Source: Bacteroidaceae bacterium
GTDB lineage: Bacteria; Bacteroidota; Bacteroidia; Bacteroidales; Barnesiellaceae_A
Reading direction: 5' to 3'
NCBI GenBank assembly: GCA_017410245.1
Contig: JAFQRE010000042.1
Span: 69,827-133,826, forward strand
Length of the DNA stretch: 64,000 nt
The notes beneath the pieces were generated by a model, which ran no database searches, was not told the DNA's origin, and saw only the letters and a list, made by a program, of their open reading frames with translations. Shown piece by piece: positions 1 through 64,000 of the stretch (the stretch's first letter is position 1; each line of letters opens with the position of its first letter). Made by a program: the position numbers and the translations under genes.

Positions 1-962
1 CAGGAAAAACAAATATTGGATTAGCAATATTTGATATTGAATACCATTTAGCTCCATTGAAAGCAAAAAAAAGAGATTACTATGACAATTTCGTATATGC
101 AGGTGCAGTTAATGAGCCTGTAACCTTTGAATATACATTCAAGTTTGGTTCGCAAACAGTTGAATATATTTACTCAAAAAAGGAAAAGGGTATCTTCGTT
201 AGTGAAAAGCTTGTAGTTGATGGAGAAATGATTTTTAATAGAGAAAATAATCTGTTTACTATCACAACTAAATATTTCCCGAATGACGAAATAATTACAC
301 AGAATCTCAAAAATAGTGCCAACAATATTTCTGTTGTGAATTTCCTCCTAACATACTATCCTTTAGGGGCTGATAGTTACATTCTAAAAATGCAAGAATT
401 TGCAAACAAAATGTTGTGGTTTAGATGCCTTGATGTTAGAGAATTTATCGGTATAGAGACACAAGACAATGGCAACATTGAAGAATATTTTATCTCAAAT
501 GACTTAGTCCCGGAATTTTCTGAGTTTTTGGAAAATATAAGTAGTCAGAAATTTGATTTCATTACTCCTCAAAAAGGTGATAAACAATTATGGTATAAGG
601 TTGGAAACTCAGCGATATTATTCAATACAACAGTTTCAACAGGAACAAGAGCCTTAGAATTATTATTCTTTTGGTTGAAACGAATGAATGATGCTAAATT
701 TGTATTTATTGATGAATTTGACGCTTTTTATCATTTTGATCTTGCATTCAAGTTATGTAAATATATGTTTGAAATAGATTGCCAGATATTTCTATCTTCA
801 CACAATACATATTTGATGACAAATGATTTATTACGCCCTGATTGCAACTTCTTAATCAATGGAGAGAATATAAAAGCTCTGTGTGATTGTACTGATAAAG
901 ATTTGCGTTTTGGTCATAATATTGAAAAAATTTATAGAGCAGGGGCATTCTATGAAGAATAA
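1..962 (+). CDS. AAA/ABC-type ATPase, AbiLi/RloA-like; 5' end lies outside the window
   Basis: The frame is open from nt 3. Nt 3-56 translate GKTNIGLAIFDIEYHLAP (GKT is the end of a Walker A loop) and run into listed ORF 57..962. Walker-B-like FVFIDEFDAFYH and LSSHN follow. The stop (960-962) overlaps the ATG (952) of the next gene. Confidence 0.7.
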   Translation, partial: GKTNIGLAIFDIEYHLAPLKAKKRDYYDNFVYAGAVNEPVTFEYTFKFGSQTVEYIYSKKEKGIFVSEKLVVDGEMIFNRENNLFTITTKYFPNDEIITQNLKNSANNISVVNFLLTYYPLGADSYILKMQEFANKMLWFRCLDVREFIGIETQDNGNIEEYFISNDLVPEFSEFLENISSQKFDFITPQKGDKQLWYKVGNSAILFNTTVSTGTRALELLFFWLKRMNDAKFVFIDEFDAFYHFDLAFKLCKYMFEIDCQIFLSSHNTYLMTNDLLRPDCNFLINGENIKALCDCTDKDLRFGHNIEKIYRAGAFYEE

Positions 963-1746
963 GGCAAAAACATTGTTCATATTTGAGGGAGCAAGAACAG
1001 AACACAAATTTGTTGAGAAATTAGAATCTAATTTCTTGGGAGAGAAACATGCTATAAAGTGTGTCTACGATGCCGAAATTTACCAACTTTATCGAGCAAT
1101 AAAATCGGAAGGTAAATTCTTCTTTGATATAGTTGATTTACTCAAAGAACGAAGTGCTGAGAATGCAGAAGTTCTAAAAAATTATAATAGAGATAGTTTT
1201 GCATATATTTATCTGTTTTTTGACTATGATGCTCATTCTACTTTAGCCGATGACAATAAAATAATTGACATGTTATCATTCTTTAATGACGAAACTGGAA
1301 ATGGCATGCTTTATATAAGTTATCCGATGGTTGAAGCAATTCGACACTTTAAGGATATGGAAAGTTTTAAGGCATTAACCGTCAAATGTAAACGAAATAA
1401 TTGTCCTTACATTAATAATTGTGCCGAACAAAATGAATGTAAGAACGAGCCTCATTATAAGCAATTTGTTGCAAATGATAGCAAACCACAACTTTCTAAT
1501 TTAAATTCTTATACAACTTCCGTATGGAAAGAATTAATTACTGCACACTTATCAAAAGCAAATTATCTTGTAAATGACGTATTTTCTTTGCCTCTTTCAA
1601 CTATTGACCAAAATTCAATTTTCTCAAAACAATTAGAAAAACATATTAATAAAAAATGTCCTGAAGTTGCAGTTCTTAGTGCATTCCCTCTTTATGTATT
1701 AGATTACTATGGAAGTGAAGGAACAAGAAAGAAATTAAATCCTTAA
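952..1746 (+). CDS. RloB/AbiLii-like protein (Toprim-like partner of the ATPase)
   Basis: Uses an internal ATG of ORF 883..1746. The N-terminus MKNKAKTLFIFEGARTEHKF resembles the RloB-family xCEGxxTExxYF start. An FFDYD acidic motif and MLYISYPMVEAIRHF resemble the family SNPCFE-type block as I recall it. Translationally coupled to the upstream ATPase. Confidence 0.6.
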   Translation: MKNKAKTLFIFEGARTEHKFVEKLESNFLGEKHAIKCVYDAEIYQLYRAIKSEGKFFFDIVDLLKERSAENAEVLKNYNRDSFAYIYLFFDYDAHSTLADDNKIIDMLSFFNDETGNGMLYISYPMVEAIRHFKDMESFKALTVKCKRNNCPYINNCAEQNECKNEPHYKQFVANDSKPQLSNLNSYTTSVWKELITAHLSKANYLVNDVFSLPLSTIDQNSIFSKQLEKHINKKCPEVAVLSAFPLYVLDYYGSEGTRKKLNP

Positions 1747-2288
1747 TTAAAGGGATAAGAGTAAACTTATTTAGTTTTGATAATTATAGCATTAAATATT
1801 TAGGAGAACTTTGTTCTATCACAACAGGCAAACTTGACGCCAATGCTATGGTTGTAAACGGGAAATATCCATTCTTTACTTGCGCAGAAGAAACTTTTAG
1901 AATTGATGAATATGCTTTTGATACAGAAGCATTGTTAATTTCTGGCAATGGCGCAAATTTAGGTTATATTCATTACTGCAATGGTAAGTTTAATGCATAT
2001 CAACGAACTTATGTATTAGATAAATTCGCCATTGATGTAATGTATATTAAATATTATCTTGAAACATTCTTGATTAAACGCATAAATCAAGAAGTTAATG
2101 TAGGCAATACTCCATATATAGTGTTGTCTACTTTGACAAAAATGAGAATAAAAATACCCGATATCTTAATTCAGCAGAGGATTATTACAACAATAAAATC
2201 CCTCAAAGAAAAACTTTTAAACGAGAAATTAGCTCTTATAAAATACGAAGAGCAGAAAAAATTCCTGCTCTCCAATATGTTTATATAA
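1719..2288 (+). other. silent (start-less) hsdS half-cassette: alternative target-recognition domain plus C-terminal conserved helix
   Basis: The frame is open from 1719 with no ATG until 1848. It reads KSLIKGIRVNLFSFDNYSIKYLGELCSITTGKLDANAMVVNGKYPFFTC, a typical HsdS TRD entry. It ends KKFLLSNMFI, like the full hsdS (KAYLLRNLFI). There is no TRD1 and no start codon. Confidence 0.75.
1738..1757. repeat. left arm of a perfect 20-bp inverted repeat, AATCCTTAATTAAAGGGATA
   Basis: Read directly. The reverse complement occurs at 2818-2837. It encodes SLIKGI in the + cassette frame and contains the rloB-like stop codon (1744-1746). Confidence 0.85.
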
Positions 2289-3495
2289 ACAAGTTCCTTA
2301 ATAGATATGCTTTCTGCTTTTGATAGGCTGAAAGTATATCTTTTTCTTGTTTGAGTTTTGTCTCAATTTTGTTGATACCGTCAACTATGCCTACTTGCGT
2401 TTCTAATGGTAAAATAGGAACAATAAATTTTTCTAAATCTTTCTTTTGAATATTAGGCAAACCACTGCCTATTCTCAATGCCATTATTTCTTTCTCTCTT
2501 GCTTTCAGGTAGTGATATAAAAATAAATTGTGATATCCCTCTTTAATGTTTTGTAAAGTATAGCAATGACCACCACTCCAAAAAGGAACATTGTTATATT
2601 GAACATATCCACAAGAATTTCCACCCTCACTTATAGAGATTGTGTTTGCGTATGTATTATATCTATCGTAATAACCTGACGGCTCAATACCACCATTCAT
2701 TACATAATAATCTCCCAATTCAGATAGTTCTTCGCCATTTACTTGTTGACCTTTTTGTATCGTACAAACCGATGATAGTTTTTGATAATCTGAAATGTCC
2801 TCAAAAACTTTATCATATATCCCTTTAATTAAGGATTGTAGTTGTTGTATTATCTTGTTTTGGGTTGCAATACGAGAATCAAGTAAAGACAAGAAGTCCG
2901 CAATTTTCTTTTGCTCAGAATATGTAGGATATGCTATCTTTACTTGTTTAAGATGTTCTCCATATAAATGCACAACCGAGACTCCTTGAGCAACCTTTGC
3001 TATGTCAACTTTCCTTTTGCCATTTAATTGATAGGCGAAAAAACCTCCATTCTGATTTTTAAGCCTAATTATATTTAGGTCTCCACCTAATAAAATGCCA
3101 TTAAATGGTACACATCGAGCTGTAGAAATATCAATAGCAGTTTCACCTGAGCATGGAATTATCACATCGTTTTCTTTACTTTTAACCAAATTAGCTGCAT
3201 CTAATTCTGTTTTACTATAAACCTCTGAAATAATTTCCGAATTATATTTCGTATATAATTCACCATACAAAATACAATAAGTGCCATTTTCTGAAAGTTG
3301 GTCTTTTGATATACCCGAACCTTTAGAAATAGTTGCTACTTTTTGCAATTCTGTCAAACTCCATTCATCAGAATACTCACCAAATCTCAAATTGGGTACA
3401 TTAAGGTTTTTCAATCCTTGAATTTTCTCACGCTCGGCAAAATCGGAATGAATTTCGTTTTGCCCTCGCTTAATCGAAAAATTAAGGACTTCCAA
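2281..3495 (-). CDS. hsdS: type I restriction-modification specificity subunit HsdS (full length, two TRDs)
   Basis: 404 aa. It has the NLRFGEYSDEW entry motif, two variable TRDs, a central helix IADFLSLLDSRIATQNKIIQQLQSLIKGI and a C-terminal helix ending LLRNLFI. Its tail overlaps the silent cassette at TTATATAA. Confidence 0.85.
   Translation of the reverse strand: MEVLNFSIKRGQNEIHSDFAEREKIQGLKNLNVPNLRFGEYSDEWSLTELQKVATISKGSGISKDQLSENGTYCILYGELYTKYNSEIISEVYSKTELDAANLVKSKENDVIIPCSGETAIDISTARCVPFNGILLGGDLNIIRLKNQNGGFFAYQLNGKRKVDIAKVAQGVSVVHLYGEHLKQVKIAYPTYSEQKKIADFLSLLDSRIATQNKIIQQLQSLIKGIYDKVFEDISDYQKLSSVCTIQKGQQVNGEELSELGDYYVMNGGIEPSGYYDRYNTYANTISISEGGNSCGYVQYNNVPFWSGGHCYTLQNIKEGYHNLFLYHYLKAREKEIMALRIGSGLPNIQKKDLEKFIVPILPLETQVGIVDGINKIETKLKQEKDILSAYQKQKAYLLRNLFI
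2818..2837. repeat. right arm of the 20-bp inverted repeat (TATCCCTTTAATTAAGGATT on the + strand)
   Basis: Exact reverse complement of 1738-1757. It lies in the central conserved helix (QSLIKGIYDKVF) of the minus-strand hsdS. Confidence 0.85.
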
Positions 3496-3531
3496 TCCGT
3501 AAATTATAAATGTACTATAAACATTTAGAAT

Positions 3532-4461
3532 ATGACGGAAATAGAATCATTTAGAGAAATTTCCTCTCTTTGGAAAGAGGAAAAACGAAAGTATGTAAAA
3601 CTTTCAACCATTTCAGCCTATGCAATTATCCTTGAAAATCATCTTTTACCAACTTTTGGCGATAAGACAAAAGTTATAGAAGAAAATGATGTGCAAGAGT
3701 TTGTTTTTGACAAACTGAATGCAGGGCTAAGTCAAAAATCAGTAAAAGATTTTATGATTGTGCTGAAAATGGTCTATCGTTTTGGTGTAAAAATTGGAGC
3801 AATGGAACATCGTGAATGGGATATAAAATATCCAATTACACAAGAACGGACAAGTATTGAGGTGTTGAGCGTTGCTAATCACCGTAAATTAGTAAACTTT
3901 GTTGCCGAAAATTTCACATTTCGCAATCTCGGAATTTTGCTTTGCCTACATACAGGAATGCGTATCGGCGAAGTTTGTGCTTTGAAATGGGAAGATATTG
4001 ATATAGCACAAGGCATAATCAATGTAAAACGAACCATTGAACGCATTTACATTATTGAAAATGGAGAACGACGAACAGAACTAATCATTTCAACACCTAA
4101 AACGCAAAATTCAATTAGAGAAATACCACTTTCAAAGGAACTCATAAAAGTGATAAAGCCGTTGAAGAAAGTTGTTAATGACACCTTCTTTGTGCTTACT
4201 AACGAAAGCAAGCCTACCGAACCAAGAACATATCGCAATTATTATAAATCGGTTTTACAAAACCTCAAAATTCCTCTCTTGAAATTTCATGGTTTGCGAC
4301 ATAGTTTTGCCACTCGCTGCATTGAAAGCCAATGCGACTATAAAACGGTGAGCGTAATTTTGGGACACGCTAATATAAGCACAACCCTAAACTTATATGT
4401 TCACCCAAACCTTGAACAAAAAAAGCGTTGTATTGACAAGATGACAAAATTATTGAAATAA
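3532..4461 (+). CDS. tyrosine site-specific recombinase (XerC/D-like, shufflon-type)
   Basis: 309 aa. Catalytic-type motifs are HTGMRIGE (Arg), HGLRHSFAT (His-x-x-Arg) and LGHANISTTLNLYVH (His and Tyr). It is divergent from hsdS with a 36-bp spacer. Confidence 0.85.
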   Translation: MTEIESFREISSLWKEEKRKYVKLSTISAYAIILENHLLPTFGDKTKVIEENDVQEFVFDKLNAGLSQKSVKDFMIVLKMVYRFGVKIGAMEHREWDIKYPITQERTSIEVLSVANHRKLVNFVAENFTFRNLGILLCLHTGMRIGEVCALKWEDIDIAQGIINVKRTIERIYIIENGERRTELIISTPKTQNSIREIPLSKELIKVIKPLKKVVNDTFFVLTNESKPTEPRTYRNYYKSVLQNLKIPLLKFHGLRHSFATRCIESQCDYKTVSVILGHANISTTLNLYVHPNLEQKKRCIDKMTKLLK

Positions 4462-4937
4462 CTATCTTTTACGATAGACATACTTTGATGTGCCGTTGAT
4501 TCTTGGCTTTGGCTGTTCTATCGATCGCAACCGACTTCGGTAAACATAGTTTAATCCTCATATAAGACCACTTGGTTTTGACTCTCACAAGGAGCGAGCC
4601 GAGTGGCTTTTCTTTTATCGTTATCGGGCAATTCAACACTGCTCGATGTTCCATTACTATGTCTTATTTTACAGCTTGATTTGATGATACAATGGCTGTC
4701 GCTTTTCGTCACACTTTGATATTTCACTACGCAAAGTTCGGGTATCATTCACTACACAAGGACACTGCAAGTTATCCGAAATTTCTCCAGCCCTAAAGGG
4801 TAGTAAATTATCTGAGATAATCCTTGATGTTTAACGGCAGATGTGTCACTGCCTGTTCACTTGCATACCCACTTGGTTGCGCGTAAAAATCAAGTGCGAA
4901 AGCACATTATTGTTAAATCATTAAATCGTAAAATAAT

Positions 4938-5171
4938 ATGACACATTCAGTTCAAACATCGGTAATGAATCTTGGTTTCGATAACAATTCAGTGAATAAT
5001 CGCTCTCGCTTTAATCCTCGTGCGATGAAGTTTTACCAAGTGGATATTGAGGATTTTGACAATGAAGTTTACTCTTACGAAGTCGAAGCTCGCAATGATG
5101 AAGAAGCAGCTCTCAAAGCCGAAGAATTGTTCAATGGCGACATCTATACAATGTATGTCTATCTGATGTAA
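4938..5171 (+). CDS. small hypothetical protein (may start at ATG 5025, 48 aa)
   Basis: The ORF is followed 27 nt later by a hairpin plus T-run terminator. The acidic C-terminal part is MKFYQVDIEDFDNEVYSYEVEARNDEEAALKAEELF. No family recognised. Confidence 0.35.
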   Translation: MTHSVQTSVMNLGFDNNSVNNRSRFNPRAMKFYQVDIEDFDNEVYSYEVEARNDEEAALKAEELFNGDIYTMYVYLM

Positions 5172-5197
5172 AAGATAGATATTCACACCTTCTCAAA

Positions 5198-5229
5198 GGT
5201 GCTTGCTTCAAGCAAGTGCCTTTTCTTTT
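5198..5229 (+). terminator. rho-independent terminator
   Basis: GGTGCTTGC-ttcaa-GCAAGTGCC forms a 9-bp stem with two G-T pairs, followed by TTTTCTTTT. Confidence 0.6.
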
Positions 5230-5333
5230 GTTCAACCCGGTCAGTCGCACATCATTTCTCGCACCATTCATTCTGCCGTTTGCCTTATCGATTGCTCTGC
5301 TTTCTATTGCTGATTGAGTGCATTTTTCTTCCA

Positions 5334-5341
5334 TACTTTTG
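5334..5341 (+). promoter_or_regulatory. Bacteroides-type -7 box TACTTTTG
   Basis: Matches the TAnnTTTG consensus. It faces an approximately 850-nt ORF-free stretch that ends at the ATG at 6196. Confidence 0.35.
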
Positions 5342-6195
5342 ATTGGGATTCTTTTCCATTTCCAAACCCATTACTCGGTGGCTGATTTGTGTCAAGGAGA
5401 TTACTATTGTCGCAACTCCATTTCTACTTTGTCGCTCCAAAATCAAGATCATCTTTTGTGGCTAATATCCGTTATATAGTGTATGATTGTTCTTCGTCTA
5501 TCGGGCAACGCTGTGCCGGGAGCATTTTCGCTATCCGAACTACGGTCATCACTCTGCAATAGTGCCACTTTTCGCCTCTATATCGTCGCTTATTCTGCCA
5601 CTCGATTTTGTATTAGTATTCTATTGTTCTACTATGATTTCATCGCCACAATCGTGTTGGCACACTCTTCTTTGCTACGGCTGAATTTATCTTTGATGAT
5701 TGGCATCGCTTTCTTGGGGTACTTATCGGACAACCTTGCTGATCTGCCCACGGCCCATTGTCGGCTCAATATTCTTTCGGTCGTAATACCACACCTTTGA
5801 GTGTTATCCTTTACGCAACGCTCCTTGATACCTCGAATTTTCTCCGTTCGATTGAAGCCACTCGTAGCCACATTCCACACTTGCTCTTGTAGGCATTGTT
5901 AGCGCAGCTTTTTACTTTGACGCTACACATCTGAATACATCTGCAACACTAACTTTTTGTGCCGATTTTGATACACTGCTCCGTGCTGTTGCGATATAAG
6001 AAATTCACCGAGCGAAGTTAGCATGCCGTTCCGGGCAAAAGGACAAGACAAGTTTACAGAAAAATCTTCCTCTTGCAGAGAGTATTGTTTGCAGTAAATC
6101 CTTGTGCCTTATCTACACTTGACGCATGCCCTGATTTGCTCGTAAATTTTAATCGCTCTCAGCGAACAGTTTTTAATCTCAAAATCTCAAAAGTT
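5342..6195 (+). other. ORF-free pyrimidine-skewed segment (long leader, ncRNA or decayed genes)
   Basis: No credible ORF on either strand. In four sampled 60-nt lines I counted 55-68% pyrimidines on the + strand. Confidence 0.3.
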
Positions 6196-6540
6196 ATGTC
6201 AAAGACAGTTGCAAATTCAGAAGTTAAAGTAGCTAGCAAGAAAAGCTCACGCAAGGCTAAAGCCGAGCCACAAGTTGAAGTAAAAGTGGAAGAAGTGGCA
6301 GTGGTTAAATCGGAAAATTCTGAAGTGGTATCTTCAAAGAAGCTCATCTGCGTAAAGCCCTCATTCGGTCGCTGGTATGTTTACTTCCGTGGCGTGAAGC
6401 CCGAAGACAATGTGGGCTGTGGTTGCAAAACAGCTAAATCGGCTATCCGATACATGATGTACCTCAAGAAAAATCACGATGCCGAAATCTATAACAAAGA
6501 TTATCAAATTCTTAAAGCCGAAGCAGCAAAGGAGGCGTAA
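6196..6540 (+). CDS. hypothetical phage-element protein (114 aa)
   Basis: Uses an internal ATG of ORF 6073..6540 (MSKTVANSEVKV...). It has a Lys/Glu/Val-rich N-terminus and then FGRWYVYFRGVKPEDNVGCGCKTAKSAIRYMMYLK. No family recognised. Confidence 0.5.
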   Translation: MSKTVANSEVKVASKKSSRKAKAEPQVEVKVEEVAVVKSENSEVVSSKKLICVKPSFGRWYVYFRGVKPEDNVGCGCKTAKSAIRYMMYLKKNHDAEIYNKDYQILKAEAAKEA

Positions 6541-6589
6541 GCCTCTTTTGCCCTTTGTGGCTATTGTTTCACAATAAAATCACAGAACA

Positions 6590-6793
6590 ATGAACGAATA
6601 CAAAGTTTACACAAAATCATGTTACTGGATAATTTATGCCGATGACGATGTAGAGGCAATGAGAAAAGCACTATGGTTTTGCTGGAGAGATGAAGAAGAG
6701 TTCGTAAAGATAGTACGCGAAAATTATCACTCTCCCTACACACTACGCATTGCCGTAATAGACAATAAAACATTTGAATCATACACAATATAA
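6590..6793 (+). CDS. hypothetical small protein (67 aa)
   Basis: Co-directional ORF in the small-gene cluster. No motif recognised. Confidence 0.4.
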   Translation: MNEYKVYTKSCYWIIYADDDVEAMRKALWFCWRDEEEFVKIVRENYHSPYTLRIAVIDNKTFESYTI

Positions 6794-6804
6794 AATCACA
6801 GATT

Positions 6805-7008
6805 ATGGAATTAGACAAATTCACAAAAGAAGAGCTTGACGAACTTTTTGAAGCGTCGTTCAAAGTCAAAGAAATTATGGAGAGATACGACAATTGGCGT
6901 AATCTCATACTTGACAATCAAATCTATCGCCACAATTTCCTGCTCGTGCAGTTGGTAATGGGTGAATGGAAGAAAAGAATCTTATCACCAATCAAAAAAT
7001 CAGAATGA
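6805..7008 (+). CDS. hypothetical small protein, paralog of the next gene
   Basis: N-terminus MELDKFTKEELDELFEASFKVKEIMERY. The stop TGA (7006-7008) overlaps the next ATG (7005). Confidence 0.5.
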   Translation: MELDKFTKEELDELFEASFKVKEIMERYDNWRNLILDNQIYRHNFLLVQLVMGEWKKRILSPIKKSE

Positions 7009-7220
7009 TTATGGAATACTACAAATTCACTGAAGATGAATTGGACGAAATGTTCACTCTCGCAATGAAAATCGTCAGTCGTATCAAAGAACATTACGCT
7101 GATGACGAAGATTATCTTCATCAAATAGATGAATTTACTGTTCTCAACACATTCGCTTATAATTGCTATTACGCGATGTCGAGAAAGTACAAAATGAGAA
7201 CACAGAAAGCTCCCGAATAG
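7005..7220 (+). CDS. hypothetical small protein, paralog of the previous gene
   Basis: Internal ATG of ORF 6966..7220 gives MIMEYYKFTEDELDEMFTLAMKIVSRIKEHY. ATGA coupling to the previous gene. The terminator hairpin spans its stop codon. Confidence 0.5.
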   Translation: MIMEYYKFTEDELDEMFTLAMKIVSRIKEHYADDEDYLHQIDEFTVLNTFAYNCYYAMSRKYKMRTQKAPE

Positions 7221-7235
7221 TCGGGAGTTTCTTTC
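7210..7235 (+). terminator. rho-independent terminator
   Basis: CTCCCGA-atag-TCGGGAG followed by TTTCTTTC. The TAG stop of the preceding ORF lies in the loop. Confidence 0.6.
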
Positions 7236-7335
7236 TCAATTCTCTCTTTAAGGCAGTCGAAAGATTGCCTTAAATTGTGTCTTTTAATACTCGCTGTCGT
7301 CGCCGTAACTTCGTGGTAAATAAAACTTATTTACT

Positions 7336-8397
7336 ATGGCAACAAGTTTAATTACTGAAATTCCAATTTTTGTATTCTCGTCGCAGATTGGCGACATCGA
7401 ACTATCTACCGACCAGGCAAAAATCGAAATCGTGGTGGAAGACGGCTTGACAAAGATGTTCAAGACAATGCTCTATGCCTATAATGGAAAGGTGTCGATT
7501 GTCAATATCGGCGAGGTGCTGGAAAATTATATGGTGGCCAACGGCAAGGTCTTTACCGCTTTCACGGTATATTACAACACTGCCGAGGGTGCTTATATCG
7601 GTCAGTTCAATCTCAATACTCAGTATTGCTCGCTGAAACTTGACACGAATCCTGCATTGTTTGGCTCATATAATTTCCTATCGACATTGACAGCGAAGCG
7701 TGTGCCGAGAAATGCCATTGATTATATATGGCTACTTCACGGACAGGATAGTGGCGAGGTAAAGGCTCATTGCGTATATGAACAGGAGAATGGCGAAGTC
7801 GCCAACAAGACTGTTACGATGCGTAGGTTGATAACCGACGACCTGGGCGTTACGCAGATCATCATCAATCAATCGCAACTGCTCATGCTATTGCGTAGTG
7901 GTGGAGCAAGTGTGTCTAAACTGTTATCGTTTGCGATAGAGTTCAACAACCGATATTTCACTTATTATGTCACGGACAAAGAAGCCGATGCGTCGTTTGT
8001 TTTCAAAAACTGCTTTAATGTGGACGAGATAGCATATTTCAATGCTATCACTACCACTACAACAAAGGTCAATCGCTCTACGGCAGTGGTAGGTGGACGG
8101 CATTTGTTCTACGACCAATCGGTGGATAAAACCTACGAAGTCGAGTCAGCTCCATTGACAAGCGATGAAGCCTATTGGGTAGAACAACTGCTAATGTCGC
8201 ATTCCGTAAGGCTGAATGACACACTGCATGATGTCATTATTACCGACAGCACTTGCGAAATTAGCGACAACGATGAACAACTTAACAAGGTTAAGTTTAC
8301 TTGGCAGTTTGCAATGAAAACGCCACATCTAATGAAATCGTTCCGTGAGGACACTAACGGAATATTTACCGAACCTTATAATCAAACATTTAACTAA
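7336..8397 (+). CDS. phage-element structural-module protein, function unknown (353 aa)
   Basis: First large ORF of the packed + strand module. It has a TAATG 1-nt overlap with the next ORF. No nameable motif. Confidence 0.6.
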   Translation: MATSLITEIPIFVFSSQIGDIELSTDQAKIEIVVEDGLTKMFKTMLYAYNGKVSIVNIGEVLENYMVANGKVFTAFTVYYNTAEGAYIGQFNLNTQYCSLKLDTNPALFGSYNFLSTLTAKRVPRNAIDYIWLLHGQDSGEVKAHCVYEQENGEVANKTVTMRRLITDDLGVTQIIINQSQLLMLLRSGGASVSKLLSFAIEFNNRYFTYYVTDKEADASFVFKNCFNVDEIAYFNAITTTTTKVNRSTAVVGGRHLFYDQSVDKTYEVESAPLTSDEAYWVEQLLMSHSVRLNDTLHDVIITDSTCEISDNDEQLNKVKFTWQFAMKTPHLMKSFREDTNGIFTEPYNQTFN

Positions 8398-8630
8398 TGG
8401 CTAATTCTGTACACATAAGCACGCTACGGAAAATGCTTCAAGCCGGCGACCCTGTAAACATATCGCTTTGGACGAAAGACGGTCAAATACAGCACTGGAA
8501 TAATTGTATTCCGCTTCGATATGATTTCTATAAGGGTGTGCGTCGTATGAAACTCCTTACAAGCCGACAAATACGCCAAGTGCGTGATGTCTGCATTTTC
8601 CGTATCAATGGAATGGAAGTATTCTTATAA
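8397..8630 (+). CDS. hypothetical phage-element protein (77 aa)
   Basis: Coupled to the upstream ORF, same strand. No motif recognised. Confidence 0.45.
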   Translation: MANSVHISTLRKMLQAGDPVNISLWTKDGQIQHWNNCIPLRYDFYKGVRRMKLLTSRQIRQVRDVCIFRINGMEVFL

Positions 8631-8642
8631 ATCTCATATACT

Positions 8643-10010
8643 ATGAACAACTTACAATTTAATTCGGTAGAGAACATACCGATACTCAATGCTCAGGCAG
8701 CGTTCCAAGTAGATAGCTCGGCTGTGTTCCGTGAACAAGGCGACATAGTGCCTACGATTGTCGATGACCGCACTTCATATATGCCGTGGGGTGGCGACAA
8801 TCAAATGCCGTTCGACATTCTCAATCTCATTGAGAGTGACGAAACGCTTTCCACTTGCCAAATCTTTAATGCCGAAGTGTGTTATGGCAGTGGATTGGTG
8901 TACCAATCGGAAAACTGCTCGCCACAACACAAAGAGCAGATTGAGGATTTCTTCCTCGATAACGACATAGCGAGCTACTACCTCGGTGTGTCGCAAGACT
9001 TCAAGCACTTCGGCTTTGCTGTCTCGGTAATCATTCTCAATCCCGACGGCACAAAGATTGTTCGCTTGCTTCGCAAAGAGGCGTGCTACTGCCGTTTTGC
9101 TCCTGCAAACAATGAGGGCAAAATCGACAAAGTGCTGTATGCAAATTGGCGTAACAATATCGCAAGCCGTGAGCAGATCGAAGTAATCGAACTGCTTGAC
9201 TCGGCCTCTCCATTTGCCGACCTCAAAGCTCGGTTGGCAAAGAAGACGAAAGCACGCAAATTTGCTATCGTCAGCCGTGTGCCTACGCCCGACAGCACTT
9301 ATTATCCCATTCCTTATTACGCTTCGCTATTCAAAGGTAAATGGTATAATATCAAGCAGCTTATCGGTATGGCTAAGGAAGCAAAGCTCAAAAACTCTGC
9401 TCCCATAAAATACCAGATTGAAATCTCCAATAAGTATTGGGAATCAATCTTCAAGGCAGAGGGCATCACCGACCGACGCAAACAACAAGAGCGTATCATC
9501 AAGGAGAAGCAACAAATCCTGGACTTCCTTACCGGGGCTGAAAACGCTGGTAAGGCGTGGTTCTCCACCTTCTATGTCAATCCTAACGGCGATGTGCAAC
9601 ACGATGTGGTAATCACCAAGATTGACGATGACAAGGAAGGTGGCGATTGGTCAACGGACATTCAAGAGGCCGTGAATATGTTCTGCTTTACGATGCGTGT
9701 TCACTCTAACCTTGTCGGCTCAGTGCCGGGCAAGTCGCAGACGAACAATTCAGGCTCGGATAAGCGTGAACTATATACTATCGCTCAGGCTCTGCAAAAG
9801 CCATATCACGATATTCTGTTCGCCGTGCATCGAATTATCATTCGCTTTAACGGTTGGAAAGGTGCTTATCCCGACTGTCCGTTTATTATGCTCTCTACTC
9901 TTGATGAAAATCGTGATGCCAAATTGGTAACGTCGAGAGGCTCGACACCCAATAAAAACAATGCTAATAGTAACAATAAACCTAACGACAATGACACTGA
10001 TAAAGAATGA
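8643..10010 (+). CDS. putative portal protein (455 aa)
   Basis: Assigned by size, position and general resemblance to Bacteroidota phage portal proteins as I recall them (MPWGGDNQMP and SGSDKRELYTIAQ regions, Asn/Asp-rich tail). There is no Walker A, so it is not a terminase. Needs an HMM check. Confidence 0.45.
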   Translation: MNNLQFNSVENIPILNAQAAFQVDSSAVFREQGDIVPTIVDDRTSYMPWGGDNQMPFDILNLIESDETLSTCQIFNAEVCYGSGLVYQSENCSPQHKEQIEDFFLDNDIASYYLGVSQDFKHFGFAVSVIILNPDGTKIVRLLRKEACYCRFAPANNEGKIDKVLYANWRNNIASREQIEVIELLDSASPFADLKARLAKKTKARKFAIVSRVPTPDSTYYPIPYYASLFKGKWYNIKQLIGMAKEAKLKNSAPIKYQIEISNKYWESIFKAEGITDRRKQQERIIKEKQQILDFLTGAENAGKAWFSTFYVNPNGDVQHDVVITKIDDDKEGGDWSTDIQEAVNMFCFTMRVHSNLVGSVPGKSQTNNSGSDKRELYTIAQALQKPYHDILFAVHRIIIRFNGWKGAYPDCPFIMLSTLDENRDAKLVTSRGSTPNKNNANSNNKPNDNDTDKE

Positions 10011-10824
10011 TGAAATGCTTCGTCGCTTTATGCCGAATGTATTTGCGACTGCTAAGGGTGAAACGCCTTTATTTGACAAACTGACTCCGTGGCTCATTGC
10101 CTCGGAGCAGTGGCTGATAGAAAAGATTTGTGGCGAAGATACGCTTGTCGAAATCGTGGCTCTTGACGATATGAATGTCGTCAAAATGCTTGCTTCGCAA
10201 ATCGTGGTGTCGGACGCTGTGCGTTGTGCTGTTCCGTCACTCGACCTTGTGCTTACGCCCAATGGTTTCGGGATTGTCAGCAATACGAATGTAGCTCCGG
10301 CTTCAAAGGAGCGTGTCGAACGGCTCATGGCTTCGCTGTTAGACATGCGTGATAAGGCCGTAGAACAGTTGCTCAACCAACTTCCACAAATGCAGTCGTG
10401 GACTGCTTCGGCACAATGTAGATGGTTCACGGCTACGCTGTTCCCCAACATTGACCTTGTGTCGCTTTGTGGCTTTACTGAACATCGATGGGAGAAATAC
10501 CTTGAATTACGCTCAAAGGTCCTCGATATCGAAGACTCTCTCGCTGAAGAATATTTCTCTCACGAGTTAATGGCTGTTCTACGACAACAAGCCCTTGCTA
10601 CATCTGCGAATGAAAGTTATGCTTGGATCGTCGCACGAATGAAACCACAAATTGTGGACTTCATTCACGACAAGCCAATCAATCAACGAAAGATGATAGA
10701 CATCGTCAATTTCATTCGCAACAATCCTGAAGAGTTTCCTGAGTGGCACAACTCCGACACGGCAAAACTATTTTCGCCACCTAAGTTTGAAAACAAAAAA
10801 GAAAATAAAGGCTATTGGTTCTGA
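9991..10824 (+). CDS. phage-element protein, function unknown (start 9991 or 10015)
   Basis: Uses an internal ATG of ORF 9961..10824. In-frame ATGs are at 9991 (MTLIKNDEML) and 10015 (MLRRFMPNVFATAKGETPLFDKL). Confidence 0.55.
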   Translation: MTLIKNDEMLRRFMPNVFATAKGETPLFDKLTPWLIASEQWLIEKICGEDTLVEIVALDDMNVVKMLASQIVVSDAVRCAVPSLDLVLTPNGFGIVSNTNVAPASKERVERLMASLLDMRDKAVEQLLNQLPQMQSWTASAQCRWFTATLFPNIDLVSLCGFTEHRWEKYLELRSKVLDIEDSLAEEYFSHELMAVLRQQALATSANESYAWIVARMKPQIVDFIHDKPINQRKMIDIVNFIRNNPEEFPEWHNSDTAKLFSPPKFENKKENKGYWF

Positions 10825-11567
10825 TGAAAACAATCAATCTCATTGTGCCTCGTGGGTGGCACGAACTCGATGATAAGCAGTTGCGATACCTGTTCGGTCT
10901 GCTTGCCGATGATTACTCGTCGGCAGAAATTCGCACGCTATGCCTACTGCGTTGGTGTGGGCTAAAAGTCCTGTATCGCCAAGACAACAACTTTGTGCTG
11001 AGCTTCGGGAGTGAGGAATTTATGATTACGGTTACTGAAGTAACCGACGCTATTGAAGCCCTGAAGTGGCTTGATGAAATTCCATCGTTCCCGGTCAGAC
11101 TATCGCGCATTGGTCAATATACCGCTCTGCCGTCGGATTTCCTTTCTGTCCCATTCGAGAAGTATATCTATTGCGACAACCTCTATCAAGGCTATCTCCA
11201 TACGAAAGATGATTCTCTCATTGACGAAATAATGAAAGTACTTTATCCCGGTTGGAATTCTAAAGGACTGCCGTTAGAGAGAATTGCAACATTTTACTGG
11301 TTCGCTTCGCTCAAGCAGTATTTTGCAAAGACATTTCATCACTTCTTTCAACAGACAGGTGGCCCGGAAGCTAACTTGCTCGGCAACGCCAAAAGCATTG
11401 CTCAGCAAGTAAAGGACGCGATGAACGCTCAAATCCGTGCCTTGACCAAAGGCGATATCACAAAGGAAAAGGAAGTCTTGGCTATGGACTGCTGGCGTGC
11501 GCTGACCGAACTTGATGCTATCGCAAGAGAAACTGAAGAACTTTATCGCAAATACAATACGAAATAG
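10824..11567 (+). CDS. phage-element protein, function unknown
   Basis: ATG 10824 (MKTINLIVPRGWHELDDKQLRYLF) overlaps the upstream TGA as TGATG. Confidence 0.55.
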   Translation: MKTINLIVPRGWHELDDKQLRYLFGLLADDYSSAEIRTLCLLRWCGLKVLYRQDNNFVLSFGSEEFMITVTEVTDAIEALKWLDEIPSFPVRLSRIGQYTALPSDFLSVPFEKYIYCDNLYQGYLHTKDDSLIDEIMKVLYPGWNSKGLPLERIATFYWFASLKQYFAKTFHHFFQQTGGPEANLLGNAKSIAQQVKDAMNAQIRALTKGDITKEKEVLAMDCWRALTELDAIARETEELYRKYNTK

Positions 11568-11569
11568 AT

Positions 11570-12064
11570 ATGGAAAAGAATTTCAATTGGGACGCCGTAG
11601 GTTTCTTTGAAAACCTTACGGCTGAAAATCGACTCGCTCAAAAGGAGCAGTTCACATTCTGCCGTGTAAGTGGTCTTGACGGATTCGAGGAGATGCTTGA
11701 CAATATGCAGTCTTCGACGGCATTTGTCGCTGTGTCGGACATCGCTCAGGGATTTACCGAACTGAATAACACTCCTCGCACCCGACGAGTCAAGACTGTA
11801 TTCTTCGCTATGCGTCATAAGATTGATGATATGACGGCTCGCCAAGAATGTATGGAGATAATGCGTGAGCTGTTCCGTCAGTTTATGTCTCGCTTGATCC
11901 TTGAAAGAACAAGACTCGAACAAAACTGCATTTACCTTGACCCTCGCATATCGTTCAACGAGATTGACCGATATTTCTTTTCGGGCTGTGCTTGTTGCTA
12001 CTTCCAAGTGGCTGTTGATGTGTTTACTGATTTACGCTTAAATTCTGAAGAATGGAATCAATGA
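11570..12064 (+). CDS. phage-element protein, function unknown (164 aa)
   Basis: Starts 2 nt after the previous stop. Co-directional. Confidence 0.55.
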   Translation: MEKNFNWDAVGFFENLTAENRLAQKEQFTFCRVSGLDGFEEMLDNMQSSTAFVAVSDIAQGFTELNNTPRTRRVKTVFFAMRHKIDDMTARQECMEIMRELFRQFMSRLILERTRLEQNCIYLDPRISFNEIDRYFFSGCACCYFQVAVDVFTDLRLNSEEWNQ

Positions 12065-12480
12065 CACAACAACAGGCACAACAAGAGCGTGAGAAATATG
12101 TGCTTGCTTTCAACGACACTATGCTGAAAATTTGGCAAGAACAAATCACACTGCTCGATGTCATAGACACTCGCAGTTTGCTCCGTTCGCCAATGGCTTT
12201 GCCGGTGCGTGCTGACGGCCGATTCTTTGAAGTCGGACTCTCGCAAGCATTCCTCGAATATGGTCTTTGGCAAGACTACGGCACTGGCAAAGAAACGCCA
12301 CGAGGAAACTCCGGGGACATCGGTCGTGAAAAGAAACGCAAGCGTCGCCGGTGGTTCTCTAAGAAATACTATTCATCTGTGATGAACATTCGTGATTTCT
12401 TCGCCGATAACCTCGGTCGCGAGTTTCAAGGTATAATAGCCGATAGTTTTGATGACAAAACTTTCCGTAGAACGCATTAA
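12061..12480 (+). CDS. phage-element protein, function unknown, basic KKRKRRRW patch
   Basis: ATG 12061 overlaps the upstream TGA (ATGA). An alternative ATG is at 12052. Confidence 0.55.
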   Translation: MTQQQAQQEREKYVLAFNDTMLKIWQEQITLLDVIDTRSLLRSPMALPVRADGRFFEVGLSQAFLEYGLWQDYGTGKETPRGNSGDIGREKKRKRRRWFSKKYYSSVMNIRDFFADNLGREFQGIIADSFDDKTFRRTH

Positions 12481-12490
12481 AAATATATTT

Positions 12491-12525
12491 TAACTTTGTT
12501 CTAATTGACTTTTTATATATCTTTG
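12491..12525 (+). promoter_or_regulatory. two consecutive Bacteroides-type -7 boxes (TAACTTTG 12491-12498, TATCTTTG 12518-12525)
   Basis: Both are exact TAnnTTTG matches, immediately after the stop at 12480. Confidence 0.45.
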
Positions 12526-12689
12526 TTTCGGTATAACGAGCAGTTGAAAAATATACCCTTTCCGCGACCATACGGAAACTGCGTGAAATGTACAGTAGTG
12601 CCGCGACCATACGGACGTACAGAGTAGCTGAAGTAAAAACGAGCGTTTTAACGCACGATTGGCTCACTCTTCGGAGTGGGCTTTTTTTG
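12526..12689 (+). ncRNA. candidate small RNA or transcription-attenuating leader
   Basis: Downstream of the -7 boxes. It contains two copies of CCGCGACCATACGGA (12562-12576, 12601-12615). It ends in the hairpin GCTCACTC-ttcg-GAGTGGGC plus TTTTTTT (12662-12689). No ORF. Confidence 0.35.
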
Positions 12690-12715
12690 TCTTTTAGTGA
12701 GCGAAGTTTCTACCA

Positions 12716-12723
12716 TACTTTTG
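12716..12723 (+). promoter_or_regulatory. -7 box TACTTTTG for the gene at 12749
   Basis: TAnnTTTG match 26 nt upstream of the ATG. Confidence 0.45.
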
Positions 12724-12748
12724 CGATATAATTCTAATCTCAAATACT

Positions 12749-13927
12749 ATGATAGACATTACAAATCTCACTTCGCTTATTACTGCGTTCCGTAATGAGA
12801 CGGAACAAGGAAGTATCTCTCCCGAAACAGTCGGCTCTCTGCTACAAGCAATCGCAAACCTACTTTCGGCTGCCACCACAGAACAAGAGCAAAGCAAGTT
12901 GACAAACATCTACAACAACTTGCTGAAAATGGGTAATTGCTTGACAAACCTCGCTCAAGGTGATGCTGACCGAAATAATGTGTTGGCTGATTATGCCTTT
13001 TTCAATCCTATTTCGGGATTGCACTCGGCTCAAAGAAGCCAAGTCTTTATCAAACAAGCCACCACCGAACGAGCAGGGGCAATGAGGGCTCAACAAGTAA
13101 TTGACCTCAATGCCACCAAAAAGGGTGTGGCTGCACTTGAAGACGCTGTGGCTCAAATTAACACTCAGCTCGAAGAACTGAACAGCTATATTGAATCGAC
13201 TGACGGTGTTGTTCAATCCTTAGCCGATGATATGTATAATGCCAAGTCTAATTTGAACACGCTCAACAATCGTGTCTCGGTTGTACCCATTCCTCGTGGT
13301 AGAATCACGATTGACCCTTCAAGCATTACTTCGCCAGCCGGCAACTATTTCAAGTACAGCATGGCAGACGGCCATTATGACTTGGTGCGTGGTGGCATGC
13401 TTATCGGTCGTGCCGTTTCTTATCAATATGGCAACTTCCGAATGTTTGATGTAGTTGGACTTTGCCATATCAATTCAAACAGTTTCGTGTATCAAGATAC
13501 TCTCGCTCACATTCTTGTTCGCGTGGCTCAGAATGGGCTGATTGTTACGAACGGCACGATTGACCATGTTGATTTGCAAAACCAAATCAATGAACTCAAA
13601 TTCAAAGAACGCCCATTCTCTCAAAGTGATGGCTCGAACACTATTTCGGGCAATTGTGTCGTGCATGGCTCGTTGTGTACTATTGTCGGTCGTGCCTACA
13701 TCGACGCTGATAATGCTTCTATTTCGGCTCTATTGCCTGTCGCAGCTGCTGATGAAAAGAATCTTCCCGAAGCATTTATCTACTACGAAGATACCATGCA
13801 ATGGGTAAGAGTGTATCTTTTTACGGATGTCACAGGCACCCATATTTCCGCAACCATTCCCGAAGATTTCATGAATGGTGGCGAAGTCAATGTTTCGTTC
13901 TCTATTTCCTTCATGATTAAAGCCTAA
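12749..13927 (+). CDS. putative tail fiber / receptor-binding-like protein (392 aa)
   Basis: The N-terminal roughly 180 aa look helical or coiled-coil (AALEDAVAQINTQLEELNSYIESTDG, NLNTLNNRVS). The C-terminal half looks beta-rich. It lies immediately upstream of the lysis cassette. The assignment is positional. Confidence 0.4.
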   Translation: MIDITNLTSLITAFRNETEQGSISPETVGSLLQAIANLLSAATTEQEQSKLTNIYNNLLKMGNCLTNLAQGDADRNNVLADYAFFNPISGLHSAQRSQVFIKQATTERAGAMRAQQVIDLNATKKGVAALEDAVAQINTQLEELNSYIESTDGVVQSLADDMYNAKSNLNTLNNRVSVVPIPRGRITIDPSSITSPAGNYFKYSMADGHYDLVRGGMLIGRAVSYQYGNFRMFDVVGLCHINSNSFVYQDTLAHILVRVAQNGLIVTNGTIDHVDLQNQINELKFKERPFSQSDGSNTISGNCVVHGSLCTIVGRAYIDADNASISALLPVAAADEKNLPEAFIYYEDTMQWVRVYLFTDVTGTHISATIPEDFMNGGEVNVSFSISFMIKA

Positions 13928-13931
13928 TGCT

Positions 13932-14135
13932 ATGAAAAATCCTGCTAATAATCACCTCGTGCAACTCCTCTCGGCAATCTTAATGATCGTCATCGGGTGC
14001 AGTCTGCTTATCGCCGGCTTCGTCGTGCCACCGCTCGGTGTCATCGACTCCTCGGTTCTTATCGCATTTGGCGAAATCTTGACTTTCGTGGGTGCGCTTT
14101 TCGGTATCGATTATCATTACAAATCTAAATCTTAA
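13932..14135 (+). CDS. holin-like small membrane protein (67 aa)
   Basis: Two hydrophobic segments (LVQLLSAILMIVIGCSLLIAGFVV and VLIAFGEILTFVGALFGI) and a charged tail. It is directly upstream of the amidase. Confidence 0.55.
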   Translation: MKNPANNHLVQLLSAILMIVIGCSLLIAGFVVPPLGVIDSSVLIAFGEILTFVGALFGIDYHYKSKS

Positions 14136-14140
14136 ACGCT

Positions 14141-14551
14141 ATGAGAAACATCAATAAAATCATTGTTCATTGCTCGGCTACGCCTGAGGGCAAAGCGTTC
14201 AGCGTGGCTGATATTCGTCGTTGGCACTTGCAACGAGGATTTTCCGATATCGGTTATCACTTCGTGGTTTACCTCGATGGTTCGGTGCATGTGGGACGAC
14301 CACTTCATAAAATTGGGGCACACTGCATAGGGCAAAACAAAAACTCTGTCGGGGTGTGCTACATCGGTGGCGTTGCGACCGACGGCAAAACCCCTAAAGA
14401 CACTCGCACTGACACACAAAAGGCGTCGCTCGTGAAGCTCATTACCGAACTTCGGCAACAGTTCCCTAATGCCTCTGTACATGGTCATCGTGAATTTGCC
14501 AACAAAGCGTGTCCCTGTTTCGATGCACATAAGGAGTATAACGATTTATAA
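14141..14551 (+). CDS. N-acetylmuramoyl-L-alanine amidase (Amidase_2/PGRP, T7-lysozyme-like endolysin)
   Basis: IIVHCSATPEG, GFSDIGYHFVV, GAHCIGQNKNSVGVCYIGG and HREFANKACPCF are typical zinc-amidase motifs. Confidence 0.9.
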   Translation: MRNINKIIVHCSATPEGKAFSVADIRRWHLQRGFSDIGYHFVVYLDGSVHVGRPLHKIGAHCIGQNKNSVGVCYIGGVATDGKTPKDTRTDTQKASLVKLITELRQQFPNASVHGHREFANKACPCFDAHKEYNDL

Positions 14552-14562
14552 TCTTTTCCGTT

Positions 14563-15054
14563 ATGAGAAATCTTACAATCATCTTCTTGCTCGTGGTTCT
14601 CACTTCGTGCCACTCAAAAAAGAACATTGCAAGTTCGGGTTCGGCTAATGCCAACACAATCGCCACGACGGATATACGCGTGAGTACAAGCAAGTTGGAC
14701 TCGGCTTTCTCCTCTATGGCAATAGAGTTGGACTCTTTTGATATTACAGCCGAACCTGTGCTGATAGCCCCTTGCCCCGATAGTGTCAATACTCGCTCTG
14801 CTGTGATTGCCTATCGTTATCGCATCAAAGCCAATAGTGCCACTGTCAAGGGGGAAAAGAACGCAGTAAGTCGTGCCTTCGCCGACACACTGCAACAGGA
14901 TAGTTTAGCATCTAACTTAGTCCACTCGTCGGCAAGTTCCGAACATCGTGATACGATTTCGGTGTATAAGCCTCCCGATGCGACAATAGTAATTATAATC
15001 GCCATTGTCATTGCGATAATAATCTTCGTTATACTTTGGAAATTTCGTAAATAA
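14563..15054 (+). CDS. lipoprotein with C-terminal TM anchor (unimolecular-spanin-like)
   Basis: N-terminal signal with lipobox VVLTSC. The C-terminal hydrophobic segment is IVIIIAIVIAIIIFVILW followed by KFRK. Last gene of the lysis cassette. Confidence 0.5.
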   Translation: MRNLTIIFLLVVLTSCHSKKNIASSGSANANTIATTDIRVSTSKLDSAFSSMAIELDSFDITAEPVLIAPCPDSVNTRSAVIAYRYRIKANSATVKGEKNAVSRAFADTLQQDSLASNLVHSSASSEHRDTISVYKPPDATIVIIIAIVIAIIIFVILWKFRK

Positions 15055-15084
15055 ATTCCCTCAATATCTCTGAATGTGTGTAAG

Positions 15085-15120
15085 GTGGATTGCTCGTGAG
15101 AGTAGTCCACTTTTTGTTTT
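15085..15120 (+). terminator. rho-independent terminator with GUGA tetraloop
   Basis: GTGGATTGCTC-gtga-GAGTAGTCCAC forms 11 bp (two G-T pairs), then TTTTTGTTTT. Confidence 0.7.
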
Positions 15121-15698
15121 GGTTGGGCTTCTGCTATGGCTTGGCACTAACGAACGGCTGGGCTGTGCCACATACTTTAGGAGTGGCGTTCCCTTTGGGT
15201 TTGTCGTCTGCAACCGCCAAGGCTTATGCCTCTATTCCGTTACGCAGTGAAACCTACACAAGCTCCGGCTTCATTGCTCCTCTGCTAGACGGCATAGGTT
15301 CGCACGATTGCACTACATTCCGTAAATCAACCTTCGCTTCTCTTCGGCTTCATTACTCCTTTGCGTTTATCTCCTCACCACGCTTCGACGGTATTGACAC
15401 AAAACACTTACTCTTGCAGTACGGCTTCGCCTATTGCCTACGCACGCCAAGACAATACGCATTGCCCTTGTTAAGCCCCTAAAGGGAGTAAGGAGTGCTA
15501 TTGTTCTCGCTGAAACCACATCGTGCCTCGTGGTTTCGGCTCGCACAAAAGCGATTTTACCGCACATATTCCGATACGAAATTAAATCGGTTTTCGGTCG
15601 GGCGATTGAGGGCGGTCGGGGGGTCTTTGCAGACAGCAGTTAAAGGCAAGCCCTTAACAATCCCTTTAATTAGCTCGATACGAGCTAATTAACTTTTT
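15121..15698 (+). ncRNA. candidate large structured ncRNA (about 580 nt) between two terminators
   Basis: No credible ORF. Several hairpins are visible by eye, for example GAAACCAC-n9-GTGGTTTC at 15512-15537 and AATCG-n13-CGATT. It is closed by a perfect 12-bp hairpin terminator. No own promoter was found. Confidence 0.35.
15666..15698 (+). terminator. rho-independent terminator (perfect 12-bp stem)
   Basis: TTAATTAGCTCG-ata-CGAGCTAATTAA followed by CTTTTT. Confidence 0.7.
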
Positions 15699-15796
15699 CA
15701 AGCCTTTACAATGCGTGAACTTTTGTAAAAATCGGTGCTTGAAAATGTGTGTAATCTCTCTGTAAATCTGTCTTTTATGTAGCCATATTTTCAGCC

Positions 15797-15804
15797 TAAT
15801 TTTG
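15797..15804 (+). promoter_or_regulatory. -7 box TAATTTTG for the tape measure gene
   Basis: TAnnTTTG match 24 nt upstream of ATG 15828. Confidence 0.45.
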
Positions 15805-15827
15805 ACTAAACTTTTAATCAAAATACT

Positions 15828-18800
15828 ATGAGTGATTACACAACTAATGCGTCAGTAAATCTGACGATGAACGGCGAGCAACCTAAAAAGGTGCTCGAAG
15901 AACTGCGAAATCGCGCTTTCAATCTTGAAAACGCTATCGCTAAAGCAGCTAAGGCTGGTAACAAAATGGAACTCAATAAATTGCGTAAGGAACTGAAGAC
16001 TACGCAACGACAAATCCGTGAAATGGAGTCGGCCACTATGCAAGTGGAACGAGTGCTGAAGCAACTTGACAAGGCGACTCCTAAGGAACTGCAAAGAACA
16101 CTGAAAACCCTTGAAAAGCAACTCAACAACTTTGAAAGAGGCTCGGAGGCTTGGAAACGCCAAACGGAATACATCAAGCAAGTGAGGGCTGAGATTGACA
16201 AGGTAAACCGGGAACTGCGTAACGGTGAAACCTTTTGGGAAAGGTTCAACCGAAAGATGAACGATTGGCAAACTACGCTTGCAGCCGGTGCCGCAGCTGT
16301 TACCGGTGTGGTTATGGCCGGTCGCTCTGCCGTGAATGCCTATGCCGAAATGGACGCTGAAATGGCAAATGTCCGTAAGTTTACAGGTATGACTGCCGAA
16401 CAGGTGGCACTCCTGAACCAAGAGTTTCAAAAGATTGATACTCGTACTTCTCGCGAGGATCTTAATCGGCTCGCGCAAGAAGCCGGTCGCCTTGGTAAAA
16501 CCTCACAAGAAGATGTGCTTGGGTTCGTGAAAGCGGCCGACCAAATAAATGTGGCTCTCGATGACCTCGGCGATGGTGCGACGCTTACACTCTCTAAACT
16601 TACAAACATTTTCGGCGATGAAGCAAGACTCGGTACGGAACGCTCTTTGCTCGCTGTCGGCTCGGTTATCAATGAGCTGTCGCAGAACTGCACGGCGTCT
16701 GCTCCGTACCTCGCCCAGTTCTCGCAACGACTTGCCGGTGTGGGAGCGCAAGCTGGTATGACAATCCCACAACTTATGGCATTTGCAGCTGTGCTTGACT
16801 CGCAAGGTCAAGCAGTGGAAATGTCGGCTACGGCATTGTCAAAGCTTATTATGGACTTGTTTAAGGAAACGGACAAAATCGCACAAGCAACAGGTCTTGA
16901 CCTTGAAAAGTTCAAGGCTACTTTGGAAAGTTCCACTAACGAGGGACTTTTGATGTTGCTTGACCGACTGCATGAACTCGGTGGTATGGATGTCCTCGCT
17001 CCTGTATTTAAGGATATGGGTGAAGAGGGAGCAAGAGCATCGGCTGTTATCTCTGCTCTCGCCGGCAATGTCGATACTGTGCGTTGGCAACAAGAGAACG
17101 CTAACAAGGCTTTCCAAGAGGCCACTTCAGTAACGAAAGAGTTCAATGTGCAGAACAATACGGTGCAAGCAGGGCTTGACAAGGCTCGCAAGAGATTGAC
17201 TGAACTTGCCGTTGAACTCGGCGAGAAACTTGCTCCTGTAATGAAGCATGTTATTTCGTCAACAACACTCATTCTTAAAGTAATGAGTTCGCTAATCACC
17301 TTTATCGGCAAATATAAAGGTGAAATAATCGTGGTTACGGCTTCAATCGTTGCATACACTATTGCAGTGAATGCAGCTGCTATCAAGACTAAGATTTTCG
17401 CAGTGGCTCAAGGTGTCGCAAAGGTGGCTATGGTGGCATGGCGTGCAGTGACTCTGCTCGCTGCCGCAACAACGGCTCTATTTTCGGGAAATATCACTCG
17501 TGCCACTATTGCGTTCAAGGCTTTCTCTGCCACGCTCAAACTTTCGCCTATCGGTTTGCTTGTAGGCTCTATTACGGCTATCGTTGCCGGACTTGCTTTG
17601 TGGATTACTCGCACAAAACAACTTACTCTTGCTCAAAAACAATTGGCTGACATAGAGAAAAAGGCTCACGAAAGTTCGCTCGAAGAATTGACTACGCTTA
17701 AATTGCTCTATGAGGCTTCACAAGACCAAAAGCGTAGTTTGGAAGAGAGAACTTCTGCTGTGCAGAAACTCCAAGAGAAATATCCCGACTACTTCGGAAA
17801 TCTCTCTACTGAAGCAATCCTCGCCGGTAATGCAGCCGATGAGTATGATCGTCTGACGACAAGCATTCTCAATTCGGCTCGTGCTAAGGCTCGTCAAGAA
17901 CAACTTGTATCGAATGAACAAGAAATTCTTAAACTTGAACAAGAGCGTGACAACATGGTCAATGCAGCTCTTGATGATATGGTTTTGAACTCGCAAGATA
18001 GCCGATTTTATGGCAATACTCGCCAAAACAAGTTGATGTTGCTCGATTGGATGTCGCTTGAGGGAAAGCCTGAATATCTTATCACTAAACGATACATCGA
18101 CCAGGTACGAGAGGACTATAATGACAAAATCGCTCAGTATCGCAGTGCTAACGATACGTTGTCTAAACAAGTTGCTGACGATTTAGTCAAGAATGAGAAT
18201 AGTGGTTCGGGTGGTGGAAATACCAAGAAATGCCCCAAATGTGGCAAACTCCCTTGTGTATGTTTCAAAGGGGGCAATGGTGGAGATACCAACACTGAAA
18301 CTGAAGACCGATTCAAGGCTGAAAAGGAGTGGCGTGAGCGTGAAGAGGCTCTGAATCGCATCGCATACGCTAAAGGTGAAAAGTCGTACATCGACTACAC
18401 CAAGCGAATGAACGAAATCGAAGTGGACTATTACAAGAAACTGAAAGACCACAAAGAGGCAACAGCTAATGAGCAGTTGCAGTTTGAGGCACAATATTAC
18501 GAGGCTGTCAAGAAGCAAAATGACACTAACACTACTTTGACTCTTGAAGCTGAAAAGGATGCCTACAACAAGCGACTTGCTGAAGCGAAGCAGTTCTTCA
18601 TTGACGGACAATATTCTATTGATACCTACAACGAGGCTATCGCTCGTATTGAGGAAGAACATTTGCGTAATATGGTTACTCTCACAAAAGAGGGGACTAA
18701 GGAACGAATGGACGCTGAAAAGGCTCTCGCTGACTTCCAATATCAAGCAGCTCTCAAAAAACAACAGGAGTTGAAGAAGCAACAGGACGCTATAAAAAAA

Positions 18801-19892
18801 TCGCAAGACGACCTCAAAAATGAGTATTTCGGGCTAAACGCTAATGAACGCAAGAACGCTTATGACAACGATCTTGCTAATCTGAAAATCGTATATGAGG
18901 CTGAACTTGCTGCAACGCAAGGCAATGCTGAAGAGAAACTTCGCATTGAGGAAGCATACCAACAAGCGAAACTCGCTCTGCAAAAGAAGTATGGTTTCCT
19001 TGCCGTAGAGGATAATCGCAATGCTCTTGAATTGGCTAACGCTGAACTTGCTGAATGGCTCGAATCGGAAGCCGGTAAGGCTGTGATGCAATCGTTCGAC
19101 ACTGTAATGTCGGGTATGGGTGCGATATTCTCACAAGTTTCATCTATCGTGCAGTCGGAATTGGAAATACAGACTGCTGCGATTGAAAAGCGTTACGACA
19201 AGGAAATATCTCTTGCTGAGGGTAATTCTTATAAGGTGGCGAAGCTCGAAAAGCAAAAGGAAAAAGAAATCGCTAAGGCGAAGAATGAGGCTAACAAGAA
19301 AATGTTTGCTATGCAAGTCATTCAAGCAATAGCACAGACCGCAACCAACGCTATAAATGCTTATGGTTCGGCAGCTGCTATTCCGGTGGTCGGTTTCGTT
19401 ATGGCTCCGATAGCGGCAGCTATGGCTGTCGCAGCCGGTGCGTTGCAGATTGCTGCTATCAAAAAGCAACAACAGGCATCGGAATCTCAAGGCTACGCTA
19501 AGGGTGGTTTCACTCCCAAAGGTGCTGTTGATGAAGAGGTGGGCGTGGTTCACGCAGGAGAATGGGTAGCTTCGCAAAAGTTGCTCGCAAACCCGGTGGC
19601 TCGTCCTCTTATCAATGCACTTGACTATGCTCAAAGAACTAACACTATCGGCTCACTCCGTTCTGTCGATGTGTCAAGGGCTGTCGCTCCTCAGTTGGTG
19701 GCTCAATCTGCACCTACTATCGTAGTGGAGCAGAATAGTGAGTACACCCACATCATGAAGCGTCTCGCTGAAAGGCTCGATGAACCTTTTGTTACTGTGA
19801 ACACCATTACAGGCGATAATGGTATCAAAAAGGCTCAGGACGAATACGACAAACTTATTAGAAACAAATCTCCTAAATCTAAACGAAAATGA
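15828..19892 (+). CDS. phage tail tape measure protein (1354 aa)
   Basis: Length, long coiled-coil stretches and central hydrophobic segments fit a tape measure. The core region MANVRKFTGMTAEQV...LGDGATLTLSKLTNIFG is typical of tape measure proteins. Confidence 0.9.
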   Translation: MSDYTTNASVNLTMNGEQPKKVLEELRNRAFNLENAIAKAAKAGNKMELNKLRKELKTTQRQIREMESATMQVERVLKQLDKATPKELQRTLKTLEKQLNNFERGSEAWKRQTEYIKQVRAEIDKVNRELRNGETFWERFNRKMNDWQTTLAAGAAAVTGVVMAGRSAVNAYAEMDAEMANVRKFTGMTAEQVALLNQEFQKIDTRTSREDLNRLAQEAGRLGKTSQEDVLGFVKAADQINVALDDLGDGATLTLSKLTNIFGDEARLGTERSLLAVGSVINELSQNCTASAPYLAQFSQRLAGVGAQAGMTIPQLMAFAAVLDSQGQAVEMSATALSKLIMDLFKETDKIAQATGLDLEKFKATLESSTNEGLLMLLDRLHELGGMDVLAPVFKDMGEEGARASAVISALAGNVDTVRWQQENANKAFQEATSVTKEFNVQNNTVQAGLDKARKRLTELAVELGEKLAPVMKHVISSTTLILKVMSSLITFIGKYKGEIIVVTASIVAYTIAVNAAAIKTKIFAVAQGVAKVAMVAWRAVTLLAAATTALFSGNITRATIAFKAFSATLKLSPIGLLVGSITAIVAGLALWITRTKQLTLAQKQLADIEKKAHESSLEELTTLKLLYEASQDQKRSLEERTSAVQKLQEKYPDYFGNLSTEAILAGNAADEYDRLTTSILNSARAKARQEQLVSNEQEILKLEQERDNMVNAALDDMVLNSQDSRFYGNTRQNKLMLLDWMSLEGKPEYLITKRYIDQVREDYNDKIAQYRSANDTLSKQVADDLVKNENSGSGGGNTKKCPKCGKLPCVCFKGGNGGDTNTETEDRFKAEKEWREREEALNRIAYAKGEKSYIDYTKRMNEIEVDYYKKLKDHKEATANEQLQFEAQYYEAVKKQNDTNTTLTLEAEKDAYNKRLAEAKQFFIDGQYSIDTYNEAIARIEEEHLRNMVTLTKEGTKERMDAEKALADFQYQAALKKQQELKKQQDAIKKSQDDLKNEYFGLNANERKNAYDNDLANLKIVYEAELAATQGNAEEKLRIEEAYQQAKLALQKKYGFLAVEDNRNALELANAELAEWLESEAGKAVMQSFDTVMSGMGAIFSQVSSIVQSELEIQTAAIEKRYDKEISLAEGNSYKVAKLEKQKEKEIAKAKNEANKKMFAMQVIQAIAQTATNAINAYGSAAAIPVVGFVMAPIAAAMAVAAGALQIAAIKKQQQASESQGYAKGGFTPKGAVDEEVGVVHAGEWVASQKLLANPVARPLINALDYAQRTNTIGSLRSVDVSRAVAPQLVAQSAPTIVVEQNSEYTHIMKRLAERLDEPFVTVNTITGDNGIKKAQDEYDKLIRNKSPKSKRK

Positions 19893-21667
19893 AAATCATT
19901 ATCAACGGCAAAGATGCTGTATTAAAGAAAGGTACTTCCTTTGAGTTCGTGGCTGAAAATCGCTCTTTCACAGGTTCGGACAGCTATACGCTCTCCATTA
20001 CGTTCCCTTTACGTGGTTGCCCCGAAAATATTGCTATCTTCGGCTACATAAATCGTACCGACATAGACAAATCAAAGGTTGTCTTTGATTGCGAAATCTC
20101 TGACATCAATTTCTATTCTGCCGGTACTATCACGATTGTAGAGATTAACGAAAAGGAAGTGAAAACGCAATTTCTTGAAGGTCGCTCGGAGCAGAACTTC
20201 GACGACACTTTTGATGATATTTACATCAACGAACTCGATTTAGGAAGTTATCCACTTTCGACTCTTCCAAATGAACCGGCGTCGCAATGGCAAGGACTAT
20301 ACTATGGTCAAGAGGCTGTCGCTCTGCCGTGGGTAAATAATTCTTCGGGAAATATTCAAAACGAAGTGGTGTACTCTAATGGTAAATACTCTTATCACGA
20401 GGATTGCCGTGGTTTGTCGTTCCAACCTTACTTAATTGTTCTCGTCAAGCGTATTTGCTCGGCTCTTGGCTATTCTTGCGATGTATCGCAATGGAACAGC
20501 CGTGAGGATTTGCGTTATCTCTTAATCTGCAATACTCTGCCGTATGCGTGGAATATTCCTCAATTTGCTCGTGCTTTGCCTCATTGGAGCGTAACGGAGT
20601 TCTTTGAGAAACTTGAATACTTCATCGGTGGCGAGTTCGACATCGACCACAGGGCAAAGTCAGTCAAGTTCTCTTTTATATCCAATGTGCTTGCTTCAGC
20701 TAAGCCGGTACTTATTGATAAGATTATTGACTCTTATTCTGCCGAAGTGACTACTGACGATGAAAGTAATTATATCGAATCAGCTAACCTTAAATACAAA
20801 GAGTGTGAGCATAATATGTGGAAGTTCTATTCTTGCCCTTGGTTTGTCAAAGATACTCTCGCCAATCGTGTTGAATATGATACACTCGATGCTCTTATCG
20901 CTGCGAATAAAGGTTATGCTCGTGTGCGTAGATATGGGCGTGGAGATAGAATCCACAAGGTGCTATATGCTAAAGATGTGGATATGAACTTTGTGATAAG
21001 ATGTATTCGTAACGAATATGTCGAAACTAATTCTTTGGGATATGATATTTACGACCGCATTTGTGTTCTCCAACCTGTAAATGTTTTCGGTAGTAAATAT
21101 GACAATGACGAGTTAGAAAATACTATCGAACTCGATTTTGTGCCTGCGTGGATTGACGAAACTGAGGAAAGTAAAGGAAACTGTTTGTTCCTTGATATTG
21201 AAAGCTATGATGAAGACGAATCGACTGACGCAACTCGATCCTCAGAGAGCGATAGCGATGAAGTGGTTATATATCAACCTCTGGCTATGCAACAACTCGC
21301 TAACGGAGAAAAGGAAGAAAAATCTGAATACTTCGATAAGATTTACATTGCCTTTTGGGACGGTGCGAACAACAATCCCGGTAAACTGCCGTGTCCTACA
21401 ATCGATTGGGTTACCATTCGTGAGAATTGGACTTATTTTATCACTCATTTCTCTATGCGTTTTTCAAAAGGTGTTATGGCTCAAGCGAAGTATAAAATAA
21501 ATCCTAAACAGAAATATCAGTTTTCGTTTATTGCTGACACTATTCCGAATGTGCGTTCTCTTTTCTATATCAATGGCAAGAAATACCTCTGCGAAAAAAT
21601 AACTGCAACATTCACAGAAAACGGAATGTCGCAGTTACTCAAAGGAACTTTCTACCTTGTGATTTAG
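19889..21667 (+). CDS. phage tail protein downstream of TMP (distal tail / baseplate position, 592 aa)
   Basis: ATGA overlap with the TMP stop. The assignment is positional only. Confidence 0.5.
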   Translation: MKIIINGKDAVLKKGTSFEFVAENRSFTGSDSYTLSITFPLRGCPENIAIFGYINRTDIDKSKVVFDCEISDINFYSAGTITIVEINEKEVKTQFLEGRSEQNFDDTFDDIYINELDLGSYPLSTLPNEPASQWQGLYYGQEAVALPWVNNSSGNIQNEVVYSNGKYSYHEDCRGLSFQPYLIVLVKRICSALGYSCDVSQWNSREDLRYLLICNTLPYAWNIPQFARALPHWSVTEFFEKLEYFIGGEFDIDHRAKSVKFSFISNVLASAKPVLIDKIIDSYSAEVTTDDESNYIESANLKYKECEHNMWKFYSCPWFVKDTLANRVEYDTLDALIAANKGYARVRRYGRGDRIHKVLYAKDVDMNFVIRCIRNEYVETNSLGYDIYDRICVLQPVNVFGSKYDNDELENTIELDFVPAWIDETEESKGNCLFLDIESYDEDESTDATRSSESDSDEVVIYQPLAMQQLANGEKEEKSEYFDKIYIAFWDGANNNPGKLPCPTIDWVTIRENWTYFITHFSMRFSKGVMAQAKYKINPKQKYQFSFIADTIPNVRSLFYINGKKYLCEKITATFTENGMSQLLKGTFYLVI

Positions 21668-22875
21668 GTTTTATCATATAATACATAGTCTAACACCTTA
21701 CGATTGGCTTCATCTACCTTTCGCATATCAAATTCGATATAGATGTCTGTTACTGTGTTACCACCATGACCTAATGCAGCTGCTATGGTATCTTTGGGAA
21801 TATCCAAGTAGGCTGCTAAGGTTGCCCATGAATGTCGTGCCCAATAACTTGTGAGTTCTTTTATAGTTACTCCGTCATCTATATCGTTTAATCGCTGTTT
21901 AATCGCTTTCAATCCATTGCACATATTCATATAAAATGAACGGTAATTTTTGTAAGTATCAAGATAGTTGAGTAAATGCTTTTCTCCACTATACTTCTGA
22001 ATTATTTCGTTCGCTTCGGTCTCTACCTTTATAGAGTATGGCTTATGTGTTTTGGCTCGTATGTATTCAACACGACCATTTTCATAAGTTTGCAAATTGC
22101 AAAGGTCAATTACATTTATTCCAATAAGCATAAAAGTCAATTTGAAGAAGTCTCGGTATTTTACTTGCCAAGGCTCTAATCCTTCGGCATTGAAAATTTT
22201 ACGAATGGCTTCTACCGACAAGTTGCGTTTTCTTGTAGGCTCAGGCTTTATCTTGAATCGACGAAATGGGTAGTTGGTCGTAATCTCATTATCAATTGCA
22301 TCATTGAAGACTGCTCGAATGTTGCGAAGATGAATGTTTCTTGCATTTGCCGACGGTGCTGTCATGGCCAGAAAATCATCAAAGTTCTGCAACCATTCTT
22401 TGTTTATATCCTCAAAAGTCAAACTCTTAAATTTCTTGCCAAGAAAGTTTACCAATCGTTTATATGTCGCCATATAAATCTCTTGTGTTCGTTTGGTTTT
22501 GTGGTTTGCAAAACGAAGAAAGCACTGCTCAAAGGTGTTCTCATTTGCTCTCGCTTGTGCGATTTCAGGATTTAACAAACACACTAATTTATCACGCAAC
22601 TGAACCGCTGTTAAATGAGTGATGTTTTCATTACAACTTAGTCTTAACAAAGCTGCTTCATATTCAGACTTTCTCATTGTTAGAAGCGAATTTACCGCTG
22701 TAATATTGTCATGAGTTCTTACCCGGTTTTTCTTTGAATCCCATTGTTCAGGCGTCAAATGAACATTTAACGGAACATAAGCAGTACTACGATTGTGAGT
22801 AACCGCTAACTTGAGTGGCGAAGGTTTTTCTCCTTTCGATGACCTTGTGTCAAGGTAAAATTTAATTTTTGCCAT
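21664..22875 (-). CDS. tyrosine integrase (Bacteroidota phage/ICE type)
   Basis: The likely start is MAKIKFYLDTRSSKGEKPSPL (the listed ORF starts 21 nt upstream). The C-terminal motifs are YWARHSWAT and LGHGGNTVTDIYI. Confidence 0.85.
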   Translation of the reverse strand: MAKIKFYLDTRSSKGEKPSPLKLAVTHNRSTAYVPLNVHLTPEQWDSKKNRVRTHDNITAVNSLLTMRKSEYEAALLRLSCNENITHLTAVQLRDKLVCLLNPEIAQARANENTFEQCFLRFANHKTKRTQEIYMATYKRLVNFLGKKFKSLTFEDINKEWLQNFDDFLAMTAPSANARNIHLRNIRAVFNDAIDNEITTNYPFRRFKIKPEPTRKRNLSVEAIRKIFNAEGLEPWQVKYRDFFKLTFMLIGINVIDLCNLQTYENGRVEYIRAKTHKPYSIKVETEANEIIQKYSGEKHLLNYLDTYKNYRSFYMNMCNGLKAIKQRLNDIDDGVTIKELTSYWARHSWATLAAYLDIPKDTIAAALGHGGNTVTDIYIEFDMRKVDEANRKVLDYVLYDKT

Positions 22876-23087
22876 AGGTAAAAAGTCGGTCACCATGAAG
22901 TCCTATCAAAACTTGCATGCATTTTAACTACCCTAAAAAAGCTAATTGTCTAAGGTTTAGATTATTGCTCTTTTTTTCTTGCACGCATTTTGCGCACTTT
23001 TTTTCGGCAATTATCTGCAAAAGTCGTCAAAAATCGTCAATTATGACCTTTTTTTTAACCTATTCCGAGTGTGTTTTTGGGAAAAAT

Positions 23088-23129
23088 AAACGGCTGAAAA
23101 TCTTGTGTTTTGTTAATTTTCAGCCGTTT
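23088..23129 (-). terminator. hairpin terminator downstream of tRNA-Ser
   Basis: AAACGGCTGAAAAT pairs with ATTTTCAGCCGTTT. On the minus strand it is followed by ATTTTT. Confidence 0.6.
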
Positions 23130-23135
23130 AAGAAG

Positions 23136-23223
23136 CGGAGTGAGGGGGATTCGAACCCCCGAGCCGCTTGTGACGACTACACGCTTTCCAGGCGTGCCTC
23201 TTCAACCACTCGAGCATCACTCC
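23136..23223 (-). tRNA. tRNA-Ser (anticodon GGA)
   Basis: The reverse complement folds by hand: acceptor GGAGTGA/TCACTCC, anticodon arm CACGC-CTGGAAA-GCGTG, a long variable arm, and T arm GGGGG-TTCGAAT-CCCCC. 88 nt, no encoded CCA. Confidence 0.9.
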
Positions 23224-23448
23224 TTTGCTGGGTGTATAGGCTTTTGTGCCTATTACGCTTGGTCTGTGCAAAGATAGTTATTTTTTTGTAAAAATGAGAT
23301 TTGAGTTTGCATTTAGCTGTTTATTATTAATTATGTTGTATTTGCTATATTAATGTTTTTTAACCAATTCTAATTGGCTTTATGCTATACTCAATATACC
23401 TTTGTAAAAAACTGTAATATTTATTAATCACAATAACTAAAATTTGTT

Positions 23449-24789
23449 ATGATGAAATTCTACACAAAATTCTTCACAACAGTTGTACTGTTGCTGACAC
23501 TTTCTTTTTCGACAGTAGTATCAGCTCAACAATGGGAGCAGATACAAGAACTTCCGGCTGCACAAAACATCTTTGTGGCAAAGAATGGAAATCTTATATC
23601 TTCCGATTTTCATTTCGACTACATTGGAGGTATCTATTATTCGCAAGATGGCGGATTGAATTGGACTAAGGCCGATGTAGAAGACTATGCTTACAATCGT
23701 ATGATTCAAGCCGGTGATTATATTATTGCTGCCGGTGAGGGTTGCAATTTGGCTCGTTCGGCCGATAATGGTATTACTTGGGAGGTGCTCAACTATGGTT
23801 ATATGTATAGTGAGTATCTTACTGAAGATGCTATTCAATATAATGTGTGCTATGCTATTATATATTACAAGAATAAACTTTTCCTCGCTGACTTTGGTGG
23901 CGGTGGTGTCATCTATAGCGAGGACTTTGGTGAAACTTGGACTATGACCGATCGTGAGTCGCTCAAGTACTATATTGATGGTGTTGCGATGACTCGTGCT
24001 AAGGATGATGGTATGGCTATCGATAGTTTCTATAACATGGCCGAAAACAACAATGAGTTGCTTTTGTTTGGTGTTTACTTTGTTTATCGTCTTAACGAAA
24101 CAGATTATACATGGGAGTTGTTGCGTAACGATAGCAACTTCATGGGTGTTTCTACAACTGTCAATAACAGACTATTCTGTGGTCGTGCTATTATGAACTA
24201 TAATGCCAATACTCCTTTCCTCGAATACACCGAGGACGGTGGTCGCACATGGGGTCATGTGGGTCATGCCGATACTATTTCGTACGACACCAATGTACGT
24301 GCTATGCATAGTGACGAAAAAGGCATGTATGTGGCCTTGCAACAAGGTGGTTTCTACTATACTACCGATATGGGCGAGACTTGGATGAATATTTCTGATG
24401 GTATTCCTTATAATATCAATAACAATGATGGTAGCAAGATGTATTATTCACCTCTCATTGTAGACTCGGACGATGAGTATATCTATACGGCTATTTATGA
24501 TCTTCCCTGGGCTGGAACATCGGTGAGTGGTATATATCGTTACAAAAAATCGGATCTTCCCGTAGCTTCGGTTGATAGGACTCTGAATGATATAGCTGTA
24601 TATATTTCTAATAGTACTATTTATACTGCCGAGGTTGCCGATATAGCTATATATAGTATCAACGGTACTTTGGTAAGTAACACAACTTCTGCTATCGAGG
24701 CCGACCTCAGTTCTTTGGCTCGTGGTGTGTATATTTATCAGGTTACCTGCAACAATGCTACCGTAACCGGTAAGTTTATCAAACGTTGA
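23449..24789 (+). CDS. BNR/Asp-box repeat beta-propeller protein with T9SS C-terminal sorting domain
   Basis: Signal peptide, then five SxDxGxTW-like boxes (SQDGGLNWT, SADNGITWE, SEDFGETWT, TEDGGRTWG, TTDMGETWM). The C-terminus GVYIYQVTCNNATVTGKFIKR is typical of a T9SS CTD. A -7 box TACCTTTG is at 23397. Confidence 0.75.
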   Translation: MMKFYTKFFTTVVLLLTLSFSTVVSAQQWEQIQELPAAQNIFVAKNGNLISSDFHFDYIGGIYYSQDGGLNWTKADVEDYAYNRMIQAGDYIIAAGEGCNLARSADNGITWEVLNYGYMYSEYLTEDAIQYNVCYAIIYYKNKLFLADFGGGGVIYSEDFGETWTMTDRESLKYYIDGVAMTRAKDDGMAIDSFYNMAENNNELLLFGVYFVYRLNETDYTWELLRNDSNFMGVSTTVNNRLFCGRAIMNYNANTPFLEYTEDGGRTWGHVGHADTISYDTNVRAMHSDEKGMYVALQQGGFYYTTDMGETWMNISDGIPYNINNNDGSKMYYSPLIVDSDDEYIYTAIYDLPWAGTSVSGIYRYKKSDLPVASVDRTLNDIAVYISNSTIYTAEVADIAIYSINGTLVSNTTSAIEADLSSLARGVYIYQVTCNNATVTGKFIKR

Positions 24790-24876
24790 TAGTATTTGAT
24801 TGAAAATAAATAAAGGCAGATGTGACAAATAGTGCATGTCTGCCTTCTTTCAGTAATATATAAAACCGATAGTAAA

Positions 24877-26799
24877 ATGAAGTGTCTTAGATTTTTATGT
24901 ACTATGGTCGTATTGTTGGCTACTATCACGGTAATGGCTAACGAGCAAGACTATATGACATATCATAGTTGTAATTTTGATGCCGAGCTTCCCGAAGACT
25001 ATACCATGTATGATGTAGATGCTCAAACATTGCACTATACGATGGTACAAGCCGGACTCAAACAAGGTGTGGCATGGAATAGAAGAAAAGAGATAGGTAC
25101 ACAAAATTATTATATCGCATCGGCCTGTCGTTATAAAGAGGAGGAAGGTGTAGAGTTGAAGGCCTCGGATAAGTGGCTTGTTACACCTGCCATATGGGTG
25201 AGAGGAAAGGAGGCTAAATTGTCTTGGCAAGGTATGTCGGTGACCAATCGTCTTGAGGTTGGTGCCGGATATGAGATACTTGTGTCAACAACCGGTAACA
25301 CACCGGCCGACTTTACATCTGCTGCTATATATACGGTTGCAGAGGAGTCGTTAGATGAATGGACTCAGCATACAGTCAATCTTGACGAGTATCAAAATCA
25401 ACACATTTATATAGCATTCCATAACAATAGTGCTCAAGGCGAAATTTTGGCTATAGACAATGTTGATGTTACCGGTCATAGAGGAGTATGCGATTTTGTA
25501 GTCACCACACCTACACACTTGTTTGGTTCCAATTCGTTGTATGTAACAGCCTCTATTACCTCATACTCCGATGAGCCTATCAATGATATTCGTGTATCAT
25601 ATACCTACAACGACATGCCCATTACTCAGGAATATATCGACATTAATCTGAGTAAGTATGAGACTTTCGATGTTACATTTGAGCGTCCCATTGAGGTGGC
25701 CAATGGCGATACAGTATCATATAGTGTTGGAGCTATTGTATCGGGTTATGAGCAAGACGAGATAGTGTGCTCAACGGTAGCCTTTATGTTTGAGCCTGAG
25801 CGAAGGGTTGTGATTGAGGAGGGTACCGGTATGTGGTGTACTTATTGTCCTAAGGGTATTGTAGCTATGGATATATTGCACGAGAAGTATCCCGACTCCT
25901 TTATTGGTATTGCAATTCACTATGATGATCCGATGGCTCTTGACGAATACTTCGGAGCTCTTGGCCTGGTGGGACTGCCTTCGGGTTGGATAAACCGCAA
26001 GTATTTATCAGATAACCCTATGGTTCTGGTTGAGAATAATGGCGTGAGTGAGTATGTGGTTGATCAAGGTGGATTTGAAACCTATTTTGTCGAAGAGTTG
26101 AATATTGTGGTACCTACCAATGTAGATATTACATCGGTAGCATACAAAGACAATCAAGTTACTGTCAATACTACAGTGCGATCGGCTATCGATCTCGATA
26201 ACTTGCAGTATCAGTTGGCCTTTGTTGTAATTGAAGAGAATGTATGGCAGGTAGGCTATTATCAGAAGAATGGTTTTGCTGGCAAAGATGTTCTTGTCAA
26301 TGGCTGGGAAAATCGACCTTCTACCGTTACAAGCGATTTTGCATTCAGCCATGTTGCACGAGCTATATATGACGACTATCAAGGTGTAGTAGGAAGTGTT
26401 CCAGAACAATTGTTGGCCGGTGAAGAGTATGAGACAAGTTATACGTTCGATCTGCCTTCAACTATACTTAACTACGATAATGTGCATATTGTTGCCATGC
26501 TTATCGACCTTACCGATGGATCTATTGTTAATGCCGATCAATCGGAGTCTATCACAGCTATAGATGCAACCAAAGTAGTTGCTGAGCCGTATTGCGTATT
26601 ATCGGGCAATTGTATTGATGTTATATTGCCCTCAGCTACACCGGCTACGCTTTCGCTGTACAATACGGTAGGCTCGTTGGTTGCCATGCATACTACAGCC
26701 GGATATAATATGAGCATACCTGCTCCTGCGTCGGGTATCTATGTTGTATCGATTGTACAAGATGGTGTGACAACCAATCATAAAATAGTAGTACCGTAA
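24877..26799 (+). CDS. secreted surface protein with T9SS C-terminal sorting domain
   Basis: An internal ATG gives the signal peptide MKCLRFLCTMVVLLATITVMA. It has an EEGTGMWCTYCPKG motif. The C-terminus is SGIYVVSIVQDGVTTNHKIVVP. Confidence 0.7.
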   Translation: MKCLRFLCTMVVLLATITVMANEQDYMTYHSCNFDAELPEDYTMYDVDAQTLHYTMVQAGLKQGVAWNRRKEIGTQNYYIASACRYKEEEGVELKASDKWLVTPAIWVRGKEAKLSWQGMSVTNRLEVGAGYEILVSTTGNTPADFTSAAIYTVAEESLDEWTQHTVNLDEYQNQHIYIAFHNNSAQGEILAIDNVDVTGHRGVCDFVVTTPTHLFGSNSLYVTASITSYSDEPINDIRVSYTYNDMPITQEYIDINLSKYETFDVTFERPIEVANGDTVSYSVGAIVSGYEQDEIVCSTVAFMFEPERRVVIEEGTGMWCTYCPKGIVAMDILHEKYPDSFIGIAIHYDDPMALDEYFGALGLVGLPSGWINRKYLSDNPMVLVENNGVSEYVVDQGGFETYFVEELNIVVPTNVDITSVAYKDNQVTVNTTVRSAIDLDNLQYQLAFVVIEENVWQVGYYQKNGFAGKDVLVNGWENRPSTVTSDFAFSHVARAIYDDYQGVVGSVPEQLLAGEEYETSYTFDLPSTILNYDNVHIVAMLIDLTDGSIVNADQSESITAIDATKVVAEPYCVLSGNCIDVILPSATPATLSLYNTVGSLVAMHTTAGYNMSIPAPASGIYVVSIVQDGVTTNHKIVVP

Positions 26800-26887
26800 G
26801 AGGGTAGCATATTACTATATAATATAGTGAGTGGCATGCAACGTCGGTGATGGACGATAGCATGCCACTCTTTTATATGATTGATTG

Positions 26888-27391
26888 TCATTTGTAGTCT
26901 TTCAGAATAATCTGTAGTCGTTGTCGTGCGAAGAAAATACGGCTTTTTACGGTGCCCAATGGCAGTTGCATCTTTTCGGCAATTTCGTGGTATTTATAGC
27001 CCTCTATGTGCATTGAGAAGGGGACTCTGTATTCTTCCGAGAAACTATTGATAGCTTTCATAATCTCCTTGACGGTGTAGGAGCCATCGGGTGTGTCGAA
27101 GCCCGACTCTTGAGGAAGGTTGAGGTGAAACAAGTCTTCGGTCTGATCGACAATCGTTTGGCTGCGTACTACACGACGGTAGTTGTTTATAAAGATATTG
27201 CGCATGATGGTAAATACCCACCCCTTGAAGTTTACATTGTCAATATATTTTTCTTCATTATCAAGAGCCTTCAGCGTGGTATCTTGTAGCAGGTCTTGCG
27301 CCTCTTCGCGGTCGGACGTGAGCATATAGGCAAAATTCAATAAATTACTTTGTAAATCGAGGAGCCTTTCTTGAAATTGAGGCGAGTTCAT
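26888..27391 (-). CDS. ECF-type RNA polymerase sigma-70 family factor
   Basis: 167 aa. Region 2 is FKGWVFTIMRNIFINNYRR. Region 4 is GYKYHEIAEKMQLPLGTVKSRIFFARQRL. Confidence 0.85.
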   Translation of the reverse strand: MNSPQFQERLLDLQSNLLNFAYMLTSDREEAQDLLQDTTLKALDNEEKYIDNVNFKGWVFTIMRNIFINNYRRVVRSQTIVDQTEDLFHLNLPQESGFDTPDGSYTVKEIMKAINSFSEEYRVPFSMHIEGYKYHEIAEKMQLPLGTVKSRIFFARQRLQIILKDYK

Positions 27392-27810
27392 ATTGTGTCT
27401 ATTTTGATATAAGTGTTACTTACTGTCGGAGGTAACAGCTTTACTTCGGTCACATTCCGCAGTGACACTTCTCGGCCTCTTGGGCATCTCTTCGTTTTCA
27501 TTGTAATCATATTTGTTTTTACATTTTTTGAGCAAATTGTTATAATATATACTGCTCAAAACACAGTTATATAACAAAGTATATAGCTAAAAGTTCCATG
27601 CCTACACGTTTTTTCTGAAAATTGATGGTAGAAATTCTATCTTAGTTCTAAAAACAATGACTTTTCAGTAACAAATATTGGTCATCGTTGCATCTTCTAC
27701 AATAGAAGCGAGAGTATAATGAAGATATTTTTTTTATATAACTATCTATTGTGGTCGTGTGTTTTTGATACAAAATCATTAATTTTGTCTGCTCGATATT
27801 GCGAGTATGA

Positions 27811-30039
27811 ATGAAAGTAAATAATAGTGAAATGGATAATAAAGATATAGTAACGGCTACATTTCCTGTACTCAATATGGCTTGTGCAGCGTGTTCGGCG
27901 GCAGTGGAACAGACATTGCAAAAGCAGAAGGGTGTAGCAGAAGCTACAGTCAATCTTGCAGCGGCACAGGCTCGCGTGGTGTATGATGCAAGAGTCACTT
28001 CACCTCGCAAGTTGGCTAAGGCTGTAAAGTCGGCAGGATTTGTACTTGTAGAGCCATCGGACAATAATGCCGATGTAGTAGCGGGTTATCATCGCGACAA
28101 AGCCCGTCGATGGCGTGTGCGTATGGTAGGCTCTCTGTTGTTTTTCTTGCCGTTGATGGTTTTATCGATGTACATGCCCAACATACCTTATCTGCATTAT
28201 ATCCTTTGGGCATTGGCAACGCCGGTATTGTTTGGTTTTGGTATCGATTTTTTCAAGGGAGCTTGGCAGCAGGCTTGTCATGGTCGTGCCAACATGGATA
28301 CTCTTGTTGCCGTCAGTACTTCAGTTGCCTATATATTTAGTGTATTCAATACATTGTTTCCCGAGTATTGGTTGCAACGAGGATTGGAGCCCCATGTCTA
28401 TTTTGAGGCATCGGCAGGTATTATTGCTTTTGTGTCAATAGGCAAGATGCTTGAGGAACGAGCCAAAGATAATACGACCGCAGCCATATCGAAGTTGATG
28501 GGGTTGCAACCCAATGAAGTGGTGCGTGTAGCCCCAAGTGGCGATATGGAAACTATTGCTATAGCATCGGTAGTTGTGGGTGATTGTCTTGTAGCTCGTC
28601 CCGGCGAACGTATTGCGGTAGATGGGGTGGTGGATAGAGGTATGTCGTATGTCGATGAGAGTATGCTTACCGGTGAGCCAATGCCGATTTCCAAACAGAG
28701 TGGTGACACATTGTATGCAGGAACGCTCAATGGCAAAGGTGTGCTATACTATGTGGCTCGTAAGACTGGAGATGCAACATTGTTGTCGCAGATAATACGT
28801 GTGGTGCAAGATGCTCAAGGTAGTAAAGCTCCGGTACAAAGATTGGTTGATAAGGTTGCATCGGTGTTTGTCCCTGTTGTAATGTCTATTGCTATTATAG
28901 CCTTTGTAGTGTGGCTGTTGGTAGGTGGCGAAGGGGCATTTTCGCATGCTCTCATGGCCTTTGTTACAGTACTTGTGATAGCCTGTCCATGTGCCTTGGG
29001 TCTGGCTACACCAACAGCTATAACAGTAGGTATAGGTAAGGCTGCTCAGCAAGGTATTCTCATCAAGAATGCCGATGCTTTAGAGAGTGCCTGTCGTGTT
29101 ACTGCGATAGTGCTCGATAAGACCGGTACCATAACCGAAGGGCGTCCGGCTGTAGTACATAGTCGTTGGGACGATGAGACTGTTGCCAAGCGTGTATTGT
29201 ATGCTGTAGAAAAACACTCAGAACACCCTCTGGCGCAGGCTATAGTAGCTCATTTGCACATAGATGAAGTGTGCGCGGTAACCGACTTTGAGTCGTTGCC
29301 CGGTAGAGGTGTGAAGGCCAGTGTCGATACAGTGCGATATTTCATTGGCAATCGTCGCCTGTTGGAAGAGCTAGGAATAGCTATTCCCGACGATTGGCAA
29401 GAGGAGGCCTGCCGATGGGAGAAAGAAGCCAATAGTGTGGTGTGGCTTGCCTCAACAGAGCGTGTCATGGCAGTACTTGCCATATCCGACCCGCTGAAAG
29501 CTACATCGCAACAGGCTGTTGCGCACCTTCATGCCGAGGGGTTAAAGGTATATATGCTCACCGGAGATAATGCTTCAACAGCTCATGCAGTAGCCCATAA
29601 CGTAGGTATTGAATATGTTGAGGCCGGAGTGTTGCCCGAACAAAAAGCCGGTTTTGTGAAATCCTTGCAAGAGCAAGGCGAGGTGGTAGCTATGATAGGT
29701 GATGGTATTAATGACTCGGCAGCATTGGCTCAAGCCGATGTGAGCATAGCAATGGGGCAGGGTAGTGATATTGCTATGGACGTGGCCGGTATGACCATTA
29801 TATCGAGCGACTTAACCCATATAGCACAAGCCATACACATTTCGAGACAGACGGTTACAACAATTCGCCAAAATCTTTTCTGGGCTTTTATATACAACAT
29901 CGTAGGCATTCCCATTGCTGCAGGAGTACTCTATCCGGTGTGTGGATTTCTACTCAACCCTATGATTGCAAGTGCTGCGATGGCATTGAGTAGTGTGAGT
30001 GTCGTGAGCAATAGTTTGCGATTGAAATGGAAAAAATAA
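27811..30039 (+). CDS. copA: copper-translocating P1B-type ATPase
   Basis: N-terminal HMA domain with MACAACSAAVE, the CPC motif (IACPCALGLATP), DKTGTIT and GDGINDS. An alternative start is at 27832. Confidence 0.9.
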   Translation: MKVNNSEMDNKDIVTATFPVLNMACAACSAAVEQTLQKQKGVAEATVNLAAAQARVVYDARVTSPRKLAKAVKSAGFVLVEPSDNNADVVAGYHRDKARRWRVRMVGSLLFFLPLMVLSMYMPNIPYLHYILWALATPVLFGFGIDFFKGAWQQACHGRANMDTLVAVSTSVAYIFSVFNTLFPEYWLQRGLEPHVYFEASAGIIAFVSIGKMLEERAKDNTTAAISKLMGLQPNEVVRVAPSGDMETIAIASVVVGDCLVARPGERIAVDGVVDRGMSYVDESMLTGEPMPISKQSGDTLYAGTLNGKGVLYYVARKTGDATLLSQIIRVVQDAQGSKAPVQRLVDKVASVFVPVVMSIAIIAFVVWLLVGGEGAFSHALMAFVTVLVIACPCALGLATPTAITVGIGKAAQQGILIKNADALESACRVTAIVLDKTGTITEGRPAVVHSRWDDETVAKRVLYAVEKHSEHPLAQAIVAHLHIDEVCAVTDFESLPGRGVKASVDTVRYFIGNRRLLEELGIAIPDDWQEEACRWEKEANSVVWLASTERVMAVLAISDPLKATSQQAVAHLHAEGLKVYMLTGDNASTAHAVAHNVGIEYVEAGVLPEQKAGFVKSLQEQGEVVAMIGDGINDSAALAQADVSIAMGQGSDIAMDVAGMTIISSDLTHIAQAIHISRQTVTTIRQNLFWAFIYNIVGIPIAAGVLYPVCGFLLNPMIASAAMALSSVSVVSNSLRLKWKK

Positions 30040-30058
30040 ACATCAAAATATTATCAGT

Positions 30059-30319
30059 ATGAAATGGAACGCTATTTTTGACAAACTTACCGGCAAGCAG
30101 GCCGAAGATCCCAATGCATGGCATTTTCGCACAAGCATTATGTGCAACGGCTGTATTGCCAAGATAACTCCGGTGCTCGATGGAGCCGAAGGCATAGCAT
30201 CGTGGAAAGTTGCACTCGATACCCCCGACCGTGTGCTTACTGTCGTACCCGATGGCATATCGGAAGAGGAGTTGATGGCACTCGTGCGTGGTGCCGGTTT
30301 TACCATCGAACATATGTGA
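30059..30319 (+). CDS. heavy-metal-associated (HMA) domain protein, CopZ-like
   Basis: 86 aa with a MCNGC (CxxC) metal site. Directly downstream of copA. Confidence 0.65.
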   Translation: MKWNAIFDKLTGKQAEDPNAWHFRTSIMCNGCIAKITPVLDGAEGIASWKVALDTPDRVLTVVPDGISEEELMALVRGAGFTIEHM

Positions 30320-30490
30320 TACGACAAGTATGTAGCCTCAACACTATTTTGCCGGCGAAATACTTGCTAATAACAAGAATAATTGTGATATTCGCCTTGT
30401 GAAGTGTGTAGTGTAGCGAATATAGATTCATATGCACACAGAAGTCTTCCAAAAACATAAAAAAGTATAAACGTAAATATTGTAAAAACT

Positions 30491-30670
30491 ATGGAAACAA
30501 AAGAAAAAGTATTGGCAGTAATGAAAGAGGCAGGTACTCCGTTGAATGCCGGTAAGATAGCCGAGCTAAGTGGCCTTGACCGCAAAGAGGTGGACAAAGC
30601 CATGAAACAATTGAAAGACGAAGGTGCTATCGTATCGCCCGTTCGTTGTAAATGGGCTCCTGCCGAGTAA
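30491..30670 (+). CDS. small winged-helix-like DNA-binding protein (59 aa, below the ORF-track cutoff)
   Basis: My own translation is [59 protein letters not shown]. It is followed by a 12-bp hairpin (AATAGCGAGTGG...CCACTCGCTATT). Confidence 0.45.
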
Positions 30671-30947
30671 TCGCATTCTTAGCACAAGAGTAATAGCGAG
30701 TGGGATAGTTTGCAACCACTCGCTATTGTTGCACTTATTGTATCTATTGCAAGTCAAGACACAAGGGTGGGCAGTCTTGCAATTGTATGTCGGCAGCTCG
30801 ATGAGGTTGGGTGGTTGCGATAAGATAAATAAAATGAGGATTAAAATTTGCTTTATTCGCCCAATGAGTGTAACTTTGCACAGCAAAGTGCCCAAGAGGG
30901 TGCCGAAACTATTCTGAAGATAATAATTAACCTTAAATAAATCAGAC

Positions 30948-32372
30948 ATGAAAGAGACTGAATTTCGCATTGAGAGCGACTTGCTCGGTGCACGTGAAAT
31001 TCCCGCAGATGCTTTGTACGGCGTACAAACACTTCGTGGTATTGAGAACTTCCCCATCAGCAAGTTCCATTTAAATGAATATCCCAAGTTTATCAACGGT
31101 CTTGCCATCACCAAGATGGCTGCAGCTATGGCCAACCATCAGTTGGGTCTGCTCACTGACGAGCAAGCCAATGCCATCATCGCAGCTTGTAAGGAGATAC
31201 TTGATGGCCAACACCACGATCAATTCCCCATCGATATGATTCAAGGTGGTGCCGGTACAACAACCAACATGAATGCCAATGAGGTAATTGCCAACCGCGC
31301 ACTCGACCTCATGGGACACAAACGTGGTGAGTTCCAATACTGCTCGCCCAACGACCATGTAAACTGTGCCCAATCGACCAATGACGCATATCCCACTGCT
31401 ATTCACGTAGGTCTTTACTACTCACACCAAGAGTTTATGCCCCACTTGCAACGCCTCATCGATGCCCTCAACAAGAAAGGTGACGAAATGGCTCACGTAA
31501 TAAAGATGGGTCGTACTCAATTGCAAGATGCAGTGCCCATGACTTTGGGTCAAACTTTCCACGGTTTTGCAAGCATTCTTACCGATGAGATTGCACACCT
31601 CAACCACGCTGCCGAGGACTTCCTCACAGTGAACATGGGTGCAACAGCCATTGGTACCGGTATCTGTGCTGAGCCCGGATATGCCGAGAAGTGTGTAAAA
31701 GCTATGTGCGACATCACAGGTCTTGAGTTTAAACTCTCGGGCGACCTCGTTGGTGCTACTTCCGATACTTCTTGCATGGTAGGCTATGCTTCGGCATTGA
31801 AACGCCTTGCTGTGAAAGTAAACAAAATCTGTAACGACCTTCGTTTGCTCGCTTGTGGTCCTCGTTGCGGTTTGGCTGAGTTTAACTTGCCTCCTATGCA
31901 ACCCGGTTCATCTATCATGCCCGGTAAGGTTAATCCCGTTATCCCCGAGGTTATGAGCCAAATCTGCTACAAAGTTATGGGTAACGAATTGTGCGTAACT
32001 ATGGCCGGTGACTCTGCTCAAATGGAGTTGAATGCTATGGAGCCTGTTATGGCACAATGCTGCTTCGAGTCAATAGACTTGATGCGCAACGGTTTCGACA
32101 CTCTTGTTACTCGTTGTATCGAGGGTATCACTCCCAACGAAGAGCGTTGTCGCACTATGGTACACAACAGTATTGGTATCGTTACAGCTCTTAACCCCGT
32201 TATCGGTTACAAGAACTCAACCAAGATTGCCAAAGAGGCTCTCGAAACAGGTCGCAGCGTATATGATCTCGTTCTCGAACACGACATCATCACCAAAGAA
32301 GAGCTCGACACTATCCTCAGCCCCGAGAATATGTTGCACCCCGTTAAGTTTGACATCAAGCCCAAACACTAA
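30948..32372 (+). CDS. aspA: aspartate ammonia-lyase
   Basis: 474 aa. It has the GSSIMPGKVNP signature and an N-terminus (FRIESDLLGAREIPADALYGVQTLRGIENFPIS) typical of AspA. Confidence 0.85.
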   Translation: MKETEFRIESDLLGAREIPADALYGVQTLRGIENFPISKFHLNEYPKFINGLAITKMAAAMANHQLGLLTDEQANAIIAACKEILDGQHHDQFPIDMIQGGAGTTTNMNANEVIANRALDLMGHKRGEFQYCSPNDHVNCAQSTNDAYPTAIHVGLYYSHQEFMPHLQRLIDALNKKGDEMAHVIKMGRTQLQDAVPMTLGQTFHGFASILTDEIAHLNHAAEDFLTVNMGATAIGTGICAEPGYAEKCVKAMCDITGLEFKLSGDLVGATSDTSCMVGYASALKRLAVKVNKICNDLRLLACGPRCGLAEFNLPPMQPGSSIMPGKVNPVIPEVMSQICYKVMGNELCVTMAGDSAQMELNAMEPVMAQCCFESIDLMRNGFDTLVTRCIEGITPNEERCRTMVHNSIGIVTALNPVIGYKNSTKIAKEALETGRSVYDLVLEHDIITKEELDTILSPENMLHPVKFDIKPKH

Positions 32373-32644
32373 TCGTTTGAGACAGATAATAGACATCGGC
32401 AGTCCTCATGAGGGAACTGCCGATGTTGTTTTATAGATATTGATATTGTTGTGCAAGTTGATAGCGCTCGTCTCTATAGAACTGCGGGTGTGAGTATATG
32501 GGTGAATGTGTAAATTTCTAATCAAAATCTTGTTATAATAAGATTAACAATTTAACACATCATATATTTACTTTTTTTCTTAACTTTGCATGATTATATT
32601 GCCTCATAAGCGGGCAATGTAGTCGTGAGTGGACCAAAAGTATT

Positions 32645-34972
32645 ATGATAGACCAGCATACCATAGATCGCATACTCGATGCTGCCAATATTGTGGAGGT
32701 GGTATCGGACTTTGTTACGTTGCGCCGTCGTGGTGCCAACTATGTGGGTCTGTGTCCTTTTCACGACGAAAAGACACCATCTTTTTCGGTGTCGCCGGCT
32801 CGTGGTATATGCAAGTGTTTCAGTTGCGGCAAGGGTGGCAACTCGGTGCATTTCTTGATGGAGCATGAGCAGATTTCGTACTACGAAGCACTGAAGTATT
32901 TAGCCCGCAAATACAATATTGAAATACAAGAGAAGCAACTCACCGAGGAGGAGAAGCAACGCAAGACCGAACGTGAGAGTATGCTCATTGTCAATGACTT
33001 CGCTCAGAAATTTTTTGCTACCAATCTTCTTGAAAATGCCGAAGGCCGTTCGATAGGACTTGGCTACTTCCGTGAGCGCGGTTTTGGTGAAGATATTATC
33101 AATAAATTTGGCCTTGGTTATTCGCCCGAGCAACGCGATGCCTTGGCTAAAGAGGCTTTACGCCGGGGGTACAAGAAAGAGTATCTCTTAAAGACCGGAT
33201 TGTGTCTCGAGTCGCAACAAGGTTCGCTTTACGACCGTTACAAAGGTCGCGTCATTTTCCCCATACATAGTTTGTCGGGTAAGGTGATAGCCTTTGGTGG
33301 CCGTATCTTGAAGAAAGACGATAAAGCTGCCAAGTATGTCAATTCGCCCGAGTCGGAGGTATATCACAAGAGCGATGTGCTATATGGCATCTATCATGCC
33401 AAGCAGGCTATTGTGAAGAACGACTTCTGCTATCTGGTAGAGGGGTATACCGATGTGCTGTCGATGCATCAGGCCGGTATAGAGAATGTAGTGGCATCAT
33501 CGGGTACTTCGCTTACGCCCGGTCAGATACGTCTTATACACCGTTTTACCAACAACATCACTGTACTGTACGATGGCGATGCAGCCGGTATCAAAGCATC
33601 GATGCGTGGTATCGACCTCATCTTGCAAGAGGGTATGAACATCAAAGTCGTGCTATTGCCCGATGGTGACGACCCCGACTCTTTCTCAAAGAAGCAGAGT
33701 GCTACCGACTTTACTGCATATATAAAGGCTCATGAGACCGATTTTATACGGTTCAAGACCAACTTACTACTCGAAGGTGCCGGTAATGATCCTATCAAGC
33801 GTGCTACCCTCATAGGCGATATAGTGCGTTCTATTGCTATCATTCCCGACAATATATTGCGATCTGTATATGTGCAAGATTGTGCTCGCCTGCTTGCTGT
33901 AGACGAGGAGATGTTGCTGCGCGAAGTAAACAATATACGTCGCGATAAGCGCGAGCAAGAGATAGCCACCGAGTCCATAAAGAGCCGGCAGATGCGTGAA
34001 AGGCAAAACTATCCCGAGCCCACCTATCCGCAGCACCCCGGTGCGACAGCCGATACCTCTGCCGTAGCATCTCCTACTGAGGTCCCTCTTGCGGTAGGTA
34101 TGCAACATTACACACCCTCCGAGAATGAGCCTCAACAACCTCTCGACCAATATAGCGAGCCATTGCCTCCTGCCGATGAGCCTATGCCCGACAATCGACC
34201 GGTGAGTGTCAATCTGCCGGCGATGAGCAAGGAGGAGAAGATTATAATAGAATGTGAGCGTACATTGGTGCGCTACATCTTGCGCTATGGTTATGCCAAA
34301 CTTACTCAACTCGACGAGAATGGACAGCCATCGGAGTGTGAAGTGTTGGATTACATCACACAGGAACTTGCTGCCGATGATGTAGTATTGTCGCACCCGC
34401 TATACGCACGCCTCTTGAGCGAGGCTTGTCAGATCGATCGCGAACTTGCCCGTCAATATGGCGATATGAAGCAGGAACAGAGTTTGCCTCGACTGCGCGA
34501 AGCACTGCAAGTGCAACTCGATGAAATACATAGCAAGGAAGAGGTAGATGAAAAATTGCTGAAGATGGCCGAAGAGCGTTTCTTGGCAGCTTGCGAAGCA
34601 GTGCGTTATGAGGCCGAAATATCTTATATTGGTCACACCTTTATCAATAGCCCCGACATGGAGCTAAGTTCCCAAGCGATAGAATTGATGAGCGACCGAC
34701 ATCAACTCAGCAAGATACATACCAAATATCAGGTTGTCGAACGTGATATAGATCGCCTCAACGAACTCATACCCAGAGCTGTATTTGAGTTGAAAGATGC
34801 CATTATTATGCGACGCATAGCAGGCTTGCGTGGTGTGTTGCGTGATATGCAGGCCCATCATGCCGAGGACCAAATGATCAATGTCTTGGAGGAGATAGCC
34901 CATTATATGGAGGTACGCAAGAACTTAGCCGTATATTTGGGCGAAAGAATAGTCCCGGCAAAGACCAAGTAG
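32645..34972 (+). CDS. dnaG: DNA primase
   Basis: CHC2 zinc finger CPFHDEKTPSFSV...CFSCGKGG and Toprim motifs EGYTDV and YDGDAAG. A -7 box TAACTTTG is at 32581. Confidence 0.9.
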   Translation: MIDQHTIDRILDAANIVEVVSDFVTLRRRGANYVGLCPFHDEKTPSFSVSPARGICKCFSCGKGGNSVHFLMEHEQISYYEALKYLARKYNIEIQEKQLTEEEKQRKTERESMLIVNDFAQKFFATNLLENAEGRSIGLGYFRERGFGEDIINKFGLGYSPEQRDALAKEALRRGYKKEYLLKTGLCLESQQGSLYDRYKGRVIFPIHSLSGKVIAFGGRILKKDDKAAKYVNSPESEVYHKSDVLYGIYHAKQAIVKNDFCYLVEGYTDVLSMHQAGIENVVASSGTSLTPGQIRLIHRFTNNITVLYDGDAAGIKASMRGIDLILQEGMNIKVVLLPDGDDPDSFSKKQSATDFTAYIKAHETDFIRFKTNLLLEGAGNDPIKRATLIGDIVRSIAIIPDNILRSVYVQDCARLLAVDEEMLLREVNNIRRDKREQEIATESIKSRQMRERQNYPEPTYPQHPGATADTSAVASPTEVPLAVGMQHYTPSENEPQQPLDQYSEPLPPADEPMPDNRPVSVNLPAMSKEEKIIIECERTLVRYILRYGYAKLTQLDENGQPSECEVLDYITQELAADDVVLSHPLYARLLSEACQIDRELARQYGDMKQEQSLPRLREALQVQLDEIHSKEEVDEKLLKMAEERFLAACEAVRYEAEISYIGHTFINSPDMELSSQAIELMSDRHQLSKIHTKYQVVERDIDRLNELIPRAVFELKDAIIMRRIAGLRGVLRDMQAHHAEDQMINVLEEIAHYMEVRKNLAVYLGERIVPAKTK

Positions 34973-35002
34973 ACAACTGTATAACAACAAATATATAGAA
35001 CT

Positions 35003-35938
35003 ATGTACTATTTAGAAGCAAGAAACATCGTAAAACAATATGCCTCGCACAAGGCACTCGACGATGTTACTGTGCGAGTGCCCGAAAATCACATATACGG
35101 ATTGTTGGGGCCTAATGGCGCAGGAAAAACTACGCTCATACGTATCATCAATCACATAACCGGTCCCGATAGTGGAGAGGTATATATCAACGGCCGGTTA
35201 TCAGTACCCTCTGATGTAGAAAATATAGGTTATTTGCCCGAAGAGCGTGGCTTGTATAAGAAAATGAAAGTTGGCGAGCAATTACTATATCTGGCTCGTC
35301 TCAAAGGCTTGTCGCGCAACGATGCCAAGCAACAAATAAAACATTGGTTGGGTAAGTTTGACATTCAGGAATGGGAAAAGAAGAAAGTAGAGGAACTGTC
35401 GAAAGGTATGCAACAAAAAATACAGTTTATCGCAACAGTTATTCATCGCCCCAAACTGCTTATCTTTGATGAACCTTTCAGTGGATTTGACCCCGTTAAT
35501 GCCAACTTGCTCAAGAACGAAATACTCGAGTTGCGCAACCAAGGTGCTACTATTATCTTTTCTACCCACAACATGAGTTCGGTAGAGGAAATATGTGATG
35601 AGATAACCCTTATCAATCGTTCTCGCGCCGTATTGCAGGGAGAAATCAATGCCATACGACAGGCGCACAAGAAGCACTTGTTTAAAGTAGCGTATTCGCA
35701 CGATACTACTATCCCGGGTTATACACTCCGCAGTAACGACATCTATCAAGTGATGGAGTACGGACAGGCCGGAGGTTGCAATACCGCCATTGTGCGCAAG
35801 TGTGATGCCTCGACTACTAATAACGAACTTATTGCAGCTATGATGCGCGAATGTCAGTTGAATACATTCGAGGAGATACTTCCCTCGATGAACGAAATAT
35901 TCATCGACACCGTTGGTGAGCCTGTCAATAAAGATTAA
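35003..35938 (+). CDS. ABC transporter ATP-binding protein (ABC-2 type)
   Basis: Walker A GPNGAGKTT, signature LSKGMQQK, Walker B LLIFDEP. Confidence 0.85.
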   Translation: MYYLEARNIVKQYASHKALDDVTVRVPENHIYGLLGPNGAGKTTLIRIINHITGPDSGEVYINGRLSVPSDVENIGYLPEERGLYKKMKVGEQLLYLARLKGLSRNDAKQQIKHWLGKFDIQEWEKKKVEELSKGMQQKIQFIATVIHRPKLLIFDEPFSGFDPVNANLLKNEILELRNQGATIIFSTHNMSSVEEICDEITLINRSRAVLQGEINAIRQAHKKHLFKVAYSHDTTIPGYTLRSNDIYQVMEYGQAGGCNTAIVRKCDASTTNNELIAAMMRECQLNTFEEILPSMNEIFIDTVGEPVNKD

Positions 35939-35974
35939 TAACACCCTTTGTTCAACTCTATATCTATTGCGAAT

Positions 35975-37288
35975 ATGAGTAAAATTTCACTTATCATCGA
36001 AAATGAATATATGTCGCGCGTGAGAAAGAAATCTTTCCTTGTGATGACATTGCTCACCCCCATACTGATGGTACTGCTGTGTTGCATACCGGCATTTATC
36101 ACATTATTTGACAATGGCGAGATGCGCTACGTCACTGTTGTTGACCAAACAGGATTGTACCGCGATGTATTTGTCAATGACGATGAATATACATACAACT
36201 ATCTCAATACCGAGACAACTGCCGAGCAGATGCGAAGTGATGAGGAACCCTATGCCTATATTGTCATCAATGACAACCTGCTCAATAACCCCGATGCCAT
36301 GACCATCTATTCGCATCGTCAGGTCACTACGGGCTTTGAAAGCAATGTGACAAATCGTATGGAAGACTTTTTGCACGACCAAAAATTGGCTTCATTCGAC
36401 ATTCCCAATCTCCCTCAAATCATAGAAGAGAGCAACGTCAATATCAGCGTAAACTCAATTCGTTTCGATAAAGAAGGCGATACCCAAACTTCGGCCGGAC
36501 TTGCTACAGCTGTAGGTATGATATCGACGTTTATCATATATATGTTCCTCTTTATGTATGGCGGTATGGTGATGAATAGTGTCATGCAAGAAAAGACCAA
36601 TCGTATTGTGGAGGTAATGGTTTCTTCGGTAAAGCCTTTTTACCTGATGTTGGGTAAAATTATCAGTGTAGGGCTTGTAGGTCTTACGCAGATAGGTATA
36701 TGGGTTATACTCATAGTTGGTTTAGGCTTGGCTGCAAGCGTGGCATTGGGTATTCCTATGCTGTCGGGTAACGAGGCCGAGTTGTTGGCGCAAGCTCAAG
36801 CTATGGGGGAGGCTTCTACCATCGACCCTGATATGCTTGGTATGGTTCAGACGTTGGCAGGTATAGACTTTACACAAATACTCGTGTCGCTCATTCTCTA
36901 TTTTATAGGAGGATATGTACTATACGCATCGCTCTTTGCGGCCATTGGATCGGCTGTTGATAATGAGGCCGATACCAACCAATTTATGATACCCATTACC
37001 ATTATTATACTATTTGCTTTCTATGTAGGTCTTTTCAGTGCCGAAAATCCCGAAGGTGCCATGGCGTGGTGGTGTTCAATGATACCGTTCACTTCGCCCA
37101 TTGTTATGATGGTGCGCATACCCTTTGGTGTGGCTTTGTGGGAGCTTATTCTCTCTATAGTACTTCTCTTTGCCTCAGCAGTGGGTATGACATGGGTGGC
37201 TGCCCGTATATATCGCGTGGGTATATTGCTCTATGGCAAGAAACCCTCATATAAGGAACTCTTTAAATGGATAAAATATAAAGCATAA
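35975..37288 (+). CDS. ABC-2 family transporter permease
   Basis: Uses an internal ATG (MSKISLIIENEYMSRVRKKSF). One N-terminal TM, a large loop, then about five C-terminal TM segments. Adjacent to the ATPase. Confidence 0.7.
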   Translation: MSKISLIIENEYMSRVRKKSFLVMTLLTPILMVLLCCIPAFITLFDNGEMRYVTVVDQTGLYRDVFVNDDEYTYNYLNTETTAEQMRSDEEPYAYIVINDNLLNNPDAMTIYSHRQVTTGFESNVTNRMEDFLHDQKLASFDIPNLPQIIEESNVNISVNSIRFDKEGDTQTSAGLATAVGMISTFIIYMFLFMYGGMVMNSVMQEKTNRIVEVMVSSVKPFYLMLGKIISVGLVGLTQIGIWVILIVGLGLAASVALGIPMLSGNEAELLAQAQAMGEASTIDPDMLGMVQTLAGIDFTQILVSLILYFIGGYVLYASLFAAIGSAVDNEADTNQFMIPITIIILFAFYVGLFSAENPEGAMAWWCSMIPFTSPIVMMVRIPFGVALWELILSIVLLFASAVGMTWVAARIYRVGILLYGKKPSYKELFKWIKYKA

Positions 37289-37292
37289 AATC

Positions 37293-37670
37293 ATGAGACG
37301 GGTATATCTATTGACATTGACAGTCTTGTTGTCGTTGGTATTGCTGACGGCATGTAAGAGTACAAAGCAACTTGCTGATAACAGTTATCCGCAGTGGCTG
37401 CAAGAGAAGTTTGAAAAACTCAATGAACGCTATAGCGAAATAACGCTCTTTGAGTATGAGGGACAGCCTTATTATGCAGTTTTTGTAAAGGGACCCGAAA
37501 AGTCGTTCGATCTCAATCGTACTACCATATATGATGCCGATGGCAATGTGTATATGTCATTGGGCGGGCCTCGCAAAAGGAGTGACGAGGAGATAAATTT
37601 CTTCAACCGCTCAGTAAATAAAGGTATAATATGGCAATCGGATATTGCTAAAGAGAAAAGTAAGGAATAA
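37293..37670 (+). CDS. hypothetical lipoprotein
   Basis: Signal peptide with lipobox LLTAC. No family recognised. Confidence 0.45.
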   Translation: MRRVYLLTLTVLLSLVLLTACKSTKQLADNSYPQWLQEKFEKLNERYSEITLFEYEGQPYYAVFVKGPEKSFDLNRTTIYDADGNVYMSLGGPRKRSDEEINFFNRSVNKGIIWQSDIAKEKSKE

Positions 37671-37742
37671 AGAAATATTGCAAACCAATGATAGGGCTGT
37701 ACCGATTTTAAGGAGGTATGGCCTTTTTTTTATGCTGCATTT

Positions 37743-38873
37743 CTACTCTATCATAAACAAGTCGCTTATGATGCTATCGCTTATGAAAAGTCCTTGCCGA
37801 GTGATGCGTAGATGGCCATTGTATTGCTCCATATTGCCGCAAGCTATGTGAGGTGCAGCCATGCGGTATAGATATGCCATCATCGAAGGGGCAAATTTAT
37901 GTTTCTCTTGTTCCTCATTGATGCCTTCTCGTGTGCGTAGGCGTGTGAGCAGCATATCGTTGTATCGGTCTCTTTCCGATAGTACTTCTTCATTGTAGCA
38001 ACATTGGCCTTGCTCTATGGTCGATATATATGCTTCGGTATCGGCAGGGTTGTATCGGCGAGTATTTCGGTCGTAGCTGTGGGCGGCGGCACCCAAACCA
38101 AGATAGGGTGTATCGTTCCAGTACGATGAGTTGTGTTGTGCCGTAAAGTGGGGTAGGGCAAAGTTGGATATCTCGTATTGCCTATAACCGGTTGCTGCAA
38201 GACGGTCGATGAGCATATCGTACATGGCCAATGATAGCTCGTCGCTACACTCTTCTACCAAGCCTCGTTCTTTGAGGCGCATCAGAGCTGTTCCCTCTTC
38301 ATAAATAAGGGCATAGGCCGATATGTGTTGAATACCCAATGAGGTGGCTATATCGATGTTTTGTTGCCACTTATCAAGTGTCTGAGCCGGTAATCCATAA
38401 ATAAGGTCGATACTTATATTGTCAAATCCTACAGCTTGGCAACGAGCAATGGCATTGCGTGCCGCTTGAGCCGTATGGCGACGACATAGAAAACGCAGGT
38501 CGTTGTCATCAAAGCTCTGTATGCCCATACTAATGCGGTTGATGGGCAATGTGCGTAGCATGGTTATGTACTCATCAGAGAGATCGTCCGGATTACATTC
38601 CAATGTCACTTCATTGCACCTTGAAATATCAATGTGCCGGGCAAGATGCGTAAATAGTGTTGAGAGTAACTCTCCCGATAGTTGCGATGGAGTACCTCCT
38701 CCTATATATATTGTATGTATAGGCTCACTCTTTAACTCAGATATGCGCATATCAGCTTCGGTACATAACGCATTGATATATCGTTTTTGCAACGACATAT
38801 CGGTGCCCGAGTGGAAGTCGCAGTATATGCAACGAGTGCGACAAAAAGGAATATGTAAGTACAATCCTGCCAT
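37743..38873 (-). CDS. hemW: radical SAM HemN-like protein (HemW-type heme chaperone)
   Basis: N-terminus LYLHIPFCRTRCIYCDF has the CxxxCxxC motif. About 376 aa, typical of HemW. Confidence 0.75.
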   Translation of the reverse strand: MAGLYLHIPFCRTRCIYCDFHSGTDMSLQKRYINALCTEADMRISELKSEPIHTIYIGGGTPSQLSGELLSTLFTHLARHIDISRCNEVTLECNPDDLSDEYITMLRTLPINRISMGIQSFDDNDLRFLCRRHTAQAARNAIARCQAVGFDNISIDLIYGLPAQTLDKWQQNIDIATSLGIQHISAYALIYEEGTALMRLKERGLVEECSDELSLAMYDMLIDRLAATGYRQYEISNFALPHFTAQHNSSYWNDTPYLGLGAAAHSYDRNTRRYNPADTEAYISTIEQGQCCYNEEVLSERDRYNDMLLTRLRTREGINEEQEKHKFAPSMMAYLYRMAAPHIACGNMEQYNGHLRITRQGLFISDSIISDLFMIE

Positions 38874-39148
38874 CGTGCAGCGAAATTAGTATAAATTGTG
38901 TAGATGTGCAAGTAGGAGAGTTGCTTGCATGAAATTAGTGTTAATATGGTTCTCTTGGTTATGTTATTAAATATTATAGTGTTAAATGAAAAAAATATTG
39001 AACGAAAGTAGCGAAAAACAATAAAGATTGAAAAAATATGCTGTCAAACTTGCATTTTAACAATAAAATTTATAAATTGCGTCCGCTTTTTCCAATAGGA
39101 TTGTAAGCAGAAATAAAACCAGTCTTAATAACCTTAAAAAATAATATT

Positions 39149-41305
39149 ATGAAGGTCTACAATTCGCGAGAAATTAAAAACATTGCCCTTTTGGGAAGTA
39201 AAGGCGCCGGAAAGACCACACTCGCCGAAGCAATGCTTTACGAGTGTGGTGTGATAAAACGTAGAGGAAGCATCGAAGCGGGTAACACAGTAACCGACTA
39301 TTTCCCCGTAGAGAAAGAATATGGATACTCGGTATTTCCCACTGTATTTTATGCCGAATTCCTCAATAAAAAGCTCAACGTAATAGATTGTCCGGGAGCC
39401 GATGACTTTGTAGGAGGTGCAATTACAGCATTGAGTATTACCGACACTGGTGTTATCGTTGTCGATTCACAATATGGTGTTGAGGTAGGTACTCAAAATA
39501 TATTCCGTACAGCCGAGAAGTTGAAAAAGCCCATTCTTTTTGCCATGAACCAACTCGATGGTGAGAAGGCCGACTATGATAACTCTCTCGAGCAATTGCG
39601 CGAGGCATTTGGTAACAAAGTTGTTCAAGTACAATATCCCCTCTCTTGCGGTGCATCGTTCAATGCTATGATCGACGTATTGCTCATGAAGATGTATAGC
39701 TGGGGTCCCGAAGGTGGTGTGCCTACAATCAGCGATATTCCTGAGAGCGAAATGCCTAAGGCATTGGAATTGAACCAAGCCCTTGTTGAAGCTGCCGCAG
39801 AGAATGACGAGACATTGATGGAGAAATTCTTTGAGCAAGGTTCTCTCACAGAGGACGAGATGCGTGAAGGTATCCGTAAAGGTCTTATTACGCGTAGCTT
39901 GTACCCCGTATTCTGTGTGAGCGCATTGCGTGACATGGGTGTGCGTCGTATGATGGAGTTCTTGGGTAATGTTGTACCTTTTGTTGATGATATGCCTCTC
40001 CCCGTAACTACAGCTGCCGACGAAGTTGCCCCCGATCCCAATGGTCCCGTTAGCTTGTATGTATTCAAGACTACTGTTGAGCCTCATATTGGTGAGGTTT
40101 ACTACTTCAAGGTAATGTCGGGTACTCTTAAAGAGGGTGATGACTTGCAAAATATGAACCGCGGTAGCCGCGAGCGTATGGCGCAATTGTTCTGTGTAAG
40201 CGGACAAATACGTACTAAAGTTGATCAATTGGTAGCAGGTGATATAGGTGCAAGCGTAAAACTCAAAGACGTGCGTACCGGTAATACCCTCAATGAAAAA
40301 GGCTGCGAATATGTATATGACCTCGTACAATATCCTGCTCCCAAATATCAACGTGCTGTTCGTCCTGTTAATGAGGCTGATGCTGAGAAATTGAGCGAAA
40401 TTCTTACTCGCATGCACGAAGAAGATCCCACTTGGGAGGTTGTTCAATCTAAAGAGTTGAAGCAAACTATCGTTTCGGGCCAAGGTGAGTTCCACTTGCG
40501 CACTCTCAAATGGCGTATCGAAAACAATGATAAATTGGCTATTGAGTATGCCGAGCCTCGCATTCCTTATCGCGAAACTATCACTAAGGCTGCTCGTGCC
40601 GACTATCGTCACAAAAAACAATCGGGTGGTGCCGGACAATTTGGCGAGGTACACCTTATCGTTGAGCCTTACTACGAAGGTATGCCCGCTCCCGATGTAT
40701 ATCGTTTTGGCAACCAAGAGTATCGCATGAGTGTACGTGACACACAAACTATCGATCTCGATTGGGGTGGTAAGTTGGTTGTTGTCAATAGTATTGTCGG
40801 TGGTGCCATCGATGCACGTTTCATTCCTGCTATCGTGAAGGGTTTGATGGATCGCATGGAACAAGGTCCTCTCACCGGTTCGTATGCTCGCGACGTGCGT
40901 GTATGTATCTATGACGGTAAGATGCACCCCGTAGATTCAAACGAAATTTCATTCCGTTTGGCTGCCCGTAATGCGTTCAGCGAGGCATTCAAATCGGCAG
41001 GCCCCAAAATTCTTGAGCCGGTATATGATGTTGAAGTGCTCGTTCCCAGCGACAAGATGGGCGATGTAATGAGTGACTTGCAAGGTCGCCGTGCCATCAT
41101 TATGGGTATGACCAGTGAAAAAGGATTTGAGAAACTCTCTGCCAAAGTGCCTTTGAAAGAGATGGCTTCTTACTCAACAGCTCTCAGCTCATTGACCGGT
41201 GGTCGTTCTTCGTTCACTATGAAGTTTGCTTCATACGAACTTGTACCCGGTGATGTTCAAGATAAGCTCCTCAAAGCTTACGAGGCAGAAGAGAAAGAAG
41301 AATAA
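39149..41305 (+). CDS. elongation factor G family GTPase (EF-G paralog)
   Basis: G1 GSKGAGKTT, G3 DCPG, G4-like NQLD. 718 aa with EF-G domain order. Confidence 0.8.
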   Translation: MKVYNSREIKNIALLGSKGAGKTTLAEAMLYECGVIKRRGSIEAGNTVTDYFPVEKEYGYSVFPTVFYAEFLNKKLNVIDCPGADDFVGGAITALSITDTGVIVVDSQYGVEVGTQNIFRTAEKLKKPILFAMNQLDGEKADYDNSLEQLREAFGNKVVQVQYPLSCGASFNAMIDVLLMKMYSWGPEGGVPTISDIPESEMPKALELNQALVEAAAENDETLMEKFFEQGSLTEDEMREGIRKGLITRSLYPVFCVSALRDMGVRRMMEFLGNVVPFVDDMPLPVTTAADEVAPDPNGPVSLYVFKTTVEPHIGEVYYFKVMSGTLKEGDDLQNMNRGSRERMAQLFCVSGQIRTKVDQLVAGDIGASVKLKDVRTGNTLNEKGCEYVYDLVQYPAPKYQRAVRPVNEADAEKLSEILTRMHEEDPTWEVVQSKELKQTIVSGQGEFHLRTLKWRIENNDKLAIEYAEPRIPYRETITKAARADYRHKKQSGGAGQFGEVHLIVEPYYEGMPAPDVYRFGNQEYRMSVRDTQTIDLDWGGKLVVVNSIVGGAIDARFIPAIVKGLMDRMEQGPLTGSYARDVRVCIYDGKMHPVDSNEISFRLAARNAFSEAFKSAGPKILEPVYDVEVLVPSDKMGDVMSDLQGRRAIIMGMTSEKGFEKLSAKVPLKEMASYSTALSSLTGGRSSFTMKFASYELVPGDVQDKLLKAYEAEEKEE

Positions 41306-41401
41306 TAGCCAATATATAGTATTGCCAACATTATATCACAACAGTGGTGTAATGTTGGTTTTTTTATAATATAAATGAAACCTATATAACAAGAATAATT
41401 T

Positions 41402-42232
41402 ATGAGAAATTCGTGGAAAGTTTGGTGCGTTTTTTCTTTGTTGGTAGTAGCATTGAGCAGTTGTGATAGAAAACTGCCCGATTTTGATGGTATAAGAGAG
41501 CATGGAAGTACGGGCAACCTATCGGTAACTGTCAATGGTGTTACCTTCAATATGATACATGTTTCGGGCGGGTCGTTCGATATGGGCGTTACTCCCGAGC
41601 AGAATGATGATGATATGCTTAATGCCGATATTGCACCTGTGCATGAGGTGTTTTTGAATGACTATTATATAGGCGAAACAGAAGTGACACAAGCGTTGTG
41701 GGTAGCTGTGATGGGTGAGAATCCCTCTGTTTACAAGTACTATAGCTATAGTGATAATATGCCGGTTGAAAATGTTTCGTGGGACGATTGTCAAGAATTT
41801 CTTCGCCGTCTTAGTGAATTATTGGGCGCGGAATTTACACTTCCTACCGAGGCTCAATGGGAGTATGCTGCTCGCGGAGGACAACAGTCTAATGGTTACA
41901 AATATAGTGGAAGCAACAATGTAGATGATGTTGCATGGATTTGGACCAATTGCAGTGTCAGGCTCCATGAGGTTGCTACTAAGTCGCCCAACGAATTGGG
42001 TATATATGACATGAGTGGTAATGTCAGTGAATGGTGTCAAGATTGGTATGACGAGAATTATTATAATAACTCTCCTTTGAACGATCCTCAAGGTCCTTCG
42101 GAGGGAGATAGCCGTATCCTTCGTGGTGGCAATTGGCACAATTATGAGTGGTATGCTCGCACCTCACATCGCATGTGCCTAAATCCATTTAATACTGAAG
42201 ATGATAATGGATTGCGCATAGTTTTGGAGTGA
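41402..42232 (+). CDS. formylglycine-generating enzyme (SUMF1/FGE-sulfatase) family lipoprotein
   Basis: Signal with lipobox ALSSC. Motifs PVENVSWDDCQEFL, TEAQWEYAARGG, GNVSEWCQDWY and RGGNW. Confidence 0.8.
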   Translation: MRNSWKVWCVFSLLVVALSSCDRKLPDFDGIREHGSTGNLSVTVNGVTFNMIHVSGGSFDMGVTPEQNDDDMLNADIAPVHEVFLNDYYIGETEVTQALWVAVMGENPSVYKYYSYSDNMPVENVSWDDCQEFLRRLSELLGAEFTLPTEAQWEYAARGGQQSNGYKYSGSNNVDDVAWIWTNCSVRLHEVATKSPNELGIYDMSGNVSEWCQDWYDENYYNNSPLNDPQGPSEGDSRILRGGNWHNYEWYARTSHRMCLNPFNTEDDNGLRIVLE

Positions 42233-42591
42233 TATTTGCGACCTTTAGTTGTTTTAAAAAAATTGCCTGATGCACATATCGGGCAATTTTTTTTATATGA
42301 TTATATAGGTTTCTTTTCTTATATCCTGGTAAATGCAATAATAGTGCTATAATGTGACAAAGTTGCAATATTGTTATTTTTACTTTTTTGGTTAAAAATG
42401 TAAAAATCGACAGAAATTGCGCTTGGTAGGATTTTGTAATAAACATTTATTTGTTAATTTTGCAGTGAATTGTTAAAGCAAATGACTCGTTACTCATTAT
42501 GATAATTAAACCTAACTACTAAATAGTTTGTTTATTTCATAAAAAACAGCAAGTTGCAAAACATATAATAACAAAGAGTGTACGCTAAGAT

Positions 42592-44136
42592 ATGAAACGA
42601 TCGACAATATGGTTTCTTGCAATCACGATGGCAGTAACTTTTGCCAGCTTGCTCTTTACGCAGTTTATGTATTTGGAGAATATGATAAAGATGCGTAAAG
42701 AACAGTTTAAGGAGGCTGTTCAGCGTAGCTTGTACACTGTTTCTACCATGCTCGAGGAGGACGAGGCCCAGCAATTCCTTACAGAGGCATTGGAGGAGGA
42801 TATGCTCTCGTACCAAAGCCACGATATAAACAAGCATGCCGGTCAGCAGCAACTTACTATTACAGCACCCGATGGCTCTGTTACAACATTTACATTCAAT
42901 CCATTGCAGGGACAAATGGGTGGCTCGAAAATCATGCCCTCGTTGAAAGGTCACACGCATGTGCCCGCTCCGATGATGAAGGCTTATAAAAATATGCAAG
43001 AGTTGTTGCGCAGTCAATATCTGTATCATCGCGGACTATTAGATGATGTTATCATCGATATATTGGGTCAGGCAAGTTCTAAACCTATACTTGAGCGTAT
43101 AGATACTCGCAAATTGGGTTATTATCTCAAGACCGAGTTGGAGAATAATGGCTTAAATCTGCCTTTTGAATATGCAGTAATAGATAACAAAGGCAAGGTT
43201 GTGTATGATAGTCCGGAGTATAATCCGGCAGTCTCGGGCAATCTGCTGTTCTCGCAAATTGTGTTCCCTAATGACCCTCCCGGCCGTCGCAATACACTCA
43301 GGGTATATTTCCCTACGCAGAATGACTATCTTTTCGACTCTATACGATTTATCATTCCGTCGTTTATTTTTACGTTCATTTTGTTGGTGACATTTACATT
43401 CACTATTATCGTGATATTCCGTCAAAAGAAACTGACCGATATGAAAAATGACTTTATCAACAACATGACTCACGAGTTTAAGACACCTATATCTACCATA
43501 TCATTGGCAGCTCAGATGCTCAACGATCCTGTCATGGTGAAGAGTCCGGCCATGTTTAACCACATATCGGGTGTTATCAATGACGAGACAAAACGTCTGC
43601 GCCTACAAGTGGAGAAAGTATTGCAGATGTCGATGTTTGACCGTCGTAAGACACAGATGAAGTTGCACAATGTAGATGTAAACGACTTGATAGCCGGTGT
43701 AATGAGTACCTTCAAAATAAAAGTAGAGAAATTTGGAGGCTCTATAGAGGCCGATTTACCGGCCGAGGATATGATTGTCGCTGTTGATGAGATGCATTTT
43801 ACCAATGTCATTTTCAATCTGCTCGACAATGCAGTGAAGTATCGACGTGAAGATGTGCCTTTGTCGCTGTTGATTTCTACTCGTATCATCTCGGACGATA
43901 AGGTAGAGATTGCCATCAAAGACAATGGTATAGGAATAAAAAAAGACGATTTAAAGAAAATATTCGATAAGTTCTATCGCGTTTCGACAGGCAATCGCCA
44001 CGATGTCAAAGGCTTCGGTTTGGGTCTTGCCTATGTGCATAAGATTATCAAAGACCACAAGGGCGACATTCGTGTCGAAAGCGAATTGAACGAAGGTTCG
44101 ACATTTATAATAACATTACCATTAATTAAAGAATAA
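42592..44136 (+). CDS. sensor histidine kinase
   Basis: Two TM segments, H-box HEFKTPISTI, N/G boxes NLLDNAVKY and DNGIGI...GFGLGL. Confidence 0.85.
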   Translation: MKRSTIWFLAITMAVTFASLLFTQFMYLENMIKMRKEQFKEAVQRSLYTVSTMLEEDEAQQFLTEALEEDMLSYQSHDINKHAGQQQLTITAPDGSVTTFTFNPLQGQMGGSKIMPSLKGHTHVPAPMMKAYKNMQELLRSQYLYHRGLLDDVIIDILGQASSKPILERIDTRKLGYYLKTELENNGLNLPFEYAVIDNKGKVVYDSPEYNPAVSGNLLFSQIVFPNDPPGRRNTLRVYFPTQNDYLFDSIRFIIPSFIFTFILLVTFTFTIIVIFRQKKLTDMKNDFINNMTHEFKTPISTISLAAQMLNDPVMVKSPAMFNHISGVINDETKRLRLQVEKVLQMSMFDRRKTQMKLHNVDVNDLIAGVMSTFKIKVEKFGGSIEADLPAEDMIVAVDEMHFTNVIFNLLDNAVKYRREDVPLSLLISTRIISDDKVEIAIKDNGIGIKKDDLKKIFDKFYRVSTGNRHDVKGFGLGLAYVHKIIKDHKGDIRVESELNEGSTFIITLPLIKE

Positions 44137-44140
44137 AACT

Positions 44141-44851
44141 ATGGACGAAAAATTGCGTATTTTGCTTTGCGAAGATGACGAAAACCTGGGTATGTTGCTT
44201 CGTGAATATTTGCAAGCCAAAGATTATGATGCCGACTTGTGCTCTGATGGTGAGGCTGGTTACAAAGCATTTTTGAAAGGGAAATATGACCTTTGTGTAC
44301 TCGATGTGATGATGCCCAAGAAAGATGGTTTCACATTGGCTCAAGAAATACGAGCTATGAATAACGATGTACCCATCATTTTCCTTACCGCCAAGTCGCT
44401 CAAGGAAGATATTCTTGAAGGTTTTAAGATTGGTGCCGATGATTATATCACCAAGCCTTTCTCTATGGAGGAACTTGTATTCCGTATCGAAGCTATTTTG
44501 CGTCGTGTGAAGGGCAAGAAGGGTAAAGATGTGACATTCTATCGCATTGGTCAGTTTGCATTCGATACTCAAAAACAAGTGCTCACTATCGGCGATAAAG
44601 TTACCAAACTTACTACCAAAGAGTCGGAACTTTTGAGCCTGCTTTGCGCTCACGTAAACGAAATTCTCGAGCGTAACTATGCGCTCAAGACTATATGGAT
44701 TGATGATAACTACTTCAACGCACGTAGTATGGACGTTTACATCACCAAGTTGCGTAAGCACCTGAAAGACGATCCTGCTATTGAGATTATCAACATCCAC
44801 GGTAAAGGTTATAAACTTATCTCGCCCGAGTCTGTCGAGGCTAAGGCATAA
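44141..44851 (+). CDS. OmpR-family response regulator
   Basis: Receiver domain (LLCEDDENL, phospho-acceptor region LCVLDVMMPKKDG) plus a winged-helix output domain (LTTKESELLSLL). Confidence 0.9.
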   Translation: MDEKLRILLCEDDENLGMLLREYLQAKDYDADLCSDGEAGYKAFLKGKYDLCVLDVMMPKKDGFTLAQEIRAMNNDVPIIFLTAKSLKEDILEGFKIGADDYITKPFSMEELVFRIEAILRRVKGKKGKDVTFYRIGQFAFDTQKQVLTIGDKVTKLTTKESELLSLLCAHVNEILERNYALKTIWIDDNYFNARSMDVYITKLRKHLKDDPAIEIINIHGKGYKLISPESVEAKA

Positions 44852-44930
44852 TAGATAAGTATAGAATTGATATGAATGAGGGTGTCTGACGAAATCTCGC
44901 CGGACACCCTCTTGTCGCTCTACATAACTT

Positions 44931-46379
44931 ATGACATTATCTTACATACGTGTATTGATGACCTTATTGAGTCTTCTCTTGTGCATATCAATGTATGCCT
45001 CCGACACTCCATACCGGCATTTGTTGTCGGGGAGTGGTATGCAGCATGCCTCGGTGGGTGTGCACATTGTTGATGTTGATACACGAGAGGTAGTGCTTTC
45101 GTATGATGCCGATAGAGCCTATACACCCGCTTCGTTGATGAAGGTTGTTACCGCTGTGACGGCCATGAAGTGCTATGACGATGCTGCATGCTGGCCTACA
45201 CCGGTAGGTTACAATGGTGTGATAACCGATACCATCTTGCATGGAGATGTCATTGTAAAGGGAAATATAGACCCCTCATTGGGCAATGCAACCTCGCAAC
45301 AAAGCCCCCATGCCTTTATAGACTCTGTAGTAGATGCTATAAAGCAATTGGGCGTACGTTGCATAACCGGTCGTGTTATAGTAGATGCTTCGGTAGCGCC
45401 TCTTGCCGGTTGGAACAGCTGGTTGGTTGAGGATTTGGGGTTTTATTATGGAGCTGTTTGTTTCGGAGCCAATTATCGAGGGAATGAGTATAGGCTATAT
45501 ATGCGCACTGCCGGAGAGGGATCACGTCCGCAAGTCATAGGCGCATCTATGCAATTGCCCGATATGCAATATCACAACCACATGACGGTAGGGGTAGAGG
45601 ATTTGTCGGAAGTATATATTATGCCTTATATGCCTCATACCTTGCTCATGGGTACTCTGCCGGCTCATCGCGACACATTCGCCTTGAAGTGTGCCATGCC
45701 CGATGCGCCGCTTACTATGGCTCAACATCTGCGACAAGCGTTGTTGTCGGCCGGTGTAGAGGTTTGTGGTGAAGCTACTACCGATTATATATTGACCGAA
45801 AGTGGCTGCGCTGTGCCGCGTAGTACGCATGTGTTTTATACGCACACCTCCGACTGTATGGCCGATATGTTGCGTGTAATGTTGCACAAGAGCAACAATC
45901 TATATGCCGAGTCGCTACTGAGATATGTTGCACTGAGTACCGATAGTATAGCCACTCTATCTACAGCCCTGCAAACCGAGCGTAAACTCTTGTGTGACAT
46001 GGGACTCGATACGTTGGCTCTGAAAAAGACCGATGGTAGTGGTCTCTCTCGAAAGAATGCTGTTACTCCGCAGTTTCTGTCATCATTGCTTGTTGCTGCA
46101 TATCACGATGATGAGTTGGGGGATCGCTTTGTTTCGTTATTGCCACAAGTGGGTAAAGAAGGTACGGTGCGTTCGTTGTTTACGCGCAATCGCCTGCCCG
46201 GTATATTGCGCCTCAAGAGTGGGACAATGGAAGGGGTGTTATGTTATGCCGGATACTATCAAGAGGGAAAACGCACATATGCGGTAGTGTTGATGAGCAA
46301 TCATCACACCTGCAAAAACTCGACTTTGCGTCGTAGCACTGAGCAATTTTTGTATCAAATACTGCCCGCTTTGCGATAA
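44931..46379 (+). CDS. dacB: D-alanyl-D-alanine carboxypeptidase/endopeptidase (PBP4, S13 family)
   Basis: SxxK motif PASLMKV. The size and the KSGTMEGV (KTG-like) box fit PBP4. The signal peptide suggests a start at 44958. Confidence 0.75.
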   Translation: MTLSYIRVLMTLLSLLLCISMYASDTPYRHLLSGSGMQHASVGVHIVDVDTREVVLSYDADRAYTPASLMKVVTAVTAMKCYDDAACWPTPVGYNGVITDTILHGDVIVKGNIDPSLGNATSQQSPHAFIDSVVDAIKQLGVRCITGRVIVDASVAPLAGWNSWLVEDLGFYYGAVCFGANYRGNEYRLYMRTAGEGSRPQVIGASMQLPDMQYHNHMTVGVEDLSEVYIMPYMPHTLLMGTLPAHRDTFALKCAMPDAPLTMAQHLRQALLSAGVEVCGEATTDYILTESGCAVPRSTHVFYTHTSDCMADMLRVMLHKSNNLYAESLLRYVALSTDSIATLSTALQTERKLLCDMGLDTLALKKTDGSGLSRKNAVTPQFLSSLLVAAYHDDELGDRFVSLLPQVGKEGTVRSLFTRNRLPGILRLKSGTMEGVLCYAGYYQEGKRTYAVVLMSNHHTCKNSTLRRSTEQFLYQILPALR

Positions 46380-46457
46380 ATGGATAAGAATCTAAAATTT
46401 TTGGCACTTTAATAGATATGAGTGAGGTAAATATAGCTAAATTTGCAATATAAAAAC

Positions 46458-47471
46458 ATGACGATGAATAACACAGAACATACTCAAAATATAATTGAGC
46501 AATTATCGCAATTGCGCGACTTACTTATCGTTATAGAGCGTAGTGGTAGCTCAGCTCCCGATGTGCTCTATAAACTTGCTATTGAGAAGTCGCAACAAAT
46601 AACCTCTCTTGTAGAGGCTTGGCGAGTAGATGCCAAGCCTCAGCCTGTACAAATTCCGGCCGAATATGAGCAATGGCTCGATACAGAGGACGTGGAGGAA
46701 CAACTTGTCGAGGAGGCTGATATTGATACTATAGAGCCTGTTGTTGATGATATAGAGATAGATCCAACCCCCGAAGAACCCAAGTCGGAGAATAGGGAGG
46801 CCGATATGAGCGATGAAGATAACGATTTCGTAGCTCCGTTTGTTGAAGACGAGCCCGCATCTGCCGAGTTGTCATATGGAATAGATATGTTGCCCGAAAT
46901 AGTTACAGAAGAAGAGTCGGTAGAGCAAGTCGATTGTGTTGAAGATATCGCAGTTGAGAGTGAGGGTAACGATGTGGCGAATATCAATGTTGTTGCATCT
47001 CCCATACAAGACAATGAAACCATTGATGAGGAGGCCGAGCCTGCCGAAGTCTTTTTTGCGACCGATGACATAACTATCATGGAAGAAGATATAGCTGTTG
47101 TAGAAGATGGAGCAGACGAAGAAGATGTAGAGGATACAGAGGACTTCGATGAAGAAGATGAGTATGCTACCGACATCTACAACCGAGGCGAGCCAATGGA
47201 AAACGAGCCTATCACAGTAGGTGAGATGATGAGTATGCGTCAAGCCAAGGAGCTACGCAAGGCCATCAGTCTCAATGACCGTTTCCGCTTCCGTCGCGAA
47301 TTGTTTGGAAATAACGATGTTGTTATGAACGATACCCTCAACCTGATAGACACCATGAACGACTATCAAGAGGCCTGCGACTACTTGTTGCAAGACTTGG
47401 GTTGGAGTGCCGATGAAATAGTAGTCCAAGAGTTTTTTCAATTATTAGAGCGTCATTTCAGACAACGATAA
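46458..47471 (+). CDS. hypothetical acidic protein with conserved-looking C-terminal domain
   Basis: ATG at 46458 (MTMNNTEH). Long Asp/Glu-rich middle. The C-terminus is LNDRFRFRRELFGNN... Confidence 0.5.
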   Translation: MTMNNTEHTQNIIEQLSQLRDLLIVIERSGSSAPDVLYKLAIEKSQQITSLVEAWRVDAKPQPVQIPAEYEQWLDTEDVEEQLVEEADIDTIEPVVDDIEIDPTPEEPKSENREADMSDEDNDFVAPFVEDEPASAELSYGIDMLPEIVTEEESVEQVDCVEDIAVESEGNDVANINVVASPIQDNETIDEEAEPAEVFFATDDITIMEEDIAVVEDGADEEDVEDTEDFDEEDEYATDIYNRGEPMENEPITVGEMMSMRQAKELRKAISLNDRFRFRRELFGNNDVVMNDTLNLIDTMNDYQEACDYLLQDLGWSADEIVVQEFFQLLERHFRQR

Positions 47472-47473
47472 CT

Positions 47474-48223
47474 ATGGGAAAGTTGTATTTGGTACCTACG
47501 CCGGTAGGAAACCTCGAGGATATAACCCTGCGTGCATTGCGCATATTGCGCGAGGTAGATTGCATATTGGCTGAGGACACACGTACAAGTGGTGTGTTGC
47601 TCAAGCATTATGATATACAGGCTCGTTTACAGTCGCATCATAAGTTCAACGAGCATAGTACCACCGATGCTCTGGTGGCGCGTATGCAGGCAGGAGAGAC
47701 AATAGCCCTTATTACCGATGCCGGAACTCCAGCCATCTCCGACCCGGGCTTTCTACTCGTGAGAGCTTGTTGTAGAGCAGGTGTCGAGGTTGAGTGCTTG
47801 CCCGGAGCTACAGCCTTTGTACCGGCACTTGTTATGTCGGGACTGCCCAATGAGAAGTTTTGTTTCGAGGGCTTCTTGCCTCAGAAGAAAGGTCGTAATA
47901 CTCGTTTGGAGGCACTTGCATTGGAAGAGCGCACCATGATTATATACGAGTCGCCATATCGATTGGCTAAGACCCTTTCTCAATTGGCCGAAGTCTTTGG
48001 CAATGAGCGTGAGGCTGCGGTATGTCGCGAAATCTCGAAAATTCATGCCGATACCCGTAGAGGTACACTTGCCCAATTGGCTCAATACTATAGTGACAAC
48101 GAGCCCAAAGGCGAAATAGTGCTTGTAGTGGCAGGTGCACCCGAGCAACCCCGTGCCAAGAAAGACAAGTATGCCGATAAAAAAGAGAAAAATAAAAATG
48201 TAGATAATAACCCTAATGAATAG
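47474..48223 (+). CDS. rsmI: 16S rRNA (cytidine1402-2'-O)-methyltransferase
   Basis: LYLVPTPVGNLEDITLRALRIL...ILAEDTR is a typical RsmI N-terminus. It has a basic C-terminal tail. Confidence 0.85.
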   Translation: MGKLYLVPTPVGNLEDITLRALRILREVDCILAEDTRTSGVLLKHYDIQARLQSHHKFNEHSTTDALVARMQAGETIALITDAGTPAISDPGFLLVRACCRAGVEVECLPGATAFVPALVMSGLPNEKFCFEGFLPQKKGRNTRLEALALEERTMIIYESPYRLAKTLSQLAEVFGNEREAAVCREISKIHADTRRGTLAQLAQYYSDNEPKGEIVLVVAGAPEQPRAKKDKYADKKEKNKNVDNNPNE

Positions 48224-48227
48224 TGAT

Positions 48228-49109
48228 ATGAAAAAAAGTATTTTTATTTTGTTCCCGCTCAGTCTCATGTCGATGGTAGCATGTAATAATGGTATAAGTG
48301 CTAGCGAGCAGGCTTTGCAACAGACCAATGACTCATTGAGACAGGCCAATGCCGAGATACGTAGCTACTATGAAGAAATGATTGGCTATATGAGTGAGAT
48401 AGATGCCGACATGCAAGCTATCAAGAGTGCCGAAAACTTTGTAATAGAGCAAAGTGCCGATACGGGCGATATTACAGTATCGACACAATCGCGCATCAAG
48501 AAAGATATAGAATTGATGTCGGAGACATTGCAACGCAACCGTGAGCGTATTGCCGAATTGGAGAAGAAGCTCAAGTCGAGCAACACACAGTCGGCAGCAT
48601 TGCGCAAGAGTATCGAACAACTCAAGACCCAGTTGGCCGAGAAAGATTCGCTTATCGTAGAGTTGCAAGCCTCATTGGCAGCTCGCGACGTTCGCATCAA
48701 TGAGTTGGACGAGGCAGTTGCCAACCTTTCTACCAAAGTAGATGATCTTACCAATGTGGCTCAGAGCCAAGCCAATGTCATTGCATCGCAAGATGTCGCT
48801 CTCAATGAGGTATATTATGTTTATGCCTACACCGAGCAATTGCGCGAGAACAATATACTCAGTGGCGGAGGTTTGTTCAGCAAGACACAAGTGCTCAAGG
48901 AGAACTTCAACCGCGATGCTTTCGTTAAAGCCGATATGCGCAAGCTCAACTCTATCTTCTTGGAGAGTAAGAAGGTGAAAGTATGCACCAATCACCCGGC
49001 CGAAAGTTACGAACTCGTACAAGACAACGAAGGTTTCTATACCCTCAATATCCTCAATCCCGACAGCTTCTGGTCGGTATCTCGATATTTGGTAGTAGAA
49101 TTGAAGTAA
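48228..49109 (+). CDS. coiled-coil lipoprotein, function unknown
   Basis: An internal ATG gives MKKSIFILFPLSLMSMVAC (lipobox). Long heptad-like region. Confidence 0.5.
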   Translation: MKKSIFILFPLSLMSMVACNNGISASEQALQQTNDSLRQANAEIRSYYEEMIGYMSEIDADMQAIKSAENFVIEQSADTGDITVSTQSRIKKDIELMSETLQRNRERIAELEKKLKSSNTQSAALRKSIEQLKTQLAEKDSLIVELQASLAARDVRINELDEAVANLSTKVDDLTNVAQSQANVIASQDVALNEVYYVYAYTEQLRENNILSGGGLFSKTQVLKENFNRDAFVKADMRKLNSIFLESKKVKVCTNHPAESYELVQDNEGFYTLNILNPDSFWSVSRYLVVELK

Positions 49110-49351
49110 AATAAAAAGACTGATAGTGTTAAGAACCGCCGCCTGCACATACAACGCTGCAGATGGCGGTTCTTTTTGCTCATTGTAGGGCATGGGATTG
49201 TTTTATAGATTTATTAATATTCTTGCATGTATAGTAACAATGTTATCGTTTGCATATGGTTATGTAGCAAAAATTATTACTCTCGGAGCATGATTTTCTG
49301 ATGCTTTTTCTATCTTTGTCATCGATTATCAAAAAAACAAAAGCTACAATT

Positions 49352-50332
49352 ATGGCAACAATAAAATGTATAGGAATACTCACATCGGGAGGCGATGCAC
49401 CCGGTATGAATGCGGCCATTCGTGCGGTGACTCGTTCGGCCATATATAATGGTATTGAGGTAAAGGGTATATATCATGGTTATCGTGGACTCATCTCGGG
49501 TGAGATTAAATCTTTCAAGACCGAGAATGTAAGTAATATCATACAGCAAGGAGGTACAATATTGAAGACAGCGCGTTGCAAAGAGTTTGAGACTCCCGAG
49601 GGACGTGCCGGTGCCTATGAAACGCTCAAACGTGAAGGTATAGATGCCCTTGTTGTGATAGGTGGTGATGGCTCGCTGACAGGAGCAAGAGTATTTGCTC
49701 AAGAGTTTGACTATCCCATTATCGGTTTGCCCGGTACCATCGATAACGATTTGTATGGAACCGACCTGACAATCGGATATGATACGGCGTTGAATACCAT
49801 TATGGAGGCTGTCGATAAGATACGCGACACTGCATCATCGCACGAGCGTCTCTTTTTTATTGAGGTGATGGGTCGCGATGCCGGATTCTTGGCGCTTAAT
49901 GGTGCCATTGCTACGGGCTGTGAGGCTGCTATTATTCCGGAGATTTATACCGAGATAGACCAATTGAAAGAGCTTGTTGAAAATGGTTTCAGGAAATCGA
50001 AAAACAGCAGTATCGTATTGGTTGCCGAGAGCCCTACTACCGGCGGTGCCATGCATCTGGCCGAGCGTGTCAAAAACGAATATCCGCAGTACGATGTGCG
50101 TGTAACGATACTCGGCCACATACAACGAGGTGGCTCGCCATCGGCACAAGATCGCATTCTCGCAAGTCGTTTGGGTGCAGCTGCAATAGATGCCCTGCTC
50201 GATGGTCAGCGCAATGTGATGGTGGGTGTGCGTAATGATGAGGTAGTGTATGTGCCATTTAGCAAAGCCATCAAGTATGACAAACCCATCAATCGTGAAC
50301 TGCTAAATACGTTACGTAAGCTATCGATATAA
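49352..50332 (+). CDS. pfkA: ATP-dependent 6-phosphofructokinase
   Basis: An internal ATG gives [26 protein letters not shown]. Also has GGDGS, PGTIDND and MGRDAG. Confidence 0.9.
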
Positions 50333-50450
50333 AAAATTCTATAAAAATTTGCTGTTTATAAATAATTTGTGCATCTTTGTCGTAGAAATAAAGATGCACT
50401 TTTTATTTTATTATATAATTTATTAATAACCAATCAAAACTTAATTAAAA

Positions 50451-50810
50451 ATGAATAACTTAAAGAAATTTGCCTTTTTATTCTTTGCAATTTGCGGTCT
50501 TATTAGTTTTGTAGCATGTGAGGAGAATAATGTAGAAGATGTGTACACAATTCAAGTAGGTGAAATGAGTGATGCTTATTCTGATAATATCATTTTGCAA
50601 GCTAAGGTGGCAGTTGAGCTTGCTCCTTATATTGCAGATACTCAGGTTCGTACAGGTAAAGATGCCAAGGCTTGGTTTGATGCAGCTTGTGACGATGTAA
50701 AGAAAAGTGTCGATGAATCGAGCATTGTAATTGCCGAAGATACTTGGGTTAATTTCAAACTCGTTGATAGCAAAAATGCAGTAATAAAAACTCGTAAATT
50801 GAAATTTTAA
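50451..50810 (+). CDS. hypothetical lipoprotein
   Basis: Signal peptide with lipobox FVAC. Followed by the terminator AAGGGTTGCAC-cga-GTGCAACCCTT. Confidence 0.45.
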   Translation: MNNLKKFAFLFFAICGLISFVACEENNVEDVYTIQVGEMSDAYSDNIILQAKVAVELAPYIADTQVRTGKDAKAWFDAACDDVKKSVDESSIVIAEDTWVNFKLVDSKNAVIKTRKLKF

Positions 50811-51000
50811 AAATTGAGATAATTCAATGTGCTGAAAAGGGTTGCACCGAGTGCAACCCTTTTCTTGTTTTATATGCTGTTTGATTAATATGTTCAATTA
50901 GTCTAATTAGACTGATTAGACTTATTAACCCTAACCCTTAGCCTAATTAGCCCCTGTGGAATAGATACAAAAAAAGAGGAACTTGTTCAGTTCCTCTTTG

Positions 51001-51073
51001 TGACCCCGGAGAGGCTCGAACTCTCGACCCAATGATTAAGAGTCATTTGCTCTACCAACTGAGCTACGGAGTC
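51001..51073 (-). tRNA. tRNA-Lys (anticodon CTT)
   Basis: The reverse complement is GACTCCGTAGCTCAGTTGGTAGAGCAAATGACTCTTAATCATTGGGTCGAGAGTTCGAGCCTCTCCGGGGTCA. The cloverleaf folds by hand. A hairpin terminator lies at 50972-50999. Confidence 0.9.
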
Positions 51074-51153
51074 ATGCGTTGCTTTTGCATTGCGGTTGCA
51101 AAGGTACTAATTATTTTTAATCCTGCAATAGTTTCTGTGCAATTTTTTATCAA

Positions 51154-51960
51154 TTATTTTTCAAATTTGTACAATTGCGATGGGTGGTTGCGTGCCAAGG
51201 TTACGAGTTGTACATCTTTACCTACTCTTATGCCCTCGTTGTATAGTCGCCCCTCGATGGTTTTGTAGGCCAATTGGGGGTGGTTGTTGTCGAGGCTGAG
51301 GTGGCATAAAAAGATGTGTGTGAGCTCGGGACGATAAGATTGAGCAAGAAACTCGGCAGTCTCGGCATTGTCCATATGACCTTGAGGTGCTACTATGCGT
51401 CGTTTGAGGTGCAAAGGGTAGGGCCCGTTTTGCAGCATTGTTGCATCGTAGTTGGCCTCTATGACCAGATAGTTGGCCTCCGATAGGTATCGAGCAGCAG
51501 TGGGAGTGATATGTCCCATGTCGGTGGCAAGAACAAATGTATGATTGCCATATTTGATGCGATAGCCCACATTGTCGCTGCCATCGTGAGGTACCTCAAA
51601 GGCGGTTAGCTCCAAATCGCGTATCATGAATGGTACTTCTTTTACTATCTCGCGGTGTGCGCTATAGATTTTCTCGTTCATGCAATAGTTGCGATTCATG
51701 CCATTGAGAATACATGATGTGGTATATACAGGTATGCCCAATTTCTCACCAAGGTGTCCTGCTGCCTTGATGTGGTCGGCATGGTCGTGGGTAATACATA
51801 GTGCAACGATGCGTTCGAAGGGTATGTTGTTGTCTTTGAGAGCCTTCTTGATGGTGCGTACGCCTATGCCTGCATCTATAAGAATGCCATATTCTTCGGT
51901 GCCTATATAGCAACAGTTGCCACTGCTACCACTTGCCAGACTCATATATTGTAGTTGCAT
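51154..51960 (-). CDS. MBL-fold metallo-hydrolase
   Basis: HxHxDH motif ITHDHADH. 268 aa. Confidence 0.8.
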   Translation of the reverse strand: MQLQYMSLASGSSGNCCYIGTEEYGILIDAGIGVRTIKKALKDNNIPFERIVALCITHDHADHIKAAGHLGEKLGIPVYTTSCILNGMNRNYCMNEKIYSAHREIVKEVPFMIRDLELTAFEVPHDGSDNVGYRIKYGNHTFVLATDMGHITPTAARYLSEANYLVIEANYDATMLQNGPYPLHLKRRIVAPQGHMDNAETAEFLAQSYRPELTHIFLCHLSLDNNHPQLAYKTIEGRLYNEGIRVGKDVQLVTLARNHPSQLYKFEK

Positions 51961-52153
51961 TGTGCTTAGGTATTTTCGTTTAGAAACGCAAAGTTACAAT
52001 AATAGTATGACAAGTCGAAATATATAGGGCGCTTTTTGCGATACAAAAAAATCATCGTGTATGTCGATTGGTTCGAAAACACGATGATTGTATGTTGTTG
52101 AAATAAAAAAATCGATTGACAATTGCATCAACGGCAGGTGTTGGACAACTCTG

Positions 52154-52981
52154 CTATTTGCTGTCTATTATGTTGCCTTGTAGGTCTATAAACATGTGTT
52201 CTTCGCCAATTGTCACCTCGGCTCGTCCGTTTATAAAATATCCGGCACTATCGTACTTGCAAGGCAATACTGAGCGACCTTTTTCGTCTATATAGCCATA
52301 CTTGCCGTTTTGCTTTATGATAGTTACACCATCGCGAAAGGGTAGGTCGATGTAGGTGCTCTGGCAGGCATATATCTCTTTTCCTTTGCGGTTGATGAGG
52401 CCTTGCAATCCATCGCATTCAACTATGGCATAATCACTTATGAAGTCAGTTATCTTGTCATATTTGAAGGGTACTGCTATTGTTCCATCGGGATATATGA
52501 AGCCACTCTTTTCGCCTTGTTTCACACGCGCCATTCCTTCGCTGAAGGGGTCGGCAATGTCATATTTGAAAGGTATAGCTGTTGTACCATCGGGGCGTAT
52601 GTAACCCCATTTTTTCTTTTTCTTGACAGGTGCAAGACCTTCGGAAAATGATAGTATGCGACTATAAATGGGCTTCACCACCATCTTGCCGGCAGTATTG
52701 ATAAATCCCCATGTCGCATCTACCATAACAGCTGCCATACCTCCAATGAAGCGTAGGGCATCTTTAAACTTGCATGGTATGACAAGACTGCCCGAGGTGT
52801 CAATATAACCATATAGGCCGTCTTTCTTTACCCGAGCCAAACCCTCACTGAAGTCTTTGGCATTCTCATATATACAGGGAACTTCTATCTCTTCCGATTC
52901 TTTATTTTTGTATCCACATGCACCCTTCTCACAGAAAGGCTTCAAGTCGGTGTCATGTTTTTCGTCGCTCAAAGGTTTCAT
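52154..52981 (-). CDS. WG-repeat-containing protein
   Basis: Repeated units of the type KWGYIRPDGTTAIPFKYDIADPFSEGMARV. Confidence 0.7.
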   Translation of the reverse strand: MKPLSDEKHDTDLKPFCEKGACGYKNKESEEIEVPCIYENAKDFSEGLARVKKDGLYGYIDTSGSLVIPCKFKDALRFIGGMAAVMVDATWGFINTAGKMVVKPIYSRILSFSEGLAPVKKKKKWGYIRPDGTTAIPFKYDIADPFSEGMARVKQGEKSGFIYPDGTIAVPFKYDKITDFISDYAIVECDGLQGLINRKGKEIYACQSTYIDLPFRDGVTIIKQNGKYGYIDEKGRSVLPCKYDSAGYFINGRAEVTIGEEHMFIDLQGNIIDSK

Positions 52982-53076
52982 AATAGTGCATTAAATAAGG
53001 TTACAGTTTGCAGATAGCAAATATAGTAAATTAAAAACGTAATTGCCAAATAAAACGGCCAAATATTGCATTTTGT

Positions 53077-53538
53077 CTAAAATTTCATAGCACGATCCAT
53101 GGCGCGGCGATCATCGCGTTCTTTGATGCTATCGCGTTTGTCATATTGCTTTTTGCCTCGGGCTATGGCAATGGTGAGTTTGGCAAAACCCTTTTCATTG
53201 AGGAACAATCGGGTGGGTATAATAGAAAAACCCGGTGTTTGTGAGACATGTGCGAGGTGAGCTATCTCCTTGGCTGTGAGCAGTAGCTTGCGGTCGCGGC
53301 GGGTTTGGTGGTTGTTGTACGAACCGAATGAATACTCGGCAATGTACATGTTTTTCACCCACACTTCACCATTATATACATAGCAGAAGGTGTCGGCAAG
53401 TCCGGCTTTACCTTCGCGTATCGATTTTATCTCGGTGCCGGTAAGTACAATGCCTGCTTGGTAGGTTTCTACTATTTCGTAGTCAAACGATGCTCGTTTG
53501 TTTTTGATATTTATATTGTTGATGTTTTTGGCTTTCAT
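53077..53538 (-). CDS. smpB: SsrA-binding protein
   Basis: [33 protein letters not shown] and the basic C-terminal tail are typical of SmpB. Confidence 0.9.
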
Positions 53539-53539
53539 G

Positions 53540-54076
53540 TCAGTGAAGTATTAAGTCAAATATTTTTTGCCATACAAAGGGTAGTCCTAAGATGACAACC
53601 GATGTGATGACTGTGTAGCTGAAGATATTTTCTTGGGGTATCTTCATGTATTGGCGAGCCTGATAAACAATCCAGATGCTATACATGGGCAGAAACTGTA
53701 CAAACGCAAAGTCGCTGGGCAGTATGTTGCCAATGAGGGTTGCAAGCATAGTGAGGGTATATACGTATCCACTATAGAGGTGAGCTTCGCTATTGCTGTA
53801 TGATGCAGCAAAGTATTTGGGGCCAAGTTTGGTAAGCAAAATCCATGTGGTCATGATGCACGCACCGTATTGCAACAATGTTAAGAGTGCTTCTTGAGAG
53901 GCTTCGGCTACAGTGGTATATCCATACCAATGGTGTATATAGGCCGATAATGCTGTAAAGATGAGCAATGGATAGACAAGCAACCACATGAGGTATTGCT
54001 GTCTAACGATATCGCGCGAAAGCTCATTCCATGCTTTCTGCGGAGTTATGATGAGTTGTATGAGTGCTCGTATCAT
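53540..54076 (-). CDS. Yip1-like multi-pass membrane protein
   Basis: 178 aa with about five hydrophobic segments. The family call is tentative. Confidence 0.45.
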
Positions 54077-54361
54077 CTCGGTGATATATTTTGAGCAAAG
54101 ATAATACTTTCTTCCTACATTTTATATATTCGGTTGCTTTTTGTTACCAGTAAAGAATTGGAGTGTTGTGTAGGTGCCGATTGCTTGATTGCCGATTTTT
54201 AGCACTTTAACAATACAGAGTGAGTGCCTGTTATATGGCGTAAAATTGCGATTGTATAATATGACATAACAACAGTAGTAGGATTGGACGTATGATTTTT
54301 TCATTGAAGTCCTACCCTGCTACTGCCGATATTTGTAGTAACACACTATAGTGCGATAGAA

Positions 54362-54898
54362 TTATTTATGTTGCTTGTGGGTTGTATGGTGAGTGTGACT
54401 ATCGCTTTTGCTATGTCGGGTATGACTCTTTTTCCACATACGGAAGTGATCGGGGTGTGCAGGGTGCTTTTTCTCTTTATCGAGCATTATCACAGTAGTG
54501 TCGCTCTCGACAAATAGATACACCGAGTCGGTAGCTCCACTATCGGGTGCTAAGACATACACTTTGGCATTGTGGTGGCCGGGCAATCCCCAGTGGGTAT
54601 GCTTCTTGCCTTTGCTCTTGTGTGTGTGATTTTTTATTGTGTCGGCCTCGATGTAGGTCGTTGTCATGGTATAAGTGCCATTGATGCTATCGAGTTCTTC
54701 GCTTATTACCACCATATAGTGAGCCGGAGGCGTGTCACCATGTCCTTGTATATTGCCCTCATAGGCATATACATCTATCATTCCGGTCGAGTCGGCAGCC
54801 TCAATATAGGCTCCATCATCTACGGTGTAAGTGGTACGGTTGCCGTTGCAAGCTGTCAGTAGAGCTACAGCTGCGCAAATGAGAATTGTCTTTTTCAT
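54362..54898 (-). CDS. lipoprotein with His-rich C-terminal tail
   Basis: An internal ATG gives MKKTILICAAVALLTACN. The tail is HPAHPDHFRMWKKSHTRHSKSDSHTHHTTHKQHK. Confidence 0.5.
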   Translation of the reverse strand: MKKTILICAAVALLTACNGNRTTYTVDDGAYIEAADSTGMIDVYAYEGNIQGHGDTPPAHYMVVISEELDSINGTYTMTTTYIEADTIKNHTHKSKGKKHTHWGLPGHHNAKVYVLAPDSGATDSVYLFVESDTTVIMLDKEKKHPAHPDHFRMWKKSHTRHSKSDSHTHHTTHKQHK

Positions 54899-54968
54899 CG
54901 CGTTTTGTTTTATGGGTTTTACTTGCCTATAAACAAGTGGCGATGCCGTATAGTTCACAATCGAAGTG

Positions 54969-56072
54969 CTATTTTGTCTGATAGTTTGAGAAAGGCTTGC
55001 TTATAACTTCACCCTTGTGGTTGATGAGTCTGAAGCGTTGTGCCTCGTTTTGCATTACAATACATTGTGGTGTGATAGATGGACGAATGACACCGGGCAG
55101 ATGCTCGAAAGGCACTATGACATTGCCCTTGCAGTCAATCACTCCCCAATTGTGCTCTTTGTTCTCGGCGGCAAAGAGCCCCCCTTCACCCAAATATATG
55201 TTGAGATACTGTGCGGGCACAACAATATTGCCACGCTTGTCCATCAATCCATAGTAGTGCCCGTCCGAAAAAATACAATGACCATTCTTGAAGGTGTAAG
55301 GAATGGTTGCCGGATTTTGTGGTCGGCACAGAGCCCAATTGTCATTGGGCGCGATGGCCAACTCTCCTCGGGTATTTAGGAAGCCTATCTCTTGTCGTAT
55401 GTTGATGACAGGTAGCAGACCATCGGAATACTCAGTGGCAAGAGGTTGCCACTCATTGCCAAAGGTGTATATAATTGTGCCACGACAATCTATAATCGAA
55501 ACCGAGGGAATACCCTTGATTATCTCCTCGACAAGAGCTACTCCACACACAAAGTTGGTAGCCAGTGAGTAGCGTGCCGGTATAACAATACTGCCATAAG
55601 GGTCGATATAACCCATGAGAGGTATATGACTATCGGTGACAAAAGGAGCCAATCCGCTCGAAAACAAACCTATATCTATAATACTGTCGGGTAGGGTAGC
55701 CACAGTCTCGCCCTTGATATTGATAACCGAAAAGTTGCTGTCGCCATCGCGTTTTACAGGAGTGTAATCGCTCAACAAAAATGGTTTGGCAAGGTCGTAG
55801 AGTTCGTTGTTGATGCGTTGCGGCTGTTCGCGACAAGTGTAGAACGCATATTTGCCTATCTCCTCACGCGACAAGAAAACTCCACGGGTGTCAGCCCCCG
55901 GAGCATACATGAACTTGCCATCGAACATTACCTTGCCATCGGGGCTCATCATACCCCAAAAGTTACCCTTCTCGGTGCGGAACGAAAAATGCTTGATAGA
56001 GGTAGAGTCTTGCTGGCAAGACATCAGCATGACCATCATTAACAAGGTTACTATAAGATATATACGTTTCAT
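54969..56072 (-). CDS. WG-repeat-containing lipoprotein
   Basis: An internal ATG gives MKRIYLIVTLLMMVMLMSC. Repeated WG/YG-containing units (NWGVIDCKGNVIVPFEH, YYGLMDKRGNIVVPAQY). Confidence 0.65.
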   Translation of the reverse strand: MKRIYLIVTLLMMVMLMSCQQDSTSIKHFSFRTEKGNFWGMMSPDGKVMFDGKFMYAPGADTRGVFLSREEIGKYAFYTCREQPQRINNELYDLAKPFLLSDYTPVKRDGDSNFSVINIKGETVATLPDSIIDIGLFSSGLAPFVTDSHIPLMGYIDPYGSIVIPARYSLATNFVCGVALVEEIIKGIPSVSIIDCRGTIIYTFGNEWQPLATEYSDGLLPVINIRQEIGFLNTRGELAIAPNDNWALCRPQNPATIPYTFKNGHCIFSDGHYYGLMDKRGNIVVPAQYLNIYLGEGGLFAAENKEHNWGVIDCKGNVIVPFEHLPGVIRPSITPQCIVMQNEAQRFRLINHKGEVISKPFSNYQTK

Positions 56073-56252
56073 TGCAAGGAGCATAATGTTTGGTTTGGTA
56101 CAAATGTAATACAAATAACACACTTCGTGTAAGCAAAAAAGCGTTATTTAACTTCTTAATTCCGATTTTTAATTATAATTTTGTGACTGTAACGGTTTAT
56201 TATAATGTAATTAAATATCTTTAATCTCTAATCTATAAATCAACATTAAGGT

Positions 56253-57371
56253 ATGGAAAAAGCTAAAGTCTATTTTACCAACATGCGCACAACCCCGCAA
56301 AGCAATCTCCTCGACAAGATGGAGCGCCTTGTACGTCGCGCCGGCATAGCCGATATTGACTTCGAAAACAAATTCGCAGCCATCAAGATACACTTTGGAG
56401 AGCCCGGCAATCTGGCCTATTTGCGTCCGCAATATGCAGCCCGTATGGCATCGGTAGTACGATCTTTAGGAGGCCGCCCATTCCTTACCGACTCCAATAC
56501 CCTTTATACCGGCCGTCGTGCCAATGCCGTAGATCACCTGCAGAGCGCTATGGAAAATGGCTATAATCCCATATCGGCCCAGTGTCCGGTCATCATTGCC
56601 GATGGCTTGAAAGGTACCGACTACCGCGAAGTACCCATCGATGGCGAATACTGCAAAACCGCAAAAATAGGTACAGCTATTGTAGATGCCGATATCGTAA
56701 TATCAATGAGTCACTTCAAAGGACACGAGCAAGCCGGATTTGGCGGAGCACTGAAAAACCTCGGTATGGGAGCAGCAAGCCGTGGAGGTAAACTCGAACT
56801 CCACAGCGGCTCACAACCTCGCATCAAAGAACACAAATGCGTAGGTTGCGGTATGTGCGTGCGCAATTGCTCACACGGTGCACTCTCGCTCGTCGATCGC
56901 AAAGCCGTTATCGACTACACACGCTGTGTAGGATGCGGACAGTGTATAGCCATGTGTCAGTACAACGCAGCCGTACCCGGAGCCGACGACACCACCGAAC
57001 GCCTCAACTACAAAATAGCCGAATACACCGTAGCAGTACTCAAGGACAAGCCCCATTTCCATGTCAGTTTCATAGTCGATGTATCGCCCGAGTGCGACTG
57101 CTGGAACCACAACGACGCAGCCATTGTGCCCAACATAGGCATACTCGCTTCGTTCGATCCCGTAGCCCTGGACCAAGCCTGTGCCGACCTCGTTATAGCA
57201 GCACCCGCATTGAAGTCCGACAACATCTTGCATTGCAATCACGACCACGGTACGCTCGAAGGAGAAGACAAATTCCACCTCCTACACCCCGATACCCACT
57301 GGCGTGCCGCCCTCGAGCATGGCGAAAAAATCGGCCTCGGTACCCGAGAGTACGAGTTGATAACAGTCTAG
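56253..57371 (+). CDS. DUF362-type protein with 2x[4Fe-4S] ferredoxin insert
   Basis: CVGCGMCVRNC and CVGCGQCIAMC clusters. Followed by the GC-rich terminator GCGGGGTGCTTCG...CGAAGCACCCCGC at 57396-57432. Confidence 0.75.
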   Translation: MEKAKVYFTNMRTTPQSNLLDKMERLVRRAGIADIDFENKFAAIKIHFGEPGNLAYLRPQYAARMASVVRSLGGRPFLTDSNTLYTGRRANAVDHLQSAMENGYNPISAQCPVIIADGLKGTDYREVPIDGEYCKTAKIGTAIVDADIVISMSHFKGHEQAGFGGALKNLGMGAASRGGKLELHSGSQPRIKEHKCVGCGMCVRNCSHGALSLVDRKAVIDYTRCVGCGQCIAMCQYNAAVPGADDTTERLNYKIAEYTVAVLKDKPHFHVSFIVDVSPECDCWNHNDAAIVPNIGILASFDPVALDQACADLVIAAPALKSDNILHCNHDHGTLEGEDKFHLLHPDTHWRAALEHGEKIGLGTREYELITV

Positions 57372-57725
57372 TAAAAACATACCAATTGGAGTTGGCGCGG
57401 GGTGCTTCGGTTACGAAGCACCCCGCTTTTGTTTCTAAGTGTAATGCCGAGATTTAAGTCGAATGAGAGTCCTGAATATATAACCAAGTCTATTGTGAAT
57501 CACTACAACCTCCCTTAGCAATTGAACATATTACCTTTCATCATTACCACCGCATATATCCCCCTACACGATGATGTATGTGGTGGGTCTATATTATATA
57601 TGTGTGTAGCTGTCTTTGATAAAGGGGCGAAATATTCACGTAAGCTTGTCGGTGTTATCAAACAATGTTGAGACAATTTGCAATCAGATATGTAGGAAAA
57701 GGATTTTTTAACCAATCTATACATG

Positions 57726-57740
57726 GTTACTTGAAAGAAC
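57726..57740. repeat. left arm of a perfect 15-bp inverted repeat, GTTACTTGAAAGAAC
   Basis: Read directly. The reverse complement is at 58007-58021. Confidence 0.8.
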
Positions 57741-57752
57741 CATGCACAATTG

Positions 57753-57760
57753 CAAAGATA
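57753..57760 (-). promoter_or_regulatory. -7 box TATCTTTG on the minus strand inside the invertible segment
   Basis: CAAAGATA on the + strand is TAnnTTTG on the minus strand, 13 nt from the left repeat. It currently points away from the upxY-like operon. Confidence 0.35.
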
Positions 57761-58006
57761 CTAAAATAAACCATAATAAGAACGAATTTCAACACTTTTT
57801 TTGTCCATATTTTATAAAAATATCCCATAGAAATATATAGGCACAGCAATGATAGATATTTATAAATGTTACAGTCAATTATAGTAAAACCTGTATTATT
57901 ATTATTCCTTTTAACTTAATTATATTTTTCAAAATAACCATGTTTTTAAATTTTTGATTTGATGTATTATAAACCACTATCATACAAGATTTTATAAAAA
58001 TAAGTA

Positions 58007-58021
58007 GTTCTTTCAAGTAAC
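58007..58021. repeat. right arm of the 15-bp inverted repeat (GTTCTTTCAAGTAAC)
   Basis: Exact reverse complement of 57726-57740. It ends 26 nt upstream of the upxY-like ATG. Confidence 0.8.
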
Positions 58022-58047
58022 AGTGCACCAAATATTCTCTATTTGCC

Positions 58048-58638
58048 ATGAACGACATAATAGGTAGTACCGAGATATTCAATAAGGAAGGTTCGCTTGT
58101 TACTGTGACAAACGGCCGCGAAGCGTATCCGAGGCGTTGGATTGCAGTCCTCGTTCAGGTAAATTGTGAGAAGAGAATAGCTACCCTTTTAGGCAAAGCA
58201 GGATACGAAACATACATACCTACTCAGCTTGAAGTGCACCAATGGAGCGATCGCAAAAAGAAGGTGCAACGCATCATAATGCCCATGGTGGTTTTTGTAC
58301 GTGCTGCCAAAAATGAAGAAAAATGGTTGCTAAATCAATCATACATACACAAACTCATTGCTCTCCCCGGTAGCAAAGAGGCTATGAACAAGTGTGCAAC
58401 CCCCATACCCGATGCTCAGATAGAGCGTTTGAAGTTCTTGCTCGAAAACGCAGAAACGGAGGTGACCATTGTGAGCAGTCTGAAAGTAGGTGATATGGTG
58501 CGTATTGCTGCAGGTCCGTTGACCGGACTCGAAGGTGTAGTTAGTGTAGCAGAAGATAAGAATACAATTGTGGGTCTACAAATTGATGGGCTTGGCTATG
58601 CCTGTGTTCGTATTCCCATTGACTATTTAACCCGATAA
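58048..58638 (+). CDS. UpxY-family (NusG-like) transcription antiterminator
   Basis: NGN-type N-domain (RRWIAVLVQVNCEKRIATLLGKAGYETYIPTQ...MPMVVFVR) and C-terminal KOW (VGDMVRIAAGPLTGLEGVV). Confidence 0.8.
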   Translation: MNDIIGSTEIFNKEGSLVTVTNGREAYPRRWIAVLVQVNCEKRIATLLGKAGYETYIPTQLEVHQWSDRKKKVQRIIMPMVVFVRAAKNEEKWLLNQSYIHKLIALPGSKEAMNKCATPIPDAQIERLKFLLENAETEVTIVSSLKVGDMVRIAAGPLTGLEGVVSVAEDKNTIVGLQIDGLGYACVRIPIDYLTR

Positions 58639-58647
58639 GAGATAAAT

Positions 58648-59316
58648 ATGAAATTTGCGCTTGACAATGTCTATTGTAATATGACCGACAAGGAACTTGT
58701 CGATCTGTCAATTAAAGGAAATGACGAGGCCATACTATATCTCCTGTATGTGAGATATGAGAAGGACTTGAAGTTTTATGCAATGAGATACTATGATTCG
58801 TTGGAGTATCTTGATGAATTGACCCATGAGCTCTTTATACGACTCAAGGGTACGAATGCCGATTGCAAACCATTGGATAATTTCCAATGGAGGAGTTCGT
58901 TTAGAACTTGGCTCTGCAGAGTCGCATCAAATCTTTTCTTAGAAAAAAGACCCCAAATGATAGGTCTGAATAGTGATAGGAACTCTAATGGTACAAACGA
59001 TGATGATTTATCGAAGCTGCCCGAACCCCAACCTGAGCCGGTTAATGAAAAACTGGTGATGATATTGGAAGCCCTCAATCGAATGGAAGACGATGAGTAT
59101 CGCTTCATTCTCATCAAAGAGCTTGAAGGATACAATCATAAAGAGATTGCCGAGATGCTGGTTGCCAGAAGAGAAAAAAAGAATATAGTAAAATACTATA
59201 ATGGCAATATAGTCGTTCCTGATGCTTCCTCTGTTGATAGGGATAAGGCAAGGGCTATTAATAAACTCAAAGTTATTGTAGAACAGATTAAACAAGAGTG
59301 GTATGGAAATGAGTGA
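58648..59316 (+). CDS. sigma-70 family (ECF-like) RNA polymerase sigma factor
   Basis: Region-2-like THELFIRL...FRTWLCRVASNLFL and region-4-like FILIKELEGYNHKEIAEML with an insert. Confidence 0.7.
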   Translation: MKFALDNVYCNMTDKELVDLSIKGNDEAILYLLYVRYEKDLKFYAMRYYDSLEYLDELTHELFIRLKGTNADCKPLDNFQWRSSFRTWLCRVASNLFLEKRPQMIGLNSDRNSNGTNDDDLSKLPEPQPEPVNEKLVMILEALNRMEDDEYRFILIKELEGYNHKEIAEMLVARREKKNIVKYYNGNIVVPDASSVDRDKARAINKLKVIVEQIKQEWYGNE

Positions 59317-59644
59317 TGAACTGATTGCTTGTTATGTAGAAGGAAAAGTAACTCCAGAGGAGCGAAATTTTGTCAGAAAGTATCTATGTGAGCACCCCGA
59401 GGAATATGAATGTATTCTTAGCTTGATAGATAATGATACTGAAGATTATTTAGGCCAACAACTGCCAATATCGGCCGATTGCATATCGATGAACGAAACG
59501 TCATTCTCCGATATTGCATATTCGGCAGCGGCATTTGCCCCGGAACAAAACAATTTGTCTATTCATAAACCTAAATCAAATTTACCCGATGTAAACGGAA
59601 TATATGATAGGTTGCGTAGATTGAGTGATGAATTAGATAAATGA
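59303..59644 (+). CDS. anti-sigma-factor-like small protein, no TM segment
   Basis: Overlaps the sigma stop by 14 nt. The N-terminus LIACYVEGKVTPEERNFVRKYLCEHPEEYECILSL resembles the zf-HC2 anti-sigma N-domain pattern. Confidence 0.4.
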   Translation: MEMSDELIACYVEGKVTPEERNFVRKYLCEHPEEYECILSLIDNDTEDYLGQQLPISADCISMNETSFSDIAYSAAAFAPEQNNLSIHKPKSNLPDVNGIYDRLRRLSDELDK

Positions 59645-59678
59645 TACTTTTTACAAATTTTTTATTGAGTGAAAAATT

Positions 59679-60014
59679 ATGAAAAAGATTGCGATTTTTG
59701 TAGCTATAGTATTGTCTGTAGGATTGTGTATTTCATGCCGAAATTCATCAAATACCAAACTTTTTGTAGATAAGGCAGTTAAAGAATATCGAGCAGCTAG
59801 TAAAAGTGATGCTGTACGATATTTGAAAACACAAAACAGAATTAACCAAGCAGAAAGATTGATTGATAATTATTACTCATCATCTTCATGCAGTACATGT
59901 AATGGATATGGTGTTGTTTATCAAGTTGATGCATATGGAAACGTAATTACCGACTATTATGGTAATACAATCTACTACTTTTGCCCGACATGTGGAGGAT
60001 CTGGTAATTATTAA
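59679..60014 (+). CDS. exported lipoprotein with two DnaJ-type CxxCxGxG zinc-finger motifs
   Basis: Signal peptide MKKIAIFVAIVLSVGLCISC. C-terminal CSTCNGYG and CPTCGGSG. Confidence 0.6.
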   Translation: MKKIAIFVAIVLSVGLCISCRNSSNTKLFVDKAVKEYRAASKSDAVRYLKTQNRINQAERLIDNYYSSSSCSTCNGYGVVYQVDAYGNVITDYYGNTIYYFCPTCGGSGNY

Positions 60015-60094
60015 AAAATTATTGAAGGTCATGTAAGCATAGAAGAGTGAAACTTCGTCAGACAATATCTATACAAGTCATCGGAGAAATATGA

Positions 60095-60904
60095 ATGAGT
60101 AGTATGCCCTTTACAGAAGGATATAAAATACTGAAGAGTAAGGCCCAACAGGCTGTTATAACAGTGAAAGCCTCTAAATTCTTTCCTAAGATGAAAAGAA
60201 CTACACTTCCGTATGCCTATCCTTGCAAAAACTATTTAGACCCAATACTTTCTAACGAAATAGTTCACTCGGCATTGCAACTATTTGTAGATACCAATTG
60301 TAAAAAACAGATTCAAAATATAAAATCAACCGGACAGTTGGTTACTAAAGATAACTATCCGCAATTTTACAATCTGCTTCAAAGTTGCTACAAATCGTTG
60401 AATGTAGAGGAGGTACCGGAAGTTTATATAACCGGTAAACTGAAAGGAATAAATGCCTTAAGTGTAGGAACAGACTCAGCTCCGCTCATTCTCGTTAGCA
60501 GTAAATCGGTAGTAGGCCTGCCCGAGGGAGAGCTGAAGTTTATGATAGGGCACGAATTGGGGCATATCCTTCAGAAAAATCTGATGTGTCATACGATCAA
60601 AGGACTTTTGGATAACTTAAACAGAAAATCAGATGTTTTCGGGCCTATAGTATCCGATATAATCGAAGTCCCGCTCAATCAGTGGTATAGATGTGCCGAA
60701 TATACAGCCGACCGTGCCGGACTGATATGTTGTGGAAGTATATCGCACGTGAAATCGTTATTCACACGATTGAGCAATAGTGCAATGCGACCCAACAACC
60801 AGATAGAAAAATACTTCGAGTTGAGCAATATACACCCATTGTATAATAGTCGAATAGAAATGCTCGAGCAATTCGTTTTGTCGCAACAAAAAGATATTGT
60901 ATGA
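60095..60904 (+). CDS. M48-family zinc metallopeptidase, no obvious TM segments
   Basis: HEXXH (IGHELGHI) and a downstream glutamate ligand in EYTADRAG. An alternative start is at 60104. Confidence 0.75.
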   Translation: MSSMPFTEGYKILKSKAQQAVITVKASKFFPKMKRTTLPYAYPCKNYLDPILSNEIVHSALQLFVDTNCKKQIQNIKSTGQLVTKDNYPQFYNLLQSCYKSLNVEEVPEVYITGKLKGINALSVGTDSAPLILVSSKSVVGLPEGELKFMIGHELGHILQKNLMCHTIKGLLDNLNRKSDVFGPIVSDIIEVPLNQWYRCAEYTADRAGLICCGSISHVKSLFTRLSNSAMRPNNQIEKYFELSNIHPLYNSRIEMLEQFVLSQQKDIV

Positions 60905-61731
60905 TAAAAAACAAGAAAATATTAAAAGGGTTGAATAACTCGCAATACGAGCACCCATTCGACCAGAAAGCACTACTGGCTCTGCAAAGCACCCCCGGCG
61001 TGGACTTGGTGGGAAACTTCATCGTCAAGCATGCCATCGAGAAAATATATACCGTACAATATACCGGAAGTAACTTGAAGGTAACAAGTCAAAACTATCC
61101 CAAGATATACGAATACCTTCAGTATGCTTGTCAAATCTTAGATTTACCCCGAGTGCCCGAATTGTATATCGAGTGGGGATATAACATAAACGCCTTTACC
61201 GTAGGATCTGAAAATCCTATCATCGTATTGAGTTCGGGTCTAATCGACTTGTGCGACGACGATGAGATAATGTTTGTCATCGGTCATGAGTGTGGCCACA
61301 TCAAGAGCAACCACATGCTCTACCACATGATGGCACAAGCCCTCAACATCTGCATCGATAATATACCCGGTGGAAACTTAGTAGCAGCACCATTGCAGTA
61401 TGCCCTATATTATTGGAATAGAATGTCGGAGTTTACTGCTGACCGTGCCGGATTGCTCAGTTGCCAAAATATGACAGCAGCCATTGGCGCATTTATGAAG
61501 ATGGCCGGTATGCCCATCAAGGAATTCAACAAAATGAATTACCAGACATTCATTCAGCAAGCCATAGACTTCAAGCAACTCGATTACGACGCCATGAGTA
61601 AAGTCATCAAGTTCATATCCATAGCCGATGCTTCGCACCCATGGACCGTAATGCGCGCTGCCGAACTCCTCAAATGGGTCGGCGCCGGTGAGTATGATAG
61701 AATCATCAATACATACCGCGCCTTGAAATAA
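60901..61731 (+). CDS. M48-family zinc metallopeptidase, paralog of the previous gene
   Basis: IGHECGHI and EFTADRAG. ATGA overlap with the upstream gene. Shares PE(V/L)YI and INA(L/F)xVG blocks with its neighbour. Confidence 0.75.
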   Translation: MIKNKKILKGLNNSQYEHPFDQKALLALQSTPGVDLVGNFIVKHAIEKIYTVQYTGSNLKVTSQNYPKIYEYLQYACQILDLPRVPELYIEWGYNINAFTVGSENPIIVLSSGLIDLCDDDEIMFVIGHECGHIKSNHMLYHMMAQALNICIDNIPGGNLVAAPLQYALYYWNRMSEFTADRAGLLSCQNMTAAIGAFMKMAGMPIKEFNKMNYQTFIQQAIDFKQLDYDAMSKVIKFISIADASHPWTVMRAAELLKWVGAGEYDRIINTYRALK

Positions 61732-61842
61732 TTGGCTGGAGGAGGGGTGTATACAAACTAATTAGATGACATGACTATTTTGTATGGATAATTATAGAAA
61801 TTGAAGTTGTAATATATAAGTAACAATTTAAAATAATGCATT

Positions 61843-64000
61843 ATGCCTTTACAGCAACAAATTGAGACAATTATTACAAAGCGCCGTATGAATCAAGGTG
61901 AATTTGTAAGCTATTATGAGAAGACTTCGGCCATTTATGATTTTGTTAATGGAGTAAAGTCCTTTAAGTCAAATCCAGGTTGGCTTACAATGATTAATGA
62001 AAATGAGAAACTTAGGCTTGAGTGGGAAACACTAATAGCAGATGTAAATGAACTTGAACTTTTATTGAAAGATTTAAGTTATGGAGATACAGGTTGTTTG
62101 ATTGAATGTTTGAAAAGAGTAAAACGAGAGTATTTGAACATTGGGTGTATTGGACCTTGGCGTCAAGGTAAAAGTACAGTCATATCTAAACTAACAAATC
62201 TCAGCGATTATATCATACCCCGCTCAAAATATCTTACATGTACTGGTACAACTATAAATGTTTTTAATGGAAACCAAGTTGTTTGGGAAAATAATCAATA
62301 TGTTGAAAAAGACGGCAATAAGGCTGTACTCTATTTCCATTCATTTAATAGCATTTGCAAAACAATAAATGAATATTTAGTACAATTGGGTTTTTCACCA
62401 ATGCCATATGCTTTAACAATTGAGAGCTTTGTGCAGAATTGTTCGAAATGTTATAAAGAAAATAGCTATAAAGCTGGAAATGACACTGAATTGAAGAAGA
62501 TGCTGGATAAATATCTCGTTCATGCAAGTGAATATGCACCTTTGTTAAAGCAGAAAGATGGGCTATCAGAGGAAATTTTGAATCTTTCAAGTATTGAATC
62601 TCAACAAAAACTACGTCCATATGTATCATACTACGAGAAAACAGATGCAGAATATGAGCTTGAAGGTATTACCACTCCAGTCCAAAAGTTTATAGTTTTA
62701 GCAGTAAAAAAGGTTGATATATTTACTCATTTTCTTGTTAATGGTGAAAATGGTCCAGAAGAGGTTGGTAGGATACAATTTGTTGACACCCCTGGTATAG
62801 GTGAAAGCAAACTTGAGGTCGCCGAGACTTTAGCAAATGCGTTAAGGTCCGATTTAGATATTGCTATTTGCCTTCGCAAGGTATCAAATCAAAGTGGAAT
62901 AATCCCGACTGATAGTTCCGATTTTCATAAGGTGCTGAAGCAGAATACCTTTGGAAGAAATCCTGAAAACTGGGTGTTCTATTTATACAATAAAGAAGGT
63001 GATGTGGCTCATGATATTCTTATGACAACATTTTCTGAAGTTAATGGAGATCTCATGAATACACCTGTTCAGGGCAGAAATGTTAATCAAATTATTCCTG
63101 GCATTAAGCTTAAATACACACCACAAGAGCCTAAAGGGAATCACATTGATTTTATTGATGTACAAAGAGAAGAAGAGAAGTTACAAAAATATTTCCTATC
63201 TATTCTTACGGAAATGGCTACAACTATTTCTGTGTCAGATAATGCTTTTTACAATGAAACTCGTGATTTGTACAACAAGGTTTCTAATCTTTACCAAAAT
63301 ATCATTGGTGGAAGTATGAAAACCATATCGCAGTGCTTGCCTACATTTGACGATAGAGAGAAAATCCTTAAGACTATCAAGGCCGTAAACAATATGTGGA
63401 TGGCTAATGTTAAGTGCCCTGAAACTCTCAGCGAAAATATAAATGCAGCATTAGTTGATTTTTATAAGGAGCCATATGGTGTGGTGTTGGCTGAAGTCTT
63501 GGGGCTGTCTCCTGAGAAAATTAAGAAAATGAGTGATGAAATAAAAAAAGTTGAAAATAGTGCTGAATTAAAAATAGGAGAACGTATTGCAAAGAGAAAG
63601 CAGATAGCTTATGATGCTATCTTCCCATTGATACAAAACAAAATAACATCTTTCACAGTAGATGTCTTGGCTGTACATAGTGTATTTGGCGAAGTTTCCG
63701 AAAAATTATCGAACCGGATGAGTGAAAGAGCTGTCCGAATAATTGAAGCTACTGATGCGATAAAGAAACTTGATGACCTAAAAGAGAATTTTTGGCTAGG
63801 GTTTATGAATGAAGGGTTATTAGGTTTTGGTAAAACAGATGTAAATAGCTGGATTAATTATTTCTTAAGTCTTCTTGAAGAAGGAGGTGCTGATTTTGCA
63901 GCTCTACACAATGCTATTGTCAACTTCAAAAATTGTCAATTTGATATTAGGGGTGATATATCAAAGTTTGTCAAGGCTACTATAGAGGAAGTGAGAAAAA
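61843..64000 (+). CDS. dynamin-like large GTPase, 3' end outside the window (at least 719 aa)
   Basis: My own translation from ATG 61843 is stop-free to nt 64000. It is not in the ORF track because no stop is reached. P-loop IGCIGPWRQGKSTVISKL and dynamin-type G3 IQFVDTPGIGE, followed by a long helical region. Confidence 0.7.
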   Translation, partial: MPLQQQIETIITKRRMNQGEFVSYYEKTSAIYDFVNGVKSFKSNPGWLTMINENEKLRLEWETLIADVNELELLLKDLSYGDTGCLIECLKRVKREYLNIGCIGPWRQGKSTVISKLTNLSDYIIPRSKYLTCTGTTINVFNGNQVVWENNQYVEKDGNKAVLYFHSFNSICKTINEYLVQLGFSPMPYALTIESFVQNCSKCYKENSYKAGNDTELKKMLDKYLVHASEYAPLLKQKDGLSEEILNLSSIESQQKLRPYVSYYEKTDAEYELEGITTPVQKFIVLAVKKVDIFTHFLVNGENGPEEVGRIQFVDTPGIGESKLEVAETLANALRSDLDIAICLRKVSNQSGIIPTDSSDFHKVLKQNTFGRNPENWVFYLYNKEGDVAHDILMTTFSEVNGDLMNTPVQGRNVNQIIPGIKLKYTPQEPKGNHIDFIDVQREEEKLQKYFLSILTEMATTISVSDNAFYNETRDLYNKVSNLYQNIIGGSMKTISQCLPTFDDREKILKTIKAVNNMWMANVKCPETLSENINAALVDFYKEPYGVVLAEVLGLSPEKIKKMSDEIKKVENSAELKIGERIAKRKQIAYDAIFPLIQNKITSFTVDVLAVHSVFGEVSEKLSNRMSERAVRIIEATDAIKKLDDLKENFWLGFMNEGLLGFGKTDVNSWINYFLSLLEEGGADFAALHNAIVNFKNCQFDIRGDISKFVKATIEEVRK

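Follow-up and report, generated by a model that had tools for sequence, protein, structure and literature searches.

The analyzed window is a 64,000-nt stretch (G000:C40:69827-133826) of a 2.53-Mb Bacteroidaceae genome, G000, assembled in 46 contigs. Toward its right end, an operon headed by a gene for a UpxY-family antiterminator is preceded by an AT-rich segment bounded by inverted repeats and, further upstream, by a DUF362/4Fe-4S gene whose stop codon lies at 57371. The features of the locus, in window positions, are as follows.

57397 to 57426, plus strand: terminator-like hairpin after the DUF362 gene (13-bp perfect stem, 4-nt loop, then a T-rich run)
57726 to 57740, no strand: left inverted repeat (IR-L), GTTACTTGAAAGAAC, the proposed recombinase core site
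57741 to 58006, no strand: putative invertible segment with the predicted promoter, 266 bp, 21% G+C
57753 to 57760, minus strand: Bacteroides -7 box TATCTTTG, 12 nt inside IR-L, facing away from the operon (OFF)
57925 to 57943, no strand: degenerate internal third repeat copy, in the orientation of IR-R, which lies about 80 nt downstream
58007 to 58021, no strand: right inverted repeat (IR-R), GTTCTTTCAAGTAAC, the exact reverse complement of IR-L
58022 to 58047, plus strand: leader from IR-R to the ATG, 26 nt, with the conserved block ATATTCTCTATTTGCC
58048 to 58638, plus strand: UpxY-family (NusG-like) antiterminator gene (Pfam NusG and KOW), first gene of the putatively switched operon
58648 to 63999, plus strand: co-directional cargo genes, extending past the window end

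A preliminary description of this DNA had reported perfect 15-bp inverted repeats around a 266-bp AT-rich segment that ends 26 nt before a upxY-like ATG, together with a minus-strand -7 consensus directed away from the operon and no operon-facing TAnnTTTG box in the present orientation. This anatomy was reproduced throughout. Both arms are exact, the interior has a G+C content of 21% against 44.7% for the genome, IR-R ends 26 nt upstream of the ATG, and a scan of both strands from the end of the upstream gene (57371) to the UpxY ATG (58048) gave TATCTTTG at 57753-57760 as the sole TAnnTTTG. We read the -33 element as poor, and we read the repeat as the half-sites GTTAC and GTTCT (as AGAAC), which would flank a 5-nt asymmetric core. 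The internal third copy matches IR-L and the flank of IR-L at 15 of 19 positions. The part matched in the flank is the outer one (ACATGGTTA), as if the copy came from an older recombination event. IR-L is itself embedded in a longer dyad, CATGGTT-N9-AACCATG (57723-57745), and IR-R has no such dyad.

The UpxY gene scores 119.4 bits against the NCBIfam model NF033644 (cutoff, 100). Behind it the cargo encodes an ECF-type sigma factor, a 113-amino-acid (aa) protein, a 111-aa CxxCxGxG protein, two M48 peptidases, and a dynamin-like GTPase whose gene runs off the window. Neither upxZ nor polysaccharide biosynthesis genes (no glycosyltransferases) were found among the downstream genes up to the window end, in agreement with the earlier remark that the cargo differs from that of capsule loci. 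PADLOC returned weak matches only (caspase, 39.5 bits, for the protein on contig C1 described below), and we conjecture that the cargo might serve in defense.

Past a point roughly 28 nt beyond the DUF362 stop codon, other strains of the same species have different DNA, so that the putative switch lies within a strain-variable island, about 330 nt from its left edge; the hairpin at 57397-57426 lies at about that edge. Same-genus species representatives share the end of the DUF362 gene only, without the island, and a look-up of the sigma factor found no further contigs. The site after the DUF362 gene (57372-57430) is a strain-variable hotspot, at which at least three different DNA stretches take the place of the island in other strains of the species (L025, L027, L030, L031, L033, and L034).

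Two repeat pairs of one family in the genome

A single perfect 15-bp inverted pair could be due to chance, since about one per genome is expected. With spacers of 50 to 800 nt, 16 perfect inverted repeats of at least 15 bp were counted in the real genome, compared with 0 to 2 in five Markov-1 simulated genomes. Searched at up to one mismatch across the 2.53 Mb, the 15-mer GTTACTTGAAAGAAC occurs just as the 57726/58007 pair. A genome-wide scan for perfect inverted repeats uncovered a second pair of related sequence on contig C1, GTTCTATGAAAGAACCATAAA at C1:82216-82236 and 82351-82371, so that the suggestion to look for the same motif elsewhere in the genome bore fruit. This element (C1:82216-82371, corresponding to L023:6217-6372) has 21-bp perfect arms and a 114-nt spacer, and its interior (24% G+C) differs from the interior of the element on C40. 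The pattern GTT...TGAAAGAAC occurs at exactly four sites in the genome, which form the two inverted pairs (C40 and C1:82216/82357); no further pair of the family was found in the genome at 3 mismatches. Each pair carries a minus-strand TAnnTTTG (TATCTTTG on C40 and TATATTTG on C1) located 12 to 14 nt inside the same arm and facing outward.

The C1 element precedes the gene for a 584-aa protein with caspase (C14), EF-Tu domain 2, and L7/L12 C-terminal-like domains, which is followed by three proteins without a family match. It is in the OFF orientation in 3/3 assemblies, and in the same-genus species only a 130-nt piece upstream of it is conserved. A short way upstream of the putative C1 switch, two genes, one for a Porph_ging/PNGase-like protein and the other for an 870-aa CarboxypepD_reg protein, are flanked by the exact copies of a 134-bp direct repeat (C1:77790-77923 and 81922-82055, 4.1 kb apart). 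The same-genus species have one copy of this repeat, which gave no tRNA or Rfam match.

Miniature inverted-repeat transposable elements (MITEs) are small, AT-rich, and bounded by terminal repeats, and in these respects the segment resembles one. The element might be no switch at all: its repeats could have arisen by chance, terminate a miniature transposable element, or serve as paired operators of a DNA-looping regulator. To this reading we assign very little probability. A transposable element was considered and rejected: allowing up to one mismatch, the genome contains no other copy of the repeat pair; the interior occurs there only once and is unlike that of the other family pair; and the flanks differ (ACATG versus AGTGC), leaving no target-site duplication. 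Chance pairing is ruled out because a second pair of the same family exists in the genome and because the repeat family is conserved at homologous loci, to which we now turn.

Inverted and noninverted segments at homologous UpxY loci

A search with the UpxY protein returned 628 relatives at an E value of ≤1e-30, mostly 69 to 77% identical and mostly metagenomic, and contigs were retrieved for five of them (the P0101, P0054, P0023, P0087, and P0025 sets). Repeats of the GTT-N5-AAAGAAC family were present at the same distance from the ATG in ruminant/gut metagenome contigs whose UpxY proteins are 69 to 72% identical to the one studied here. The promoter-proximal junction and the leader of these homologs are homologous to those of this locus; their leaders are 27 nt long and align over the block CTCTATTxxCxATG.

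The P0101 set (UpxY 69% identical) displays both orientations of one segment. The repeat is TAGTTCCACAAAAGAACT, with the right arm at -42 to -28 from the ATG. In L115, L116, L118, and L120 the 271-nt interior is identical at 271/271 positions (270/271 in L119), and these five contigs are ON, with the box TAATTTTG at -63 of the plus strand. In L117, L121, and L122 the same interior is present as its reverse complement, again at 271/271 identity, so that the box is on the minus strand beside the left repeat (OFF). The P0101 junction TAATTTTGCAAACGGTGCATA/GTTCTTTTGTGGAAC, where the repeat begins with GTTCTTT, is homologous to TATCTTTGCAATTGTGCATG/GTTCTTTCAAGTAAC of the present locus, where it begins likewise, and the two leaders have CTCTATTT-C-ATG in common. 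Both orientations are likewise represented in the P0054 set (72% identical; repeat GTTCCACAAAAGAAC, with 27 nt between the right arm and the ATG). Its 296-nt interior, at 293 to 295/296 identity, runs one way in L091 and L093 and the other way in L092 and L094 to L096, and the short contigs L097 and L098 carry the two alternative right junctions.

The P0023 set has the same repeat family, GTTCTGCCAAAGAAC(A), and is ON in all ten contigs shown: its TATCTTTG box, a plus-strand feature at -64, lies 14 nt inside the right repeat. When the present locus is inverted in silico, it aligns to P0023 through box, repeat, and leader, whereas the locus as assembled aligns in the leader only. Homology to the ON-state boxes of the P0023 and P0101 sets covers the box of the present locus together with its downstream bases. 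It had been proposed that, after inversion, the box would fire into upxY from near the right repeat; the same ON arrangement, with the box 12 to 14 nt inside the repeat, is present at the homologous loci. The position of the box relative to the repeat is alike at both loci of this genome, in P0101, and in P0023; the P0054 set has no perfect -7 box. An intact third repeat copy is found in the P0054 and P0023 sets at the place equivalent to 57925-57943.

We read the element as an inverton mainly because homologous loci with the same repeat family occur inverted. That it is a true member of this family of inverting promoters is very likely. Judged by these alignments, physical inversion of homologs with the same repeat family and the same distance to the ATG leaves the reading that there is no switch close to refuted.

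The P0087 and P0025 sets (L083 to L090 and L112 to L114) have another repeat class, CTAGTAGGAGATG and ATCTCCTAACAGGAGATA, with a 167-nt interior; gene calling in some contigs of this class joins the recombinase open reading frame (ORF) to an ISL3 transposase domain, for a total of 859 aa. P0087 likewise occurs in both orientations, L089 being inverted relative to L083 to L088. As far as these contigs indicate, switching heads before this UpxY clade are general, and the cargo behind them is variable. The P0101 and P0087 cargo includes CAP and VWA proteins; P0054, P0023, and P0025 have genes for 210- to 221-aa and 114- to 116-aa proteins where this island has its sigma factor and 113-aa genes; and M48 peptidases are also found in the P0023 and P0025 sets.

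A search of 400 genomes of the order with the UpxY protein gave relatives at about 35% identity only. Pairs of the 9-bp core TGAAAGAAC were found in 21 other genomes among these 400, compared with about 10 for a control pattern, which is near chance. A scan of species-representative contigs returned one relative at 68% identity, in Bacteroides salyersiae DSM 18765 (NZ_KB905467.1), and no repeat of the GTT-N5-AAAGAAC family was found upstream of it (L050:2420-2850). In B. salyersiae, the upstream region is built differently: TTCTTGTCTCTAAAATCGCCAAATT (28 nt) is directly repeated, and ACTGCACATGGACAATTTT and ACTGCACAAATGAACAATTTT, about 340 nt apart, form an inverted pair made imperfect by one indel and one mismatch. 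The supplementary tables of PMC11892184 contain no matching repeat string.

Candidate recombinases

Every homologous set has a tyrosine recombinase gene (397 to 461 aa) on the same strand that ends at the left repeat; in L122, the TAG stop codon of the gene overlaps the first bases of the repeat. The encoded enzymes have Phage_int_SAM_5 and Phage_integrase domains, with Arm-DNA-bind_5 in addition in P0054 and P0023. At the locus studied here this gene is missing: as the preliminary description had stated, the neighboring genes hold no recombinase, and tblastn of 57372-57760 gave no match to a recombinase remnant. The same description had argued that a trans-acting recombinase would be needed, and the genome does contain a plausible candidate. 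It has nine tyrosine recombinase matches, and no serine recombinase was found in it. One of the nine is an unlinked 398-aa enzyme at C9:8215-9411. Its identity is 77% (389 aa aligned) with the P0101-adjacent enzyme and 67 to 69% with the P0054- and P0023-adjacent ones but only 38 to 39% with the enzymes beside the other repeat class. On the strength of these values, 67 to 77% within the family and 38 to 39% to the other class, recombinase clade tracks repeat family. The C9 protein is identical residue for residue on 13 contigs, including samples with a diverged allele of the island, and its context is constant (RtcB, then the recombinase, then a PD-(D/E)XK nuclease). No repeat of the GTT-N5-AAAGAAC family was found beside it. 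By its sequence, the C9 enzyme is the most likely invertase of the switch at 57726-58021 and probably serves the C1 switch as well.

There is precedent for recombinases that act in trans. In Bacteroides fragilis, BF2766/Tsr19 acts on one local and one distant promoter (PMC4747536), and in P. vulgatus a PS promoter inverts despite a defective neighboring invertase gene (PMC13114119). The same precedents for cross-acting invertases in Bacteroides lend some substance to a different assignment, in which the switch works with another of the nine recombinases: either a 305-aa enzyme on C28, which is 40 to 42% identical to the cognate clade, or a 309-aa enzyme encoded in the window (3532-4461) beside an hsdS shufflon (1738-2837). 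We regard this as improbable, given that clade tracks repeat family in the homologous sets and that both enzymes adjoin unrelated repeats of their own, a 25-bp-repeat inverton (TTCCACTTCTTTTTAAGAGGTGGAA) on C28 and AATCCTTAATTAAAGGGATA at the shufflon.

The C28 element (C28:30852-31155; L024:4853-5156) is a third candidate inverton in this genome. It has 25-bp perfect arms and a 254-nt interior (30% G+C) and lies between the 305-aa tyrosine recombinase gene and the gene for a 1012-aa protein with collagen repeats and DUF4988.

Orientation of this copy and proposed switching

All eight readable assemblies (8/8) carry the locus in the OFF orientation: G000, L018, L019, L020, L022 (right junction), L032 (left junction), and, for the diverged allele, L110 and L111. 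The samples with the locus are gut metagenome assemblies, and the count leaves out 7 further contigs carrying the gene. The strain is represented by the runs SRR12529058 and SRR12529393 and by the samples SAMN15829896, SAMN15829929, and SAMN18818083. No ON-state copy of this exact locus was found in G000 and the 7 other samples, and the JGI metagenome collection yielded 0 matches to the orientation-neutral right junction GTTCTTTCAAGTAACAGTGCACC. The first base of IR-R is also the first base of one contig, L021 (32.7 kb), from sample SAMN15829896. An assembly graph in which both orientations converge would produce such a break, or it could instead reflect poor coverage of the 21% G+C interior; L032, the partner contig of L021 from the same sample, includes 40 nt of the interior, in the OFF direction. 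In the diverged allele (L110 and L111), both arms and the box are intact (IR-L, 15/15), and the interior is identical at 254/268 positions. Retention of the 30 repeat bases at about 5% divergence hints, only weakly, at selection.

These orientation data bear on the main rival to a working switch, namely, that the segment descends from a working inverton but has been locked OFF since the island was acquired without the adjacent recombinase gene, leaving the operon silent or otherwise driven. The uniform OFF state here and on C1, the loss without remnant of a recombinase gene present in every homologous set, and the decay of the internal third copy all fit such a relic. Against it stand an intact recombinase of the matching clade (77% identical) that is conserved across samples, repeat arms that are perfect in two diverged alleles, and the contig that breaks exactly at IR-R. 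Some working invertons, moreover, normally show a strong OFF bias; in cultured B. fragilis, for example, about 1% of IVp-I is ON (PMC4747536). Overall, we consider a locked relic unlikely. Weighing sequence comparisons of this kind, it is reasonably probable that the switch is still live in this genome by way of the orphan C9 recombinase. Taken as a whole, 57726-58021 (296 bp) is likely an inverton of the Bacteroidales tyrosine recombinase type, assembled in its OFF state, with C9 as the likeliest invertase.

A working switch of this type would operate as follows. In the OFF state, the single promoter TATCTTTG would fire leftward into the terminator region at the convergent end of the DUF362 gene, and the UpxY-headed operon would be left without a promoter of its own; the island is probably silent in most cells. 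Recombination between the 15-bp repeats would turn the 266-bp segment so that the box came to lie 12 nt inside the right repeat, with the predicted junctions CTATACATG-GTTACTTGAAAGAAC-TACTTATTT and TTGTGCATG-GTTCTTTCAAGTAAC-AGTGCACC. Transcripts would then presumably start just before the right repeat and run through the repeat and the 26-nt leader, giving a 5′ untranslated region of about 45 to 50 nt that consists of the repeat and the conserved leader, and UpxY would be expressed. The UpxY family has a known role in transcript read-through (PMC11685472). By extension from that role, UpxY, made first, may help the polymerase through the long AT-rich island.

Promoter inversion before upxY is textbook knowledge for capsule loci. 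The present locus shares with the capsular polysaccharide loci of Bacteroides a repeat-bounded segment of 250 to 300 bp with a TAnnTTTG box, a UpxY-family gene first downstream, and, in its homologs, a tyrosine recombinase gene directly upstream. It departs from them in that no recombinase gene is adjacent and that upxZ and glycosyltransferase genes are lacking, its relatives carrying CAP and VWA cargo. The GTTAC half-site is common to the repeats of both (10.1101/2024.11.17.624012; PMC4611039), but the 15-bp repeat here is GTTAC-N5-AGAAC, compared with the published GTTAC-N7-GTAAC. Assignment to that published class, which includes Tsr19, B. thetaiotaomicron CPS, and BT1927 and whose motif we took from the same two sources, was rejected on the basis of the 5-nt spacer and the different second half-site (GTTAC-TTGAA-AGAAC).

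Three other known systems are similar in part. Tsr19/BF2766 (IVp-I and IVp-II; PMC4747536) is a case of one recombinase with more than one promoter, one of them distant, as is proposed here for C9. It also has extra repeat copies between promoter and gene and a strong OFF bias in culture, comparable to the OFF state of this locus in all readable assemblies. Its repeat sequence is different, its cargo consists of EPS and outer membrane proteins, and Tsr19 adjoins one of its targets, whereas the candidate C9 enzyme adjoins neither. The P. vulgatus PS inverton (PMC13114119) is a upxY promoter without a working neighboring recombinase that inverts by means of an enzyme in trans; unlike the present locus, it retains an invertase pseudogene remnant and has polysaccharide cargo. 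The S-layer inverton BT1927 of B. thetaiotaomicron (PMC4611039) is a repeat-flanked promoter element (256 bp) with noncapsule cargo and with recombinases nearby, but its 22-bp repeats belong to the GTTAC-N7-GTAAC class, its cargo consists of surface proteins, and it lacks a UpxY gene.

The kind of element is already known; what is unusual is the repeat subfamily, the proposed arrangement in trans, the second putative switch of the family before a caspase-domain protein, and the noncapsule cargo. The same switch and antiterminator head would here drive cargo that is not surface related but rich in regulators and defense-like; in relatives it stands before other genes. Provided that the switch is live, Bacteroidales phase variation would reach costly intracellular systems. 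Going further, we suggest tentatively, at slightly less than even confidence, that rumen and gut Bacteroidales harbor widespread, undescribed phase-variable accessory islands, each composed of a private recombinase, a matching switch, UpxY, and interchangeable conflict- or defense-like cytoplasmic cargo, and that C9 is the master switch of two unlinked islands in this genome. Its targets would then be the sigma factor/M48/dynamin/kinase island in the window and the caspase-domain island on C1, and the two islands would form a bet-hedging regulon for costly intracellular systems. The pairing of recombinase clade with repeat family is testable, and C9:8215-9411 is a named candidate for the orphan master recombinase. 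The motif GTT-N5-AAAGAAC ending 26 to 27 nt before a UpxY ATG offers a handle for finding such switches in metagenome-assembled genomes.

Downstream of the C9 recombinase gene and on its strand (L124:7700-8215), a directly repeated unit of about 95 nt is present as two tandem copies, each with a TATCTTTG box. They are followed by a small ORF and by genes for the PD-(D/E)XK "REase-ARP" nuclease, an SDR protein, and a nucleotidyltransferase, and several metagenome contigs end within the tandem-repeat region.

What the first reader, a model, noticed from the sequence alone, without database searches (positions are those of the whole stretch)
58048..64000. AT-rich operon combining UpxY antiterminator, sigma/anti-sigma pair, Zn-finger lipoprotein, two M48 peptidases and a dynamin-like GTPase
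Seven co-directional genes have short or overlapping junctions (59303/59316 and 60901/60904). Sampled lines are about 33% GC versus about 45% in the core (one 60-nt line each), so the block is probably horizontally acquired. A dedicated NusG paralog implies a long operon that probably continues past the window. A private sigma factor with a TM-less anti-sigma-like partner implies self-contained regulation. The effector-like genes are two soluble M48 proteases, an exported CxxCxGxG protein and a membrane-remodelling-type GTPase. I do not recognise this combination as any described system. Dynamin-like GTPases occur in some anti-phage systems (Eleos/LeoA type), so a phase-variable defence or envelope-stress module is a reasonable hypothesis. 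That remains inference.
Basis: partly seen in the sequence, partly recalled or inferred. Interest (0 to 1): 0.7.

Follow-up and report, generated by a model that had tools for sequence, protein, structure and literature searches.

The report
Switchable regulatory head of swappable-cargo island
The seven genes are real and form the start of a 24-kb, 30-gene acquired island in a gut Bacteroidales bacterium, in which a probably invertible promoter and a private set of regulators drive strain-variable intracellular modules (here a dynamin-like GTPase and a kinase/phosphatase set); I found no published description, and the most likely role is phage or conflict defence.

Summary
Seven co-directional genes sit at the stated coordinates, with 14-nt and 4-nt overlaps. 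They are UpxY, an ECF sigma factor, a 113-aa partner, a CxxCxGxG lipoprotein, two soluble M48 peptidases and a dynamin-fold GTPase cut by the window end. The GC contrast is real but smaller than stated: 37.4-37.7% against 44-45%.

Identical contigs extend the array to 30 genes over 23.8 kb, inserted between a DUF362 gene and lrgBA. Related species have that site empty.

A perfect 15-nt inverted repeat flanks a 266-nt segment ending 27 nt before upxY. Its only Bacteroides -7 box points away from the operon, so the window shows the OFF state. Homologous loci in other species show the mirror geometry, and six have a tyrosine recombinase next to the repeat.

UpxY (about half of loci), sigma, the 113-aa protein, M48a and M48b are syntenic across Bacteroidales. 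The lipoprotein and the GTPase are not. The GTPase opens a cargo slot that differs between strains with 99%-identical flanks: dynamin+DUF4407+vWA/PP2C/kinase, tubulin+C1 peptidase, tandem Hsp70s, or kinase triads.

A conserved tail carries a third M48, a Cys-rich peptide with its radical-SAM maturase, and AAA+/kinase proteins.

A phase-variable defence function is plausible but unproven.

The parts
57397..57426 (+). Strong intrinsic terminator of the upstream DUF362 gene. It marks the left edge of the island and insulates the island from read-through.
   Evidence: 13-bp stem with 10 GC pairs followed by TTTTGTTT. Homology with related species stops at 57367-57376.
57726..57740 (+). Left inverted repeat, GTTACTTGAAAGAAC.
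   Evidence: Perfect 15-nt inverted repeat with 58007-58021. At up to 2 mismatches the window holds 3 matches against 0.18 expected by chance.
57741..58006 (.). 266-nt candidate invertible promoter segment, in the OFF orientation in this window.
   Evidence: The only TAnnTTTG -7 box lies on the minus strand, 12 nt from the left IR. The mirror-image ON geometry occurs in L011/L143 and L022, and the OFF geometry in L016/L148 and L145. A tyrosine recombinase lies next to the repeat in six homologous loci.
57753..57760 (-). Bacteroides-type -7 promoter box TATCTTTG, reading away from the operon.
   Evidence: Pattern scan. The flipped reading places it 13 nt upstream of the right IR and about 60 nt upstream of the upxY ATG.
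58007..58021 (+). Right inverted repeat, GTTCTTTCAAGTAAC, 27 nt before the upxY ATG.
   Evidence: Contigs L003, L004 and L007, from three different samples, begin exactly at its first base.
58048..58638 (+). UpxY-family NusG-like antiterminator (196 aa).
   Evidence: NF033644 at 119.4 bits against a cut-off of 100; NusG NGN domain at 44 bits; KOW E=2.9e-4.
58648..59316 (+). ECF-type sigma-70 factor (222 aa). It occupies the position that UpxZ holds in capsule loci.
   Evidence: TIGR02937 at 46.2 bits against 42.9; Sigma70_r2 at 30 bits against 24; region 4 is below cut-off.
59303..59644 (+). g3, a 113-aa cytoplasmic protein that overlaps the sigma gene by 14 nt; putative soluble anti-sigma or regulatory substrate. 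It has a conserved N-terminal helix region and a strongly conserved motif consensus S-F-S-D-I-A-Y-S-A-A-A-F-A-P, of which two alanines and the phenylalanine are invariant.
   Evidence: No family hit. About 150 clusters at 50% identity, nearly all 105-130 aa. Alignment A2. No anti-sigma homology found.
59679..60014 (+). g4, a 111-aa exported or lipoprotein-like protein with two CxxCxGxG zinc-finger motifs. It is an accessory gene, not part of the conserved head.
   Evidence: Hydrophobic N-terminus. DnaJ_CXXCXGXG E=1.2e-3, below cut-off. By tblastn it is absent from the head position (between g3 and M48a) in the other-species loci and appears elsewhere in L023, L024 and L028.
60095..60904 (+). 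M48a, a soluble M48 zinc peptidase (269 aa, HELGH).
   Evidence: Peptidase_M48 at 38.1 bits against 20.3. No TM segment.
60901..61731 (+). M48b, a soluble M48 zinc peptidase (276 aa, HECGH). It is the last gene of the conserved head.
   Evidence: Peptidase_M48 at 78.6 bits. AF2 model with pLDDT 88.6; Foldseek matches to ZMPSTE24, Ste24p, HtpX, BlaR1 and BepA.
61745..61755 (.). Boundary between the conserved head and the strain-variable cargo slot.
   Evidence: Same-species contigs L002, L003 and L005 are 98.7-99% identical up to L001 positions 10844-10855 (window 61744-61755), then unrelated until the p54/M48c genes.
61843..64000 (+). g7, a bacterial dynamin-like GTPase. It is 836 aa in full, with 719 aa in the window, and is the first gene of this strain's cargo.
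   Evidence: Full-length protein P0127. The family keeps G1 (G104-x4-GKS111), T134, DTPG315-318 and N383 invariant. Fold matches to SynDLP, DLP1/2, BDLP, IniA and LeoA.

Best explanation
The finding is the 5' regulatory head, plus the first cargo gene, of a horizontally acquired island of about 23.8 kb and 30 genes. I found no published description of this island type, which is widespread in gut Bacteroidales.

Shown:
- The head consists of an IR-flanked promoter segment, a UpxY antiterminator, an ECF sigma factor, a small translationally coupled partner (g3) and two soluble M48 peptidases. It is conserved across families of Bacteroidales.
- Directly after M48b lies a cargo slot whose content is replaced wholesale between strains that share 99%-identical flanks.
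- In this strain the cargo is a BDLP-type dynamin, a DUF4407 membrane protein, a DA1-like peptidase and a vWA/PP2C/kinase-vWA triad.
- A conserved tail follows: a third M48, a 68-aa Cys-rich precursor peptide with its radical-SAM/SPASM maturase and a GNAT, a SpoVK-like AAA+ protein, and a kinase fused to a CDC48-like AAA+ domain.

Inferred mechanism:
- A tyrosine recombinase flips the 266-nt segment. That recombinase lies next to the repeat in other species but is not linked in this one.
- In the ON state the -7 box fires about 45-50 nt upstream of upxY.
- UpxY then makes RNA polymerase termination-resistant, so one transcript can cover the whole island.
- The sigma/g3 pair adds a second, signal-dependent layer. 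The M48 peptidases may act here, for example by cleaving g3 at its strongly conserved SAAAFAP-containing motif.
- The cargo modules act inside the cell as NTPase- and phosphorylation-gated conflict (anti-phage or abortive-infection-type) effectors. They are expressed in only a fraction of cells because they are costly.
For: Anatomy:
- L001 is 100% identical to the window over 11 kb. L001 is also 100% identical to L004 and L134, which together span the island.
- The island is 94% coding, with a maximum intergenic gap of 223 nt and GC of 37.4% against 45.3%.
- Related species have the site empty. A strong terminator precedes the island.

Switch:
- A perfect 15-nt inverted repeat, with a -7 box 12 nt from the left repeat on the minus strand.
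- Homologous loci carry GTTC-N7-GAAC-type repeats 27-28 nt before upxY. The -7 box there is in either the ON or the OFF mirror position.
- A tyrosine recombinase (Phage_int_SAM_5 + Phage_integrase) abuts the repeat in L010, L011, L015, L016, L018 and L022.
- Three contigs from three samples start exactly at the right repeat.

Head synteny.

Cargo replacement within one species.

Cargo types in other species (Hsp70 arrays, kinase-vWA-PP2C triads, tubulin, DLPs).

Intracellular location: only g4, DUF4407 and p148 have hydrophobic segments.

Defence-likeness:
- The census of 85 cargo representatives matches TerY (2.8e-26), STK_OB (1.4e-38), LeoA (2.5e-16), ZorB (4e-29), IetA, PD-T4-6, mad6 and TRIP13.
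- The tail kinase-AAA protein matches mad6, IetA and PD-T4-6 at 93-106 bits.
- SIR2, Prok-JAB and SocA_Panacea domains occur in related arrays.

Background from papers:
- The UpxY mechanism is taken from PMC11685472.
- The constant-core/variable-effector logic of NTPase conflict systems is taken from PMC7159879.
- TerY-P triads as a defence system are taken from PMC11090510.
Against: - No ON-orientation contig was found for this species. All spanning contigs (L001, L002, L123-125, L161, L163, L164) are OFF.
- L167 ends 40 nt inside the segment, so the contig-break evidence is only suggestive.
- No recombinase is linked to the repeat in the window. The one at 21664-22896 looks like a prophage integrase.
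- About half of the homologous loci lack a detectable perfect repeat or a UpxY gene.
- None of this strain's own head or cargo proteins reaches a significant PADLOC match, apart from generic kinase hits.
- The PADLOC census includes loci anchored only by an M48b homologue, and it does not say which members matched.
- The island is not in a recognised defence island and is absent from phage and IMG/VR collections.
- There are no expression or phenotype data.
- A single transcript, the sigma/g3 interaction and cleavage of g3 by the M48 peptidases are all untested.
Confidence: 0.5

Rival explanations
1. The island is a phase-variable envelope-stress or membrane-remodelling programme. The dynamin-like GTPase, the DUF4407 membrane protein, the lipoprotein and the HtpX-like peptidases would remodel or repair membranes (for example vesiculation) under control of an ECF sigma factor.
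For: - g7 has a dynamin fold whose best matches are membrane-remodelling BDLPs.
- DUF4407 has 3 TM segments, and g4 is exported.
- ECF sigma factors and M48/HtpX peptidases classically serve envelope stress (established knowledge).
- DNA inversion controls vesicle production in B. fragilis (PMC4747536).
Against: - The GTPase, DUF4407 and the lipoprotein are not conserved with the head. Strains of the same species replace them with tubulin+C1 peptidase or other sets, and other species carry Hsp70 arrays or kinase triads.
- 27 of the 30 island proteins lack any signal or TM segment.
- The M48 proteins are soluble and score far below the HtpX equivalog cut-offs.
- g3 has no TM segment, unlike envelope-sensing anti-sigma factors.
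Confidence: 0.13
2. The island is essentially a modified-peptide (RiPP) production and regulation locus. The conserved tail (M48c, the Cys-rich 68-aa precursor, the rSAM/SPASM maturase, the GNAT) would be the functional core. The M48 peptidases would act as leader peptidases, and the sigma/g3 pair and the kinases as regulators or immunity.
For: - The precursor has a conserved leader (AILNNNVI...AMG) and a Cys-rich core.
- The maturase matches CcpM (186 bits) and the CFB GG-type peptide maturase (155 bits), both below their equivalog cut-offs.
- The M48c-peptide-rSAM-GNAT block recurs in L022, L023, L033, L118, L119, L127 and L131.
Against: - No exporter or C39 transporter is present in the island.
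- This reading does not explain the large, strain-variable NTPase and kinase cargo.
- The head also occurs where the tail was not seen within 10 kb.
- M48b-type peptidases also occur next to vWA/kinase or Hsp70 genes without any rSAM gene.
Confidence: 0.12
3. The region is a mosaic at a recombination hot spot. Several unrelated small systems (head, cargo, RiPP cassette, kinase-AAA tail) would have accumulated side by side between DUF362 and lrgB. The head would regulate only its own few genes, and the co-direction of the array would be incidental.
For: - The site is polymorphic within the species. Occupants include the full island, a tail-only deletion variant (L162, L165) and other occupants (L160, L166, L168, L169).
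- Intergenic gaps of 111-223 nt could hold internal promoters.
- Parts of the island occur separately in other genomes, such as M48b-only loci and the widely distributed kinase-AAA family.
Against: - The order head, then variable cargo, then M48c/rSAM tail recurs in distant species.
- All 30 genes are on one strand, and a dedicated antiterminator is the first gene.
- Long co-directional arrays follow the head in nearly all loci.
- Cargo exchange respects fixed boundaries.
Confidence: 0.15
4. The genes are the start of a conventional capsular polysaccharide locus or a conjugative element, which would explain the UpxY and sigma genes.
For: UpxY and an invertible promoter are hallmarks of Bacteroides capsule loci (PMC11685472, PMC13114119).
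Against: There are no glycosyltransferase, flippase, polymerase, Wza/Wzc, tra or mob genes among the 30 genes or in any homologous array examined. UpxZ is absent.
Confidence: 0.01

Closest known systems
Bacteroides capsular polysaccharide (CPS) loci: invertible promoter + UpxY/UpxZ
   Same: - An IR-flanked promoter with a TAnnTTTG -7 box immediately upstream.
- A locus-specific UpxY (above the NCBIfam cut-off) as the first gene of a very long co-directional array.
- Strong within-species replacement of the downstream content.
- A tyrosine recombinase beside the repeat in homologous loci.
   Different: - The second gene is an ECF sigma factor with a small partner, not UpxZ.
- The downstream genes encode cytoplasmic NTPases, kinases, phosphatases, vWA proteins, peptidases and a RiPP cassette, with no sugar-pathway or export genes.
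- The predicted leader is only about 45-50 nt.
- Inversion was not directly observed here.
NTP-dependent conflict systems of Kaur, Burroughs, Iyer & Aravind 2020 (PMC7159879), especially the GTPase-centric systems with tubulin and Hsp70 components
   Same: - A constant core coupled to components that vary between close relatives.
- Cargo drawn from GTPases, tubulin homologues, Hsp70 paralogues, vWA proteins, kinases and peptidases.
- A prediction of regulated, costly intracellular effectors.
   Different: - The defining DO-GTPase/GAP1 pair is absent from this island. The only trace is a sub-threshold DO-GTPase2 hit in cargo of L012, L028 and L030.
- The constant core here is transcriptional (UpxY/sigma/g3) plus M48 peptidases.
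- The GTPase is a dynamin-type protein.
- That paper does not mention dynamin, sigma factors or NusG paralogues.
TerY-P triad (vWA TerY + PP2C + Ser/Thr kinase); Anantharaman 2012 and Gao 2020, as cited in PMC11090510
   Same: - The island carries vWA (with a DxSxS MIDAS motif), PP2C and a Ser/Thr kinase as adjacent genes in that order.
- Cargo of homologous loci matches the PADLOC TerY and STK_OB models strongly.
   Different: - This strain's vWA and PP2C proteins give no PADLOC hit at E<=0.01.
- The kinase is fused to a second vWA domain instead of an OB fold or zinc ribbon.
- The triad lies outside the window and is only one part of the cargo.
Bacterial dynamin-like proteins (BDLP, SynDLP, DLP1/2, IniA, LeoA) and the Eleos (LeoA/LeoBC) defence system
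   Same: - The predicted fold of g7 matches these proteins with probability 1.0.
- The GTPase motifs are conserved.
- g7 is paired with a membrane protein (DUF4407) in L001, L003 and L036.
   Different: - There is no significant sequence match to Dynamin_N or to the PADLOC LeoA model, and none to any PDB sequence.
- There is a single DLP gene and no LeoBC partner.
- An insertion of about 200 residues separates G1 from G3.

Membership tests
UpxY family antiterminator (NusG paralogue) | Sequence match above the curated cut-off; NGN and KOW domains | tested here: met
   NF033644 at 119.4 bits against 100; PF02357 at 44 bits against 22.2; KOW at 21 bits, just below 22.3.
UpxY family antiterminator (NusG paralogue) | First gene of a long operon, directly behind an (invertible) promoter and leader | tested here: met
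   The right IR ends 27 nt before the ATG. 30 co-directional genes follow.
Bacteroides CPS locus | UpxZ as the second gene, and polysaccharide biosynthesis or export genes downstream | tested here: not met
   The second gene is an ECF sigma factor. No glycosyltransferase or export genes occur among the 30 genes.
Bacteroides invertible promoter (inverton) | Inverted repeats flanking a segment of about 150-350 nt that carries a TAnnTTTG -7 box close to one repeat | tested here: met
   15-nt perfect IR, a 266-nt segment, and TATCTTTG 12 nt from the left IR on the minus strand.
Bacteroides invertible promoter (inverton) | Both orientations observed in a population | tested here: inconclusive
   Only OFF contigs were found for this species. 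Three contigs break exactly at the right IR. ON-type and OFF-type geometries occur in different species. Raw reads could not be mapped.
Bacteroides invertible promoter (inverton) | Site-specific recombinase linked to the repeat | tested here: not met
   No recombinase lies next to the repeat in the window; DUF362 is the neighbour. One is present in six homologous loci. The integrase at 21664-22896 is associated with a prophage-like region.
ECF sigma factor | Sigma-70 regions 2 and 4 only; match to the ECF superfamily model | tested here: met
   TIGR02937 at 46.2 bits against 42.9; region 2 at 30 bits against 24. Region 4_2 reaches only 16.1 bits against 25.7.
Anti-sigma factor (ASD / zf-HC2 type) | Homology to an anti-sigma domain | tested here: not met
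   No Pfam or NCBIfam hit. A profile search of PDB sequences found nothing relevant. One homologue shows zf-HC2 at E=0.048 only.
Anti-sigma factor (ASD / zf-HC2 type) | Encoded immediately after, and co-translated with, its sigma factor; binds it | tested here: inconclusive
   The 14-nt overlap and strict co-occurrence with the sigma gene hold in 16 loci. Binding is not testable here.
Peptidase family M48 | HExxH plus a downstream Glu; M48 profile and fold | tested here: met
   PF01435 at 38.1 and 78.6 bits. HELGH and HECGH are each followed by an E-[YF]-T-A-D-R motif. Foldseek matches ZMPSTE24, Ste24p, HtpX and BepA.
HtpX / Ste24 membrane M48 proteases | Integral membrane topology; equivalog score | tested here: not met
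   No hydrophobic segment. HtpX equivalog scores are 25-38 bits against cut-offs of 245-422.
Dynamin superfamily / bacterial dynamin-like protein | GTPase domain with G1-G4 motifs plus a helical stalk; dynamin fold | tested here: met
   AF2 model with pLDDT 86.7. The top 14 Foldseek hits at E<=1e-3 are all dynamin-superfamily proteins. The motifs are invariant in 38 homologues. Sequence profiles are below cut-off.
Eleos (LeoA/LeoBC) defence system | LeoA model match and LeoBC partner genes | tested here: not met
   PADLOC LeoA E=0.024 on the window fragment, and nothing on the full-length protein. No LeoB or LeoC match for this strain's cargo proteins; the only LeoB match in the island is a weak one (E=1.3e-4, 19 bits) to the tail AAA+ protein.
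TerY-P triad defence system | Adjacent vWA (TerY), PP2C and Ser/Thr kinase genes | tested here: met
   L001 carries VWA235, PP2C384 and Pkinase-VWA565 as adjacent genes. They lie outside the window.
TerY-P triad defence system | Match to the TerY / STK_OB models; kinase with a C-terminal OB fold or zinc ribbon | tested here: not met
   No PADLOC hit for this strain's vWA or PP2C. The kinase matches only PD-T4-6 weakly and carries a vWA domain at its C-terminus. The models do match cargo in other loci.
DO-GTPase/GAP1 conflict systems (Kaur et al. 2020) | DO-GTPase pair plus GAP1 | tested here: not met
   Pfam gives no DO-GTPase or GAP1 hit for any island protein. The only trace is a sub-threshold DO-GTPase2 hit (22.7 bits against 27) in other loci.
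DnaJ-type CxxCxGxG zinc finger | Repeated CxxCxGxG motifs; profile match | tested here: inconclusive
   Two motifs are present (CSTCNGYG and CPTCGGSG). PF00684 reaches 19.5 bits against 32.7.

The most novel reading that the evidence does not exclude
Gut Bacteroidales carry a previously unrecognised class of invertase-gated immune islands. The capsule-type switch (invertible promoter + UpxY) has been re-used, with an ECF sigma/partner pair and paired soluble M48 peptidases. Together these drive a cassette slot in which strains exchange whole cytoskeleton-like NTPase modules (dynamin, tubulin, Hsp70 arrays) and kinase/phosphatase/vWA triads, ending in a Cys-rich RiPP module. This would be a bet-hedging intracellular defence platform with its own proteolytic activation step: M48 cleavage of the sigma partner at its conserved SAAAFAP motif.
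Probability: 0.35. Interest if true: 0.85.

Novelty: new variant of a known kind. Interest (0 to 1): 0.74.

Why it matters
If this reading is correct, it extends the Bacteroides phase-variation paradigm from surface structures (capsules, S-layers, SusC/D proteins, restriction specificity) to a large set of intracellular machines.

It would be a case of a UpxY antiterminator dedicated to a non-polysaccharide locus, which I did not find described in the papers searched.

It also reveals a conserved regulatory platform that exchanges dynamin-, tubulin- and Hsp70-based modules between strains. That pattern points to strong diversifying selection, most plausibly from the very abundant gut phages.

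The platform gives a direct experimental handle on several gene families of unknown function: DUF4407, the g3 family, soluble M48 peptidases and bacterial DA1-like peptidases. Two culturable type strains carry homologous heads: Bacteroides salyersiae DSM 18765 and Parabacteroides goldsteinii DSM 19448.

It would also explain why such modules escape current defence-finding tools.

Tried and rejected
- **Extending the contig directly.** I solved this by searching homologues of M48c and of the tail kinase-AAA protein and walking from those.
- **Kinase-vWA protein in GTDB representatives.** No relative was found.
- **ON-orientation or other copies in JGI metagenomes.** Two exact-pattern scans returned nothing.
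- **ON-orientation contigs through UpxY- and DUF362-anchored look-ups.** Only the OFF orientation was found.
- **Anti-sigma homology of g3.** Pfam, NCBIfam, a PDB profile search, longer homologues and hhalign against RsiW were all negative.
- **Sequence search of g7 and M48b against PDB.** Nothing was found; fold search was needed.
- **PADLOC on this strain's head and cargo.** Only sub-threshold or generic hits appeared.
- **Phage, IMG/VR and plasmid origin.** No phage or IMG/VR hits. The plasmids collection gave only distant M48 homologues in Actinobacteria, Thermus and Bernardetia.
- **Rfam and tRNA scans of the region.** Empty.
- **Literature.** Searches on DUF4407, UpxY+sigma, invertible promoter+dynamin, vWA/PP2C/M48, phase-variable defence in Bacteroides, and Hsp70/dynamin/tubulin neighbourhoods found no description of this island.
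- **The B. fragilis IVp-II cluster (PMC4747536).** Considered and rejected as a different locus.
- **The integrase at 21664-22896 as the invertase.** Considered and judged more likely to be a prophage integrase.

Full report
**1. The observation**

The region 58048-64000 holds seven ORFs on the + strand at the coordinates given. Their junctions are 9, -14, 34, 80, -4 and 111 nt.

- UpxY: NF033644, 119.4 bits against a cut-off of 100.
- ECF sigma: TIGR02937, 46.2 bits against 42.9; Sigma70_r2, 30 bits against 24.
- Two M48 peptidases: 38.1 and 78.6 bits against 20.3. They carry HELGH and HECGH and have no hydrophobic segment.
- A 111-aa protein with a signal/lipobox-like N-terminus and two CxxCxGxG motifs (profile below cut-off).
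- A P-loop protein whose Dynamin_N match is below cut-off (21.5 bits against 27).

The 113-aa gene that overlaps the sigma gene matches no family.

GC is 37.7% for the block against 43.7% for 5-57 kb. The composition shift is real but milder than the single-line estimate of 33% against 45%.

**2. Extension beyond the window**

An exact-protein look-up of M48b returned contig L001. It is 100% identical to the window over 11,000 nt.

L001 is in turn 100% identical to L004 (13,725 nt) and L134 (3,300 nt). These two come from one 32.7-kb scaffold that begins exactly at the right inverted repeat. Together they give the whole array for this sequence type.

The array has 30 co-directional genes in 23,809 nt. 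It is 94% coding, its largest gap is 223 nt, and its GC is 37.4% against 45.3% in the right flank.

Gene order:
- Head: UpxY, sigma, g3, g4, M48a, M48b.
- Cargo: dynamin-like GTPase (836 aa), DUF4407 (700 aa, 3 TM segments), DA1-like peptidase, vWA (DxSxS MIDAS motif), PP2C, Ser/Thr kinase-vWA.
- Tail: p54; M48c; a 68-aa peptide; a radical-SAM/SPASM maturase; a GNAT; five small proteins; a SpoVK/EccA-like AAA+ protein; p175; p53; a fifth HExxH protein (p218); a Ser/Thr kinase fused to a CDC48-like AAA+ domain; and three small proteins.

The array is followed on the opposite strand by lrgBA, recQ and ribosomal protein genes.

There are no sugar-pathway, export, tra or mob genes.

**3. An acquired island at a polymorphic site**

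- A strong terminator (57397-57426) closes the upstream DUF362 gene.
- In the nearest related species, DUF362 is followed within about 1.2 kb by lrgBA-recQ-L9 (L038, L040).
- Strains with an identical DUF362 protein carry one of three things at this site: the island; a deletion variant that fuses the DUF362 terminator to the C-terminus of p175 and keeps only the tail; or unrelated sequence.
- No tRNA gene, Rfam element or integrase marks the borders.
- The host is an uncultured animal-gut Bacteroidales. NCBI labels it "Bacteroidaceae bacterium". Its closest named neighbours are Barnesiella-like MAGs at about 77% nucleotide identity.

**4. The switch**

A perfect 15-nt inverted repeat (GTTACTTGAAAGAAC, at 57726-57740 and 58007-58021) encloses 266 nt. 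It ends 27 nt before the upxY ATG. Chance expectation for this pattern in the window is 0.18.

The only Bacteroides -7 box (TAnnTTTG) inside is TATCTTTG on the minus strand, 12 nt from the left repeat. As sequenced, the promoter points away from the operon. After inversion it would sit 13 nt upstream of the right repeat, giving a leader of about 45-50 nt.

Every contig of this species that spans the segment is in this OFF orientation. Three contigs from three samples begin exactly at the first base of the right repeat. That is what an assembly graph does where two orientations diverge. However, a fourth contig ends 40 nt inside the segment, so I treat this evidence as suggestive only.

Comparative evidence is stronger:
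- Homologous loci in Alistipes, Rikenellaceae, Limimorpha and Lentimicrobiaceae have GTTC-N7-GAAC-type repeats. In the loci that carry upxY these sit 27-28 nt before it; in sigma-first loci they sit 72-103 nt before the first gene.
- In those loci the -7 box lies 11-15 nt from a repeat. It is proximal on the plus strand (ON) in L011/L143 and L022, and distal on the minus strand (OFF) in L016/L148 and L145.
- In six loci a tyrosine recombinase (Arm-DNA-bind_5, Phage_int_SAM_5, Phage_integrase) ends directly at the repeat.

No recombinase is linked in the window. The homologue at 21664-22896 adjoins a prophage-like region.

**5. What is conserved and what is not**

Twenty-nine species-representative genomes hold an M48b homologue at 52-87% identity.
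- Sixteen of them have sigma, g3 and M48a directly upstream in the same order.
- Eleven also have a UpxY gene.
- Carriers include Bacteroides salyersiae DSM 18765, Parabacteroides goldsteinii DSM 19448 and a B. thetaiotaomicron MAG.

The g3 family comprises about 150 clusters at 50% identity, almost all 105-130 aa long. It was found in 19 species representatives and in no IMG/VR contig.

The lipoprotein g4 is not part of this core.

The GTPase is not part of it either. Contigs of the same species are 98.7-99% identical up to 13-24 nt after the M48b stop (window 61744-61755) and again from p54/M48c onward. Between these points they carry unrelated sets:
- this strain's dynamin/DUF4407/TerY-P-like set;
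- a different GTPase with a collagen-DUF4407 protein;
- a 695-aa protein with a Tubulin_2 protein (1034-1049 aa) and a Peptidase_C1 protein (1047-1268 aa).

Other species fill the slot differently:
- five or six tandem Hsp70 paralogues;
- a kinase/vWA/PP2C triad with transglutaminase, OmpA-like, zinc-ribbon and DUF4407 proteins;
- further downstream, SIR2, Prok-JAB and SocA_Panacea domains.

Long co-directional arrays follow the head in nearly all loci.

The M48c / Cys-rich peptide / rSAM / GNAT block recurs as a tail in at least seven loci. Its precursor has a conserved leader (AILNNNVI...AMG) and a Cys-rich core. Its maturase resembles CcpM and the CFB GG-type peptide maturase, both below equivalog cut-offs.

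**6. Individual proteins**

g7:
- With a 38-sequence alignment, the AF2 model reaches pLDDT 86.7.
- Its best Foldseek matches are SynDLP (2.5e-9), Campylobacter DLP1/2, BDLP, IniA, Fzo1, Drp1, MxA and LeoA (6.9e-4).
- TM-scores are low (0.13-0.27), as expected for flexible multi-domain proteins.
- The G1, G2, G3 and G4-like residues are invariant.
- It is therefore a dynamin-superfamily GTPase, but not a recognisable Eleos component: PADLOC LeoA gives E=0.024 and there is no LeoBC.

M48b:
- The model has pLDDT 88.6 and pTM 0.90.
- It matches ZMPSTE24/Ste24p, a soluble Geobacter peptidase, HtpX, BlaR1 and BepA.
- Distant soluble relatives occur on actinobacterial and Thermus replicons. One lies beside an Hsp70-GrpE pair.

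g3:
- It has a conserved N-terminal helical region and a strongly conserved motif, consensus SFSDIAYSAAAFAP; within it two alanines and the phenylalanine are invariant across the 15 aligned homologues.
- No anti-sigma homology could be shown.
- Its anti-sigma role rests on the 14-nt overlap and its strict co-occurrence with the sigma gene.

**7. Function**

Evidence for a conflict or defence role is circumstantial but coherent:
- The regulatory logic and within-species hypervariability are those of capsule loci, which are under phage and immune selection.
- Yet 27 of the 30 proteins are cytoplasmic.
- The architecture of a constant core with variable NTPase, kinase and peptidase cargo mirrors the predicted NTP-dependent conflict systems of Kaur et al. 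(PMC7159879). The defining DO-GTPase/GAP1 pair is absent.
- The vWA-PP2C-kinase order is that of TerY-P triads, which were reported as stand-alone anti-phage systems (PMC11090510, citing Gao 2020).
- A PADLOC census of 85 cargo representatives from all homologous loci hit TerY (2.8e-26), STK_OB (1.4e-38), LeoA (2.5e-16), ZorB (4e-29), IetA, PD-T4-6, mad6, mad8, TRIP13 and MkoA.
- The tail kinase-AAA protein matches mad6, IetA and PD-T4-6 at 93-106 bits.

Evidence against:
- This strain's own head and cargo proteins give no significant PADLOC match.
- The census includes loci anchored only by an M48b homologue, and it does not identify which members matched.
- There are no expression or phenotype data.

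I put the defence/conflict reading at about 0.5 overall. The anatomy stands at about 0.9 and phase variation at about 0.7.

The rivals are an envelope or membrane programme (0.13), a RiPP-centred locus (0.12) and a mosaic of independent systems at a hot spot (0.15). A capsule or conjugative origin is excluded.

**8. Mechanism proposed**

Steps marked "shown" rest on data; the rest are inferred.
1. Inversion of the 266-nt segment by a tyrosine recombinase sets ON or OFF. The structure is shown; the inversion itself is inferred.
2. In the ON state, UpxY is made first and is recruited at a pause in the short leader. It renders RNA polymerase termination-resistant across 24 kb. This is inferred from the UpxY mechanism in PMC11685472.
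3. The ECF sigma factor, held by g3, adds signal dependence. One or both soluble M48 peptidases may cleave g3 at its conserved small-residue motif. This is by analogy with BlaR1-type sensor proteases and regulated proteolysis of anti-sigma factors, and is inferred.
4. The cargo then acts inside the cell. Here, a dynamin on a DUF4407 membrane partner would be gated by a vWA/PP2C/kinase phosphorylation switch and a DA1-like peptidase. This is inferred.
5. The tail adds a modified Cys-rich peptide and AAA+/kinase proteins of unknown role.

**9. Novelty**

Nine full-text searches and five papers read or searched in detail gave no description of this head, of UpxY at a non-polysaccharide locus, or of this cargo platform.

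All the regulatory parts belong to known kinds, and the cargo resembles predicted conflict systems. I therefore rate it a new variant of a known kind. I give a 0.35 chance that it represents a distinct class of phase-variable intracellular immune island.

Noticed in passing
window 57-4461: An AT-rich block (30-33% GC) holds an AbiEii-like AAA_21 protein (57-962), a type I restriction specificity subunit HsdS (2281-3495, minus strand) and an adjacent tyrosine integrase (3532-4461). This layout is typical of phase-variable hsdS shufflons.
   Followed up: partly
window 7336-22896: A prophage-like region with a 1354-aa tape-measure protein (15828-19892, PhageMin_Tail). A Bacteroides-type integrase lies at its end (21664-22896, minus strand). 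It is 25-28% identical to the recombinases that flank the inverted repeats in homologous islands.
   Followed up: partly
window 23449-26799: A BNR-repeat protein with a T9SS C-terminal sorting domain (23449-24789) and an Omp28-like protein (24832-26799) lie in another lower-GC stretch (37-39%).
   Followed up: no
L162 and L165 (same species), junction about 27 nt after the DUF362 stop: A deletion variant of the island. The DUF362 terminator stem is fused to the C-terminal part of p175. This removes the head, the cargo, the RiPP cassette and the AAA+ gene, and leaves p53, p218 and the kinase-AAA protein. These may now be read through from DUF362.
   Followed up: partly
L160, L166, L168, L169 (same species), directly after DUF362: Other strains carry unrelated sequence at the same site: a different terminator, a 368-aa protein with no PADLOC hit, and a 132-aa ORF. 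The DUF362-lrgB interval is therefore a hot spot for variable content.
   Followed up: partly
L134 2547-5325 (island tail, about 13-16 kb downstream of the window end): A RiPP-like cassette. It holds M48c, a 68-aa precursor (leader ...AILNNNVIKEESRKEAMIAMG, core LSSCQVACMSYKCCTGHG...), a radical-SAM/SPASM maturase (CcpM-like) and a GNAT. It is conserved in at least seven loci, and no exporter is present.
   Followed up: partly
window 59303-59644 (g3), residues 66-80: A strongly conserved motif, SFSDIAYSAAAFAP (two alanines and the phenylalanine invariant), sits in an otherwise variable, probably disordered region. By chance it resembles the ASAFAP cleavage motif of diatom plastid-targeting signals (PDB hit 6l4t). 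It may be a protease recognition site.
   Followed up: partly
L003 2262-3059 and L005 1120-1917 (corresponds to window about 60094-60098): Some strains have an extra 265-aa 4Fe-4S ferredoxin-domain gene inserted between g4 and M48a. A short g3-like fragment precedes it.
   Followed up: no
L009, L011, L017 (10.8-20 kb) and L119: Five or six tandem Hsp70 paralogues (513-599 aa) fill the cargo slot in these species. Conserved 403-aa and 202-aa proteins of unknown family follow them.
   Followed up: partly
L157 (Tsukamurella tyrosinosolvens plasmid NZ_LR134461.1): A distant soluble M48b homologue (37% identity) lies in an operon with an Hsp70-family protein and a 706-aa hypothetical protein, next to a divergent grpE. 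This hints that the link between M48 peptidases and Hsp70 extends beyond Bacteroidales.
   Followed up: no
L010 7222-7569: The Alistipes locus has three copies of the repeat: two left copies (7222-7237 and 7310-7326) and one right copy. This recalls the multi-IR arrangement reported for B. fragilis IVp-I.
   Followed up: no
P0172 family (tail Ser/Thr kinase fused to a CDC48-like AAA+ domain): More than 5,500 database proteins match this kinase-AAA fusion at E<=1e-30. Those listed have a near-constant length of 590-635 aa. The family is abundant in Bacteroidales and I found no study of it.
   Followed up: no
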